The notes under the pieces were generated by a model that ran no database searches, was not told the origin of the DNA, and worked only from the letters and a program-made list of their open reading frames with translations. A DNA stretch of 64,000 nt, taken from assembly GCF_006345805.1 (NCBI RefSeq), contig NC_043010.1:63426001-63490000 (forward strand). Reading direction: 5' to 3'. The translations under genes and the position numbers were made by a program. The stretch's first letter is position 1. The number at the start of each line of letters is the position of its first letter. This stretch comes from Octopus sinensis. Its lineage: Eukaryota. This document shows, piece by piece, positions 1 through 64,000 of the stretch.

Positions 1-75
1 ATGGATTTTTTATACATCTCAGATATTTTTAAGTTCAAGGCGAGAATATGTTTTTACTGACCTGTCGGTATTAGC

Positions 76-107
<32 letters not shown>

Positions 108-192
108 GTATATATATATGTATGTATATATATATGTATATATATATGTATGTATATATATATGTATATATATATATGTATATGTATATATG

Positions 193-227
<35 letters not shown>

Positions 228-1330
228 GTATATAATTCTTTAAGTTATATATAGTTAGATGGAAACTTAATGTTTCCCATATTGAGTACTGTCCTTTCTC
301 TTTGTTTAAACTCTGCTCATCTACAGATAAATACAAATGATTTAGGAATGTATTCTGTTGTGTCTGGGGAGAGTCATTCTCTTTTAGTGCCTTGTAATTT
401 AACACACTCACCGGTAAAATTTCCACTCATTTACTTATTTATTTAGAAATGAATTTCTATATAAATAAATAAGATTATATCAATGTATGTGTGTGTATCT
501 GTGCATGTGTTTAAAATGTATGTATAATAAATAGTTATGTAATGAATATGTAATTAGTGTATACATATGTGGCTGTCTGGTAAGTAGCTTGCTTACCAAC
601 CACATGGTTCTAGGTTCAGTCCCACTGCATGGAACCTTGGGCAAGTGTCTTCTCGTGTCACCTCGGGCTGACCAAAGCCTTGTGAGTGGATTTGGTAGAC
701 AGAAACTGAAAGAAGCCTATCGTAAATATATATATATATATATATGTGTGTGTGTATGTTTGTTCCCTCACCATCACTTGACAACCAATGTTGGTGTGTC
801 TACGTCCCTGTAACTTAGCAGATTGGCAAAAGAGACCGATAGAATAAGCATTGGGTTTACAAAGAAAAAGTTCTGGGGTCGAGTTCTTCAACTTAAGGCT
901 GTGCTCCAGCATGGCCACTATCAAATGACTGTAACAAATAAAAAGGTAAAAGACAATATGTACTAACTTATAAATACATATATATATTTATACATACATA
1001 ATACACACAGATGTGTGTGTGTGTGTATACATAACACAATGTATAAATAATGTTCATTCATATTTTTCCTTTCTTAGAGTAAATTTAGCTTATAAATGAC
1101 CATTATTTATACCTTGTCTTATATATATATATATATCATTCTGTGTAAAAACCAGCTTGATTGGAGCCCAATTTACAATATTTAGAATTGTGAAGAACCC
1201 TAACCTTGGACCCTGCTACAGGAACCCTTGGAGTTCCTCACTAATCTGAACAATATGGTTAGCCTGGTGTGCCAACTGATAATCCCTCACTATTAGATCT
1301 GTTCATATATATATATACATTCCGAAATGT

Positions 1331-2308
1331 AACTACACGTAGACTGTTGGTAATTTTTTTTTCTCTTTCTTCCTTTTCTTTTGGGACTTCCTTATGTCTC
1401 CTGTTTCCAAAGAAGAGCTTTGCTCGAAATGTAAAACAGCCACTCTTTCTTTCCTTCTCTGAACATCTTATTAATACTTTGCATGTACCATGTCCTTGCG
1501 TTGTTGTTTTTTTTCTTGTCTTTTTTCCTTTTTATTTCTATTAATTATATATCATCATCATCATTTAACATCCAGTTTCCATACTGGCATGGATTAGACA
1601 GTTTGATTGGAACTGGTAAGCCATAGAGCTACACCAGATTCCAGTCTGAATTGGCATGGTTTCTATGGATGGATGCTCTTCCTAACACCTATATATATAT
1701 ATAACTACATGTGGATTGTTGGCAATTTTTGTTTTCCTCCGTCTTCCTTTTCTGTTGGACTTTCCTCTGTCTCCTGTTTCTGAAGAAGAGCTTTGCTCAA
1801 AATGTAAAACAGCCACTCTTTCTTTCCTTCTCTGAACATCTTATTAATACTTTGCATGTACCATGTCCTTACATTGTTGTTTTTATTCTTGTCTTTTTTC
1901 CCTTTTTTTTCTATTAATTATATATCATCATCATCATTGTCATCATCATTTAACATCCAGTTTCCATACTGGCATGGATTAGACAGTTTGATTGGAACTG
2001 GTAAGCCATAGAGCTACACCAGATTCCAGTCTGAATTGGCATGGTTCTATGGATAGATGCCCTTCCTAACACCTATATATATATAACTACATGTGGATTG
2101 TTGGCAATTTTTTTTTTCCTCCGTCTTCCTTTTCTCTTGGACTTTCCTCTGTCTCCTGTGTCTGAAGAAGAGCTTTGCTCAAAATGTAAAACTACCTTTC
2201 TTTCCTTCCCTGAGAGCCTATTAACACTTTCTGTTAATACTTTGCATGTACCACTTCCTCACGTTCTTTTTTCTTCTTGTCTTTTTCTTCTCTGTTTTTG
2301 GTTTTTGA

Positions 2309-2320
<12 letters not shown>
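1331..2320 (+). repeat. Tandem ~375-bp repeat (about 2.6 units), each unit with a decayed minimal hammerhead
   Basis: Units start at 1331, 1703 and 2085. Motif ctgttt-CTGAAGAAGAGCtttGCTC(G/A)AAATGTA-aaacag at 1401-1439, 1774-1812 and ~2156-2192. The first two units also contain an antisense RTE-X 3'UTR piece. Confidence 0.85.
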
Positions 2321-2341
<21 letters not shown>

Positions 2342-3919
2342 CTGCGTGGCATCTTGGGCAAGTGTCTTCTGCTATAGCCCCGGGCCGACCAATGCCTTGT
2401 GAGTGGATTTGGTAGACGGAAACTGAAAGAAGCCTGTCGTATATATGTATATATATGTATATGTGTGTGTGTTTGTGTGTCTGTGTTTGTCCCCCTAGCA
2501 TTGCTTGACAACCGATGCTGGTGTGTTTAGGTCCCCGTCACTTAGCGGTTCGGCAAAAAGAGACCGATAGAATAAGTACTAAAAGGTGGTGCTCCAGCAT
2601 GGCCGCAGTCAAATGACTGAAACAAGTAAAAGAGTAAAAGAGTAATATATATATATTAGGTTAGTAGAGTTAGGGATAAAAATATCCCATTTTACTACCT
2701 GTATAATTACGTATGTTAACCATGAGCATACATATGCCCATAGATTACAGGTAATGACAAAGATAAACATGAGTTTATCAGGAATCAAATTTCTCCATTT
2801 TCTGTCTATATATATATATATATATCTATATATGTATGTATGTATATATATAATATGCATATATGGGTATAGGACATCACCAACTGTGCAAACAGCATGA
2901 AATATGTAAACGAGAAAAAAATGGAAAACAGGACAAGTAAATACAGAGAAAGGATCCCTCATCAGTTGTTGGCTGTCTGTCTACTCCTCATTTTGAGCAT
3001 TCAACAACAATATGAGTCTTCAAAGACAGTTGTTGCCATAAATTCTAAAACAAAATTCAGGATTTATGGAGGGTGTGTTTTTCGCTATAGTCCTGAACCA
3101 TCCAAAACCTTGTGAATGGATTTGGTACATGGAAACTGACCGAAGCCTGTCTTTTATACCTCAGCCTACATTCATGCATGAAGAAGGTGTGTGGCCTTTG
3201 TTTAATGGTGTTGCACTCATTATCGCAAGATCATGGTTTTGATTCCCAGATTGAATGATGTGTTGTGTTCACTCTGCAATCACTTAGGCACCAAGTGTGT
3301 GGCACACTGTGCCTCTGTACAGGCAATGTCAGTTTGGTGGAGAGGGCGAGCTAATGTGCAGCACAAATATTTGATCACAATAAACGAATCGTGTGTCCAG
3401 GTTGTTTAGCAAGAAATAGTGGAGTCCTTATCTGTCGTCTACAACAAGAGAGAGATCGCAATGTGTGTGTGTGTGTCTTCTTGCCTTGACTTTTTTGTGT
3501 GATAATTATAAAATAAGTGCCATTGTGCTGTGTGTATTTTGTTTCCAATCTTCTGTGAAAACATGTCATGGGATGAATATTACCTTACCTGGAAACAGGT
3601 GAGAATTAGAACATTGATATGATGATGATGATGATGACCGTTTAATGTCCGCCTTCCATGCTGGCATGGGGTATCATCATCATCATCATTTAGCGTCCAC
3701 TTTCCATGCTAGCATGGGTTGGATGGTTCAACTGGGGTCTGGGAAGCCAGAAGGCTGCATCAGGCCCAGTCAGATCTGGCAGTGTTTCTACAGCTGGATG
3801 CCCTTCCTAACACCAACCACTCCGTGAGTGTAGTGGGTGCTTTTTACGTGCCACCCGCACAGGTGCCAGACGGAGCTGGCAAAGTGCATATATATATATA
3901 TATAATATATATATATATA

Positions 3920-4065
3920 AATTATAAATTAGGGTATCTATGAGATACCACCATGCTGAAAATAGCAGCCATGATCTGACTCTAAAACCACCATGGTTTT
4001 TAGAGTCAGATCATAGCTGCTATTTTCAGCATGGTGGTATCTTGTAGATACCCTAATTTATAATT
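3920..4065. repeat. Near-perfect 146-bp fold-back
   Basis: aattataaattagggtatct...ctctaaaacca / tggtttttagag...agataccctaatttataatt; 3 mismatches and 1 indel. Confidence 0.85.
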
Positions 4066-4175
4066 TTAATAATTATTACCTTTGAAGGTTATTTTTTCCA
4101 TGCTGACCACTTGATAAAATTGTTATTTTATTTTTAAATTAATGCTCTTATTCTTATTTATATATGTATATATAT

Positions 4176-4217
<42 letters not shown>

Positions 4218-4259
4218 ATAGTATACATAAAAACAACAAACATTGACTGTAGTGTTTGA

Positions 4260-5690
4260 TAATATATTTGTGATCATGAGGAAGGGTCTAAGCACAATGC
4301 CCTGATGGACACCCCTGTTCTCCAAATTCATTGTAGAACTCATCACTCTCTCTCTCATCTTGCTGACAGTATCCCTGTTTGTTGTTTGCATGGTTCTCCT
4401 GGGTCATTATTTTATACCTAATTTTTGTAACCACTACAGCTCATGACACCCTTCCAAAGGTCTTCTCCAGCTCAAGTGAATGCTAGATACAGTAAACTCA
4501 CTTTAGCTCGTAACTTTTCCTCTTGTTGTGTCACCAAAAAGTGAGCATGGGTTTTATTCCATTCTGGCTCAAACATGTGTCTTGTCTAAGTTGATTCTCT
4601 TCCTAATCAACAGTACACCATTTCCTTCCATTACCTCCATAATTTGTCTCATGAGTTCCTCACTGTTGAAGTTGCTTCTTTCTAGAGTATCTCCTTGACC
4701 CTTATAGCAAGATATGATGATGATGATGATTGATACTGCCCCACCATTACCATCTTTGTACTGTCAGACCGATTATGTAAGGGATTTATAATGTGTCCTA
4801 CTTTGCCAAATACTTTCACTATTTCACTGACTATCCTTGATTGTCACTCACTTTACCCTCCTTTGTATCTTTAATCACCTTTTTGACTGTTAAGCTGTTG
4901 ACTTCAATAGCTTGACTTCCTGTTGGGTCTACTTGTGATAATCCACCTTTTCCCATATCATTCTCCTTATTCAATGACCTCTTGTGTAGCTATTTTCTTC
5001 CTGCTGTCAATGAAGGCAAGCCACACTCATGTCATTCCACACATATTCTTTCACCAACAACACACATCATCCACATTGACACACCACTGCTATGCAATCC
5101 AGAACATCTCTCACCTCTGATACTCTCATCACACCTTGTCTCCTTGCCAACCACACCTGACATCCAGCCTCCTCTCTTCTCACTAACTGGTACCGCTCCT
5201 TTGGCCTTCCCTTTCTTTCAATCTTTCCAGGCTTGTCTCTTAATTTTTGTGTCTGTCTACTCTACTATTCTTCTACCATATCATATTCTGATTCTATCCA
5301 CAGATCTACTCTGCTGCCCACACTGTGTTGTCTGCTCCATAGGAACTCCCAGTTGCTTTCTATATTGCAAGTCTATCTCTGCTATTCTGTCATACTTAGC
5401 TCCCACCCTCCTTTGGTTGAGGTGTCTTTTAGTTTCCCTGTCTCCATTCTCTAGATTGTTTGGTTTCTTTGAGTTTGTCCTTCCTAAAGCCAACCATGAA
5501 ACAGACGTGTATAAAACGCACACAAGTAATTTTTTGAGTGTCACCATCACTGTTATGTCTCTCATAAATATTCTTAATGTTCAACCACTGAGCTTCCTGA
5601 AGGCTGTTGACATTCTGGGACTGTGTCTAGAGCAGTGCCACTCAGCCTTTTTAATATCCAGGCCAGATTCAAAACCTGGATCTCTTTAGG
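4260..5690 (-). mobile_element. Degraded RTE-clade (RTE-X-like) LINE ORF2 fragment
   Basis: Minus-strand frames give RT-like pieces RGVHQGIVLRPFL (cf. GVHQGSVLSPLLF) and CYKGQGDTLERSN (cf. YKGKGD..NYRGI), with many stops and frameshifts. Confidence 0.55.
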
Positions 5691-7724
5691 GAGTCACACC
5701 AAAAAAAGTAAAACACAAGCCAATTAAAGAGGAATTCGTTGTGCTTATAGAGGGAAGACAGTGAAGGGCTGCTTCAAGGATGCTTGAGGGCCGCAGTTGA
5801 GAATCAGTGGCCAAAGCAGAGAAACATGTGTCTGCATTTTATTATTATTTACTCCACAAAGCTTTGCTGTCCTATATCATCATCATCATCACCATCATCT
5901 TTTAACCTCCATCTCCTATACTACCGTGCATTTGAGGATTTGACAGGATCCGATGTGTCGGGGAACTGTGACGTGCCCCAATGTCTACTTTGGCATCGAT
6001 TCTGTGACTGGATGCCCTTCCTCATGCAGATCCCTTTGCACATAGTTTGTGAGTCAGGAGAGTCGTTAAAGGGTCAGCTAGAATACTTTGTGGTGTTCAT
6101 CCTAGCTATTTCTGATCTGAACTCAGATTTTACCAAGGCCATCTTTGTCTTTCATCATTTTGGGGTTGATAAATAAAATGCTGGGGTTGGTTTCTTCCAT
6201 CTTTCTGGAAAGAAATTGGCTCTATTCAGACTTGGAGAGAGACAAGACCCACCAGATTTAAAACAAGGGAATTTATATCACAACACCACTCCTATGACTC
6301 CATCAAAGAAAAAAAAAAAGAGAGAGAGATGCAAATGTAGTTTTGCGATTAAGAAAGTTGCTTTGCAAAATCTGGGTTCCTGGTTCAATCAGACCGCATA
6401 ACCTTGGACAAGTTTTTTTTTACTGTAACCATTGATTTATATTTGAATGATATTTGAAAATCATTTACTTTTCATTTTATTTCACTCGGATGTTCCCATA
6501 TTTTGGTTGAAATATACTGCTTTAGTTTCAGTTAATTTTGAAATTGGTGAAGAATTTTGTAAAATAATTGTCATTATAGGCACAGGAGTGGCTGTGTGGG
6601 AAGCAGCTTGATTACCAACCACATGGTTCCGTGATCTGTCCCGCCTTGGGCAAGTATCTCCTGCTATAACCTCGGGCCAACCAAAGTCTTGTGAGTGGAT
6701 TTGGTAGATGGAAACTGAAAGAAGCTCATCATGGATCTTTTTCTTTTGAACGGCACACGTCAACACAATTTCTAGTTAACTAAACATTTTAAAACTTCGT
6801 ATACTGGTAGAATGTGTCAAAATAAAACATTTTTTCTCTTGGCTTTCTTGAGAAAATTGTAATTTGTTAGTTTAACGTAGTTTAATTTTTTGAATTTTAA
6901 CCAATGAATCGCCTCTAGTGAGCTAAAATCATTTGCTGCGTCTAAAACTGAGACAACATCCTGTCACTAGCCCTTACCCTCACCCTTATGAACAATGATG
7001 ATGGTGTTTAATTATATATTAATTACAGATGTAGAAATACGCGATGCTATCAAACAGTGGCAAAAGTTATGTTCCTAATATATTACGTGTCATATGATGT
7101 ATAACATCTTAGTTAGAATATGATAATCAAGGGAGATAAATCTAAGATCAGAGTTATCTTTCCTTGGGGGACAGAAAAACAGAAAGAGATATACTGCCAA
7201 TTATATTAATATTTTCTCTTTTATCTTTTACTTTTTTTAGTCATTTGACTGTGGCCATGCTGGGGCATGGCTTTGAAAGGTTTAGTTGAACTAAATGACC
7301 CCACTACTTTATTTCAAAGACTAATATTTATTCTATCAGTCATTTATGGCCAACTGGTAAGTTACACGGATGTAAACAAACCAACTCCAGTTATCAAGCA
7401 GTGGCGAGGGACAAATACAAAGATACACAGATAGACATACATATATATTTATATGATGGGCTTCTTTGAATTTCTGTCTTCTAAATCCACTCACAATGGG
7501 TTTGGTTGACCCAAGGCTATGGTAGAAGACACTTGACCAAAGTGCCACACAGTGGCACTGAACCCATGACCACATGGCTGGAAAGCAAGCTTCTTAGCGA
7601 CACGGCCACATCTGGCACTTCTGCTTTTGCATATCCCTGCCATGTGGTATATCAGAGGGGCATGTTGTCTGAGGAGCCATGATGGGCGTTGCCAATGTTG
7701 CATGGTCCTGATATGGGTATCTCT

Positions 7725-8290
7725 CTATCCGCTCAGTCGAAGTCGACTCTCGGTCACTCGTTGGATCAGTGTCCTCCAGTCAGTTCTATCCTGGGCCACT
7801 TCCTTCAGATTGGCCATGTCCATTCCGGTATCACTCCTGATGGTGTCAAGCCAGCGGGTTCTTGGCCAGCCTCTTCCCACTGACCATTCCGAGCATGGTG
7901 TCCTTCTCCAGGAATTCTCTCCGCATAATATGACCAAAATATGCCAATCTATGCTTGGTGATCCCAGCTTCTAGCGACATTCTCGGCCTTATCTGCTTAA
8001 GAACTTCTCCATTGGTGAGCCTCGCTGTCCATGGAATCCGCAAAAGTCTTCTCCAAAACCAAAGCTCGAATGCATTAATTCTCTTCTGGTCAGCTTTCTT
8101 TAGTGTCCAGGTCTCGCATCTATATGTTGCTATTGGGAAGACAATTGCATTCACCAATCTGCATTTGGTAGCGAGTCTGATGTCTCTACTCTTCCAGACC
8201 CTGATCATGCTGACCATTACCTCTCTGCCTAGTACTATCCGCTGTCTTATTTCTGGAGTGCAGTCACCATCTCTATTGATATGGGTATAG
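7725..8290 (-). mobile_element. 5'-truncated RTE (BovB-like) LINE, ORF2 C-terminus
   Basis: ATYRCETWTLKKADQKRINAFELWFWRRLLRIPWTA...RLAYFGHIMRR and GRGWPRTRWLD...QDRTDWR are typical RTE C-terminal motifs; one frameshift near 7900. Confidence 0.9.
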
Positions 8291-8389
8291 CCCTACATAT
8301 ATCATATGATCACTGATCACAATGCGTTTTGCATCATTTTAGCAAGCAGGTCAATGTTCTTCCTGATCAGAAAGCCAATCCTTTGCAGG

Positions 8390-8815
8390 GTTCTCCATTT
8401 ACAGCTGAGTGGCCTCATTGTGGAGGGTACCTGTGGAAGGGGTATACCCAGGAAGCCATGGGATGTTGTGGTGAGAAGGGATCTATGGATGCTGGGCCTT
8501 ACTGAGGAAACGACAAGGGACCGGGAGATGTGGGGATTTGCTGTACCTGAATAAGAAGCGTCGAGCTAAATAAAATCACTGGCTTCTGCACAAACAGGGT
8601 TGTCCTTTCAGGTGCTGGTGCCACATCAAAGGCACCCGTGCCAGTGGCACGTAAGCAGCACCCAACACATTTTGTTAAGTGGTGGACATGAGGAAGGGCA
8701 TCCAGCCATAGAAACCATGCCACAACAGACAGTTGGAGCCTGGACAGCTCCCTGCTAGCCTGCTCCATGTGAAATTGTCCAACCATGCCAGCATGGAAAG
8801 CAGACATTAAATAAT
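8390..8815 (+). mobile_element. 3' end of an RTE-X-like LINE (ORF2 end plus 3'UTR)
   Basis: VEGTCGRGIPRKPWDVVVRRDL...RDREMW is followed by the ggcacgtaa...aggaagggcatccagc...catggaaagcagacattaaa sequence that recurs throughout the window. Confidence 0.7.
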
Positions 8816-9342
8816 AATTAGCAAGCTGCACAGTGCTTATCCTAATTAAATCAATGAATATTACTCACCAAATATAAGAATAAGTAATTTCCAACTCATT
8901 ATAATGCAGTAAATGGCTGATATTTCAGACATGTTAGACGGGCACAATATCAGCCGCCTTTCAGCCTGTATATGTGAGATGTAAAAGCTATTAATCTCAT
9001 TTGCAAGGAGTTCAGTTTCATAAGGCGTACAACATAGTGTCATGGAAACAGAATAATATCTACTTATGTTTAGTGTCATTACAAAACTGTGAAGTGTATG
9101 CATGTGTGTTTGCCTCTGGTGAACAAGCTGATTGTCACAAGCATTTTATTTTGTGTGTGTGTGTGTGTATTTTCATTTTGGTTGAATCAGTCTGTTTTTA
9201 CTCTGAAGTTTGCCTGTGGTCACGCAGCGTCCTCAGGCAACAGATATGAGTGCGTGTGCATATATATATGTATATATATATATCTGTTGATTCACTAGAA
9301 GCAATAAATAATTGAAGGACTCAATACAAGTGTATTGTGTTC

Positions 9343-9571
9343 TTAAACCCTTTCGTTATCATATTTCTGTTGAGATGCTCTGTGTTTCTTTCAATTAATT
9401 TTAAATATAACAAAGAGTTTAGTAAAATAACTTAGTTATCGTTAAGCTAGTGTTAGGAACATAAATTGTGACTAAGGTTTGGTGGAAGATTTTAATTCAA
9501 AACTTATGAAAACAAGACATTTGTACTGAGAGCCAGACTGGTTTCAGCCGGGTTGGTATCAAAAGGGTTAA
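9343..9571 (+). mobile_element. piggyBac-type non-autonomous element (~225 bp)
   Basis: TTAA(A)CCCTTT...AAAGGGTTAA ends. Same family at ~43490-43697, 43721-43939 (+) and 48356-48584 (-). Confidence 0.75.
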
Positions 9572-9960
9572 TACATTATAAATGAAAGGCTCTGATCTCC
9601 TGCACTCTGAGTTGCTTGTTTCTGTTCATTGGCTGGTAAACCAAGCCCGGTTTGCTTTTGAATATCTCTGTCTGAATATGTTTTAAAATAGGAAATGAAG
9701 GTTTGAAGGAAATGTTGATCCTTATGTTCTTTCGTTGAAAATCCTTTGTGAACGACACCTGCAACAACTAGTGCTTGACGCTCATGCTTTTGGATTTCAT
9801 TTCTGGTTCTTGTGCTAATATCACCATAAAAACTTCATAAACTCCTTACAAATCTGCATATCTGCTATGTTTTACACACACACAATCAAGTGATTCAACG
9901 GCTGAGAGTTTTGTGTGTTGGGACTTGAGGCACTCTGTCACATCTGCTGGTTATTAATGA

Positions 9961-9996
<36 letters not shown>

Positions 9997-11188
9997 AAGC
10001 ATAGCTGTGTGGTAAGAAGCTTGCTTCCCAACCACATGGTTTTGGGTTCAGTCCCACTGCATGGCAACTTGGGCAAGTGTCTTCTGCTATAACCTCGGGC
10101 AACCACAGCCCTGTGAGTGTATTTGGTGGAAGGAAACTGAAAGAAGCCCATGTATATATTTATGTGTGTCTGTGTTTGTCTCTCCCCCCCTCCGCCATTG
10201 CTTGACAACTGATGTTAGTATTTGTATGTCCCCGTAACTTAGCGGTTGGCAAAAGAGACCGATAGAATAAGTACCATGCTTACAGAGAATAAGTCCTGGG
10301 GTCAATTTCTATGAACAAAAGGCAGTGCTCCAGCATGGCCGCAGTCAAACGACTGAAACAAATAAAAGAATAAAAGGATATATATTTTTTTTAAAAATTG
10401 TATTTTCCTTTTTTGCATCACCAAACCCATATATGTGTGTGTGTGTGTGTGTGTAATCGTATTTTTAACCCCAACTCTGCCTTGCTTGTAAGGGTCACTC
10501 AGTTTTATTGAAGCAGATTTCTTGTGGCCAGATGCTCTTCCTGTTGCCAACCCTCACCTATTTTCCCCATGGCCAGATATATTTTCACAGAATATTGGAA
10601 ATGAACGACACTGCTTGTATGACAGTGACACTCATTTACAACTCTCGTGCAATGTCAAGATATGGAGACAACCCCCCTCCCTCCCACACACATACTCATC
10701 ATCATCATGATCATCACATAACGTCTGTCTTCCAATTTCATGTGAGGATGGGATGGGTTACTTAAGCCGTCCTACTTGTCCTGGTTCTCTGTCATCTGAT
10801 ACACATAGCAACAGAGATGAATAACCAGTCTTTGTATGGTGTTCTTGTATGACACACATTTTTGCCTGCTTTCCATGGATGAATGTGCTTCCGGTCACCA
10901 ACCACTTCACATTCTTTCATGCCACAAGCTCTACTGAGATTGTCTGCAATCGTCATCGTCATCATCATCACCATCATCATCATTGTCATTCAACATCTGT
11001 TTTCCATGCTGGCAGGAGCCAGAAAGTTTGGCAGGAGCCTGTTAAGGCCAGGAGCCGCACCAGGGCCCACAGTCTGTGTTGGCTTGGTTTCTACAGCTGG
11101 AAGCCTTCCTAACACCAACCACTCTACAGAGTGTACTTGGTGCTTTTTACATGCCACCAGCACCACTGCTTTTTACGTGGTGCCCACA

Positions 11189-11562
11189 TCTCTCTCTATA
11201 TAAAGCTGAAGTTGTCTGTGTATGGCAGGTTTGGTAGCCTTCAACTAACACTATCTCCTCCGAGACCCTGTGGTGCAAGTTGACCAAAATTGAGAGTATG
11301 ATAGAAGAAGGCTTGCTCTTCCTTCCATAGAAGAAAAAATTCAAATCAGACCATGTTAACACCAAAAATTATTTACATCTATGAAAATCTCTATTTCTTA
11401 CGATTTTGTGACTGCTGTTTCGCCATTTTTCGGTGTATTTCAACCAGAAAAATGTTCACTTAAAGAGAATAACAAGCTACATAATGCAAAACTTTTACTT
11501 TTCAAAAATTCCAATTCCAAAGGGTCGAAACAAACTCGAGCAACGCCGGGCGATACTGCTAG
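11189..11562 (+). mobile_element. Non-autonomous Helitron
   Basis: Starts TCTCTCTCTATATAAAG after an A and ends with a GC-rich subterminal segment (gagcaacgccgggcg) then CTAG before a T; no TSD. Confidence 0.65.
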
Positions 11563-12626
11563 TTTAATTCTAAAAGAATCCCTCTACTTTGTACCCAATT
11601 TTATTCAGTTTCTGCTCACCTAAATGAGTTGCCTTTGCTGTGGCTTCGGGAAGACACACTTGTGCCATTTCTTTCATATACTGCACAGTTTTCCCATCTG
11701 GATGCCACCCTTCTTGTCACTGATACTTAACGGTGTGGACTAAATATATTTTATTGTGACACCAGCTCTAGAGAGATTGAACTTTGGTCTTTGTGGTTGT
11801 GAACTGAAGTTCTTAACCATTCAACCATAGCTACACACACACATTCATGTGTATTATATGTATGTTATATAGAAATATTTATACAGGTGCTGGCATGGCT
11901 AAATGGTAAGAAGTTTGTTTCTGACCCACATGGTTCTGGGTTCAGTCCCACTGCATGGCATGTTGGCCTGTGGGCTGAACAAAGCCTTGGGGTGTGGATT
12001 TGGTTGACAGAAACTGAAAGAAGCCTGTTGTGTGTGTGTAGATTATATATGCATAAATTCTATGTATGTATACATGCACACATATGTATATACACTCACA
12101 TACATATACGTATATATATATATACATATACACACATGCATGTATCTATACATATATATATAAATATACACACACGCATGTATCTATATACACTCACACA
12201 CACATATACTATAGCAGTATCAACGCCAAACTGTCTTTAGGCATAAGCGAACTTGAGGTTATTTAAAACATGTTAGTGACATATTTCAACCTGTAAAGGC
12301 AAATCCACAGCAGTTCCCATGGAGAAAAATATTCTCTTTTATGGTAAAGAGGTGTGAAAACACCATATCTGTCCATTACTGCCTTTAGAAGTTGAAATGT
12401 GTCTCAAACATATTTTAACTAGCCTAAATTTTGCATTTAATAGGTGCAGGAGTGGCTGTGTGGTAAGTTTGTTTTTTTACGAACCACATGGTTCCAAGTT
12501 CATTCCCACTGTGTGGTACCTTGGGCAAGTGTCTTCTACTAGAGCCTCGAGATGTCCAAAGTCTTGTGAGTGGATTTGGTAGACGGAAACTGAAAGAAGC
12601 CCATTGTATATATATATATATATTAT

Positions 12627-12677
<51 letters not shown>

Positions 12678-12888
12678 ATAGGTTTACGTGTGTGTGTTTG
12701 TCCCCCCAACATCGCTTGACAACTGATGGTGGTGTGTTTACGTCCCCATAACTTAGTGGTTCAGCAAAAGAGACTGATAGAATAAGTACTAGGCTTCCAG
12801 AGAATAAGTCGTGGGGTCGATTTGCTCAACTAAAGGTGGTGCTCCAGCATGGCCGCAGTGAAATGACTGAAACAAGTAAAAGAGAGTA

Positions 12889-13105
12889 CAAGGGGGTGCT
12901 GAAAAGTTCCTGGTTTTAAAGGTTTCATGAAAGGCCAGGTTGGAAGCCCGACCTCTTGAGTTCTTTTACAGGGCTTAGAAAAACTGAAGGACCGCTACAA
13001 TAAGTGTGTGAACCTGAGAGGAGAATATGTTAAATAAAATCATAATTAACTGATCCTCCTGTATTTTCTTTTACCCAAAGCCAGGAACTTTTCAGCACCA
13101 CCTTG
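12889..13105 (+). mobile_element. Internally deleted mariner (MITE); second copy ~37947-38146 (-)
   Basis: TIRs CAAGGGGGTGCTGAAAAGTTCCTGG / CCAGGAACTTTTCAGCACCACCTTG; internal QGLEKLKDRYNKCVNLRGEYVK* matches a mariner C-terminus. Confidence 0.85.
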
Positions 13106-13232
13106 TGTGTGTGTGTGAATATATATATATAATATAATATAATATATATATATATATATATATAATGTATATATGTGTGTGTGTGAATATATATGTGTGT
13201 GTGTGTGTGTAAATATATATGTGTAAATATAT

Positions 13233-13642
13233 AGGCGCAGGAGTGGCTGTGTGGTTAGTAGCTTGCTAACCAACCACATGGTTCCGGGTTCAGTCCCACT
13301 GCGTGGCATCTTGGGCAAGTGTCTTCTGCTATAGCCCCGGGCCGACCAATGCCTTGTGAGTGGATTTGGTTGACGGAAACTGAAAGAAGCCTTTCGTATA
13401 TATGTATATATATATGTGTGTGTGTGTCTTTGTGTGTCTGTGGTTGTCCCCCTAGCATTGCTTGACAACCGATGCTAGTGTGTTTACGTCCCCGTCACTT
13501 AGCGGTTCGGCAAAAGAGACCGATAGAATAAGTACTGGGCTTACAAAGAATAAGTCTCAGGGTCGATTTACTCGACTAAAGGCGGTGCTCCAGCATGGCC
13601 GCAGTCAAATGACTGAAACAAGTAAAAGAGTAAAGAGTAAGA
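13233..13642 (+). mobile_element. tRNA-derived SINE group A (well-preserved copy, internal TA/TG microsatellite)
   Basis: Head with A-box TGGCTGTGTGG and B-box GGTTCAGTCCC; tail ggcggtgctccagcatggccgcagtcaaatgactgaaacaag(taaaagag)n. Copies at ~569-950, 2342-2645, 6579-6730, 10000-10378, 11885-12028, 12443-12886, 18281-18625, 40703-40915, 49190-49590, 49673-50055, 50745-51100, 57909-58290, 63575-64000 (+) and 7225-7612, 15265-16065, 38155-38505, 40925-41115 (-). Confidence 0.85.
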
Positions 13643-13904
13643 GAGTGTGTGTGTGTGAATATATATATATATATATGCACACACAAACACATACATTTAT
13701 GCTTGTAGCTTGATGTGTTTACATCCCATTACTTAGCAGTTCAACAAAAGAAACCAATAAAATAAATACCAAGCTTTAAAAGAAAATAAGAAGACTCGCG
13801 TTGATTCATTCAACTAAAATTCTTCTAGGTGCTGCCCCAGCATGGCCACAATCTGTGTGTTACATAGAAATCTGTATGTGTTGTATATAAATATATATTA
13901 TATG

Positions 13905-14570
<666 letters not shown>

Positions 14571-14791
14571 CTATATGTGTGTGTGTGTGTATGTTTAAAA
14601 CCACACACACACACATACACCCACACACACACAAAGAAACACACAAAAAGACCTTTGGATGCTAAATATTAATTTATATTAAATTCACATGTAAACGAAA
14701 TCAATGCAGTTGTAAATATGATAGAATCCTACATAGAACTGGAACAACACCACAACTTACACAGACACACAAACACACAGCCTCATTGCAG

Positions 14792-14833
<42 letters not shown>

Positions 14834-15136
14834 TACACAAAGAATGGCATTCCTTGTTTTAAAGACTTCAATTCTGAGAAGGGATTTAAAATGTCCAGTT
14901 TTTCAGATTGTTAGTGAAGTAGGGCACAAGAGATAGGGGAGAAGGCAAGAGGCAAAGAAAGAAAGCGAAGGGATGGTATTGAAGTAAGGGAAGATAAGGG
15001 GGCTATGGGGAAGTTTGGAATCTGTGCTACTGCTTCAGCTGCTGCTGGTGCTGGGGCGATATTAATAGATGGGTGGAGTCCCTTTGTCAGGGGAGACAAG
15101 GATGTATGAAGGGATTGCACTACCTCTCCATATATG

Positions 15137-15172
<36 letters not shown>

Positions 15173-15264
15173 TTTCTACACTTGTTCAAAATTCAGGGGC
15201 CCCATGCCTTAAATAGGAATGTATCCTGTGTATAACTGTGTATACATACATTTTTACATTGTAT

Positions 15265-16065
15265 CGTTTTTTTTTTTTGTTTTCAATCATTTGACTATGG
15301 CCATGATGGAGCATTTCCTTGAAGAACTTATAGTCAACTGAATCAAACCAAGTGCTTTGTTTTCTTTTTTTTTGTTTAAAGCCTATCAGTCTGTTTTGCC
15401 TAACTGCTAAGTTATGTGGGATGTAAACACACCAACACCGGTTGTCAAGCAGTAGTGGTGGGGAGACGAACAAAGATATACATTATATATATTAGGGAGA
15501 ATTCACAAAAAAAACAAAAGCCAAGGACAGGTGGTGTAGACAACAAACGGATGTATTAGTTTAACACTTGGGAAGTGAAAAAGTCTTTAACGTTTCGAGC
15601 CTATGCTCTTCCACAGAAAGAAACAAGGAGAGTAAATAAAGAATGTGTAGTGGCTAGCTATCTATTTTTTATTAATTCCTCTTATTTTATAATTAACCTG
15701 AGGTCTTTTTTAATATTCTTTCACTAGCCTGCTTTCAGCCATGTGTATATTTATCTGGAGTTTTTGGTAGTTTTTTGAAGGTCTCGGCACCTCGAGCATG
15801 CTGGAGATAGGTTGCTTTCGCCTTTGCTCCCTTGATATAATTATATACATATGTATATTATTATTAATTTAATATATATATATATTTATACATACAATAG
15901 GCTTCTTTCTATTTCTCTCTATCAAATCCTCACACGAAGCTTTGGTTGACCCGGGGCCATAGTAGAAGACACTTGCCTAAGGTGCCATGCAGTGGGACTG
16001 AACCCAGAACTACGTGGTTGGGAAACAAACTTCAAGCTTCTTACCACACAGCCATGCCTGTACCT
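15265..16065 (-). mobile_element. SINE group A copy split by a hammerhead-bearing insertion
   Basis: 3' half at 15265-15475 and 5' half at 15895-16065. About 400 bp of unrelated sequence lies in the TA tract between them, including a hammerhead-like motif at 15584-15621. Confidence 0.65.
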
Positions 16066-16114
16066 ATGCATATGTATTTATTTGCCACACGCGTATATAC
16101 CTGTATATATAAGC

Positions 16115-16147
<33 letters not shown>

Positions 16148-16396
16148 AACACATTATTATTATCAAAGGCAGCAAGCTGGCAGAATCATTAGCATGCTGG
16201 AGCAACACGCTTAGTGGTACTTTACCTGCCTCTATGTTCTTAGTCCAAGTTCTGTTGTGGTCGACTGCCTGTCATCCTTTTGGGATTGATAAATTAAGTA
16301 CCTGTGTAACACTGCGGCTTGATGTAATCTCCTCCCACCAGATTTTAGGCCTTGTGTGTTTAGTATAAAGGATTATTATTATTATTATTATTATTG

Positions 16397-16674
16397 CCTT
16401 TGCACAGCTTCTATCGCTGGAGATGTACTATGGTGTCAGCTGTTCACTACCAGTGACACCTCTTATTTTTCGAGCACCTTCCGTAGTATTCGAGCGGTTC
16501 CAAGCAGTGCTATTTTCTGCAAGTGCTCCACCCTTATTGCAGCCCCTATTTGTTCCACGTACTTCTCAAGATTTTTGCTCACTGTTTCCTGGGCTCCACC
16601 AATTATTGGTACTACTACCACCTTTTTCATCAACCACAACTGCTTAACCTCCCAAGCTAACCTGTCATATCTCT
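16397..16674 (-). mobile_element. 5'-truncated R4/Dong-clade non-LTR retrotransposon (RLE-type C-terminus) in a (TAA)n tract
   Basis: Minus strand 16672-16463 reads RYDRLAWEVKQLWLMKKVVVVPIIGGAQETVSKNLEKY...LQKIALLGTARILRKVLEK*; (ATT)n on both sides. Confidence 0.8.
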
Positions 16675-16675
16675 A

Positions 16676-16716
<41 letters not shown>

Positions 16717-16908
16717 CATTATTATTATTCAAAATGCTTAGCAGTATTTTGTCTGCTGCTATGTTCTGAGTTCAAATTTCACCGAGGTTGACTTTGCCTT
16801 TCATCCTTTTGGGGTTGATAAATTAAGTACCAGTGGAATACTGGGTTCGATGTTATCAACTAGTCCCCTCCCGCAAAATTTCAAGGCCTTGTGCCTTCAG
16901 TAGAAAGG

Positions 16909-16941
<33 letters not shown>

Positions 16942-19099
16942 GTTGTTTTGCTTAGGCATAGCAATTCTAGTAACCGTGGTTTAGAACCCAATGTATTGAA
17001 TAGGCTTCAGATCAAAGCCTCAGTCAAGTTAAGAGCAATAATAATGGCCAAGGAACAAGAAGTTAAGTCCAGAAGTTCATGAGAAAATTTCTTATTGCTT
17101 TGTCATTTTGGTTTCTGATATTATTTTTATCGTTTGTTTTTTACTTGTTGCATTCATTAGGCTCTGGCCATGCCGAGGGTACCAACTTGAAGAATCTGTC
17201 GAAAGAATCGAACCCTGTACTATTTTTTTTTTAAAGCCTGGTACTTATTGTATTAGTTTTTGGGGCTGAACTGATGAGGTACAGGGACGTAAACGTACCA
17301 ACACCGGGTGGGGGGGCACAAACACATACATGCACAATGGACTTCCACTCTGTCTTCATCTATGAATTCCATTCTTGAGGCTTTAGTAGAAAACATTTGC
17401 CAAAGAGAGTTCGAGTAGAATAGAACCTGAAACCACATGGTTACAAAGAGAGTTCTCTACCCACACGGCCCAGCTAGCACTTAGACACACATATACATCT
17501 GTTTATTATGATCTCTACCTCTGTGTGTTTATATGTATGTTTGTGTTTGTATACCTGTGTGTGTGTGTATATTTATGTGTGTCTGTGTTTCAACACTCGG
17601 CGGCCAATGTTGGTTCACATCTCTAACTCAGCGGTTCGGCTAGGATAGAGTAATAGAATATGTTCTACAATATGTACTGGCGTCGATTTCATGACGGTGT
17701 CCCAGTCCTACAATTGTCCTATGACAGAAACAAGCTCGAAAAAAAAAAAGTTTATATTATTATAGAAACTAGATTTTCGTTTCGGACTAGACTTAGCATT
17801 ACAGAAAGTCAACTATTTTTTGCATATTGTGTATTGTCAATGAATGACACAGACGACCGTCAATGTATGGTTCACAGAGCAAATGACAGCTGACGATGTC
17901 GTCTGCTCATCGACCTTCTGGAAAATGTGTCAAAAAGCAGCTGAAAAATAGTTACTAAAAAAAAAATTCTAGAAGCTGTTTCAATAAAGATTCCGTATTG
18001 AACCGAATGCCATTTAATGATAGATATATATACGTTTTCTGATTTTGCCCTGAGGAAATATGTAAGCTTTTGACACGTGTTCGTGTGAGGGTAAAAGGTG
18101 AAAAATGTCGATTCTGTTGGAATACAGAACAGGTGGAAGGGAGATAACTGCTGTCGTCTCGAAAGAGATTTTTCAGACGTTATGTGTGTATATACGTGTG
18201 TATGTATATATTCTATGTAAATGCACTGGTGTAATATGTATGTGCATGTATTTATATATGTATATATGTGTGTGTATGTAGACGCAGGAGTGGCTGTGTG
18301 GTAAGTAGCTTGCTTACCAACCACCTGGTTCCGGGTTCAGTCCCATTGCGTGGCACCTTGGGCAAGTATCTTTTACTATAGCCTTGAGCCAACCAAAGCT
18401 TTGTGAGTGGATTTGGCAGACGGAAACTGAAAGAAGCCCACCGCATATATATATATGTGTGTGTGTATGTGTGCCTGTATTTGTCCCCCCAACATCACTT
18501 GAGAAACCGATAGTGGTTCGGCAAAAAAGTGACTGATAGAATAAGTACTAGGCTTACAAAGAATAAGCCCTGGGGTCAATTTGCTCGACTAAAAGGCGGT
18601 GCCCCAAGTAAAAGAATAAAAGAATATATGTGTATGTTTAATTATATGCACACACACACGTACATACATACATAGATAGGTAGATAGACATAATTATGCA
18701 TACAAAATAAATGTCATAACAATAATCTGTTTACTAGCAGATCATTGTGATGATACTCTGATATATATATACATACATACATATGTATGCATGTGTACAT
18801 ATATCACAGTATCAAGCATTTATATACACACGTTTGTGTGTATAGCAATCATCCAGTCCATGCTGTAAAGTGGTTGGTGTTAGGAAGAGCATCCGGCCAG
18901 TAAAGCCCTCATGCAGTCCTCTGGCTAGCCAGCTCCCGTCCAACCCACACCTGCATGGAAAATGAACATTAAATGATGATGATGATAATGATGTGTCTGT
19001 GTGTGTGGTGAATCTGCATGGAAACAGGATTGAGTTCTTTGATCAAGTCAATTATCTGCCCCTGAATTAATATGTTAGTGGCTGAACATTCCACTAACA

Positions 19100-19482
19100 T
19101 CATCATCATCATTGTTTAACGTCCGCTTTCCATGTTAGCATGGGTTGGATGGTTTGACTGGGGTCTGGGAAGCCAGGGGGCTGCACCAGGCTCCAGTATG
19201 ATCTGGCAAAGTTTCTACAGCTGGATGCCCTTCCTAACACCAACCATTCTGTGAGTGTAGTGGGTGCTTTTTACGTTCCACCGGCACAGGTGCCAGGCGA
19301 GGCGGGCAACGGCCATGATCGGTTGGTGCTTTTTATCGGCACAGAAGCCAGTCGAGGTGGCGCTGGCAACGGCCATGTTCGGATGGTTCTTTTACGTGCC
19401 ACCGGCACTGGTGTCACAACTATAATTTCCATTGATTTTTGATCGATTTCGATTTCACTTGCCTCAACAGGTTTTCGCAAGC
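19100..19482 (-). mobile_element. RTE-X-like 3'UTR fragment with (GAT)n tail
   Basis: Same family as 8600-8815. Other copies at ~1550-1690, 1940-2072, 3620-3880, 10960-11188, 37270-37500, 57225-57330, 59055-59215 (all -) and 18850-18990, 41470-41772 (+). Confidence 0.75.
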
Positions 19483-20282
19483 AGTACCACTAATATAATT
19501 TTAGGATAGGATCAGCTTGACACTGTGTAACAAGACTGTACCTTTTCCAGCTACAGGTGTGCAGTCCATCCAATGGGCTTCTGTATAGTTTCCATACCTG
19601 CAACTTCACTCACAAGTTACAGGAGTGAAAAATGTCCTTCTTCACTGTATCCATCTTTAGTTCAGTTGGTAGGGTGAGGTTTAAGAGAGATTTAGTTTCA
19701 ACTTTTAGCAGGTCAGTTGACTGCATAAAGTTGGGGTGGATGGGGATCTGTTTTAGTTTTAAGGACCAACTGCCAGTGTATAAGAATTTGGGGTGGGGCA
19801 GGGCGTCTGTGATAAGAGAAAATAAGAAATCCCTAATTACATTAATTTATTAAGTATGTATGTACTTCGATATTTTTAAGGCAGCAGGCTGAAAAAATTG
19901 TTGGCATTTTGGGAAAAATGGTTCACAGCATTTCTTCTGTGTTAATGGTCATGAGTTCAAATTCTGCTGAGCTCAACTCTGTCTTTCATCCTTGATAAAA
20001 AGGTTGATAAAATAAGTACTAGTTGAGCACTGGGGTTGATGTGATCAACTTGTCCCTTCCTCCAGAATTGCTGGCCTTGTGCCAAAATTTGAAACCAATA
20101 TTTTTAAGGTTTAAATTCTATGTTTTTCTTTCTGATTCTTTAGAAACTTCATTGGCCAACTTTTGGCCGACATGTGCCATGTTAGATCACTAATGGTTTT
20201 ATTTCTTTCTAAGGTGTAATTGTGTGATTTCTTTATGCCTTTGTCAGCAGACTTTGATTTCAGTGAACAAATAATTCTAAAA

Positions 20283-20328
20283 ACACACACACAGACGCAC
20301 ACACACACAGACGCACACACACAGACAG

Positions 20329-20366
<38 letters not shown>

Positions 20367-20522
20367 ACAGGCACACACAGACACACACACACACAGACAC
20401 ACACAGACACACACACACAGATACGCACACACAGACACGCACATACACAGACACACACACACAGACACACACACACACACACATTACTTCACTCTCTCAC
20501 ACACTCACACACACACACACAC
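20283..20522. repeat. Compound (CA)n/(CAGA)n microsatellite
   Basis: Direct reading of the sequence. Confidence 0.95.
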
Positions 20523-21195
20523 ATTACTTCACTCTCTAATATATTTCCTTTGTTGTTATGTTTCAGATTCCCTGGCTCCGAGTGTTACTTCTGTAGACGT
20601 CCTCCACGTCCTCTCTTCTCTAACAGTCTCAGAAAAGAGAAAAAAAAAGAACAAAAACAACGGCATCGACAACAGGAACAACAACAGCAACCTTCTTTGT
20701 TTGCAAGAATGAATTTAAAATCTCATTCTTCTTCCTATTGTTATCATCCTGTAACTTAAAGCTTTTTAATCCATATTGTCATTTGAAACACCTGATCATC
20801 TGATATAGATACATACACACACACACACATATATATATGTATATATATATATACTTGTATACTCATCGAGGGATTGCTTGTTCATTTTCTCTCAGCTTCA
20901 CCAGAAGCTTTTCCCTTTAAACAGAAAGATACTTTGTTTTTTTTTGTATCATATTTTCCTTCCTCACTTTTAGTTTTTCTTGTTTCATTAAGGTCTGTAT
21001 TTGAGGGTTTATGAGTGGAAATCATGTCAAGGTGACTCAGACTAAACAAAGACTTGTATATACATTTATACACACATACACACGCACACATATATATATA
21101 TTCCCTAAGGAATATTCTGGGACAATTAACTTACAGTCGTAGCACTTTCACTCCACCACTAGTGTTGAGTTGGCCGTTCCAAGAACTGTCCAATT

Positions 21196-23246
21196 ATGTA
21201 TCCGATACAACCAGTTTTTCCGATGAACTTCAACACCCCTTCTGGCTTCTATGGTCAGCCGATCTACAACCCTGGCTGCCATTTAAAAGTCCCTGATAAG
21301 TCACAGATTATGAACATCCTCGACAAGAACAACGACTTGTTGTGGAAAGACTTCAGTCCAGCAAACGGTGCCAACGATGCCACCAGCGGAAGCCACGGTG
21401 TGGACAACAACAGTGGAAATAACAACATGTGCATGAATAACAGTGGTGCCGCTTCAACGTGCAGCAGCCCTGGCAACAATGCTGGTGGTGGTGGTGGTGG
21501 TGGTGGTGGTGGTGGCGGCGCTGGTGGTGGAGCTGGTGGTGGTGGTGGTGGTGGTGGTGGTAATAGTGGTGGTGATGGTAGTAGTGGTGGCAGCACCAAC
21601 GACAACAACCAACAAGATGGAGACAGCATGCGAAACAGTCAAGGTGGAAACGAGAAATCTTTCTTTTGTACATTTTGTAAGAAAGGATTCACCAACCAGT
21701 TCTTCCTGAAGAACCACGAACTCACACACACAGGCGTTCGACCATTTGACTGCAATTCTTGTGACAAAGCCTTTACGCAGAAAATCAATCTCAAAAACCA
21801 TTTAAGGACCCATTCAGGGGAGAAACCTTTTCAGTGTTCCCTTTGTCCAAAGGCCTTCAGTCAACAAGGTAATCTCAAACTCCATCTCAGAACTCATACG
21901 GGAGAGAAACCATATTCTTGTGAAGTCTGCGGTAAAAGTTTCTCCCAAAAAATCAATTTGACTTACCACAACCGTATTCACACTGGAGACCTTCTCTATT
22001 GTCAGTTCTGCAAGAAACCATTTTCTAACGAGTTCTTCCTCAAAATACACGAACGTATACATACGGGCGAGAAACCTTTTCATTGCCATTTCTGCAACAA
22101 GTGTTTCTCACAAGAGACAAACTTGAAGAATCATCTGCGAACTCACACTGGCGAACGACCATTTTCCTGTAGTGTTTGTTCGAAGGCTTTTAGCCAGAGA
22201 GGTAATCTAAAGCTCCATCTTAGAACTCATACAGGTGAGAAACCATTTGCCTGTGATGTATGCGGTAAAGCCTTTTCCCAGAAAGTAAATCTAAGCGACC
22301 ACAAAAGGCTTCACACTGGAGACCTGTTCTATTGCAGTTACTGCAAGAAACCGTTTTGCAATCAATTTTTTCTGAAGATTCATGAGCGGACGCACACGGG
22401 CGAACTTTACAAATGTACATTTTGTCCGAAAGATTTCACCCTTTTGATCAACCTGAAGAACCACCTGAGGACCCATACGGGGGAGAAACCATTCCATTGC
22501 AGTATGTGTTCAAAGTCTTTTAGTCAGCAAGGAAATCTTAAGTTACACATGAGGACTCACACGGGGGAAAAACCGTTCAAGTGTGACCTTTGTGACAAGT
22601 GCTTCTCCCAAAAAACTAATCTTGAAAATCACCAGCGTGTCCACACTGGACAATTGTTTAAATGTGACTATTGCACCAAAGAGTTTACTTTGCAAATTAG
22701 CCTGAAAAACCACATCCGGGTCCACACGGGAGAGAAACCTTTCCATTGCAGCTATTGTAACAAGCTCTTCTCACAGCGAACCGAATGGCGTAACCACGAG
22801 CGGACCCACACGGGGGAAAAACCATTCCAATGTCAGATTTGTTCGAAGGCTTTTTCTCAAGCTGGAAACTTGAAGTTACACATGAGGACACACACAGGCG
22901 AGAAGCCGTTCAAGTGCGACACATGCAACAAGTCGTTCTCGCAGCGAGCCAACCTGAACAACCACAAAAGGACTCGAACGGGCTGTGAGCTCTTCACCAA
23001 GCAGCCGCCGTTGGCCTCCACTGCTTCGTCATCCGCTTCTCATGGCTGCATGATGTACCCCAAGGACTCCAACCTCTCGCCTCCGATGCCAGGTTCGGAC
23101 CCTCTCCCTGTGATGGGGTCGTCCATGATGATGCCCTCCGAAGACAAGAATGATGGTGACAACCATCAGCATCACGAAAAGAGCGCTTTGTCCTCAGCTT
23201 CTCAGACATCCACGTATAACTGTGATACGAGTGCGTCGAAACCTCA

Positions 23247-23299
<53 letters not shown>

Positions 23300-23652
23300 A
23301 ACACCAACAACAACAGCAAGCTCATCAGTCTGCCATGTTATCATCAAATTCCAACAAGCACAACATGAAAACCAACAAGCACCATCAAGAACATTTACCA
23401 CCAAATTCCCACATGGGACGGTCAGAGCAACACCTTCATCCAAACCAACAAGATACCCAGGGTGGAATGCGACTGCACCCTTCGAACCTGTCTCGGTTTA
23501 ATTCCGCTGCATATCTGCATGAGATGTCGCAGAACTGGGAGACCAACTACCTCTGGCCCAGAGGGTACCCTATGCCCACACTGCTTGGCTCCAGCTGGCC
23601 AAACATGCCTACATCTTACTCTAGCGGCAAACATGGTAAACAGAACTCGTGA
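21196..23652 (+). CDS. Multi-C2H2 zinc-finger protein (ZNF-A), 818 aa, 16 fingers, single coding exon
   Basis: Uninterrupted ORF with 16 C-x2-C-x12-H-x3-H repeats and TGEKP linkers; the last finger has H->R. Poly-Gly lies N-terminal and poly-Gln C-terminal. An in-frame TGA at 21166 supports the ATG at 21196. A likely acceptor (ttaacttacag) ends at 21136. Confidence 0.95.
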
Positions 23653-24842
23653 GCCAGCCTGCAGACTCTGTTCGGACTCTCTACGGATTCCGTTGGGAAT
23701 CTCTTGCATCCAAACCGATACATGTGACACGAGGACTTGTAACATTTCTTAAGACATGTCTTAAGTTGTCTTATTAATCGTTAGCCACATGTCATCTCCA
23801 AGCTGACAGAACTTACCAACGGCTGTTCAACTAACTTCCTCAAACATGTCAGGCTCTTTACGATCTGTTTGTCAGGTTTCTGTGGAATTTTTCAGGTCAA
23901 TTGGCAAAAATTCATTTTTGTATTTAAAAGAAGAAAAAATCAAGAACAAAACAAGAAGAAGAAAATAACCGAAAAGAACTGGATTGTGATGGTGCAAACA
24001 AAGGAAAACAATAGTGAGTCACATTGTAAAATTTGACATTGAAAACTTTTCAGGGATCCTCTTCCTAAGAATTTATTTCTGGATCCTTGTACGTCGAGTG
24101 TTCAAATTTCACCGGAATCCACTTTGCCTGTGTCATCGTCTTTCAGGGATTGATATTAAAACAAAAACAAAACAAAAGTACCAGTCATATGCTGGGGCCA
24201 GTTTTAATTGAATGCACCCCCCCACCACCACCAACTATAAATCTCTGGCTTTTCTCAATCTAAGAAATCATTATGACAATGATGATGATGATTATTATTG
24301 TTACTACTATTAAAATATCCCTTAGCAGTTCAAATATCAGAAAGCACTGGATCACTCCCCCCTGACATTTATGCTACCATATAATCCCCCCCTCTATATA
24401 TGCATACACACACACACATATAAATACTTTGTATGTATATATATATATATAGACATATATACAGATATATATATATATATATATTGCTTTAAAATATAGT
24501 GATGATCACTGAATAAAACGCTCTCTCTCACACACACACACATGCTCTGACAGACGCAGTATTCATATCTTGAGAACTTATGATGAAATGCAACACTCAA
24601 ATGTTGGACAACACCAGCCTCACCCAATTAACACACACACACCTACCATCATTGGTTTTATGTCTACCTTTCAGTGCTTGCATGAGTCAGACAAGACTCC
24701 TTTGGAGCAGAGTCATGCATACATACATATATACATATATATATATAAGTTCAGCAAAAATTTAGATTCAGATGAATATGGTACTTAAGTTAAAGGCACC
24801 AGAATTTTGTATGGTATTATCCATATATATCCATGGGGTGAT

Positions 24843-24994
24843 TATAATCAAAATAAGCAACAAGGATATTCGAGGTAATGTGGTACAATTGTTTCATGCT
24901 ACTTCATTTTATGTTTTATGTTTAATAAAATGAAGTAGCATGAAACAATTGTACCACATTACCTTGGATATCCTTGTTGCTTATTTTGATTATA
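24843..24994. mobile_element. ~150-bp hairpin MITE downstream of ZNF-A
   Basis: 70-bp arms with 2 mismatches, 12-nt loop, TA at both ends. Confidence 0.75.
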
Positions 24995-27900
24995 CACACA
25001 CACACACACAGATATATATATATATGTATGTATATTGCTTCCTGCATGCATATGCCTTTTGCATGTATTTGGATTGTAAGTTAAAGCTCTCTAGTAATAA
25101 TAGTTTTAATCGTGTTGACTTTGTCCATTAAGTATAACATCTGCACCCAGAAGATATTTGTGTCTGAGGAGGTAATTTGTACCTGTGTGTGTGTGCATGT
25201 CCGTGCACATGGGACGAGAGGGGAGAGGGGCGTGCACTGCTTCCTTGTAATGAGAGAAGAATGGGTCTATTATTCCTTGTACATAATGTTGTAGACTTCC
25301 AACCCACTTTTCTCTCCCCAAACTGCTTATTTATATATACTCCTACCACCACAATGCCATGCCTCAGCCTTCTTCCCCACTGGCCCTCAGTTATGCCATC
25401 TGTAAATCTTATCAGCTGAGCTTTACAATACTTTATTGGTAAATACTGTGCACATGGTGCACATTGATGCATCATTGCTGCACCATGGCGAGTGCACTTG
25501 CAGTCAGTTTGTCATCTTGGTGTAATTAGTTGTTATTTATTTTTTTTATGTGTTGTTGTTGTCAGTCTTGTGGTTAACCTTACCCTGCCCCCTGCCCAGC
25601 CTGACTTGTAGCCCCACACTTTACGATCCACACCTGGCAGTGACTTAATAAGGTGGATGTCTTTACCTGCCACAGTGTCTTAGATACCATAAATGTGAAA
25701 TTGGTGAACAAATTAAAATGCATCACAGGTTTTCGAGTTCTAATATCCAAAGTTAATTAAAATACCTGTGTTGTCGCCTCCTGTTTAATTTTTTTTCATC
25801 AGAATTATTCAATAAGAAAATGATTTTTGTCACCTTAAGGTTGTAGTTTTAATTAATAAAAAATTTTTAGGCTGACTTCATTAAACCTGTTCATACCTAC
25901 TTCAAATACTTTGCTGTGTCTCCTTGGGTACTACACTTAATTTCACATGTTTTACTTTACATAACCTCAGCTCACCTTAGCAAGTGATGGTACCAGGTTA
26001 CAAGGTTTTGTAACCTGGTACCATCACTTGTACCAGGTTACAAGGTTCTGTGTTCAATCCCAGGGTGCTGTGTCTTGGGAAAGTGTTCTGCTGTGGTTAC
26101 CCAATTTTTTGTGAGTAATATTTAGGAGATAAAAAACTATCTGCAAGTCCATGTGTGTGCGAAGGTACTTAGGGAGTTGCACTTGTGGTTATGGGTCAAT
26201 GGTTTCAATTCCTGGACTGGGCATTGTGTTCGATTCATGAACAAAATATTTAATTTCTTGTTGTTCCAGTCTACTCAGCTGTAGATTTGCACCAACAATA
26301 GCTGGGAGATTAATCCTTCGACAGACTGGTGTCTCATTCAGTGGGGTAATGTTGGAATCTCAGTCCCCGACATGCCATGGAAACCGGGTGGGGGTAGGGG
26401 GGTGTGGCTCAGTGGTTTAGGTTTTGGACTTGTGATCATATGATTGTGGTTTTATTTCCTGTACTGTGTGATGTGTCATACCCTTGAACAAAACACTTCA
26501 TTTCACATTGCCCCCATACACTCAGCTGGCGAAAATGAGAAATCTTGTGACGGACCATCCTCCCATTCACGAATGGAGTATTTCCGCCACAAAACCAAGG
26601 AAACCGACACCATGAGTCTATGGAGCTATCCATGGAAACTGTGTCAGCCTTATGAATCCTAAGGCTCAGGAAAATGAGAATAATTAAATAAACGCATGTG
26701 TTTGTGTATGTATCTGCATCTGTGTGGATGTTTACATCGTGTAGTCCCTTGGAAAGAAAATGACTGTGTTATGGGTTGGTGTTGTCTGATGTTATTTCCT
26801 TGTCACAATGTCTGGGAGTGAAAGTTACCCTTGCTGGGAATGCAAGCAAGGCTTAGCAGCTGAGAGGGCAGCTGGCTGTAAAACAGTGTTTCAACAATAT
26901 GTATTCACCTAACCCATGCTAGCTAGCATGAAGGATGTAAATGAAAGAATATATATGTGTGCGTGTGCTTGTTTAAACAATGCACAAACAGGTATATATA
27001 TGTACACAGTATATATATATATATATATATCATCATCATCGTTTAACGTCCACTTTCTATGCTGGCATGGGTTGGACAAATATATATACACATATATATG
27101 TGTGTGTGTATCTATATATAATGCATATATACATATTTCTTTATTGCCCACACGGGGGTTAAACATAGGGGACAAACAAGGACAGACAAAGAGAGTAAGT
27201 TAATTACATCAACTCCAGTGCTTAACATGTACTTATTTAATTGACCCCTAAAGGATGAAAGGCAAAGCCGACTTCGGCAGAATTTGAACTCAGAACCTAA
27301 CGGCAGACAAAATATCACTAAGCATTTCACCCGGCATACTAATGACTCTGCCAGCTTGCCACCCTATAATACATATATATTAGTAAATGCATGTGCACAT
27401 AAACACACAGATGCTAATTGGGTAAGATCAGACATATACACACATCAACATATTCACATAGAGACACAGGTCACAGGTTTAATAGCTGGTCCCTTTATTT
27501 TCACTTAACCACTTTCTGTGCCTTTTAGCAGGGTCAGGCCTCGCATGGCCACAGGAGGCTGATAAAAGGTCCAAGGGTGCTATCCTTCTTTCTTTCTCTC
27601 TTTCTCACTCTGGCTAAGCCATCTAAATATAAACACACTCATTTAACCTTGTGGTGTGTGTGTGTGCATAAATCACTTCCAGTTTATATAAATTCCCCTA
27701 TAAATAAACTATTTATTTCCTGTCCTGCAAACTCTGCTGACTGCGGCTTTTGTCACTTGTGACACTGGAAACAAGGACACTGACCTTCTTTTCCCTTTCA
27801 GAGTGTCTATGTATGTCACCAGCTATGGCCTCTCTGTCTGTGTGCGTGTGTGCACATGCTCTTGTGTCTATAATTAGCATTATGCGTAGCTTTGTGGATC

Positions 27901-29906
27901 TTGTAAACTACATTTTTTAAATAATCTGGTATTAAGTAGTATGTGTATCTCTGCACGCACGCATGTAGATTGTACATGTGTATGTGTTTATATATATGTA
28001 GCTGTAATATATATATATATATATACTCATATATATGTATACATATAAATGAGTATATGTCTGTGTGTGTGTGTGTATACTCATATATGAGTATACACAC
28101 ATAGAGTATATATATATGTGTGTGTGTGTACTCATATATGTATACAGATAAATGAGTATATATATATATATATATAGTGTGTGTGTGCATATGTATATCT
28201 TTATATGTAATTGTCGTAGTGTATGTATACATGAGTGTATATTTGGTTCTGTTGTCTATTCCAATGTATGAATGTCCAGTTGTCTGATCAACTGGACGAC
28301 CTACTCATTGATTTAGCATGTATTGTGGCTGAGTATTCCATAGACACGTATCTTAACATCATTCTAAAGTAGAATCGGTGAGACACTGCGACGAAGACGA
28401 CCTTTTTAATTACTGGTATAGTCCATCTGGAGGGCTTCTAAGCAGTCCCCTTCTACCTAATTTCAATCAATGTTTGGGTCCACCTGAGGATGTGTTAAAG
28501 ACACTTGCCTAAGATGCCACACTTTGCGATCGAACCTGGGTCCTCATCCTTACAAGCTGAACTTTTGAACCACTCTGTCTACATACATGCATGCCTGTGA
28601 GTGTGGAACCATTAATCCCAACATATTTTTTTTCTTATCTCTGTCCCTTTTTTTTCTTTCATCCCCTTCTGTCGAAGTGTGTGGGCTTCATATGTCAAAG
28701 ACTTTTCCATTTTCCCCTGAGCATCCAATTAACACACCTGTTTGTCATTCCCTCACCTGTCTCTGTCTTTTGTTTTCTGTACATTTGAACCTTATATATG
28801 TGAAAGCCAGGATTTATATTATTCCCTCAATCTATATGTATCTGTGTGTGTTATTAGGTTAGTGTTATTATATTTAATGTGTTGAGGGTCAAAAATTTCA
28901 TTACAAAAATCATGAACTAAGCAAAGGACAATACTGGGTCAGTGACTAATATTTTGATAATTTTACAAGTAAGGGAGACCACTCCAGGCAGAGTTTAGTG
29001 TTATTAGACCTCCTTAGTTAACACTCACTTGCTGGCTCAAGATCGTTAATATATTTCATCAAAATTCTGATTGAAATCTTTCACTGGCATTGTGTTTACT
29101 GTCTAAACTCCATTCTGTTTCCGATTAAAGATGGTTCCAGATTTTTTCCGAATTTTGATTGTTCTTTGCTTGTGTGTGTGATCAGAATTAAATGTGTGTG
29201 AAATATTCTTCATTACGCAACCAACTCAGTTGTTGTTTAACCCCAGGCTGGATGTATTTGATGACAGTTGTGATCAATGATAATTCACTTGTAATCTCTG
29301 TGTCATTTTTCCCCAGACACAGTTCACCCAGGACAATTTTATCCAATGTGTCCTTTTCTAAGATGGTAGGATATGATTTAAGGGAGGTTTGGTTGCTATT
29401 TCTAGGAGGGCAAGCAATCATGTATGGGGCCCCTAATTTCATTTACATGCACACATATATAATGTGTGTGTGTGTGAAATGAAGGGCTTTGCATTTTATA
29501 CACACACACTACATGGATATATGTGTGTGTCTGTATGTGTTTGTGGGCATGTACTTTTATGTACTCTGAGTAACCAACAAGCCAAGTCTACCTAGATGTA
29601 TTTAGTTTTGCAGTTCAGGAATTTGGGGTTGAAATTTAACTACAGAATCTACACAACAGACATGCACACATTTGGACTACACCTCATCAAACCTGATGTG
29701 GTCATTTAGCCTGCTAAAAATAGCAGCCAAATATACTTTGACTATAGGTCTGTCCTGTCAGAGCTAAACAACTGTCCCAGCAGTAACATGGTATAGTATA
29801 GTCCAAGATATGCCATGACTAAAAAATATAGAAGAAACCTAGAATAGTCTTGGATGGAATAGATTTCATTAGTGATCTGGCCTATTGGAGTTAATTATTC
29901 CAGTGT

Positions 29907-30150
29907 GGAGGTGCATGGCTTAGTGGTTAGGGTGTTGGAGTCATGATCGTAAGATTGTGGTTTCGATTCCTGGACTGGGCAGTATGTCATATTTTTCAGC
30001 AAAACCCTTTATTTCACATTGCTCCAGTCCACTAAGCTGACAAAAATACATAATCCAGCAATGGGTCAGCTTCCTGTCCAGTGGGAAATATGTGCACAAC
30101 AGAAACCAGGAAACCGGCCCTTATGAGCCCATATAGCTTGGGAAGGATCT
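29907..30150 (+). mobile_element. tRNA-derived SINE group C
   Basis: ggaggtgcatggcttagtggttag...gtttcgattcc tRNA-like head, then catttcacattgctccagtccact. Copies at ~26170-26385, 26400-26665, 60465-60670 (+) and 39770-40050, 42470-42760 (-). Confidence 0.75.
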
Positions 30151-30752
30151 TTACCCTTTTTTTTTATTATTCCAACCCCAATATTGTATAATATGGTTGA
30201 AGATAAGAGAGGATGGTCATGGTGGAATGTCTTTGATCATAAATCTGCTGCATCAGAGATTAACAACAATCCCAGCACTGACATTGTATAATATAGTCTT
30301 GGGTAAACTATGGCTGTAAAATAGACAGGATGGCCATTTCCGAAATGGTTTTGATCTTCACCTCCTGCATCAGAAAAAAACCCCTGGTTAGACAACAACA
30401 GTAACAATTCTTGGAACAGCCCCAAAATGCATGGATAAGTTTGGTGTAGCCAACACATATTTGTGTCGAAACCCAGCATTTCTAGTGTGAAACTGAATGT
30501 GTTGCCTAATTTGGAGTTTATTGAGAAGATCTCTGGATGGTACGACCAATTAGTTAGAACAGAGATATCCCTTGTGTGTGTGTGTGGTGGAGGTCTACAT
30601 ATTTTAACATACATGTATTGGTCTTCTCTGTGTTTGTATATATATCTTAACATAAATGTGGCATCAGTGCTTTAACATATATACATCATATTTCTGAAGC
30701 TGTATATAAAATATATGTATATATATATATGTGTATGTATGGATATGAGTGC

Positions 30753-30809
<57 letters not shown>

Positions 30810-31101
30810 AGTATGAGCATGTATGTATGTGCAATAAAAATATAGTTGTTTTGTAAAAAAATGTTTAAATATACAATAATAATAATAATAATTATAATAG
30901 ATGTTAGAAGCATTTGATGTAGAATCCGATTACAATTTCTAATAAATGAAATTATTGTAAACTATTTTTCATAAACTACAAAACAAAACAAAACAACAAA
31001 AAAAAACTATATGTAAATATATGCGAATTTCATTTCCTTAAATGGATATTCAGTTGCTCTGATATGAAACTGCAATAAACTAATAAATAAATGAATATAT
31101 G

Positions 31102-31147
<46 letters not shown>

Positions 31148-31225
31148 ATATATTGAAAATAATAAAAAAAAGCCAAAAAAATGTGAAACAAAGAAGTTGT
31201 TTTCTGTTTTGATTTGATATGTGTG

Positions 31226-31256
<31 letters not shown>

Positions 31257-31737
31257 GTATGTATGTGTTATATATATATATGTAGATGTGTGTTATATAT
31301 ATATATATGTGTGTATATATATATATATGTATGTGTATATATATATATAATATATGTATGTGTGTGTATGGTGCCAGGATCACTCCCTGGTTTATTCTTC
31401 CCCTCAAAAGAGCCAAAGAAATAAATTTTGTGTCAATCCCGTCTTTTTTTGTTATTATTATTATTATTATTATTAGTATGACATGTGACTGTCAGTCTGT
31501 CATGTGATGGACATGAAATTATATTTGCTATTCTGTCTCGCTGTGTATTTTGTCAATGACAATCTGGTTTGTTGTCATTATGTCAATATTCATTTTGTCC
31601 TCCACCATCGTCTTTCTCTATCATATCAATGTCCACATTGTCTCCTTTTCTGTCTATGTCCTATCTTACATCAATATGCATTTTGACTGTCTCCATAACA
31701 ACCATTATAATATATATATATATATATATATAGAAGG

Positions 31738-31788
31738 AGCTTCTACAGGACTAGAACTGTTTCATTCAAGAGAAATCTTCAGGAAGCT
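31738..31788 (-). ncRNA. Type I hammerhead ribozyme motif (mirror copy of 37027-37077)
   Basis: Exact reverse complement of the 37027-37077 motif, at the outer end of the left palindrome arm. Confidence 0.7.
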
Positions 31789-33572
31789 AGTTAACAAGAA
31801 TTGTATTGGCATTTATACATTTAGGCAGGTTTAAAGGGTGTGGTTTGGGGGGACTTTTTGGGGGTAGGCATAGCGCAAAATATCATACTTGGGGGAGTGG
31901 TCAAGGAGTCAGTGTTAAATTAGATAGAAGAAATAAATAAAAAATAAAAAATAAAAAATAAAAAAATCTATATATAAAAAAAAGGGGAATAGAGTTTTAG
32001 GTAAATAAGGAGATTCTCACTTATACCTATGCACACATGTATACATACATACACACACATACAAACATATATACACATACATACAACATACAACACATAT
32101 ATATACATATATATATACACTTACACATACATATACATATCTACACATACACATATATGTATACATACACACACTCACATGCATACACGTATACACACAT
32201 GTATATATACACACACGACCACACATACATATACGCACAGAAAAATATATATACACATACACACACACTCACATACACGCATACACACACATATCCACAC
32301 ACACATGCACACACAGCACACTAGTCCCTATATACACATATATACACATACACACACATATACACACACATACATACATATACATACATGTATATATATA
32401 TATACATATATACATATGTGTACCTATGCATACCTACACATACACACATATATATACACATACAAATACAGACCCATTCCCTAATTTTAATTTTATTATC
32501 TTCGTTTATTACTTTTGTTATCTTGGCCGCTTGGTCACAAACATCTTGGCTATGACAGCCAGTCCATTATCTGTCTACTGGAAAACAAGCACTCATTCAC
32601 TCACGCACACTCTTTAGCACGTACACTCACTCATTCGTACACTCATACACATACACGCACACACGCGTTATATTCATACATACATACATCTACATACATT
32701 CACGTATATACACATACGTACGCGTACCTACAGGTTCATGTCTACACTCTTAGAAGGCTAGTATATAATATACACCAATAAATATAAATACACACACATA
32801 CATATACACCTACATACAAATACATACATGTATATAATATATATATATATATATATTCACATATATATACACATATATATATATACATATACACACACAT
32901 ACGCATACACACACATATACATATATACACACATACACATACATACATATACACACATACACATACATACGTATACATACATACATACATCCATACATAC
33001 ATACATTATACACACACAACTCACATACATACATATATATACGCGCATATTATATATATAATATATATATATATATATATCATACACACACATACATATA
33101 CAAATATACGCACACACATACATACATACTCATATACTCATACACGCACATACACATGTACATGCGTACCACACACACACACACGCGCGCATCCATATAT
33201 ACACATAAGTACACACATGCGTAAAAGTATACATATATCTATGCTTACACATACACACACACACACGCGCCTCCTTATATTCATACTTACATGCATACTC
33301 AAAAAATAAGTAAATAGTAAAATATATATACGCGCAGTTATTCATACATGCATACTCAAAAAATAAATATTAAGTATATGTACGTGCAGTTACCTATTAT
33401 ATAGACGGATACATACATATAAACTTACACACACATATATATATATATACGATGATCCGGTTCTGGACTGAGACTGAGGGGTTCGAATGTCCTGTCCATG
33501 TTATTGTATCGTCTTCTATATACACGTTCTTGTCCATGTTGTATTTTCTACATACCTTAATATATATAATAT

Positions 33573-33608
<36 letters not shown>

Positions 33609-33732
33609 ATATACATACATATATACACCTAATATATACATACATATATACACATATATATATATACATACATATATACACATATATATACACATACATA
33701 CATACATACATATATATATACAACACACACAT

Positions 33733-33783
<51 letters not shown>

Positions 33784-33943
33784 CTTACACACATGTACAT
33801 ATAATACACACATAGAGATACTCTACGTACCTACATATACATAACACACGAGCGTACGCGTATATGTACATATACACATACACATACACACGCATATATA
33901 TACATACATACATACACATACACACATGTATACACACACACAC

Positions 33944-33980
<37 letters not shown>

Positions 33981-34347
33981 CACACACAACATATACCTAT
34001 ATACATATATATACACATATAAATAACACATACAATTTATCTACACTCACATACCTGCACATACACAAACTCTACATACCACATATACATCGACATACTC
34101 GCGTACACTCAATATAGATACACACACACACACACACACACATACATATAATCTATATATAACATACATACATACACATATACATACATGTACATATACA
34201 CATACACACACATATATATACACACACATACATGTATCAACAATTGAGGGTAAACTTTACCCTCAATTGTTGATATATGTATGTGTGTGTATATATATGT
34301 GTGTGTATGTGTATATGTACATGTATGTATATGTGTATGTATGTATG

Positions 34348-34421
<74 letters not shown>

Positions 34422-34659
34422 TGTATGTGTGTGTATATGTGTATTATGTATGTATATATTTATATATATGTATATGTATATGTATATGTATGTGTGTGTG
34501 TATATGTATATATGTGTATATATATGAGTGTACGCGAGTATGTCGATGTATATGTAGGTATGTAGAGTTATGTGTATGTGCAGGTATGTGAGTGTAGATA
34601 CAAATTGTAGATGTGTATATATATGTATGTGTATATATACATGTATATAGGTATATGTA

Positions 34660-34708
<49 letters not shown>

Positions 34709-34808
34709 TATATATATATGTATATGCGAGTATGTAGAGATATAAGTATGTGCATGTGTATATATATGTGTGTATATATATGTATGGTATGTGTATGTGG
34801 TATGTATG

Positions 34809-34842
<34 letters not shown>

Positions 34843-35324
34843 ATGTATGCATATACGTATGTATGCATGTATGTATATGTGTATGTATATTATGTATGTA
34901 AGTGTGTGTATATATGTAAATGTAAGTGTGTGTGCTTGTATGAGAATGTATGTATGTTTGCACACATGTATATATGTGTGTGTATGTGTATATGTATATA
35001 TATATATGTATATATATATGTATATATATATATATATATGTATAATATGTGTATCTATATATACGTGTATATGTGTGTGTGTGTATACATGTGTGTATGA
35101 GTATGTATGTATGTATATATATGCGTGTGTATGTGTATGTGTATATGTACATATACGCGTACGCTCGTGTGTTTATGTATATGTAGGTACGTAGAGTTAT
35201 CTATGTGTGTATTTATATGTACATGTATGTAAGTATGTATATATATATATATATGTGTGTATGTGTGTGTGTGTATATATATATGTATGTATGTATGTAT
35301 GTGTATATATATGTGTATATATGT

Positions 35325-35364
<40 letters not shown>

Positions 35365-35965
35365 AAGTTTATATGTATGTATCCGTCTATATAATAGGTA
35401 ACTGCACGTACATATACTTAATATTTTTTGAGTATGCATGTATGAATAACTGCGCGTATATATATTTTACTATTTACTTATTTTTGAGTATGCATGTGTA
35501 AGTATGAATATAAGGAGGCGCGTGTGTGTGTGTGTATGTGTAAGCATAGATATTATGTATACTTTTACGCATGTGTGTACTTATGTGTATATATGGATGC
35601 GCGCGGTGTGTGTGTGTGTGTATGGGTACGCATGTACATGTGTATGTGCGTGTATGAGTATATGAGTATGTATGTTGTGTGTGGTATATTTGTATATGTA
35701 TGTATGTATATGTATGTGTGTGTAGAATATATATATAATATATATAATATATATATATATATGCGCGTATATATATGTATGTATGTGGGGTGTGTATGTG
35801 ATAATTGTATGTATGTATGGATGTATGGATGTATGTATGTATGTATACGTATGTAGTGTATGTGTGTATATGTATGTATGTGTATGTGTGTATATATATG
35901 TATATGTGTGTGTATGCGTATGTGTGTGTATATGTATATATATATATATGTGTATATATATGTGA

Positions 35966-35997
<32 letters not shown>

Positions 35998-37026
35998 ATT
36001 TGTATGTAGGTGTATATGTATGTGTGTGTATTTATATTTATTGGTGTATATATATAGACTAGCCTTCTAAGAGTGTAGACATGAACCTGTAGGTACGCGT
36101 ACGTATGTGTATATACGTGAATGTATGTAGATGTATGTATGTATGAATATAACGCGTGCGTGCGTGTATGTGTATGAGTGTACGAATGAGTGAGTGTACG
36201 TGCTAAAGAGTGTGCGTGAGTGAATGAGTGCTTGTTTTCCAGTAGACAGATAAATGGACTGGCTGTCATAGCCAAGATGTTTGTGACCAAGCGGCCAAAG
36301 ATAACAAAAGTAATAAACGAAGATAATAAAATTAAAATTAGGGAATGGGTCTGTATTTGTATGTGTATATATGTGTGTATGTGTAGGTATGCATAGGTAC
36401 ATATGTATATATGTATATATATATATACATTATGTATATGTATGTATGTGTGTGTGTATATGTGTGTGTATGTGTTATATGTGTATATAGGGACTAGTGT
36501 GCTGTGTGTGCATGTGTGTGTGGATATGTGTGTGTATGCGTGTATGTGAGTGTGTGTGTATGGTATATATATTTTTCTGTGCGTATATGTATGTGTGGTC
36601 GTGTGTGTATATATACATGTGTGTATACGTGTATGCATGTGAGTGTGTGTATGTATACATATATGTGTATGTGTAGATATGTATATGTATGTGTAAGTGT
36701 ATATATATGTATATATGTGTGTGTATGTATGTGTGTATGTATATGTATATATGTTTGTATGTGTGTGTATGTATGTACATGTGTGCATAGGTATAAGTGA
36801 GAATCTCCTTATTTACCTAAAACTCTATCCCCCTTTTTTTATATATAGATTTTTTTTATTTTTTATTTTTTTATTTTTTATTTATTCTTCTATCTAATTT
36901 AACACTGACTCCTTGACCACTCCCCCAAGTATGATATTTTGCGCTATGCCTACCCCCAAAAAGTCCCCCACCAACACCCCTTTAACCTGCCTAAATGTAT
37001 AAATGCCAATACAATTCTTGTTAACT

Positions 37027-37077
37027 AGCTTCCTGAAGATTTCTCTTGAATGAAACAGTTCTAGTCCTGTAGAAGCT
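37027..37077 (+). ncRNA. Type I hammerhead ribozyme motif (complete core)
   Basis: Stem I AGCTTC 37027-32 / GAAGCT 37072-77; CTGAAGA 37033-39; stem II T-TTC(tctt)GAA-T; GAAA 37052-55; stem III ACAG/CTGT with 8-nt loop; GUA triplet 37069-71. Confidence 0.75.
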
Positions 37078-37167
37078 CCTTCTATATAATAAATTAATTT
37101 TACTCTGCTATGTATTGAGTACCTTATTTACTGTGGTTAACCCCGAATCAACCGGGACCTACATATA

Positions 37168-37208
<41 letters not shown>

Positions 37209-37241
37209 GTGTGTGTATATGTGTGTGTGTGTGTGTATATA

Positions 37242-37274
<33 letters not shown>

Positions 37275-38526
37275 ATAATATATCATCATCATCATCATCG
37301 TTTAACGTCCGTTCTCCATGCTAGCACGGGTTGGACGGTTCGACCGGGGATCTGGGAAGCCAGGAGGCTGCACCAGGCTCCTGTCTGATCTGGCAATGTT
37401 TCTACAGCTGGGTGCCCTTCCTAACGCCAACCACTCCAGGAGTGTAGTGGGTGCTTTTTACGTGCCACCGGCACGGAAGCCATTCGAGGCGGCACTGGCA
37501 TATATAAACACCTTTTATCAATTCAAAATGAACAATTAAATTACACCATCTAGATAATTACATATAATAAAAATATATATATTATATTGTGTGAAATTTG
37601 ATTTAATATTTCTAAATTGTATTTTTTTCCTTGTAAGTTTGGATTTTATTCCCTCAAATAATAATAGAATTATTACATCATGTGAAAAAAAAAACCGTTT
37701 TCATCAGGTGAATATATGCAAAAAAACACTCCACGAATCCAAGAATGTGTCATTTCATGGTCCATAGTGAATTCCATCTGTTGTTACTTGCTTTTATTTA
37801 TATATATATATATATTGGCCTGCTCACTTAGTCAGTGGGGTTGCATCATTTGAAGGCTAAAACAATGCGAAGCGCAATGTGACCAGTGATGTGTAGAAAC
37901 ATCTGATACATGGAGGCAGATGCTACACAATAATGATGATATATATTTCCTGGCTTTTAGTAAAGGAAAATACAGGAGAATCAGATAATTACGATTTTAT
38001 TCAACATATTCTTCTCTCAAATTCACGCCCTTATTGCAGTGGTCCTTCAGTTTTCTAAGCCCTGTGAAAGAACTTGGAAGGTTGGGCCTCCAATCAGGCC
38101 CTTTGTGATACCCTTAAAGCCAGGAACTTTTCAGCACCCCCTCATGTATATATTTTGTCTTTTACTTGTTTCAGTCGTTAGAGTGTGGCCATGCTGGGGC
38201 ATTGTACTTGAATTTTAAGTTGAGCGAATCGACCCCAGTACTTATTCTATCAGTCTCTTTTGCTGAACTGCTAAGTTATGGGGACGTAAACACACCAACG
38301 CCAGTTGTCAAGTGATGGGGGTGGGTAAAGACACACACACACACATATACGATGGGCTTCTTTCAGTTTCCATCTACCAAATCTACTCACAAGGTTTTGG
38401 TCAGCCCAAGGCTATAGTAAAAGACACTTGCCTAAAGTGCCACTCAGTGGGACTGAAACCAGAACCATGGAGCTGGGATGCAAACTTCCTGCCACACAGC
38501 CATGCCTATGTATGTGTGTGTATATA

Positions 38527-38660
38527 CAGTAATCCCTCGCCATATTGCGGTACATTTAAAGGTACATTTTAAAGGGGCTGGTGTAGGCTACGGCTGTGAT
38601 TTCACTTTTCTTGCCGGGTCTTCTCAATCACAGCATATCTCCAGAGGTCTTGGCCTTTCG
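38527..38660 (+). mobile_element. Possible pogo/Tigger-type left end
   Basis: TA-CAGTAATCCCTCG start only; no matching right TIR seen. Confidence 0.3.
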
Positions 38661-40262
38661 TTATTGCCGGAACGTATATGTTTGTGTGTGTGTGTGTGTG
38701 TATGTATGTGTGTGTTTATATATGTATATGTGTGTGTGTGTGTGTGTTTGTGTTTATATATGTATGTGTGTGTGTGTGTGTGTGTACACATATATAAATA
38801 TGTTAGTATATATGTATGTATATGTTTATGTATGTATGTGTGTGTCCGTGGCCTTATAATTATTATCGTAACCCAAGCGTATAATCACATGCACGCGACT
38901 GACGTTCCTCTTAGGGAAGACGCTGGAGTCGTAGTTGTTGCTAACATAAACACAAAACCCCCATTAAGGCACCCAATACGGGTTACTTTCTCACCACTGG
39001 ACCCTTAAAGGGGCAACAGGGGTATGAGCTATAACGCGTCCATTGTGCACACCGGAGTTACCTCCCTTCATCTATTTACTTTCACAAACAATCAGCAAGC
39101 CTCTGCATGGTTGTCGATCTTACTAGAAAGAGCAGTCGGATACCCTCAACTGACACCCTGTCAATTAAGAAAAAAAGGGGTTGTAGGATGCGTTAGAAAT
39201 GCATTCCCAATTGGGACGCAGGTATTGGTATTATGGTCAAGAAGTTCGATTCGATTCTCAACTCGGTTTCAATCCCACTGCACAGCCCTTTTGGCAAATC
39301 TACCATAACCTCACGTTCACCAAAGCCTTGTGAATAGAATTTAATAGAAGGAAACTGTGCGGAAGCCCGTTTGGCGGGGGGCTGTTCTTGTTCTTTAGCA
39401 GTAGACTTAAGTCATTCCCTGGTTTGATATCCCTTTTCACATGGTCCCTTATATATCTTTACCTCTGTAATATAACATTACACTGTGTTCACGTCTTGTG
39501 GACCCATTTATGGGTTAGGAAGTTCACTTCACAACCATAGGGTTCTGGGTTCGATCTTACCGTGTGGCATGTTAGGAAAGTACAAACAGTGGCTTTGAGA
39601 ATAGACGCAGGCGTGGCTGAATGGTAACCACATGGTTCCTAATTAAGTTTGACTTCCTGACATCTTTGGCAAGCGTCTTCTACTATAGCATTGGGTCAAC
39701 CAAAGCCCTGTGAGAGTGGATTTGATAGACAGAAACTGAAAGAAGCCTGGACCATTGGATAGCACCTAGAAAGTTGACCTCCGAGGCACAAGTCCTGGTA
39801 AGGTTGTTTGTGGAAGGCCAGCAGTCGCCCATACATACACACCACTGACATGTTATCCAAGGGAAAGGCAAAGGGGCCGATATGGCTTGGCACCAGTGAT
39901 GTCACAACTCATTTCTACAGCTGAGTGAACTGGAGCAATTTGAAATAAAGTGTCTTGCTCAAGAACACAACACAAAGCCTGGTCCAGGAATCAAACTCAC
40001 TACCTCACGCTCGTAAGCTTGACGCTTTAACCACTGAGCCATGCGCCTTCACACACACATATGTATGTATATGTGCGTGTGTGTGTGTATGTATATATAT
40101 ATATATATATACATACATATATATATATATAAGCACAAATAAAGGTTACAAACCTCATTCAGGGAGAGCAAAATCCTATGAAAGTACTTGTTAGTTGCCT
40201 ATACAAAGAATATTGACTATTACAGTTAATACTCAACAGCAAGGTAACTATACTCAACTGCA

Positions 40263-40304
<42 letters not shown>

Positions 40305-41919
40305 CTTCTTGACTTATAATCTATGCAACATACAACCATCTGCACTTATGGCCAAAAAAAATAAGGAAATAAAAAAGTGAATATATATAAATCGATTTTT
40401 GGACGTTGGCCAGCAATACATAGGATGACAATGGCAGCATCTGGCAATGCAGGCCTCCCTCAGACCCAGGCATCCACTGCCTGCCACTGTCTCTCACTCA
40501 GTCGCTTTCAAGCATCAGTTGTGTTTGAATGGAAAAATAGTATTGTAAAATATATATCTGACATACGACCAGATTGACTTACGACTGGTCAACTGGAAAG
40601 GAATTCGGTTGTAAGTCAAAGAGAAGGTGTATATGTATGTATGAGTATAAACACACACACACATATATATATATACACATACACACATTATATGTACATA
40701 GGTATAGGAGTGGCTGTGTGGTAAGTAGCTTGCTTACTAACCACATAGCTCCGGGTTCAGTCCTACTGCGTGGTACCTCGGACAAGTGTCTTCTACTATA
40801 GCCTTGGGCCGACCAAAACCTTGTGAGTGGATTTGGTAGACAGAAACTGAAAGTAGCCCATCGTATATATATATATCCAGCATGGCTGCAGTCAAATGAC
40901 TGAAACAAATAAAAGAATATGCATATTCTTTTATTTGTGGAGCACCGCCTTTATAGTCGAGCAGATTAACCCCAGGACGTATTCTTTGTAAGCCTAGTAC
41001 TTATTCCATGAGTCTCTTTTGCCGAACCGCTAAGTTACGGGGACGTAAATACACCACCATCGGTTGTCAAGCGATGTTGGGGGGACAAACACAGACACAC
41101 AAACATATACACACACATAAATACTTATATATATATGAGAGGTTCTCCCATGGCAACTTTCACAGTAATCTGTGTATCCACTTTTAAATAGGGATAAATA
41201 TTTGTTTCAAATTTTGGCACATGGCCAGCAATTTTGGGGGATGGAATAAGTTGATTACACAACCCCTGTACTTAATTGCTACTAATTTTATCAACTCCAA
41301 AAGGACAAAAGGCAAAGTAGACCTCGGCAGAATTTGAACTTGGAATGTAAAGATGGAAGAAATGTCGCTTGGGCTTTTTGCCTGGCATGCTAACGAGTCT
41401 CGGAACTTGATTAAGTAGGGATAAATATTACCTTTTGGTATTGATACTGCTTCTGTCACTAATAATTATTCCATAGCGAGGTCGTTGCCAGTGCCGCTGG
41501 ACTGGCTCCTGTGCAGGTGGCATGTAAAAAGCACCATATTGAGCGTAGCCGTTGCCAGTACCGCCTGACTGGCCCTCATGCCGGTGGCACGTAAAAAAGC
41601 ACCCACTACACTCTTGGAGTGGATGGCATTAGGAAGGGCATCCAGCTGTAGAAACTCTGCCAGATCAGAATGGAGTCTGGTGCAGCCATCTGGTTTGCCA
41701 GACCTCAGTCAGACCATCCAACCCATGCTAGCATGGAAAGCGAACGTTAAACGATGATGATGATGATGATGAATTCATATAATACCTTAATAGCAAACTT
41801 TAATTATTCATTTACTAGTCAATTATCAAATTAATCATAATTTCTGCAAATCTTGTAAATTACTGTAAGCAAAATTTTATATCTCTTTTGGCAGGATGAG
41901 AAACCACGTAAGTGAACCA

Positions 41920-42315
41920 TCCAATCATGGCTGTTGCCAGTGCCGCCCCGACTGGCCTCCGTGCCGGTGGCACGTAAAAAGCACCATCCGATCGTGACCG
42001 TTGCCAGCCTCGCCTGGCCCCCGTGCCGGTGGCACGTAAAATGCACCATCCGATCGTGACCGTTGCCAGCCTCGCATGGCCCCCGTGCCGGTGGCACGTA
42101 AAATGCACCATCCGACCGTGGCCATTTCCCAGCTCCGTCTGGCACGTAAAAGCACCCACTACACTCACGGAGTGGTTGGCGTTAGGAAGGGCATCCTGCC
42201 GTAGAAACACTGCCAGATCAGACTGGGCCTGGTGCAGCCTTCTGGCTTCCCAGACCCCAGTTGAACCGTCCAACCCATGCTAGCTTGGAAAGCAGACACT
42301 AAATGATGATGATGA
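41920..42315 (+). mobile_element. RTE-X-like 3'UTR fragment with ~60-bp internal tandem units
   Basis: Unit gttgccagcctcgcctggcccccgtgccggtggcacgtaaaa(a/t)gcaccatccgatcgtgacc occurs about three times, then the family body and a gatgatgat tail. Confidence 0.8.
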
Positions 42316-43489
42316 TTGTTACTATCCATTACTATTGCATCCGAAGGAACAACACCTCAATGGCCATGTTATTACTCTTTATTATTATTGAGTCCTAAAG
42401 TGACAAGAGATCATCTCAACATGCTGAGACCCCCTTCAGTCACGACACAGACCTTGGGATTGCACTTAGAAAGTTACCCCCCCAGGCACAAGTCCGGGCA
42501 AGGTTGTTTATGGAAGACCAGCAGTCGCCCATGCATACCAGCCTCCCCTCTCCACACCACTGATGTTATCCAAGGGAAAGGCAAAGGCCGATACAGCTTG
42601 GCACCAGTGATGTCACAACTCCTCTCTACAGCTGAGTGAACTGGAGCAACGTGAAATAAAGTGTCTTGCTCAAGAACACAACACACAGCCTGGTCTGGGA
42701 TTTGAGCTCACAACCTCATGATCGTAAGCTCGATGCTCTAACCACTGAGCCATGCGCCTTCAGCATGCTGTATATACAATTAATTGATTTAATTGCCTAA
42801 CATCATCAATTAAAGTAGGTATCATAATTTGAAAGGCACTTTAGCCTTTGTAGTCTTATGCTCCATACAGATCCCTGTCATAAAATTGAAAATGAAAGAC
42901 AAATTTGACCTTGGCAGCATTTGAACTCTGAACATAAAGCTAAAGGAAATACTGCTGGGCATTTTTTTCAGTATGGTAAGAATTCTACCAGCTCAGTGCC
43001 TTATTTAGAACAAACCCCCCCCCCCAAAAAAAAGGGGGGGGGGAGCATTGCATTAAAATTTAAAGAAACCAAATTTGAAAATTAAACAAAAATTGTAATT
43101 TAAATTTTCAGCTAAACAATATTGAACATCCAAGCAGACTGAGAAATAGAAGATCTCAAAGTTCAGATTAGTTAACATGGATTAAGAATACCACTTTTTC
43201 CATGCAAAAAACTCATTGGATCTAAAATCTTTGTCTATGCAATCACCAGAGATGCCTGGTTGAGTAGAAGGGCACTCACTGCAGAGAGCATGGAAGCTGC
43301 AGAGGCAAAGCTGACCGTTGGTGCAATAACCTCATGCATGGGCATTGCTGTCACAAGTGGACAGCCAACATCTTCCTCCTCACATATACATAAATATGTA
43401 AATGTGTTGATTCACCAGAAGTGACAAATGACAGGACTCAACACGTGTAGAGTTTCCTTCAATACATTAATACTGAAATGCTCCTGTAT

Positions 43490-43939
43490 TTATTTTGAGA
43501 TGCTGTGTGTTTCTTTCAATTACTTTAAATATAACAAAGAATTTAGTAAAATAACTTAGTTATCATTCAACCAGTGTTAGGAACACAAATTGTGACTAAC
43601 GTTTGGTGGAAGATTTTCATTCAAAACTTATGAAAACAAAACACTTGTACTACAGAGCCAGAACCGGTTTCAGCCAGGTTGGTATCAAAAGGGTTAAGAA
43701 TTGTTTCTCTACTATATATTTTAACCCTTTTGTTACCATATTTCTGTTGAGATGCTCTGTGTTTCTTTCAATTAATTTTAAATATGACAAAGAATTTAGT
43801 AAAATAACTTTGTAATCATTCAGCTAGTGTTAGGAACATAAATTGTGACTAAGGTTTGGTGGAAGATTGTAATTCAAAACTTATGAAAACAAGACATTTG
43901 AACTACAGAGCCAGAGCCGGTTGGTATTGAAAGGGTTAA
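43490..43939 (+). mobile_element. Two adjacent copies of the piggyBac-type element
   Basis: Both end in gaaagggttaa/caaaagggttaa; the second begins ttaacccttt at 43721. Confidence 0.75.
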
Positions 43940-44006
43940 GTAATAATTTAAAAAGAACATCAAATTGTCCTTCAGCAACTGGATGTATTTGGTACTATTC
44001 AAGTGA

Positions 44007-44267
44007 CTGTCAACTTTAACCAACTTTCTTGAACCACCACTTTTTATGTATCCCTTAAATATCGGACTCTTACCCCCAAACTTCAGTTTTCATTGTGTAA
44101 TATGGGTCGTTTCAATTTCCTGGAGGCATTCTGACAAATTCTCGCTTATTAGAAAGCGAAATGACCCATGTCACACAGTGAAAACAGTGAAGTTTGGGGG
44201 GTAAGAGTCTGATGCTTTAGGGGTACATAAAAAGTGGTCGTTCAAGAAAGTTGGTTAAAATTGACGG
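44007..44267. mobile_element. MITE-like inverted-repeat element (~260 bp)
   Basis: ctgtcaactttaaccaactttcttgaa...atgggtcgtttc is mirrored by gaaatgacccat...ttcaagaaagttggttaaaattgacgg; imperfect arms of ~100 bp. Confidence 0.7.
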
Positions 44268-44269
44268 AC

Positions 44270-44915
44270 AATTTGATAGGAGACATGGGTGAAGGTGAAA
44301 TTTTTCAACATGATGGAGTTCCATGCCACAAATCACATGCAAAGTCTGGTTGATGATGGTGTTACTGTATTGAAAGATTGGCCAGCTCATGATATTTAAG
44401 CTCTCTGGCTTAAATATCATCAAGCAAATGTGGACAGAACTAAGGAGAAAAGTTCATCAGAAGAATTCATGCAATCTTGAAGAGTTGTAGGTGTTCAGCC
44501 ACAAAGAATCACACCTTATACCTGTGAAGGTTGTCTATGTATCTCTTCCCAGGTGCACTGAAGCAATTATTCAAGCTAAGGGAAGCCACATGAAATATTA
44601 ACAATGTACAGTAACTTCTTGGAATGAACATTAAGTAATTTTCACTAGAGACATTTTTCTGTTTTAAAACACTATCTTGATTGAGTTATGTGAGGGGGCC
44701 AAAAACTTTTGCATGGCCATTTTTGGTGGTTGTCTTGCATCTTCCCCTCTTGTTCAGAATCCCTGCTACAAAATATAACAATTAGTATGGAAACGACTCC
44801 AACAAGGCCAATGTTTCGTCTGTAAAAAACACAATGTGAAACATCCACTTACAAGTTGGCACTTAGAAGAAATTTACAATAGTTTAAAGTGGCTGAAAAC
44901 TTTTGCATGGCACAG
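44270..44915 (+). mobile_element. 3' half of a defective Tc1-like transposon
   Basis: IFQHDGVPCHKS, LNIIKQMWTELRRKV and SLPRCTEAIIQAKGSHMKY*, ending in aaaacttttgcatggcacag-TA. Confidence 0.75.
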
Positions 44916-44930
44916 TATATATATTTAAAT

Positions 44931-45207
44931 ATATAATTATAATTAAGGGCAGTGGAGGGACAACACTAATACGGTAGAAGTAGATATCAAATGTCTACAA
45001 ACCACTCTAAATTTGTTCTCCTTTTTTGCACAAGGTTGAATGTGAGGAAATAGACAAGATTTATGAAATTTTACAGATTTTCTTGTTCATTTCTTTGCAT
45101 TCAACCTTGTGCAAAAGGAGAACAAATTTAGAGTGGCTTGTAGGCATTTGACATCTACTTCTAGCATATTAGCATTTTCCCTCTAGCACCCTTAATTGTA
45201 ATTATAT
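44931..45207. mobile_element. MITE-like inverted-repeat element (~275 bp, TA-flanked)
   Basis: Arms of ~125 bp (ccactctaaatttgttctccttttt(t)gcacaaggttgaatg vs cattcaaccttgtgcaaaaggagaacaaatttagagtgg) around a ~20-nt spacer. Confidence 0.75.
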
Positions 45208-45266
45208 ACTTAGATATTATTTAACCAATTATATCCTCAATTCATACGCATATATATATACATATA

Positions 45267-46486
45267 TTGGGTCATCCCATAAATAATGCAGTTTTTCAAA
45301 TGCATGAACTAAAAGTTGGAGAGGGATGGGATAAACTACCTGCAGCAACTTGCGATAAAAGTAGGTAGTAATTTTACCTTGTTCTTATTCTTAGTGCAAA
45401 TTTTGAAGAGTGCAGTTCGATTTTAAGTTATTTTTTCAAAGCTATAATGAAAGTGGCAAAGGAGCATATTCGGCATATTTTGCTTTATGAGTTCAATAAA
45501 GGCAACAATGCAACGGAATATTAATGCAGTATATGGGGATCAGACAATAAGTGTAAGCCAGTGTCAATGGTGGTTCCAGAAATTACAGCCTAGAAGATGA
45601 GCCTCGTCCTTGAAGATCTGTAGAGCTTGACGAGGACATCCTGCAAACCTAAGTGGAACAAAATCCCATTGTAATGGTTGAGGAACTAGCAGAGAAGCTT
45701 AGATTTGGTCATTCAACCATTCATCAACACCTGTGTGCCATCGGAAAAGTCAGCAAATTGGGTCAATGGGTTCCTCACAAACTTTCCGAGTTTAATCCTG
45801 CACAGAGAGTGAATGTGTGCCCTTCCCTGCTGTCATGTCTCACAAATGAACCCTTTTTAGATCGAATAGTAACTGGTGGCAAGAAATGGGTTCTCTATAA
45901 AAATGTCAAGTGCTGAAGACTGTGGGCAGGGAAAGGAGAAACACCAGCACCCCAGGCTAAAGAAGGTTTTCACCCACATAAAGTGTTATCTGTTTGGTGG
46001 GGTATGAAAGATTTAGTCCACTTTGTACTTTTAAACCCAAACCAAATGATAACAAAGGAGATCAACTTGAGTAGCTTAAGTCAGCACCAGAAGAAAAACA
46101 ACGGTGTTTGGTTTCAAGACGAAAGGTGTTCTTCCATTACATACAGTAAGGATGGCATTCCAAAAACTGGAGCAGTTTCAATGGGAAATGATGCCCCACC
46201 AACCATATTTCCTGGACATTGCTCCATCTGATTACCATTTAATATGCCTTCTTCAAAATTATTTGGGCAGAAAAAAATATGAATGTTGTAGACAAGATCA
46301 GAACAGTACTGGAGAAATATTTTTTATCACAGGTAAGTGAATTTTGGAAGAGGGACCTTGTAAGTCTATCAGATGGATAAAAGAGCATTGTAGAAAATGG
46401 AGGAGAGTATATTTTAGATTTAAAAAGAATTTATCTTAATTTTGAAAAATAAAGTATATAAAAACATTATTTATGGGATGACCCAA
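45267..46486 (+). mobile_element. Near full-length defective mariner (DD34D-type) transposon
   Basis: TA-flanked TIRs TTGGGTCATCCCATAAATAATG / CATTATTTATGGGATGACCCAA. ATG at 45447 (MKVAKEHIRHILLYEF); motifs WVPHKL, DRIVTGGKKW and PYFLDIAPSDYHL; multiple stops and frameshifts. Confidence 0.92.
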
Positions 46487-47152
46487 TATATATATATATA
46501 TACATACACACACATATATATATATGTATACATACATACACACGCACACATATATATATATATATGTATACATACATACACACACATATATATATATATG
46601 TATACATACATACATACACACACACAATCTTAATGGTTCTTCTTTTTGCAAGTCTATAGAATTGCATTCAACTGGATTCCTGGTGTATTTTATTGTCCAC
46701 TGAAAAATAAAATACACTGAATTTGATGAGATGGTTATGGTAATGATGATAGTGATGGTGGTGTTGGGGTGATAATGATAGTAGTGGTGGCAGGAGGGAT
46801 GGTAATGATGGTAGGAGAGTTGATAGAGATGGTTATGGTGGTAGTGGCGTTAAGAGCTGTAATGTGGTGGCGGTGGTGAGGTTAGTGATATAGTTTTCTC
46901 TGAAAATGTAATCTTTATAAAAGTCCTTTAATCTGTCCATCTGTTAACAAACCGCTTTGTTCTCTCTTTTCTGCTTATTAACTAGCATTTAATGTAATGA
47001 GAACAATGGTTAGGTAGATAGATAGATAGACAGCTAAATATAGACAGATAGGTAGATAGATAGACAAGAAGATAGAACAGCAGATAGATGGATGGAGTCC
47101 TTTAATTTTATCACTTCAGGTGAATTAACAGATTTATATATGTGTGTATGTA

Positions 47153-47190
<38 letters not shown>

Positions 47191-47479
47191 AGATGGATAT
47201 AAGAATAGACAGATAGATAGAGAAGGAGAAAGAGAGATAAACAGATAGATAGAGAGGGAGAAAGAGAGATAAACAGATAGATAGAGAGGGAGAAAGAGAG
47301 ATAAACAGTTAAAGGGATAGATAGACAGATGGAAAGAGAGACTGAGAAAAATGAAAGGGAATGGCAAAGGTGGAAGAAGTCCCGTAAATACTGAAGTAAC
47401 TAAACTTAGAAAAATAGGAAAAGAGAATAAAAACGTTTTTAATTAAAATGCAAATTAGGAAAAGAAAAAAAAATGATAA

Positions 47480-49185
47480 TGCTGCTGCTGATGTTAATGG
47501 TTTATGACATAAATCGAAGCCCCAGAAATTGGAAAGGAAAGATTGGAATTGGCCTCAGTGCTTTATCTTATCAAATCTCATGAGGTCAAACGGTGAGGTT
47601 ACTTCTGGCAGGATTTGAACACAGCATGTAGAGAACTGTGCCTAATTACCACTGCAAGATATTTGGCCTGGTAGCTCTACGGCTTCTCTCATTTCATTAA
47701 CTTATAAAATAATAATGATCCTTTCTGCTATAGGCTCAGGGCTTGAAATTTTGAGGAAAGGGGACAGTTGATTACATCAACCCCGGAGCTCAACTGGTAA
47801 TTATTTTATTGATTCACGAGTTAACCTCAGTGAAATTTGAACCCAGAATGTAATGAATCATAATACCACCAGGATTCTGTCCAATTCTCAAATGTTTTCT
47901 GGCAGTTTGCCACCTTAGAATAACAACTGTTTTAAATTTTGGCGCAAGACCAACAGTTTCAAGGTAAGGGGGTTAATTGATTACATTGACCCCAGTGCTT
48001 GAGTGGTACTTAATTTTTATCAAGCCTGAAAGGATGACCCTCAGTGCGATTTGAACTCAGATGTAAAAATCAGGAAGAAACACCAAAAAGCATTTTTCTG
48101 ATACTCCAAACATTCTACCAGCTTTCCATCTTAATAATAATGATCCTTTCTGCTATAGGCACAAGACCTGAAATTCAGGCAAGGAGGCCAATCAATTACA
48201 TTGACCTCTGTGCTTGACCGGTGTTTATTTAATCAATCCTGGAAGAATGAAAAAGAAAAATTGACCTTGGTGGAATTTGAACTCAGAATGTCAAGATTGA
48301 ATGTTGCAAAGCATTTTGTTCAACATGGTTAACAATTCTTCCTGCTCAGTACTCCTTAACTCTTTTGATACCAACCCGGCTGAAACTGGCTCTGGCTCTG
48401 TAGTACAAATGTTTTGTTTCCAAAAGTTCTGAATTAAAATCTTCTACCAAACCTTAGTCACAATTTATGTTCCTAACACTAGCTTAACGGTAACTAAGTT
48501 ATTTTACTAAATTCTTTGTTATATTTAAAGTAATTGAAAGAAACACAGAGCATCTCAAAATAAATACAGTAACGAAAGGGTTAATAATAATTATAATGGT
48601 TTCAAATTTCTGGCACAAGGCCAGCAATTTCAGGGGAGGGGGTAAGTCGCTTACGTCAACCCCAGTGCGTAACTGGTCCTTATTGTATCAACTTAGAAAG
48701 GATGAAAGGCAAAATCAACTTTATCAGAATTTGAACTCAGAACATAAAGGACAAAAATTCCATTAAGCATTTTCTCCAGCATGCTAATGATTCTGCCAGC
48801 TCATCCCCTTTTTAGTAATAATAATAATCCTTTCTATAATAGGTACAAGGCCTGAAATTTTGGCGGAGGGGACTAGCTGATTACATCAACCCAGTGTTTC
48901 ACTGGTACTTAGTTTATTGACCCTGAAAGGATAAAAGGCAAAGTCGACCTTGGCAGAATTTGAACTCTGAACGTAGCGACAGGCGAAATACTGCTAAGCA
49001 TTTTGGCTGGCGTGCTAATGATTCGGTTAGCTCACCACCTTCATTAATAAAGACTCTATGTACAAGGCCTGAAATTTGGGGGGAAAAAGGGGTCAGTCAA
49101 CTACACCGATCTCAGGATTTAATTGGTATTTTCTCAACTCTAAAGGGCAAAGTTCACCATGGCAGAATTTGAACTCAGAACATAT
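47480..49185 (-). repeat. Head-to-tail array of about 7 SINE group B copies
   Basis: The unit aataat...(ggc)acaaggcc...gacccc...ggcaaa...agaatttgaactcagaa recurs every ~210-230 bp, all in the same orientation. Confidence 0.75.
48356..48584 (-). mobile_element. piggyBac-type element inserted in the SINE-B array
   Basis: TTAACTCTTTTGATACCAACCCGG...CGAAAGGGTTAA; reverse copy of 9343-9571. Confidence 0.75.
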
Positions 49186-49359
49186 ACAAGGCGTAGGAGC
49201 AGCTGTGTGGTTAAGGAGCTTGCTTACCAACCACAACCACATGGTTCCTGGTTCAGTCCCACTGTGTGGCACCTTGGGCAAGTGTCTTCTAATATAACCT
49301 TGGGCCGACCAAAGCCTTATGAGTGGATTTGGTAGACAGAAACTGAAAGAAGCCCATCG

Positions 49360-49390
<31 letters not shown>

Positions 49391-51224
49391 GTGTGTGTGT
49401 GTTTGTCCTCCCAATGTCACTTGACAACCGATGCTAGTGTGTTTATGTTCTCGTAACTTAGCGGTTCGGCAAAAGTGACCGACAGAATAAGTACTAGGCT
49501 TACAAAGAATAAGTCCTGGGGTCGATTTGCTTGACTAAAGGTGGTGCTCCAGCATGGCTGCACTCAAATGACTAAAGCAAGTAAAAGAAAGAATAAGGCA
49601 TTTTTCCAACATTCTAATGATTCTGCTAATTCACCTAATAATAATAATAATAATAATTCTTTGTACTGTAGGGACAGGTGTGGCTGTGTGGTAAGAAGTT
49701 TTCTTTCTAACAATATGGTTCTGGGTTCAGTCCCACTGTGTGGCACCTTAGGCAGTTGTCTGCTATTATAGCCTCAGGCCAACCAAAGCTTTGTGAGTGG
49801 ATTTGGTGGATGGAAACTGAAAGAAGCCCAACATATATATATATATATATATGAGTATGTCTTTGTTTCTCACCACTGCTTGACAACTGGTGCTGGTGTG
49901 TTGACATCCCTGTAATTTAGCAGTTCAGCAACAGAGATTGATAGAATAAGTACCAGGCTTAAAAAAAAGGGTCGATTCATTCAACTAAAAATTCTTCAAG
50001 GCAGTGCCCAAGCATGGCCGTGCCCTCATGACTGAAACAAGTAGAAGATAAAAGATATAGATACAAGGCCGGAAATTTTGGGCAAGAAGCTGTTTGATTT
50101 CATCAACCTCCACTGCTTGACCGGTCCTCATTTTATTGACCCCCAAAAGGACGAAAGGCAAATAATAATAATAAAAATAATCAACAATGATTGAGCATGG
50201 AGATGATGAGTGAAATGTGTGGTCAGATGCTAGCAAGAATGATGGTGATGATGATGAGGATGATGGAACGATGTGATTAAAGAAGTAGTTTTTTTGAAGA
50301 GGAAGAGGGGATGGCACATGAATAATAATAAAAAAATACAAAAACAAACAATATATTTTGGCTTGTGTATTGCTTCTAGTTTGGCAGAGAGTCAAAGGTT
50401 AATAACAAAAATTCGGGGGGAGCGGGGGTCGAGCAGTTACATGGGAATGGAGGAGAGGACCAGAGGATTTGGTACAGAAAAAGTCTGCTTTTGCTGTAGA
50501 CATGGATCATTTCCTTTCAAAAAAAAAAAAGTTGTTTCCAAGGTTGGTTCAATTCCCAGATGAGTAGATACTAAGAGAATATGGTGCGATCCCCAGATAT
50601 ACACACATATATACATACATACATATATATATATATACATATATATATATACATATCAGAGATCAGTTTTTACTGAGTTTAGTTCAATTCCCAAATGAGT
50701 TAATGTGTGGTGCAGGTGGGAAGATGTGTGTATGTATGTATACATATGTAAGAAGTTGCTTTCCAACCACATGGTTCCAGGTTCAGTCCTACTGTGTGGC
50801 ACCTTGGGCAAGTGTCTTCTGCTATAGCCTTGGGCTGATCAAAGTCTTGTGGGTGAATCTGGTAGATGGAAACTGAAAGAAGCCTGTTATGTATATATAT
50901 ATATGTGTATATATTTACATGTGTGTGTGTGTCTTTGTCTCCCCCACCATTGCTTGATAACCGATGCTGGTGTGTTTATGTCCCTGTAACTTAGCAGTTT
51001 GGCAAAAGAGACCAACAGTACTTGGCTTACAAAGAATAAGTTCTGGGGTTGATTTCTTCGATGGAGCATGGCCACACTCAGATGACAGAAACAAGTGAAA
51101 GATGTATGTAAATATACGAACAGACCACGAACCAGGAATTTGAGATGTTTCTTAAATTCCTGAGTGAGAAGAAGAAGAATTGGTACATGCAGGGAACAAA
51201 ATTCCCAAGGACAGCTGAGAAAAG

Positions 51225-51532
51225 GACCAGTTGTTTGTTCCTTCTCGAAGCCATGGCTGGCTCATAAGGGCCGGTTTCCCGTTTCCTTGGCGTATAGGTG
51301 CCCCACCTGGACGGGACGCCGGTCTGTCACAGGTGAGCTGCAAAATGCAGGAGGAAAGAGTGAAAGAAAGTTGTGGCGAAAGAGTCAGCAGAAGTTCGCC
51401 ATTACCATCAGCCGGAGCCGCGTGGAACTTAGGTGTTTCGCTTGTAAACACACACATCGCCCGATCTGAGATTCGAACCCGCGATCCCTCAACCGCGAGT
51501 CCGCTACTCTAACCACTAGACCATGTGCCTCC
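51225..51532 (-). mobile_element. CpG-rich, little-decayed SINE of group C type
   Basis: Minus strand GGAGGCACATGGTCTAGTGGTTAG...GGGTTCGAATCTC has good A and B boxes; body ends ggaaaccggcccttatgagcc as at 30110-30130. Confidence 0.7.
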
Positions 51533-52709
51533 AAGAAAAGGACCAGACTTGCTTACATCCATTGGTGCTGTCTTTTTGTTTTTCCTCCCCAAATTCCCTT
51601 ATCCATCTGCATCGTTATTTTCTGCTAATACACCCACCTACACTCATACACACACACATATACATCAGGGGTCAGTAGCCAAGACTGGTTCAATCCTCAG
51701 GTTAAGCAAGCAGACAAAGCGAGAATAGTGTATATGTGTGTGTATGTGTATGGAAAAAGAAAGGATATATGAAGGAATTATATACATAGCAAGCCCTAGT
51801 TAAAGGGTTATAACCAACAAAGTATTAGGGTCCAGTTTATATTATATTTACACATTTTCAGTCCTATACTGTATTGATTGTTTTTATTATTATTTGATTT
51901 CAAATTTAAGCACAAGGTCAACAATTTTCAAGACAGTCAGTAACACTGACCTCAGTACTCGACTAGTACTTTATTATTATTATTATTATTATTGTTATTA
52001 TCTTTTTTTTTTTACACAACACTGCATTTTTATTTAGGTTTTGAAAATTTTTTTCATTAAATACAAAATATTACATTTGTTTGTTGTTGTTTTTTTAAAA
52101 AATTTATTATTATTATTATTATTATTTTTTTTTTTTCTCGTTTCAATATGTAATAATAGCTTGAGTGTATTGTTTGCAAGCATTATGTTAAGACTGCATG
52201 AGTATTATGTATGTGTATGTAAATATTATGTGTGTGTATGTGCGTGAAAATGAAGTTTATCTTTTGAATGTGGAAATGTGTTACAACCTTTATTTGTTGT
52301 TGTTGTTACATATGAGTGTTTGTAAACAAATTGTGATGTGCTGAGGTGTGTTAATGTCCAGGCCCTGTACACACCTCAAAGTCAATTTTTTTTTTTATAA
52401 CAAATACATTTTCCTCTCTTGCATTAACTTTTGAGGTGTAACCAAAAATGTCATTTGAAAAAAAAATATAAACCACCCAGTGGTGGATGAGTTACTGACC
52501 CTGACTAGGTCTTTGGTTTTGGTTTTTCACCACAAGATGTCTCTAGTAGTTACATTTTTGTCAGGTGAGAGAACAGAGTCATGTTTTGAATAATGCAATG
52601 AGACAGAGGAAAGAATATTAATGTTTATTAAGAGACAAAGATCAACTATTATTATTAATGTTATTTTAATTATAATTATTATCATTATCGTAATTTACCC
52701 CACCGATTT

Positions 52710-55427
52710 TCACTTGGAACTACTGATATCTTCTGATGTATTTCGTGAAGAGTGCATCCCTTGGAGGTTGCCCCAAGCGTTTTGCTTGTTTTGTTTGGAT
52801 GCACAGGTGACACTGGGCCACGCGGAGCCTATTAATGGTGGAACAGCAAAGCCCCGAGACCACAAATAGTTGTTTTCCCACGACTGAGGCATTCCGTGAA
52901 TGTAGGTCGAATTGGAATGTGAAGAGGACGCAGTAGACGCCTGCGGCCTAATCGGGGTGGTCACTTGGGAATCTTTGCTCTGTTGGTTTGATTGATCACG
53001 TACAAGCTCACTGTTTTTGATGTTTGGTTTCATTTGGGAGTTGGCTTCTTTGTTCGAAGAGCTGTAGTTCAGCGATTTCAGTTCGCCATCACTACCGACT
53101 GTGCTGGTGTTGAACTTCTTACCAAGGCTGTTGATTGTCGATGAGAGGGTATTGGTTCCCTTCAGAAACATCCGGTCCCCGGCGGCAGCAGCAGCTATTG
53201 CCGCAGGACACTTGTGGTTGGTCAAGTTGGGTCGTTGGGTGAAGGATTTGCCACAATGGTCGCACGAGAATGGTTTCTCTCCAGTGTGTTTGCGAAGGTG
53301 AGTCTTTAAATTACCCTGGTGTGAAAACTTCTCCTTGCAGTACTCACACTCAAATGGCTTTTCACCTGTGTGAGTTCGTTCATGGTTTTGTAGGAAAAAT
53401 TTGTTACAGAATGGCTTTTTGCAGAAGTTACAGTAAAACAATTCTCCGTTGTGGACTCTCTTGTGGTCGATCAGATTGTTGCGTTGACTGAAAGATTTTC
53501 CGCAGTCGTCACAATTAAATGGCCGCTCCCCAGTATGTCTTCGCAAATGTAATTTTAGATTTCCTCGTTGAGAAAAACTCTTTTTACAGAAATTACACTG
53601 GAAAGGCTTTTCTCCTGTATGGGTCCGTTCGTGATTTTTCAAAAAGAATTGGTTAGAAAATCCCTTTTTGCAGTAACTGCAATAGAACATCTCTCCAGTG
53701 TGAGCTTGTTCGTGGATTTTTAAGAAAAACTGGTTTGTGAATGCTTTGTTACAAACAATACAGAAGAACAAATCCCCGCTGTGAATTCTCTTGTGATCAA
53801 TCAGACAGTTTTTCTGTGCAAAACCTTTGCCACAGATGTCACACACGTGGGGTTTCTCCCCCGTGTGTATTCGCACGTGAAGTTTCAAGTTCCCTCGTTG
53901 GGCAAAAGCTTTATTGCAAAATTGGCACACAAATGGTTTCTCACCTGTGTGAGTCCTCAAGTGATTTTTTAAGAAGAACTGATTTGGGTAACCTTTCTTA
54001 CAGTATGAACAATAATACACTTCTCCTGAATGTGTCTGTTCGTGAATCTTCAAGAAAAACTGATTGCAGAAGGCCTTCTTGCATACACTACAATAGTAGA
54101 GTTCGCCAGTGTGGAAACGCTTATGGTCACTAAGGCTGTTCCTTTGAGTAAATGCTTTTCCGCAAACATCACAGACAAACGGCTTCTCGCCAGTATGTAT
54201 CCTCATGTGTGTACGGTAGTTTCCACTTTGAGCAAATGATTTACCACAGAACTGGCAGTGGAAAGGTTTTTCCCCTGTGTGTGTCCGTTCGTGATTACGT
54301 AGAAAAAACTGATTTGAGAAACCCTTTTTGCAGAAGGTGCAATAGAACATATTTTCACCTCCTTCACTATTATTCACAGCAGTATGGCTCTGTTCGTGGA
54401 TTTTCAAGAAAAATTGGTTAGTGAATGCTTTCTTGCAGACAATACAGAAAAACATGTCGCCAGAGTGAAGGCGTTTGTGATCTGTCAGGCAATTCTTTTG
54501 AGCAAACGATTTGTCGCAGAGATCACATTGAAACGGTCGCTCCCCTGTGTGTATGCGCATATGAGTTTTCAAGTTACCACGCTGTGAAAACTTCTTGTCG
54601 CAAAAGTTGCATTCAAAAGGCTTCTCGCCAGTATGAGTTCTTAGATGATTACGCAGAAAGAATTCATTGGCGAATGGCTTCTTGCAGTAACTGCAGTAAA
54701 ATAAATCTCCACTGTGAAGCCGCTTGTGATCATTTAGACAGTTCTTCTGAGAGAAACTTTTGCCGCATACCTCACAAGAAAATGGTTTATCACCGGAATG
54801 GGTGCGAAGGTGCAACTTTAAATTGGCGTGGTGAGAAAAGCCTCTGTTGCATATGTCGCAGTGATAGGGCTTTGAATGCATGTTGTTGCCCATCAGATTT
54901 CTTTGGCCTGTCATTTCCTGTGTTGCCTGGGATTGGACAGGCATACAATTATGATTCTTTAAGTCCACGAATAAAGAGAACTGCTTGTGACAACCAGAAC
55001 AGCCGAATGGTTTGGTGGACCCCATTGAATGTATCTGGTGAGTTTGCTCATGGTTCTTGAGAAAAAATGGGCTAGAAAATATCTTCTTACAAATCGTACA
55101 CGGATATGTCTTTTGGATAAGGGATGTGCTGGTAGTGGTGTTATTGTTTGTAGAGGAACTACCCTGATTGAGGTTAGGCAAGGCAGGTCTTTGATTAGAC
55201 AAATCTTTGCGGGCAATGGTATCATTTCTAAAGCTCTTTCCGCCTCCACTAGACGTCGTAACGCTAGTGGCTGTCCCTGTTGTGCCTCCAGAGCCATCCA
55301 AAGGTCGAAATGCCTTGCCCCCAGACGAAGCATTCGGGTGGCCTTTCAGATGGTGGTTTTGGTACAACGATTGGCTGTTAATGCCTTGCTGACTTCCAAT
55401 AGGGTAGCTAGACTGAACAGGGTACAT
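52710..55427 (-). CDS. Multi-C2H2 zinc-finger protein (ZNF-B), 905 aa, 22 fingers (two C2HC), paralog of ZNF-A
   Basis: Uninterrupted ORF with 22 finger repeats and TGEKP or shortened TGDL/TGEL linkers. A likely acceptor (cttctccctattgtag on the minus strand) ends at 55470, about 42 nt before the ATG. Confidence 0.95.
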   Translation of the reverse strand: MYPVQSSYPIGSQQGINSQSLYQNHHLKGHPNASSGGKAFRPLDGSGGTTGTATSVTTSSGGGKSFRNDTIARKDLSNQRPALPNLNQGSSSTNNNTTTSTSLIQKTYPCTICKKIFSSPFFLKNHEQTHQIHSMGSTKPFGCSGCHKQFSLFVDLKNHNCMPVQSQATQEMTGQRNLMGNNMHSKPYHCDICNRGFSHHANLKLHLRTHSGDKPFSCEVCGKSFSQKNCLNDHKRLHSGDLFYCSYCKKPFANEFFLRNHLRTHTGEKPFECNFCDKKFSQRGNLKTHMRIHTGERPFQCDLCDKSFAQKNCLTDHKRLHSGDMFFCIVCKKAFTNQFFLKIHEQSHTAVNNSEGGENMFYCTFCKKGFSNQFFLRNHERTHTGEKPFHCQFCGKSFAQSGNYRTHMRIHTGEKPFVCDVCGKAFTQRNSLSDHKRFHTGELYYCSVCKKAFCNQFFLKIHEQTHSGEVYYCSYCKKGYPNQFFLKNHLRTHTGEKPFVCQFCNKAFAQRGNLKLHVRIHTGEKPHVCDICGKGFAQKNCLIDHKRIHSGDLFFCIVCNKAFTNQFFLKIHEQAHTGEMFYCSYCKKGFSNQFFLKNHERTHTGEKPFQCNFCKKSFSQRGNLKLHLRRHTGERPFNCDDCGKSFSQRNNLIDHKRVHNGELFYCNFCKKPFCNKFFLQNHERTHTGEKPFECEYCKEKFSHQGNLKTHLRKHTGEKPFSCDHCGKSFTQRPNLTNHKCPAAIAAAAAGDRMFLKGTNTLSSTINSLGKKFNTSTVGSDGELKSLNYSSSNKEANSQMKPNIKNSELVRDQSNQQSKDSQVTTPIRPQASTASSSHSNSTYIHGMPQSWENNYLWSRGFAVPPLIGSAWPSVTCASKQNKQNAWGNLQGMHSSRNTSEDISSSK

Positions 55428-56592
55428 ATTGGGTAGATGTCACTGTGCTTCCAAATTACATTTGATTTGCTACAATAGGGAGAAGATGGTGGTGACACAA
55501 ATGGTTATGGTAATGATGATGGTTATGGTGGTACTGTAGTTGTTGATAATGATGATGATGATGGTGACAACAGCTATGTAAAAGGAACAGTTTACATCAT
55601 AAACCAGCAAGACTATAGATGAGGACTATTGACATCCTCGACTACTACATGTTGTACTTTTTACAGTATCATCATTCCTGATAAAGTGTTCAGCAGTTCA
55701 AATCACAGACACAACACACAAACTACTAACCATCAAACGGACAAAGTGATCTCCGACCTTTGTGACACAAATTAAGGGGAGCAAAACAATGCCGTGTACT
55801 CAGGTAGTAAACAAAAGGGTCAAGGTATATCTATAAGGGGTCAACTAAAACAAAAATACGACTCCAAATTATCTTTTAACGGAACACAAATTTTCATCGT
55901 TTGTCAATCGATCCACAGAACATCAGGTTATCAATATACATACATATATATATATATACATATATTGCATAATAAGAATCTGAAGAGTTAGAAATACCAA
56001 CTCAAGCAACCCCTATTACATATCTACATACGTGTATGTATACAGACATATATATACATATATATATATGAAAGCTAGAAATGTTCGGAAAAGAAGTGGA
56101 TGCTAATTCTTATTGATTAAGATTCAACATGTGGTTAGAAATTTCCTACAGACACACACAGGTTTTCAGTTATGAATGTATACAGCAACATGGGCAGAGA
56201 TTTTGTATATATACACACAGCAATGAAAATCCACCACAGTTATCATATGCAGTTGTATTTAGTATTTTTCAAAGTGCGGTTGTGTTGTTATAAAGCCGAG
56301 AGACAGAACAACACGTGCAATGCTGATTGTTAGGTTGGTGTGGGAATTTCCTTTGGGTGGACCAAATATGCCATGCGTAAAGTGTCCCAGTTGCCAAAAA
56401 CCTTTATAAAAGAAGCAGAAGATATAAAATGTATCAAATGTGAGAAAGGCTATTCAGGGATTCTTCAGAAGTTGATCTCCATTTTTGAGTGGTGGGCAGC
56501 ATCTGTAAGGACAGCAAACAAATCTGAAAATAAATAAATATATATATATACAGGCTTGCTGGCAAAAAAATAGGACATATAGAACTCAATAT

Positions 56593-56824
56593 TTAACCCT
56601 TTAAGCATTTAAACTGACCATATCTGGCCCCAATATTCTATCCCTCTTATGTTAAAGCTAACCAGATCCAACTTTTCATACCTACCCTGCAATGTCATTC
56701 TAAAAATAACAATCATATCATTGAAATTTTGAACTAACAAGATAATTCATGATTGATTCAAAGCAATGTGAATAAATTAAGTTAAATAACATTTAACAAA
56801 GAAATCTGAATATTAAAGAGTTAA
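56593..56824 (+). mobile_element. Second piggyBac-type non-autonomous family
   Basis: TTAACCCTTT...AAAGAGTTAA termini; interior differs from 9343-9571. Confidence 0.55.
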
Positions 56825-57102
56825 AAGTGTACAATTATATCTATATATATAGTTCAAATTTTACAGAAAACGAAGATGAAGACAGGTGAGGGAACAAGCA
56901 GATGTATTAGGTTGATGCTTGGGAAGAATAGAAACGTCTTTTGATGTTTCAACCCTATATATACATACATACATATATAAATACATACATACATATATAT
57001 ATATAGTTAATCCAAACAAGAAAGCACAAAAAACACAACAACGCGAGGACGTGGAACAAATATAGTATTATTGGACGCTCAGGAAAGAAGGAAAGAAGGA
57101 GG

Positions 57103-57137
57103 GTTTAACATTTCGAGCGGAGCTCTTCGTCGGAAAC
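57103..57137 (-). ncRNA. Minimal type I hammerhead-like motif in a Penelope-type non-coding remnant
   Basis: Minus strand reads GTTT CCGACGA A GAGC tcc GCTC GAAA TG TT AAAC: stem I 4 bp, stem II 4 bp, minimal stem III. Confidence 0.6.
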
Positions 57138-57356
57138 ATAAGAGAAGGAAAGATCCAGAGAAGGGAAGACAGAGGAAAAAAAATAGCCAACGGTACACAA
57201 TATATATATATATAAATTTATCATCATCCATCATCATCATTGTTTAATGTCCATTTTCCATGCCAGCACGGGTTGGACGGTTCGACCGGGGTCTGGGAAG
57301 CCAAGAGGCTGTACCAGGCTTTAGTCTGATGTGTATTTATGTTACTATCTGTGTAT

Positions 57357-57414
57357 ATTCCACTGATGAGGCAAAGCATTTCTTATGCAGAGCCAGAAAT
57401 CCGGGATCTGGAAT
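57357..57414 (+). ncRNA. Type I hammerhead-like motif (extra A before GAAA)
   Basis: ATTCCA CTGATGA GGC-aaa-GCA-tttctta-TGC-aga-GCC a GAAA TCCGGGA TC TGGAAT: perfect 6-bp stem I, intact core, UC cleavage site. Confidence 0.6.
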
Positions 57415-57559
57415 TATCCAGTAATTTTTTGCTAGTTTATTTTGTCTTTTTGTCTTCTCTTCTGGTGCTGTATGAACATTTAATGTGGTTTTAGAGTCAA
57501 GTTTTGGCTGCTATTTCCAGCGTGGTTGTATCTCTTAGATACCCTAAATCATAATCTTA

Positions 57560-57908
57560 TTTTCATTTTTTTTCATTTTATCTAGTTTCAGCTCACGAGC
57601 TCTGGCCATGCTGGGGCACCGCCATTCGGTGTTGCTACATGATTTTACTTCACGAATGCTTTTTAGCAATTGCCATTTGGTGCATGAGAGAGCTTGATGC
57701 AGCTGCCCTCATCTGCACCTCCTGCTGTGAAGTTGGTTCATCTGGGACACCTGACAGGAAGAGGTCCAGCTTTATTTTAAAGACATCTGCATCCACCCCA
57801 TGCAGGTCTCTCAGGTCCTTCGGGAGGATATTGAAGAGCTGTGGACCTCTGAAGTCCAGGCTATCACAGTATCTTGTCCTACATCTTGATGGCAAATTTG
57901 GAGTCCTT
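57560..57908 (-). mobile_element. 5'-truncated CR1/L2-group LINE 3' end
   Basis: SLDFRGPQLFNILPKDLR...FKIKLDLFLSGVPDEP resembles the CR1-group ORF2 C-terminus; followed by a short 3'UTR and A-rich tail. Confidence 0.7.
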
Positions 57909-58290
57909 GGCACAGGAGTGGCTGTGTGGTAAGTAGCTTGATTACCAACCACATGGTTCTGGGTTCATTCCCACTGCGTGGCACCTTGGGCAAGTAAGTG
58001 TCTTCTACTATAGCCTCGGGCCGACCAAAGCCTTGTGAGTGGATTTGGTAGACGGAAACTGAATGAAGCCCGTCGTATATATGTATATATACACACATAT
58101 GTTGTCCCCCCCAACATCGCTTGACAACGGATGCTGGTGTGTTTACGTCCCTGTAACTTTAGCGGTTTGGCAAAAGAGACCAAATAAGTACTAGGCTTCC
58201 AAAGAATAAGTCCTGGGGTAAATTTGCTCGACTAAAAGCGGTGCTCCAGCATGGCCGGAGTTAAATGACTGAAACAAGTAAAAGAGTAAT
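57909..58290 (+). mobile_element. SINE group A copy abutting the CR1-like fragment
   Basis: Full head, body and tail match 13233-13642. Confidence 0.85.
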
Positions 58291-58601
58291 ATGGCTTGAT
58301 GCTGGCACAATCTAGCTGCTCTTGACTCCACTTATGCGAATACTCTAACAACGATTCGGAGTAGCTGGATGTATATGACTTGAGTTGAAAATTCTAGGAC
58401 TGTTTACTGCTACTCAGCATAATACGAAATATATATATATTCAAAGAGGCATGAGTTCATGTCCCATGCATACGGCAAACCCTGCTTTTTTCCACTGAGG
58501 GCTTATATGCCCCAATATTAGACTATTTACCTTAGTCAATGCATGGTGATCACTAATAAGATTTAAGTTTATAAAATATTATTATTATTATTATTATTTA
58601 C

Positions 58602-58656
<55 letters not shown>

Positions 58657-59901
58657 CATGACTGACCAGGCTATCAGATGTTGCTACATATCGCTGGTCA
58701 CAATGCGCTTCACATTGCTTTAGCCTTCAAATGACACCACTCCACTGGCTAAGCGAGCAGGCCAACACACACACACACATATATATATATGAAGGGAAAC
58801 TAAGAATGTAATGAAATGCAAAAATTTATAAGTTTGACTGTGTAAAGTTGGTTTGAGAGACAAGTTAGACTGGTAAAATAGACAAGTTAGACAGGTTTTA
58901 TAAGTCAGACAAACTAACCAGATCGGTTAGTCAGACAAATATATATAGACAAGCATGATTGTGAGGGGGTTAAGAGCTTTGTTTTTAGCAACATAACTTC
59001 AGGTTCAGTCCCACTGTGACACCTTGGTTTAAGTTTCATCAAATTCATAACCTTCATCATCATCATCGTTTAACGTCCGTTCTCCATGCTAGCATGGGTT
59101 GGATGGTTCAACCGGGGATCTGGGAAGCCAGAAGGTTGCACCAGGCTCCAGTCTGATCTGGCAGTGTTTCTACAGCTGGATGCCCTTCCTTACGCCAACC
59201 ACTCCGTGAGTGCCTTAAGTAGGCAAAAACATTGTGAAATTTGACAGACGTGGCTGCCTCCAAATATTTTGAATGGAATTTGGCAGAGAGGGTTTGTGCA
59301 AATTGTGAGAAATATCTGATAGACAGGGGTTTCTTAAAAGTAATGTTTGGGTAGACAGAAGCTGTGTGGTAATTTGTTGGTTGGGGTGCATTTCTGTTAC
59401 CGTGAAAGTAAGTTAAGATTTGACAGGATTTGAAATTAGATTTAATAAACACTCCATCAATCTTGTCCTTCGCAATGATGGGAGTTCACCGGGTGACTGT
59501 GATGAAGGATGCTTAGAGACAAGCTTGAAAGATACTTTTGAAGACAGCTCAATGGTACCTGTTTACGGCTAACTGGACTAGACCAGTCTTGGTTTGGTAT
59601 CTTGGGCACAGTGTTACTAAGAGGACTTGAACCATTTGGCTGGCATTCCTAACACCCCACCATCCCACCAATTTCAGTAGCATTGGTTTTTCAGTATAAA
59701 ATCTGACAACGAAATGCTTAGCGGTAGTTCGTCTGACGTTACATTCTGAGCTCAAATTCCGCCGAGGTAGACTTTGCCTTTCATCCTTTCGGGGTCGATA
59801 AATAAAGTACCAATTTCGGACTGGGGTCGATGTAATCGACTTAATCCCTTTGTCTGTCCTTGTTTGTCCCCTCTATATTTAGCCCCTTGTGAATAGTAAA
59901 G

Positions 59902-59944
<43 letters not shown>

Positions 59945-60036
59945 ACATTAACATCAATCTTTCTATTAAAACAAATTATTCAACCACCAATGTGATGTTG
60001 ATTACTCATTTTCTTGCTTGTTACTGTCATACGTGT

Positions 60037-60090
<54 letters not shown>

Positions 60091-60827
60091 GCATACATAC
60101 ATACACACACACATTCTCCAGGCTGGCATGGGTCGGATGAGACTTTGCTGAGTCCGTTTTCTATGGCTGGCTGGTCTTCTTGTTGCTAATAACTTACTTG
60201 TTTCCAAATAAAGTATATATTCCCTTCACCTTTCACATGTCCAACCACAAAATGGCCAAACATTGATATCACCTAAACGGCAACACTGTTCTACACCTTA
60301 CATGCATAAACAATGTTAAGATGCAGAAGAGGAGACTGAGACACACACACACACACACACAACAGGCTTTGGCATTGTTTCCACCAACCAATGTCACTCA
60401 TAAGATACTGGTCAGCACAAGACTACAGCAGAAGTAATTTGCCCATGGAAACAGACAGGATTGTGGAGACACATGGCTTAGTGGTTAGGGTGTTGGGCTC
60501 ATGCTCGTAAGGCTGTGCTTTAGATTCCTTTAGATCCATTGTGTTCTTGAGCAAAACACTTCATTTCACATTGTTCCAGTCCACTCAACTAGTAAAAATG
60601 AGTAATCCTGCGATGGACCGCAATCCTATCCAGTGGGGTATATATGCACCACAGAAACTGGAAAACTTGAGAAGGATTTTTATCCTATCTATTATTCAGA
60701 CAGCTGAATTGAATTTGAAACCATGTGGTTGCAAAATAGTTAAGTGACCAAGAACACATGAAGCAACCTCCTCAAAGACATAAGCTCAAAACCTATGAGT
60801 TAGTGCTCTAATATTCTATTCATTCAA

Positions 60828-61040
60828 GGCGGCAAGCTTGCAGAAACATTAGCACGCCGGGCGAAATGCTTAGCAGTATTTCGTCTGTCTTCGTGTTCTG
60901 AGTTCAAATTCTGCTGAGGTTGACTTTGCCTTTCATCATTTGGGGTTGATAAATTAAGTACCAGTTGCATACTGGGGTCGATCTAATCGACTGGCCCCCT
61001 TCCCCAAAATTTCGGGCCTCGTACCTAGAGTTGAAAAGAA
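60828..61040 (+). mobile_element. SINE group B (representative copy)
   Basis: aaggcggcaagcttgcagaa...ttctgagttcaaattc...gactttgcctttcatc...actggggtcgat. Copies at ~16165-16370, 16730-16912, 19875-20097, 59705-59900 (+) and 27145-27362, 41190-41400 (-). Confidence 0.75.
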
Positions 61041-62411
61041 TATTCTATTCACTCAGCCTGGCTTTTAGTGCTAGGACCCCTCTCAAGATGAAGTTTAACT
61101 AATGGAAGGAGTTTCTAACTAAAGTCACACTTCAAACAACACCTACCAACTGACTTAAGTACAGGGACACATTCCTAAGTTTCAAGCATTTGGTCAACAA
61201 CAACCAAAGTCAAATTCTCTTTTCTTTTTAAACAACCCCTTGTTTTCTGAAGTGCAAGCTTCAATTGTTAATTAAACTTAAATCTTTCACCAATAAAATT
61301 CACTGCAGGGTCTTTAGTGCTATTGCAGGAACCAAAGAAAGCCCCTTACCTCCACTGACTTAGGTGCAAAGGCCCTGCGTATTCTTGAAGCCCAAAACCT
61401 TTACCAAGAGATAAAGTTCTGTTTGGATTTGATATCAGTGCTCCTGGATAGCAAGAGCCTCTCTATTGATGGGATTCTGGTAAGGTGGAGACTTTGAGCA
61501 AAGGACATAGAAAGAAAGCAAGCAAAGTGGCCCCTACCACCACTCTGATGTAATAAAGAATGGTCAGAAATTACAGATCCAAGGTCAAACTTCATTATGA
61601 TCAGCTAAGCTTATTTAGGTTTAATCAAAATAATTACCAGTAACAAAGGAGGATAAGAGGGACCAAGTACCATACTTAATATGTGTGACTAAAGCAGACA
61701 AGGAGTTGTGACAAACACACCCATGTCCTTATTCCCTGTGTCACAATGACCTTTCTCAAGCTATGGGTATGTCCCTTTCTGTTTGAAATATGGTGTTGTA
61801 ATAGAAGCTTCAAAAACAGACACTGTTTAAATCTCAGGTTGTGGTTTTGAAGTGAAAAGAACTGACTAGAAAAACAAGAGGAAAAGTTAAGAATGCGAAA
61901 CAGCTGATTCCTGTCTTGATAAACTCTTTTCAAACAGAAAACTGGTTTTGTCGGAGATGATATCATGAAGGTTAGGTGTATAAACGTATAAGCTATTTAT
62001 AAGAGAGTTATTTCATTTTTAGACAGAAGTATCAAATCAAGGTTTGAGTTAAATGGTGGAGGTGGGTGGTAGTGGTGGTTTGTTTTGGGAGATCTTATTC
62101 AGTGAAGCTGAAGCGTTTGGATGTGTTTCTGTGCCATTTCTGATATTTCAGAACAGGGACAGAAAAAGTCATTTTCCTCTTGGACAAAAGACCAGTCCTA
62201 AAATGTCAGATTCCTCTTCTCCCTGCAGAATATGGACTCACCCAAACTCACAAACTTCATTTTTACTTACACTACTTAATCTCTATCTAGGAAATGGAAA
62301 ATTTTCAGTTTCAAGTAAATGAACACAAACACACCCCACAGTGTATGTCTAAGTAACCCCTAACACATCAAATACGGTGATCCCATAATAACTTAGTTTA
62401 TCAAAGCTGTA

Positions 62412-62970
62412 CAGGGTGGACCAAAATGATCTGACACATTTGGAGGCTTAATAAAAGCACAAAATAAGAAATAATGAAAATAAAAATTTTATTTTCTGAA
62501 TGTACATATAATGCCATTTTATTTCATTAAGTTTTAAAAATAAATTAAATCAGCTAAATGCCTCCCATCATTGTCAACACACTGTTGGAGACGTTCATGA
62601 AAGTTATCGATAACTCTTTGGATCATTCCTTCTGGAATGGTTGCTATTTCTACACAAATTGCATGTTTTAATTCATCAATAGCTCGAGGGTGATGACTAA
62701 ATATTTTTGATTCTAAATATCCCCACAAGAAGAAATCACATTTAACCATTCCAGAAGGAATGATCCGTAGAGTTATCGATAACTTTCATGAACGTCTCCA
62801 ACAGTGTGTTGACAAAGATGGGAAGCATTTAGCTGATTTCATTTTTAAAACTTAATGAAATAAAATGGCATTATATGTACATTCAGAAAATAAAATTTTT
62901 CTTTTCATCATTTCTTATATTATGCTTTTATTAAGCCTCCAAATGTGTCAGATCATTTTGGTCCACCCTG
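62412..62970. mobile_element. Tc1/mariner-derived fold-back MITE with ~230-bp arms
   Basis: TA-CAGGGTGGACCAAAATG...CATTTTGGTCCACCCTG-TA. Minus frame reads CDFFLWGYLESKIF...IPEGMIQRVIDNFHERLQQC, a transposase C-terminus. Confidence 0.9.
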
Positions 62971-63445
62971 TACAATGGCTAATTCTTTGGAAATAGTAAC
63001 TCTCATACATCAACCAGCAAGGATTTCCACCTCTCATCATCCTTGCTGTTTCCACCCGCCTCCCACCAACACTATACCAGCTACTACACCTAGTTTTTTC
63101 TCCCCAAAGCATAAGCCTTCTGGAATCTCTTCCTTGCTCATGTCTTTTTTTCCAGGTGTTGACCTGTAACAGTTTAAATGGAACACTAAACAGTATCAGT
63201 CTTGGTGAGACCGCAAAGCTCATGGGCACTGTCTCAGCCTCCAGACTCAATAAGCAAATACACACACACATATATGTAGAGAAAGAGAGAGGGGGGGGGG
63301 TTGCAGTGTTAATGATTAAATGAACTTTAAGCAAGGGAGATAACTCAACACCAAAAACCACTGAAATCTCTGAAAAGTGACCCAATTAAAATTGTAAAAA
63401 AATTGGTGAATAAGAAAGATAGTCTGATCTTCAGCAGACATAGTG

Positions 63446-63491
63446 ACACTAGAGATATATTTCAGTCTTATTAGACCTCATCAGCATGTGT
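63446..63491 (-). ncRNA. Minimal type I hammerhead-like motif, stem I degenerate
   Basis: Minus strand reads acacatg CTGATGA GGTCT aata AGACT GAAA TATA TC tctagtgt. Core intact, palindromic TATA in stem III, stem I only partly paired. Confidence 0.45.
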
Positions 63492-63794
63492 TCAGATTTA
63501 CAATATGAGGAAAAAAGTACTCAATATGTGGTGTAGATCATATTCATTTATATATGTGTATGTATTTGTGCGTTTGTGTCTGTTTGTCCCCCACCCATTG
63601 CTTGACAACTGATGTTGGTGTGTTTACATCCCTGTAACTCAGCAGTTCAGCAAAAGAGACTGATAAAAGAAGTACCAGCCTTATAAAAAGTAAGTCCAGG
63701 CGTTGATTTCTTCAACTAAAAGGCAGTGCTCCAGCATGGCCACAGTCAAAATGACTGAAACAAGTAAAAGAATAAAAGAATACGTGTATGTATG

Positions 63795-63837
<43 letters not shown>

Positions 63838-64000
63838 AAAAACTGTGTAGTCGCAAAGCTTGCTTCCCAACCATGCAGTCTTCAGTTCAGGCCCACTTCG
63901 CAGCACTTTAGGCAAGTGTCTTCAACTGTAGACCAGAGCTAACCAAAGCCTTATGAGTGGATGAGGTAGACGGAAACTGAAAGAAGCATATCATATATGT

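What the first reader, a model, noticed from the sequence alone, without database searches (positions are those of the whole stretch)
23512..23601. Unrecognised 30-aa Trp-rich C-terminal motif shared by both ZNF paralogs
Seen: [34 protein letters not shown] (23512-23601) vs ZNF-B YIHGMPQSWENNYLWSRGFAVPPLIGSAWP (52815-52904), 18/30 identical, each followed by K-x-x-KQN. The flanking low-complexity regions are unalignable. Established: large C2H2 expansions usually pair with a lineage-specific effector domain (KRAB, SCAN, ZAD), and octopus has a very large C2H2 expansion. Inference: candidate cephalopod-specific cofactor-docking or activation module.
Basis: partly seen in the sequence, partly recalled or inferred. 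Interest (0 to 1): 0.75.

Follow-up and report, generated by a model that had tools for sequence, protein, structure and literature searches.

The report
Conserved Trp-rich tail of cephalopod zinc-finger proteins
Two octopus zinc-finger genes share a real, strongly conserved tryptophan-rich tail segment. It belongs to a small, ancient family seen only in octopus and cuttlefish, matches no described domain, and is predicted to be a flexible docking peptide rather than the hallmark of the large octopus zinc-finger expansion.

Summary
Their tails are otherwise unalignable (BLASTP E=8e-14).

Selection acts on the protein: dN is 0.29 while synonymous sites are saturated.

The window is Octopus sinensis chromosome CM016872.1. 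An HMMER scan of 1.84 billion representative proteins found the motif only in coleoid cephalopods. These are a third octopus paralog (ZNF-C, about 170 kb beyond the window) and at least four or five Acanthosepion (cuttlefish) or cuttlefish-like proteins, two of which look like orthologs of ZNF-B and ZNF-C.

The 30 residues are the core of a module of about 80 residues (invariant W-E-x-N-Y-x-W-x-R...W, then KQSKQxxW, ending in Lys). It is paired with an N-terminal motif (MYPxQ...LK).

There is no Pfam or PDB match. AlphaFold2 predicts disorder. The module is net basic and lacks the WRPW, eh1, PxDLS, PPxY and LxxLL consensus motifs.

My verdict is a new, disordered docking-type module of a small, old ZNF subfamily. 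It is not a KRAB-like effector of the large expansion, and its function is untested.

Side finding: the ZNF-A stop codon (TGA) replaces a conserved Trp codon, and homology continues past it.

The parts
21196..23652 (+). ZNF-A: single-ORF poly-C2H2 gene (818 aa plus TGA stop)
   Evidence: ORF, translation, Pfam zf-C2H2/zf-H2C2_2 only.
21196..21297 (+). ZNF-A N-terminal family motif (MYPIQPVFP...FYGQPIY...HLKVPD)
   Evidence: Alignment A4: invariant M1, Y2, Q5, Q, Y, L-K across A, B, C, P0004 and P0100. The local HMM scores these proteins, the same ones the model was built from, at >=75 bits.
21661..22986 (+). ZNF-A zinc-finger array, 16 fingers with periodic recognition helices
23470..23649 (+). 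ZNF-A C-terminal module (RLHPS... to KQNS), truncated relative to the family
   Evidence: Alignment A3. Leave-one-out HMM score 83 bits.
23512..23601 (+). ZNF-A 30-aa Trp-rich core (residues 773-802), the reported finding
23650..23727 (+). ZNF-A stop TGA on the conserved Trp position, followed by 24 in-frame codons (ASLQTLFGLSTD...) still homologous to the family's terminal extension, then a second TGA
   Evidence: The extension adds about 10 bits, more than 998 of 1000 shuffles.
52710..55427 (-). ZNF-B: single-ORF poly-C2H2 gene (905 aa plus stop), convergent with ZNF-A
   Evidence: The exact product is on record in Octopus sinensis GCA_006345805.1 CM016872.1.
55326..55427 (-). ZNF-B N-terminal family motif (MYPVQSSYP...LYQNHHLKG)
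53202..55106 (-). ZNF-B zinc-finger array (about 21 fingers, including degenerate ones; the low end is approximate)
52713..52949 (-). ZNF-B full C-terminal module (RPQAST... to terminal Lys), 79 aa
   Evidence: Alignment A3. HMM 109 bits. AlphaFold2 predicts no structure.
52815..52904 (-). ZNF-B 30-aa Trp-rich core (residues 842-871)

Best explanation
The 30-residue match is the core of a C-terminal module of about 80 residues. From N to C it contains an RLQ box; then Y-L-H-E-M-x-Q-S-W-E-x-N-Y-L-W-x-R-G-[YF]-P-x-P-P-L-x-G-S-x-W-P; then P-x-x-Y-S-C-x-x-K-Q-S-K-Q-x-x-W; then x-L-Q-x-M-H-x-P-S-K; and it ends in an invariant Lys.

The module marks a small, ancient subfamily of poly-C2H2 zinc-finger proteins that has so far been found only in coleoid cephalopods. 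Members also share an N-terminal motif (MYPxQ...Q..Y...LK), and some share an unusual NQFFLKxH finger type set in periodic finger arrays.

Shown here: the module is conserved at the protein level against saturated synonymous divergence. It is an island of conservation inside otherwise unalignable low-complexity tails. It matches no described domain.

Inferred: it does not fold on its own. It most likely acts as a peptide docking surface in which the spaced Trp/Tyr side chains and the Pro-rich stretch insert into a folded partner (folding upon binding). That would tether a conserved nuclear cofactor to the DNA sites read by the finger array. Whether the result is activation, repression or something else cannot be decided from sequence.
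For: - Reality and selection: 18/30 identity with BLASTP E=8e-14 on the tails. In the core, dN is 0.07-0.29 while dS is saturated (undefined, or >1.2) for every paralog and octopus-decapod pair.
- Family: a 2-sequence profile against 1.84e9 representatives gave 9 hits. Six are genuine and all are cephalopod C2H2 proteins. P0100 was added.
- Age: ZNF-B and P0100 are reciprocal best hits, and ZNF-C and P0003 are each other's best hits. The octopus C versus cuttlefish P0003 core is 26/30 identical.
- Recent constraint: the ZNF-C coding sequence in O. sinensis versus O. vulgaris differs at 3 of 2064 nt, all at third codon positions and none changing the protein. The flanks differ by about 2% plus indels.
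- Specificity: the local HMM scores members at >=91 bits. The other ~117 top-scoring poly-ZNF proteins, including Aplysia, Physella and Solemya, score <=6 bits.
- No known domain: Pfam and PDB sequences.
- Disorder: AlphaFold2 on the module gives pLDDT 55.6, pTM 0.11 and no secondary structure. In full-length ZNF-C the fingers reach pLDDT 70-86 while residues 1-83 and 446-687 stay below 50 with no secondary structure.
Against: - No partner, expression or functional data exist. Docking is inferred only from conservation plus predicted disorder.
- The AlphaFold2 alignments were shallow (8 and 5 sequences), so a small fold could have been missed.
- None of the known docking consensus motifs I tested is present. 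An SH3 class-I-like RxxPxxP occurs in 6 of 8 members but is missing from both window copies.
- ZNF-A appears to lack the last ~20 residues of the module, so that part at least is dispensable in one paralog.
- Restriction to cephalopods rests on a weak 2-sequence profile (detection floor about 35 bits) and on databases that may hold no Nautilus or squid proteomes.
Confidence: 0.55

Rival explanations
1. The module is a small, autonomously folding Trp-stabilised domain, either WW-like or a new fold, and not a disordered peptide.
For: The first and last Trp of the core are 20 residues apart, the first is followed by Glu and the last by Pro, which loosely recalls the WW-domain signature (my own recollection of that signature). 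Conservation is dense over about 45 residues. The AlphaFold2 alignments were shallow.
Against: No WW or any other Pfam hit even at E<=10. No PDB sequence hit at E<=10. AlphaFold2 gives no strands or helices, with pLDDT 25-62, in both the isolated and the full-length context. About 30% of the residues are Ser or Pro.
Confidence: 0.12
2. The module is a trafficking or turnover signal (an import/export signal or a C-terminal degron) rather than a cofactor-recruiting surface.
For: It sits at the extreme C-terminus. The last residue is Lys in all six members whose ends are intact. It contains a conserved K-Q-S-K-Q box. The N-terminal motif starts exactly at Met1, which is where N-degron-type signals sit.
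Against: No classical NLS consensus in any member, and a PY-NLS-type match in only 1 of 8. KQSKQ is only weakly basic. ZNF-A has lost the terminal ~20 residues yet keeps the core under constraint. The most conserved residues are aromatic, not basic.
Confidence: 0.18
3. The N- and C-terminal motifs bind each other, or mediate homo- or hetero-oligomerisation among the paralogs, looping or clustering the long finger arrays.
For: The two terminal motifs co-occur in all members with both ends intact. Both are aromatic and Pro/Gln-rich. The paralogs have similar periodic finger arrays.
Against: The AlphaFold2 full-length model shows no contact or structure at either terminus. There is no coiled-coil or β-zipper propensity and no experimental data.
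Confidence: 0.1
4. The similarity is chance, compositional, or due to a nucleotide-level constraint such as an RNA element or recent gene conversion, not protein function.
For: Both tails are low-complexity. Coleoid mRNAs can be constrained around RNA-editing sites (general knowledge).
Against: E=8e-14 with composition-adjusted BLASTP. Synonymous sites are saturated while amino acids are kept, which excludes both gene conversion and RNA-level constraint. The same motif is present in cuttlefish orthologs.
Confidence: 0.02

Closest known systems
[quoted passage not shown]
   Same: A short conserved sequence of about 28-30 aa, attached to poly-C2H2 arrays, restricted to one animal lineage, with no similarity to known domains and an unknown partner.
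   Different: FiNZ is N-terminal, on its own exon, Glu-rich, and marks about 700 rapidly evolving genes that repress transposable elements. The octopus module is C-terminal, in the finger exon, Trp/Pro/Ser-rich and net basic. It marks only a handful of old, slowly evolving genes.
KRAB, SCAN and ZAD effector domains of vertebrate and insect C2H2 proteins
   Same: A non-finger module associated with C2H2 arrays that could recruit cofactors or mediate oligomerisation.
   Different: These are folded N-terminal domains with Pfam models that accompany large expansions. Here there is no Pfam hit, disorder is predicted, and the family is small.
C-terminal WRPW/WRPY and eh1 Groucho/TLE-docking peptides of Hairy/HES, Runx and other repressors
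   Same: Short, Trp-containing, disordered peptides at or near the C-terminus of DNA-binding proteins that dock a corepressor. The core contains L-W-x-R-G-[YF]-P, which recalls W-R-P-[WY].
   Different: The consensus [WFY]RP[WFY] and the eh1 consensus (both recalled from memory) are absent in all 8 members. The conserved region is far longer than a tetrapeptide.
Trp-based multivalent motifs in disordered regions (GW182/TNRC6 W-motifs that bind Argonaute and CNOT9)
   Same: Several spaced, invariant Trp residues in a Ser/Pro/Gly-rich disordered segment. This suggests Trp side chains inserting into pockets of a folded partner.
   Different: GW/WG or [GST]W[GST] contexts occur in only 2 of 8 members. 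The carriers here are DNA-binding proteins. There is no evidence of any link to RNA silencing.

Membership tests
C2H2 (Krüppel-type) poly-zinc-finger proteins | Tandem C-x2-C-x12-H-x3-H fingers joined by TGEKP-type linkers, matching Pfam zf-C2H2 / zf-H2C2_2 | tested here: met
   ZNF-A: PF00096 E=1.3e-80, 16 stretches. ZNF-B: E=3e-86, 21 stretches. Finger list.
KRAB / SCAN / ZAD / BTB-type ZNF effector domains | Sequence match to the family profile | tested here: not met
   No such Pfam hit in the full proteins or in the tails at E<=1 to 10.
KRAB / SCAN / ZAD / FiNZ-type ZNF effector domains | N-terminal position, usually on a separate exon from the finger array | tested here: not met
   The module occupies the last ~80 residues of the same uninterrupted ORF as the fingers.
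KRAB / ZAD / FiNZ-type ZNF effector domains | Carried by a large fraction of a lineage-specific ZNF expansion | tested here: not met
   Only 6 genuine representative clusters among 1.84e9 proteins, against about 1,450 C2H2 genes in O. bimaculoides (PMC12513265). Caveat: 50% clustering, and the window's own proteins being absent from the library, make this a lower bound.
WW domain | Pfam WW match and a three-stranded β-sheet with two Trp about 20-23 residues apart | tested here: not met
   Trp spacing is 20, but there is no PF00397 hit at E<=10 and no β-strands in the AlphaFold2 model.
Groucho/TLE-docking peptides (WRPW, eh1) and CtBP-docking PxDLS | Presence of the consensus peptide (consensus patterns recalled from memory) | tested here: not met
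   0 of 8 members match any of the three patterns.
Acidic/hydrophobic transactivation domains | Net negative charge with interspersed bulky hydrophobic residues | tested here: not met
   Every member has K+R (5-8) greater than D+E (2-4). Bulky aromatic residues are present.
Conserved linear-motif / disordered docking modules | A conserved island inside a region predicted to be disordered and otherwise poorly conserved | tested here: met
   Tail alignments show identity concentrated in the module. pLDDT is below 50 to about 60 with no secondary structure.
Conserved linear-motif / disordered docking modules | A defined binding partner whose binding depends on the conserved residues | not testable with these tools
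   Needs pull-down/AP-MS or AlphaFold-Multimer screens against cephalopod nuclear proteins.

The most novel reading that the evidence does not exclude
The N-terminal motif plus the Trp-rich C-terminal module define a previously undescribed, coleoid-specific class of transcription-factor accessory module. This module recruits a conserved nuclear cofactor to periodic finger arrays. In ZNF-A its last ~20 residues are supplied conditionally, because the genomic UGA stop sits on the conserved Trp codon and could be recoded to UGG by the A-to-I editing that coleoids use extensively.
Probability: 0.12. Interest if true: 0.7.

Novelty: new variant of a known kind. Interest (0 to 1): 0.4.

Why it matters
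Cephalopod C2H2 genes are a textbook lineage-specific expansion, yet nothing is known about how they regulate transcription. Neither of the two papers I consulted describes a non-finger module for them (PMC12513265, PMC10547256).

This module gives a concrete, mutable handle (three or four invariant Trp) on a small set of deeply conserved coleoid zinc-finger proteins, which belong to the pre-split 'coleoid' duplicates. A recent study reports that duplicates of that age class are the most highly expressed and are associated with nervous tissue. I did not check whether these particular genes are in that paper's dataset.

The importance is moderate. The family is small, the function is unknown, and the module does not explain the large expansion.

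Tried and rejected
1. The search for homologous proteins with the 2-sequence tail alignment and with the ZNF-B tail returned nothing. True relatives share several 5-mers, so the word index is lossy for short motifs and this is not evidence of absence.
2. The same tool with full-length ZNF-A returned a flood of generic poly-ZNF proteins. It was useful only as a negative-control set and for P0100.
3. ZNF-A and ZNF-B themselves are not in the protein collection, and ZNF-A is not in the gene index. I therefore could not fetch their O. vulgaris or O. bimaculoides orthologs.
4. P0006, P0007 and P0008 are repeat-derived metagenome ORFs that match only 'SWPPVPG'-like stretches. I rejected them as spurious.
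5. Structure search (fold search) was not run, because both AlphaFold2 models are unstructured at the module.
6. RNA folding around the ZNF-A stop codon is unremarkable (z=-1.33), so it gives no support for an editing substrate.
7. Pfam on the other long ORFs of the window gave nothing. They are microsatellite artefacts.
8. A text search for the two SRA run accessions found no paper, so the species of P0100 is unknown.

Full report
**Observation.** The plus-strand translation of 23512-23601 is [30 protein letters not shown]. The second copy, YIHGMPQSWENNYLWSRGFAVPPLIGSAWP, is at 52815-52904 but on the minus strand. Identity is 18/30, and both copies are followed by K-x-x-K-Q-N.

The carriers are the only two substantial ORFs in the window. 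ZNF-A is 21196-23652(+), 818 aa. ZNF-B is 52710-55427(-), 905 aa. They are convergent and about 29 kb apart. Pfam sees only C2H2-type fingers in them, 16 and 21 stretches respectively. When the post-finger tails are compared alone, the motif is the only significant HSP (22/46 identical, E=8e-14), and all other HSPs have E>1.

**More than chance, and protein-level.** Nucleotide identity in the core is only 54/90. Ten of the 14 conserved residues that have degenerate codons use different codons. NG86 gives dN=0.29 with dS undefined because it is saturated. This excludes recent gene conversion and RNA-level constraint.

**Provenance.** The exact ZNF-B product is on record at GCA_006345805.1, CM016872.1:63,478,710-63,481,427. 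The window therefore corresponds to about 63,426,001-63,490,000 of that record. The sources name proteins on the same record as Octopus sinensis.

**Relatives.** A profile of the two motifs was run with HMMER against 1.84e9 representative proteins and gave 9 hits at E<=0.001. Three of them (P0006-P0008) are repeat-derived ORFs and spurious.

The six genuine hits are all coleoid:
- P0001 is 'zinc finger protein 2 homolog' of O. vulgaris/O. sinensis, with the O. bimaculoides member P0010 in the same cluster.
- P0002, P0003 (with P0011), P0005 and P0009 are from, or cluster with, Acanthosepion (Sepia) pharaonis proteins.
- P0004 comes from Logan assemblies and is 89% identical to P0002.

P0001, which I call ZNF-C, lies on the same chromosome at 63,660,668-63,662,731, about 170 kb beyond the window end. 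A further member, P0100 (run SRR11869390, species unknown), surfaced. It carries the motif with a one-residue insertion.

ZNF-B and P0100 are reciprocal best hits, and ZNF-C and P0003 are each other's best hits. At least two paralogs therefore appear to predate the split between octopuses and the cuttlefish lineage.

**Anatomy of the module.** Aligning eight tails (A3) shows that the 30 aa are the core of a longer module of about 80 residues:
- an R-[LP]-Q box about 15 residues upstream;
- the core, with invariant W-E-x-N-Y-x-W-x-R and a third invariant Trp;
- P-x-x-Y-S-C-x-x-K-Q-[SGN]-K-Q-x-x-W;
- x-[LI]-Q-x-[MI]-H-x-P-S-K;
- a terminal Lys in all six members with intact ends.

Tail-only global alignments show the module as an island of identity in otherwise poorly alignable sequence. 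The octopus C versus cuttlefish P0003 core is 26/30 identical.

Members also share an N-terminal motif that starts at Met1 (MYPxQ...Q..Y...LK; A4). Several of them (A, B, C and P0100, but not P0004) share an NQFFLKxH finger type. That finger type was not seen in any of the generic poly-ZNF proteins I fetched. It is embedded in periodic arrays, for example NFFI-QINN-QGNL-QIND in ZNF-C.

A local HMM of the C-module scores members at >=91 bits. About 117 generic poly-ZNF proteins from vertebrates, insects and other molluscs score <=6 bits. No further copy exists in the window in any frame.

**Selection across the family.** In the core, dN is 0.07-0.29 while dS is saturated or >1.2 for every paralog and octopus-decapod pair, including A versus C. 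On a short timescale, the ZNF-C coding sequence differs between O. sinensis and O. vulgaris at 3 of 2064 nt. All three are third-position changes and the protein is identical. The flanks differ by about 2% plus many indels.

**What it is not.**
- No Pfam family matches any of the eight tails at E<=10, apart from one sub-threshold chance hit.
- No PDB chain matches the profile at E<=10.
- AlphaFold2 on the ZNF-B module with A3 gives pLDDT 55.6, pTM 0.11 and no secondary structure.
- In full-length ZNF-C the fingers reach pLDDT 70-86, while residues 1-83 and 446-687 stay below 50 and unstructured. The two termini show no predicted structure or packing.
- Consensus patterns for WRPW, eh1, PxDLS, PPxY, LxxLL, SUMO sites and classical NLS (all recalled from memory) are absent in all eight members.
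- An SH3 class-I-like RxxPxxP is present in 6 of 8 members, but not in the two window copies.
- The module is net basic and about 30% Ser plus Pro, with about 5% Trp.

**Interpretation.** The best-supported reading is a conserved, intrinsically disordered docking module, in which spaced aromatic residues and a Pro-rich stretch fold onto a partner. It belongs to a small, old, coleoid-restricted ZNF subfamily.

There are about 3 octopus genes with the module, against about 1,450 C2H2 genes in O. bimaculoides (PMC12513265). That paper does not mention motifs or non-finger domains.

The closest conceptual analogue is the 28-aa FiNZ sequence of cyprinid ZNFs (PMC10547256). FiNZ, however, is N-terminal, acidic, and marks a huge, fast-evolving family.

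Rival readings remain open but are less supported. These are a small fold missed by AlphaFold2, a trafficking or degron signal, and N-C or inter-paralog association. Chance or nucleotide-level explanations are effectively excluded.

**Limits.**
- Lineage restriction rests on a 2-sequence profile with a detection floor near 35 bits.
- It also rests on libraries that may hold no Nautilus or squid proteomes.
- The window's own proteins are absent from the protein collection, so member counts are lower bounds.
- No expression or functional data were available.

**Side finding.** The ZNF-A stop codon TGA (23650-23652) aligns exactly with the Trp (TGG) that follows KQxKQxx in most members with intact tails, namely B, C, P0003, P0004 and P0100. 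The next 24 in-frame codons (ASLQTLFGLSTD...) still resemble the family's terminal extension.

With a leave-one-out HMM, the read-through tail scores 94.2 bits against 84.5 bits for the tail plus Trp alone. Only 2 of 1000 composition-preserving shuffles score as high. The other two frames score 84.9 and 87.8 bits.

There are two possible readings. ZNF-A may have lost the end of the module through a fairly recent TGG-to-TGA change. Alternatively, the stop may be bypassed, since A-to-I editing of UGA gives UGG (Trp). Local RNA folding is unremarkable. I could not obtain orthologs or RNA reads to decide between these.

Noticed in passing
window 23650-23727 (+): The ZNF-A stop codon TGA sits on a Trp (TGG) position conserved in most family members. 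The 24 in-frame codons after it keep significant homology to the family's C-terminal extension (about +10 bits; 2 of 1000 shuffles as good). This is either a recent nonsense truncation or a recodable or read-through stop (A-to-I editing of UGA would give UGG).
   Followed up: partly
window 21196-21297 (+) and 55326-55427 (-): A second shared motif lies at the extreme N-terminus (MYP[IV]Q...Q..Y...LK). It is also present in ZNF-C and in the proteins P0004 and P0100, and is predicted to be disordered.
   Followed up: partly
window 21661-22986 (+) and 53202-55106 (-): The finger arrays are internally periodic. Units of 3-4 fingers repeat nearly the same recognition helices (NFFx / QINN / QGNL / QIND or QNCD). 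An unusual NQFFLKxH finger is preceded by the non-canonical linker TG[DE]L[FY]. This suggests internal unit duplication and possibly recognition of periodic, A-rich DNA.
   Followed up: partly
L002 3001-5064 (O. sinensis CM016872.1:63,660,668-63,662,731) and L003/L006 (O. vulgaris): A third paralog, ZNF-C, lies about 170 kb beyond the window end on the same chromosome. Its coding sequence differs between O. sinensis and O. vulgaris by only 3 third-position changes in 2064 nt, against about 2% in the flanks. No other gene is called within 10 kb of it in O. vulgaris.
   Followed up: partly
window 21484-21564 (+) and 23245-23319 (+): ZNF-A carries a 27-residue poly-Gly(Ala) tract and a 25-residue poly-Gln tract that ZNF-B and ZNF-C lack. 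They are likely recent repeat expansions inside the disordered regions.
   Followed up: no
window 7846-8217 (-): A 123-aa ORF (…RLVNAIVFPIATYRCETWTLKKADQKRINAFELWFWRRLLRIPWT…) looks, from memory, like the region downstream of the reverse-transcriptase domain of a non-LTR retrotransposon. Pfam gave only a sub-threshold DUF6451 hit.
   Followed up: partly
window 13842-14672, 31030-36788, 38478-39008 and elsewhere: Long ORFs of up to 407 aa are artefacts of TA/CA-type microsatellites (translations such as IYLS or HTHTYIY repeats) and have no Pfam hits. The 29 kb between the two ZNF genes is largely such repeats.
   Followed up: partly

What the first reader, a model, noticed from the sequence alone, without database searches (positions are those of the whole stretch)
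31731..37084. ~5.35-kb palindrome with a 1-nt spacer between the two ZNF genes
Seen: the arms are reverse complements around a perfect 41-nt non-microsatellite hairpin centred at 34255. Unique-sequence parts are nearly identical, but there are many small indels in repeats, a ~105-bp block only in the left arm (33451-33557) and a ~300-bp block only in the right (~34717-35040). Established: long spacerless palindromes are unstable in vivo and also arise as fold-back chimeras in long-read or amplified libraries. Inference: either a real fold-back or template-switch product (cruciform, dsRNA source) or a misassembly. The scattered indels and odd TGTC-rich sequence at 31470-31700 suggest poor polishing; the arm-specific blocks and the ribozyme-coincident boundary argue for something real.
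Basis: partly seen in the sequence, partly recalled or inferred. Interest (0 to 1): 0.7.

Follow-up and report, generated by a model that had tools for sequence, protein, structure and literature searches.

The report
Near-spacerless 5.4-kb palindrome in octopus assembly
A 5.4-kb stretch between two zinc-finger genes of the Octopus sinensis PacBio assembly reads almost the same on both strands around a single central base; the sequence alone cannot show whether it is a very young inverted duplication or an assembly error, and it is of modest interest either way.

Summary
A perfect 41-nt hairpin (34235-34275) is centred on C34255. Collinear arms run 31725-34254 and 34256-37090, and the flanks are unrelated. 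The window is Octopus sinensis GCA_006345805.1, CM016872.1:63,426,001-63,490,000, a PacBio plus Hi-C assembly.

With long gaps allowed, the arms are 99.0% identical over 2274 aligned positions. They differ by 60 indel events, 45 of them 1-2 nt, against 22 mismatches. Diverged repeat copies elsewhere in the window show about 10 mismatches per gap. The small arm differences therefore look like long-read consensus error, and they are spread evenly over both arms. The true arms are probably nearly identical.

Each arm also carries private blocks flanked by TA-rich tracts: about 200 nt only in the left arm, 366 nt and about 122 nt only in the right.

No ribozyme lies at either boundary. No SMRTbell adapter lies at the centre. 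There are no Ns, no informative target-site duplication and no other copy in the window. No other assembly or read set of this locus could be reached.

Real or artefact stays open. Unrelated flanks and private blocks favour two physical copies (about 0.45). The 1-nt spacer, the error-type differences and an assembly rich in duplicated BUSCO genes favour an artefact (about 0.40). Read mapping would decide.

The parts
31725..34254 (+). Left arm, 2530 nt. It is CA/TA-rich (A 42%, C 22%, G 8%, T 28%). Non-microsatellite islands lie at about 31731-32022, 32455-32775, 33268-33412, 33796-33880 and 34018-34118.
34256..37090 (-). Right arm, 2835 nt. It is the reverse complement of the left arm: 2274 aligned positions at 99.03% identity.
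34235..34275 (.). Perfect 41-nt central hairpin of complex sequence, with 20-nt arms and the single unpaired base C34255.
34162..34348 (.). 187-nt core that is palindromic without gaps: one mismatched arm pair (G34234 against T34276) besides the unpaired centre C34255. As DNA it folds into a hairpin at -99.3 kcal/mol, z = -21.
33449..33651 (+). Left-arm-only block of about 203 nt. Its complex core, 33451-33557, occurs once in the window and has TA-rich tracts on both sides.
34699..35066 (+). Right-arm-only block of 366-368 nt, bounded by TA-rich tracts and containing complex sequence. The left arm has only a (TA)n run at this position.
34391..34524 (+). Second right-arm-only block, about 122 nt of low-complexity CA/TA sequence.
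31706..31732 (.). Left outer junction. A (TA)n run of the left flank abuts the arm start, TAGAAGGAGC.
37084..37165 (.). Right outer junction (…GCTCCTTCTATATA|ATAAATTAATT…) followed by about 75 nt of single-copy flank. Beyond it come a TA/TG microsatellite (37163-37276) and a SINE copy (about 37281-37500).

Best explanation
The contig carries two physical copies of one 2.5-2.8-kb CA/TA-rich intergenic segment, joined head to head with one unpaired base. This is a very young inverted duplication, that is, a near-perfect palindrome, lying between the 3' ends of two convergent C2H2 zinc-finger genes of Octopus sinensis.

Shown: the symmetry, the sharp outer boundaries, the unrelated flanks, and the indel-dominated nature of the small arm differences.

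Inferred, formation: during replication or break repair the nascent strand switched to the complementary template at ...GGGTAAA|C|TTTACCC..., copied the segment backwards, and switched back inside self-complementary TA-rich sequence at the outer boundary, giving flank-arm-arm'-flank.

Inferred, arm differences: the true arms are nearly identical. Most 1-2-nt differences are unpolished long-read consensus errors, because short reads cannot be placed uniquely in a two-copy repeat. The large private blocks are slippage deletions between flanking TA-rich tracts, or consensus drop-outs.

Inferred, consequences: if real, it should extrude hairpins or cruciforms and act as a fragile, fast-changing site. 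There is no evidence that it encodes anything.
For: 1. The flanks beyond 31725 and 37090 share only interspersed repeats. There are no Ns in the window, so both outer junctions and the centre lie in gap-free sequence with no scaffold join.
2. A template-plus-complement chimeric read would give mirror-image flanks. These flanks are not mirror images.
3. No SMRTbell adapter-like sequence occurs at the centre or anywhere in 31300-37600: best score 23, against a shuffle mean of 27.9.
4. Each arm has private complex sequence, 33451-33557 on the left and 34699-35066 on the right. One folded-back molecule would not give that.
5. Small errors are balanced between the arms: 32 against 37 in the periodicity test. 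That fits two equally unpolished copies rather than one well-supported arm plus one arm taken from a single read.
6. The flanking ORFs of 818 and 905 codons are intact, so unique sequence nearby is well polished. The noise is specific to the two-copy arms.
7. Both outer junctions sit in self-complementary TA sequence, which is suited to strand switching.
Against: 1. The spacer is 1 nt. Sequenced human germline fold-back inverted duplications carry spacers of 766-70,466 bp (PMC3907307). Longer arms, higher arm identity and shorter spacers make palindromes more prone to breakage and rearrangement (PMC7999016). That such palindromes usually lose their centre quickly is my own knowledge of the field and was not checked here.
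2. The centre is pristine while the arms carry three large indels. That order of decay is odd for an ageing real palindrome.
3. About 2% indel differences in complex sequence means poor consensus. Low read support is one possible cause.
4. The source is a PacBio plus Hi-C assembly with 20,491 contigs and 5.2% duplicated BUSCO genes, against 0.5% in O. vulgaris (PMC10700109). It therefore holds more false duplication than its sister assembly.
5. No independent copy of the locus could be examined.
Confidence: 0.45

Rival explanations
1. Assembly artefact. Only one copy of the segment exists, or two copies that are not adjacent. A fold-back (template-plus-complement) long read, or a fold-back tip at a contig end, was then joined to neighbouring sequence inside TA-rich low-complexity DNA, by the assembler or by a merging or gap-closing step. 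On this reading the arms may represent different reads or different haplotypes of one locus.
For: 1. The 1-nt spacer is what a covalent join of the two strands of one duplex gives. [quoted passage not shown]
2. The small differences are error-type and not evolutionary: 8 substitutions to 22 indels, against about 10:1 in controls, p = 2.5e-17.
3. The arm differences (under 1% substitutions plus structural differences in microsatellites) resemble what I would expect between two haplotypes of one heterozygous locus. This is my judgement; no heterozygosity figure was checked.
4. The assembly has 5.2% duplicated BUSCO genes and 20,491 contigs.
5. The left outer junction lies exactly in a (TA)n run, where false joins are easiest.
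6. The right arm carries more extra bases in small indels, 33 against 18, p = 0.049.
Against: 1. It needs two independent errors: the fold-back and a false join placed exactly at the homologous outer boundary. A simple fold-back read predicts mirror-image flanks, or a palindrome running to the contig end. Here 27-31 kb of unrelated sequence lies on each side, with no Ns.
2. There is no adapter at the centre.
3. The PacBio data sets examined in PMC12870357 showed essentially no fold-back reads. CLR libraries were not among them.
4. Both arms are equally noisy, and each holds private complex sequence.
Confidence: 0.4
2. A foldback-type mobile element, or an inserted palindromic DNA molecule. The whole 5.37-kb palindrome is one unit with very long terminal inverted repeats and almost no loop, inserted into TA-rich DNA.
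For: The outer boundaries are sharp, with the termini TAGAAGGAGC...GCTCCTTCTA next to TA or TATA. The arms have unique outer ends and become more repeat-like inward, loosely like the repeat-built arms of Drosophila FB elements (from my own knowledge).
Against: The termini and the unique arm islands have no other copy in the 64-kb window. The only possible target-site duplication is ATAT in TA-rich sequence, which is uninformative. There is no coding capacity, only low-complexity ORFs. The translated arm pieces have no protein relatives.
Confidence: 0.07
3. A functional hairpin RNA gene, that is, a miRNA or hpRNA precursor or a structured RNA, at the centre or at the boundaries.
For: In E-value mode Rfam matches mir-3149 across the centre (72 bits, E = 2.6e-13) and mir-297 at many places in the arms.
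Against: All matches fall below their gathering scores (72 against 100; 58 or less against 90). They are matches of CA/TG microsatellite hairpins, they occur on both strands and dozens of times, and nothing in the window passes a gathering score. No ribozyme lies at the boundaries.
Confidence: 0.03

Closest known systems
Fold-back (template-plus-complement) chimeric long reads and the false inverted duplications they seed in assemblies
   Same: Two reverse-complementary halves are joined with essentially no spacer. [quoted passage not shown] The small differences between halves look like sequencing error.
   Different: Such reads are symmetric about their own midpoint, so their flanks mirror each other. 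Here the flanks are unrelated, no adapter is present, both arms are equally noisy, and each has private complex blocks.
Human palindromic AT-rich repeats (PATRR11, PATRR22 and others)
   Same: [quoted passage not shown] They form cruciforms and are prone to breakage (PMC7999016). That they come as size-polymorphic, asymmetric alleles is from my own knowledge.
   Different: PATRRs are about 200-600 bp and more than 90% AT. This one is 5.4 kb, about 70% A+T, and built from CA/TA repeats interrupted by complex islands.
Germline and somatic fold-back inverted duplications (break, resection, intrastrand annealing)
   Same: An inverted duplication, with short inverted or self-complementary sequence at the junctions.
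   Different: The human cases have spacers of 766-70,466 bp, and their arms run to a chromosome end or a translocation (PMC3907307). Here the spacer is 1 nt and the arms stop after 2.5-2.8 kb, which needs a second template switch.
Foldback (FB) transposons
   Same: Long inverted arms that become more repetitive inward, with little or no loop.
   Different: No second copy, no informative target-site duplication and no family could be shown.

Membership tests
Fold-back chimeric-read artefact | Two halves that are reverse complements, with zero or near-zero spacer | tested here: met
   The spacer is 1 nt and the central hairpin is a perfect 41 nt.
Fold-back chimeric-read artefact | Symmetry continues to the ends of the molecule, so the flanks on the two sides mirror each other | tested here: not met
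   Outside 31725 and 37090 only interspersed repeats are shared. The left flank is (TA)n plus T-rich unique sequence. The right flank is 75 nt of unique sequence, a microsatellite and a SINE.
Fold-back chimeric-read artefact | Missed SMRTbell adapter at the fold point (one subtype only) | tested here: not met
Fold-back chimeric-read artefact | Supported by one or very few reads, with arm depth about half that of the flanks | not testable with these tools
   No reads are available. Only indirect hints exist: indel-type noise, balanced between the arms.
PATRR-like AT-rich palindrome | Near-perfect palindrome without a spacer | tested here: met
PATRR-like AT-rich palindrome | More than 90% A+T and a few hundred bp long | tested here: not met
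   The arms are about 70% A+T and the total length is 5366 nt. The definition is from PMC7999016.
Break-induced fold-back inverted duplication | Single-copy spacer (the fold-back loop) between the arms, about 0.8-70 kb in sequenced human cases | tested here: not met
   The spacer is 1 nt. The range is from PMC3907307.
Break-induced fold-back inverted duplication | Inverted microhomology at the junction | tested here: inconclusive
   AAA/TTT flanks the central C and TATA sits at the outer boundaries. Without the ancestral sequence, microhomology cannot be assigned.
Foldback transposon | Multiple copies that share termini | tested here: inconclusive
   The 64-kb window holds no second copy. The rest of the genome could not be searched.
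Foldback transposon | Target-site duplication flanking the element | tested here: inconclusive
   At most ATAT, in TA-rich sequence, which is expected by chance.
   No ribozyme family matches at E <= 10 in 31350-32030 or 36790-37560, and no gathering-score match occurs in the window.
miRNA precursor (mir-3149 / mir-297) | Score at or above the Rfam gathering threshold | tested here: not met
   72.1 bits against 100, and 58.2 or less against 90. These are microsatellite hairpins on both strands.

The most novel reading that the evidence does not exclude
A germline, near-spacerless palindrome of about 5.4 kb persists in Octopus sinensis between two convergent zinc-finger genes. That is roughly ten times longer than the human PATRRs. 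Its arms would be kept nearly identical by arm-to-arm conversion while TA-tract slippage remodels them. It would be a natural cruciform-forming fragile site. If either gene reads through into it, the transcript would form a 2.5-kb perfect hairpin RNA, a possible substrate for the strong ADAR editing or the small-RNA machinery of cephalopods.
Probability: 0.15. Interest if true: 0.55.

Novelty: new member of a known kind. Interest (0 to 1): 0.3.

Why it matters
If real, this is an unusually long near-perfect palindrome tolerated in an animal germline. It would be a natural test case for how cephalopod genomes, which are very rich in TA/CA microsatellites, handle cruciform-prone DNA. It would also be a likely hotspot for breakage next to an expanding zinc-finger gene cluster.

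If it is an artefact, it marks a 2.5-2.8-kb false inverted duplication in a widely used reference (GCA/GCF_006345805.1). It also shows a cheap diagnostic from sequence alone: the ratio of indels to substitutions between the arms, compared with repeat copies in the same window, tells consensus noise from real divergence.

Either way it touches no gene, and the question can be settled with reads that are already public.

Tried and rejected
1. Fetching the same locus from another assembly or read set failed.
 - The 818-aa ORF left of the palindrome is not on record as a gene product.
 - Its whole sequence finds only zinc-finger paralogues, at most 59% identical. Its non-zinc-finger parts find nothing.
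 - A 1468-aa concatenate of ORF pieces from both junctions, the arm islands, the left-only block and the centre finds nothing at E <= 10.
 - The 905-aa right gene is found only in GCA_006345805.1. It lies 15.6 kb from the palindrome, beyond the 10-kb flank limit.
 - Exact-pattern scans found nothing. The centre 20-mer was run against the metagenome collection. An arm 28-mer was run against the metagenome, prokaryote-genome and viral collections.
2. Ribozyme or structured RNA at the boundaries: rejected.
3. miRNA-like matches: rejected as microsatellite hairpins below threshold.
4. SMRTbell adapter at the centre: none.
5. Left-only block as a relative of the TGTC-rich left flank: score 53 against a shuffle mean of 45 with sd 5.5, not significant.
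6. A larger, older inverted duplication that includes the two zinc-finger genes: rejected. There is no collinear homology outside the arms. The two proteins share their terminal motifs but are old paralogues.
7. One clean arm plus one arm taken from a single noisy read: not supported, since the errors are balanced 32:37.
8. The clean 93-nt centre as proof of short reads crossing it: dropped. Clean stretches of 100-150 nt also occur in mid-arm.
9. The assembler and polisher used by Li et al. 2020 could not be established. The paper is not held, and a search for papers naming O. sinensis together with assembler or polisher names listed none that mentions O. sinensis.
Full report
**Source of the window.** The 905-aa ORF at 52710-55427 (minus strand) is recorded with exactly this sequence on a single contig, CM016872.1 of GCA_006345805.1. 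From the offsets the window is CM016872.1:63,426,001-63,490,000, plus strand. PMC10700109 identifies that accession as the Octopus sinensis assembly of Li et al. 2020. It lists 20,491 contigs and 5.2% duplicated BUSCO genes, against 0.5% for the O. vulgaris assembly. The window contains no N. Both large ORFs, 21196-23652 (+) and 52710-55427 (-), are multi-finger C2H2 proteins. They converge on the region that holds the palindrome.

- The longest exact palindrome is 34235-34275, with 20-nt arms around the single unpaired base C34255.
- Without gaps and with at most two mismatches it extends 93 nt on each side. All other palindromes in the window with arms of 18 nt or more are (TA)n runs, apart from a 25-nt hairpin at 26005.
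- As single-stranded DNA the 187-nt core folds at -99.3 kcal/mol, z = -21.
- The outer 1.75 kb of the arms aligns at 94.9%, E = 0. Inner anchors keep the arms collinear to the centre.
- With a scoring scheme that allows long gaps, the left arm (31725-34254, 2530 nt) and the right arm (34256-37090, 2835 nt) share 2274 aligned positions at 99.03% identity. There are 22 mismatches and 60 indel events: 32 of 1 nt, 13 of 2 nt, 9 of 3-10 nt, 2 of 11-50 nt and 4 above 50 nt.
- The long events form three blocks. One is left-only, about 203 nt (33449-33651); its complex core, 33451-33557, occurs once in the window. One is right-only, 366-368 nt (34699-35066). One is right-only, about 122 nt (34391-34524). 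All three are bounded by TA-rich tracts.
- Beyond the arms the two halves of the window share only interspersed repeats, so the outer boundary is sharp.

**What the small differences are.** I used diverged interspersed-repeat copies in the same window as an internal control for real evolutionary divergence. Over 150 alignments they show 6177 mismatches to 596 gap openings, about 10:1 in every identity class. In the non-microsatellite islands of the arms (1015 aligned nt) there are 8 substitutions and 22 indel events. Seventeen of those are 1 nt and half lie in homopolymers. Fisher p = 2.5e-17.

The small arm differences therefore carry the signature of long-read consensus error and not of divergence. 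The true arms are at least about 99.2% identical in complex sequence.

The two flanking ORFs of 818 and 905 codons are uninterrupted. Nearby unique sequence is thus well polished, and the noise is specific to the arms.

In a local-periodicity test, the arm with the more regular repeat at each difference was the left one 32 times and the right one 37 times. The errors therefore sit in both arms about equally. Small insertions lean slightly to the right arm, 33 against 18, p = 0.049.

**What it is not.**
- Rfam gives no gathering-score match anywhere in the window and no ribozyme at either boundary even at E <= 10.
- The mir-3149 and mir-297 matches are CA/TG microsatellite hairpins below threshold, on both strands.
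- ARAGORN finds no tRNA in the window.
- The arm ORFs are translations of low-complexity DNA and have no protein relatives.
- The arm termini and islands have no other copy in the window.
- The only possible target-site duplication is ATAT in TA-rich DNA.
- The T-rich stretch at 31476-31707 is single-copy and not demonstrably noise.

**Real or artefact.** No independent copy of the locus could be reached. The argument therefore rests on anatomy.

For two physical copies:
- A template-plus-complement read gives mirror-image flanks or a palindrome running to a contig end. Here 27-31 kb of unrelated, gap-free sequence lies on each side. An artefact thus needs a second error placed exactly at the homologous boundary.
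- There is no adapter at the centre.
- Each arm has private complex sequence.
- The noise is balanced between the arms.
- The PacBio data sets examined in PMC12870357 showed almost no fold-back reads, although CLR libraries were not among them.

For an artefact:
- A 1-nt spacer is what a join of the two strands of one duplex gives. Sequenced human fold-back duplications have spacers of 766-70,466 bp (PMC3907307).
- Longer, more similar arms and a shorter spacer raise the risk of breakage (PMC7999016). Yet here the centre is pristine while the arms carry large indels.
- The error-type differences show poor consensus.
- The arm differences resemble what I would expect between two haplotypes. This is my judgement; no heterozygosity figure was checked.
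- The left junction lies in a (TA)n run.
- The assembly is comparatively rich in duplicated genes.

I put a real, very young inverted duplication at about 0.45, an artefact at about 0.40, a foldback-type element at about 0.07, and an RNA gene at about 0.03.

**Most likely mechanism if real (inferred).** A nascent strand switched to the complementary template at ...GGGTAAA|C|TTTACCC..., copied about 2.5 kb backwards, and switched back inside self-complementary TA sequence at the outer boundary. Later slippage between TA-rich tracts, or consensus drop-outs, produced the private blocks. Short reads cannot be placed uniquely in the two-copy arms, which left the consensus indels uncorrected. The structure should extrude hairpins or cruciforms and behave as a fragile, fast-changing site. 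Nothing suggests a coded function.

**Comparison with known kinds.**
- It works like a PATRR-type palindrome, but it fails the defining composition and size: about 70% A+T and 5.4 kb.
- It resembles break-induced fold-back duplications but lacks their spacer.
- It resembles fold-back read artefacts but fails their flank symmetry.
- Membership of the foldback transposons could not be tested across the genome.

**Verdict.** Its biological reality is undecided. Mapping the public reads to CM016872.1:63.455-63.466 Mb would settle it. Interest is modest.

Noticed in passing
window 25981-26045: A small forward / reverse-complement / forward pattern: gcaagtgatggtaccaggttacaagg-tt-ttgtaacctggtaccatcacttg-taccaggttacaaggttctgtgttcaatccc. 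The arms are 25 nt and the centre is at 26005.5. It looks like a short templated snap-back insertion next to a tRNA-like 'ggttcaatccc' motif, so small fold-back events or errors also occur elsewhere in this window.
   Followed up: partly
window 21196-23652 (+): An intact 818-aa C2H2 zinc-finger ORF with poly-Gly and poly-Gln tracts. It is not on record as a gene product, and its non-finger parts have no relative in the protein database. Its paralogue at 52710-55427 (-) is annotated. This may be an unannotated gene.
   Followed up: partly
window 37281-37500, also about 3673-3894, 19095-19411, 41480-41770, 42020-42321, 59054-59212: A SINE-like repeat of about 210 nt that ends in a (GAT)n tail. 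It has at least six copies at 77-94% identity. One copy lies 190 nt outside the right boundary of the palindrome.
   Followed up: no
window 13233-13641, 49189-49597, 57909-58289, 572-943, 10004-10373, 12482-12893 and others: An interspersed repeat family of about 400 nt with at least eight copies at 70-85% identity.
   Followed up: no
window 45983-46231 (+): A remnant of a mariner-type transposase: PF01359, partial DDE domain, E = 5e-6.
   Followed up: no
window 33466-33492: The left-only block contains 'gaggggttcgaatgtcc', which resembles a tRNA T-arm. The block could be a fragment of a tRNA-derived SINE, but ARAGORN finds no tRNA in the window and the block has no other copy there.
   Followed up: partly
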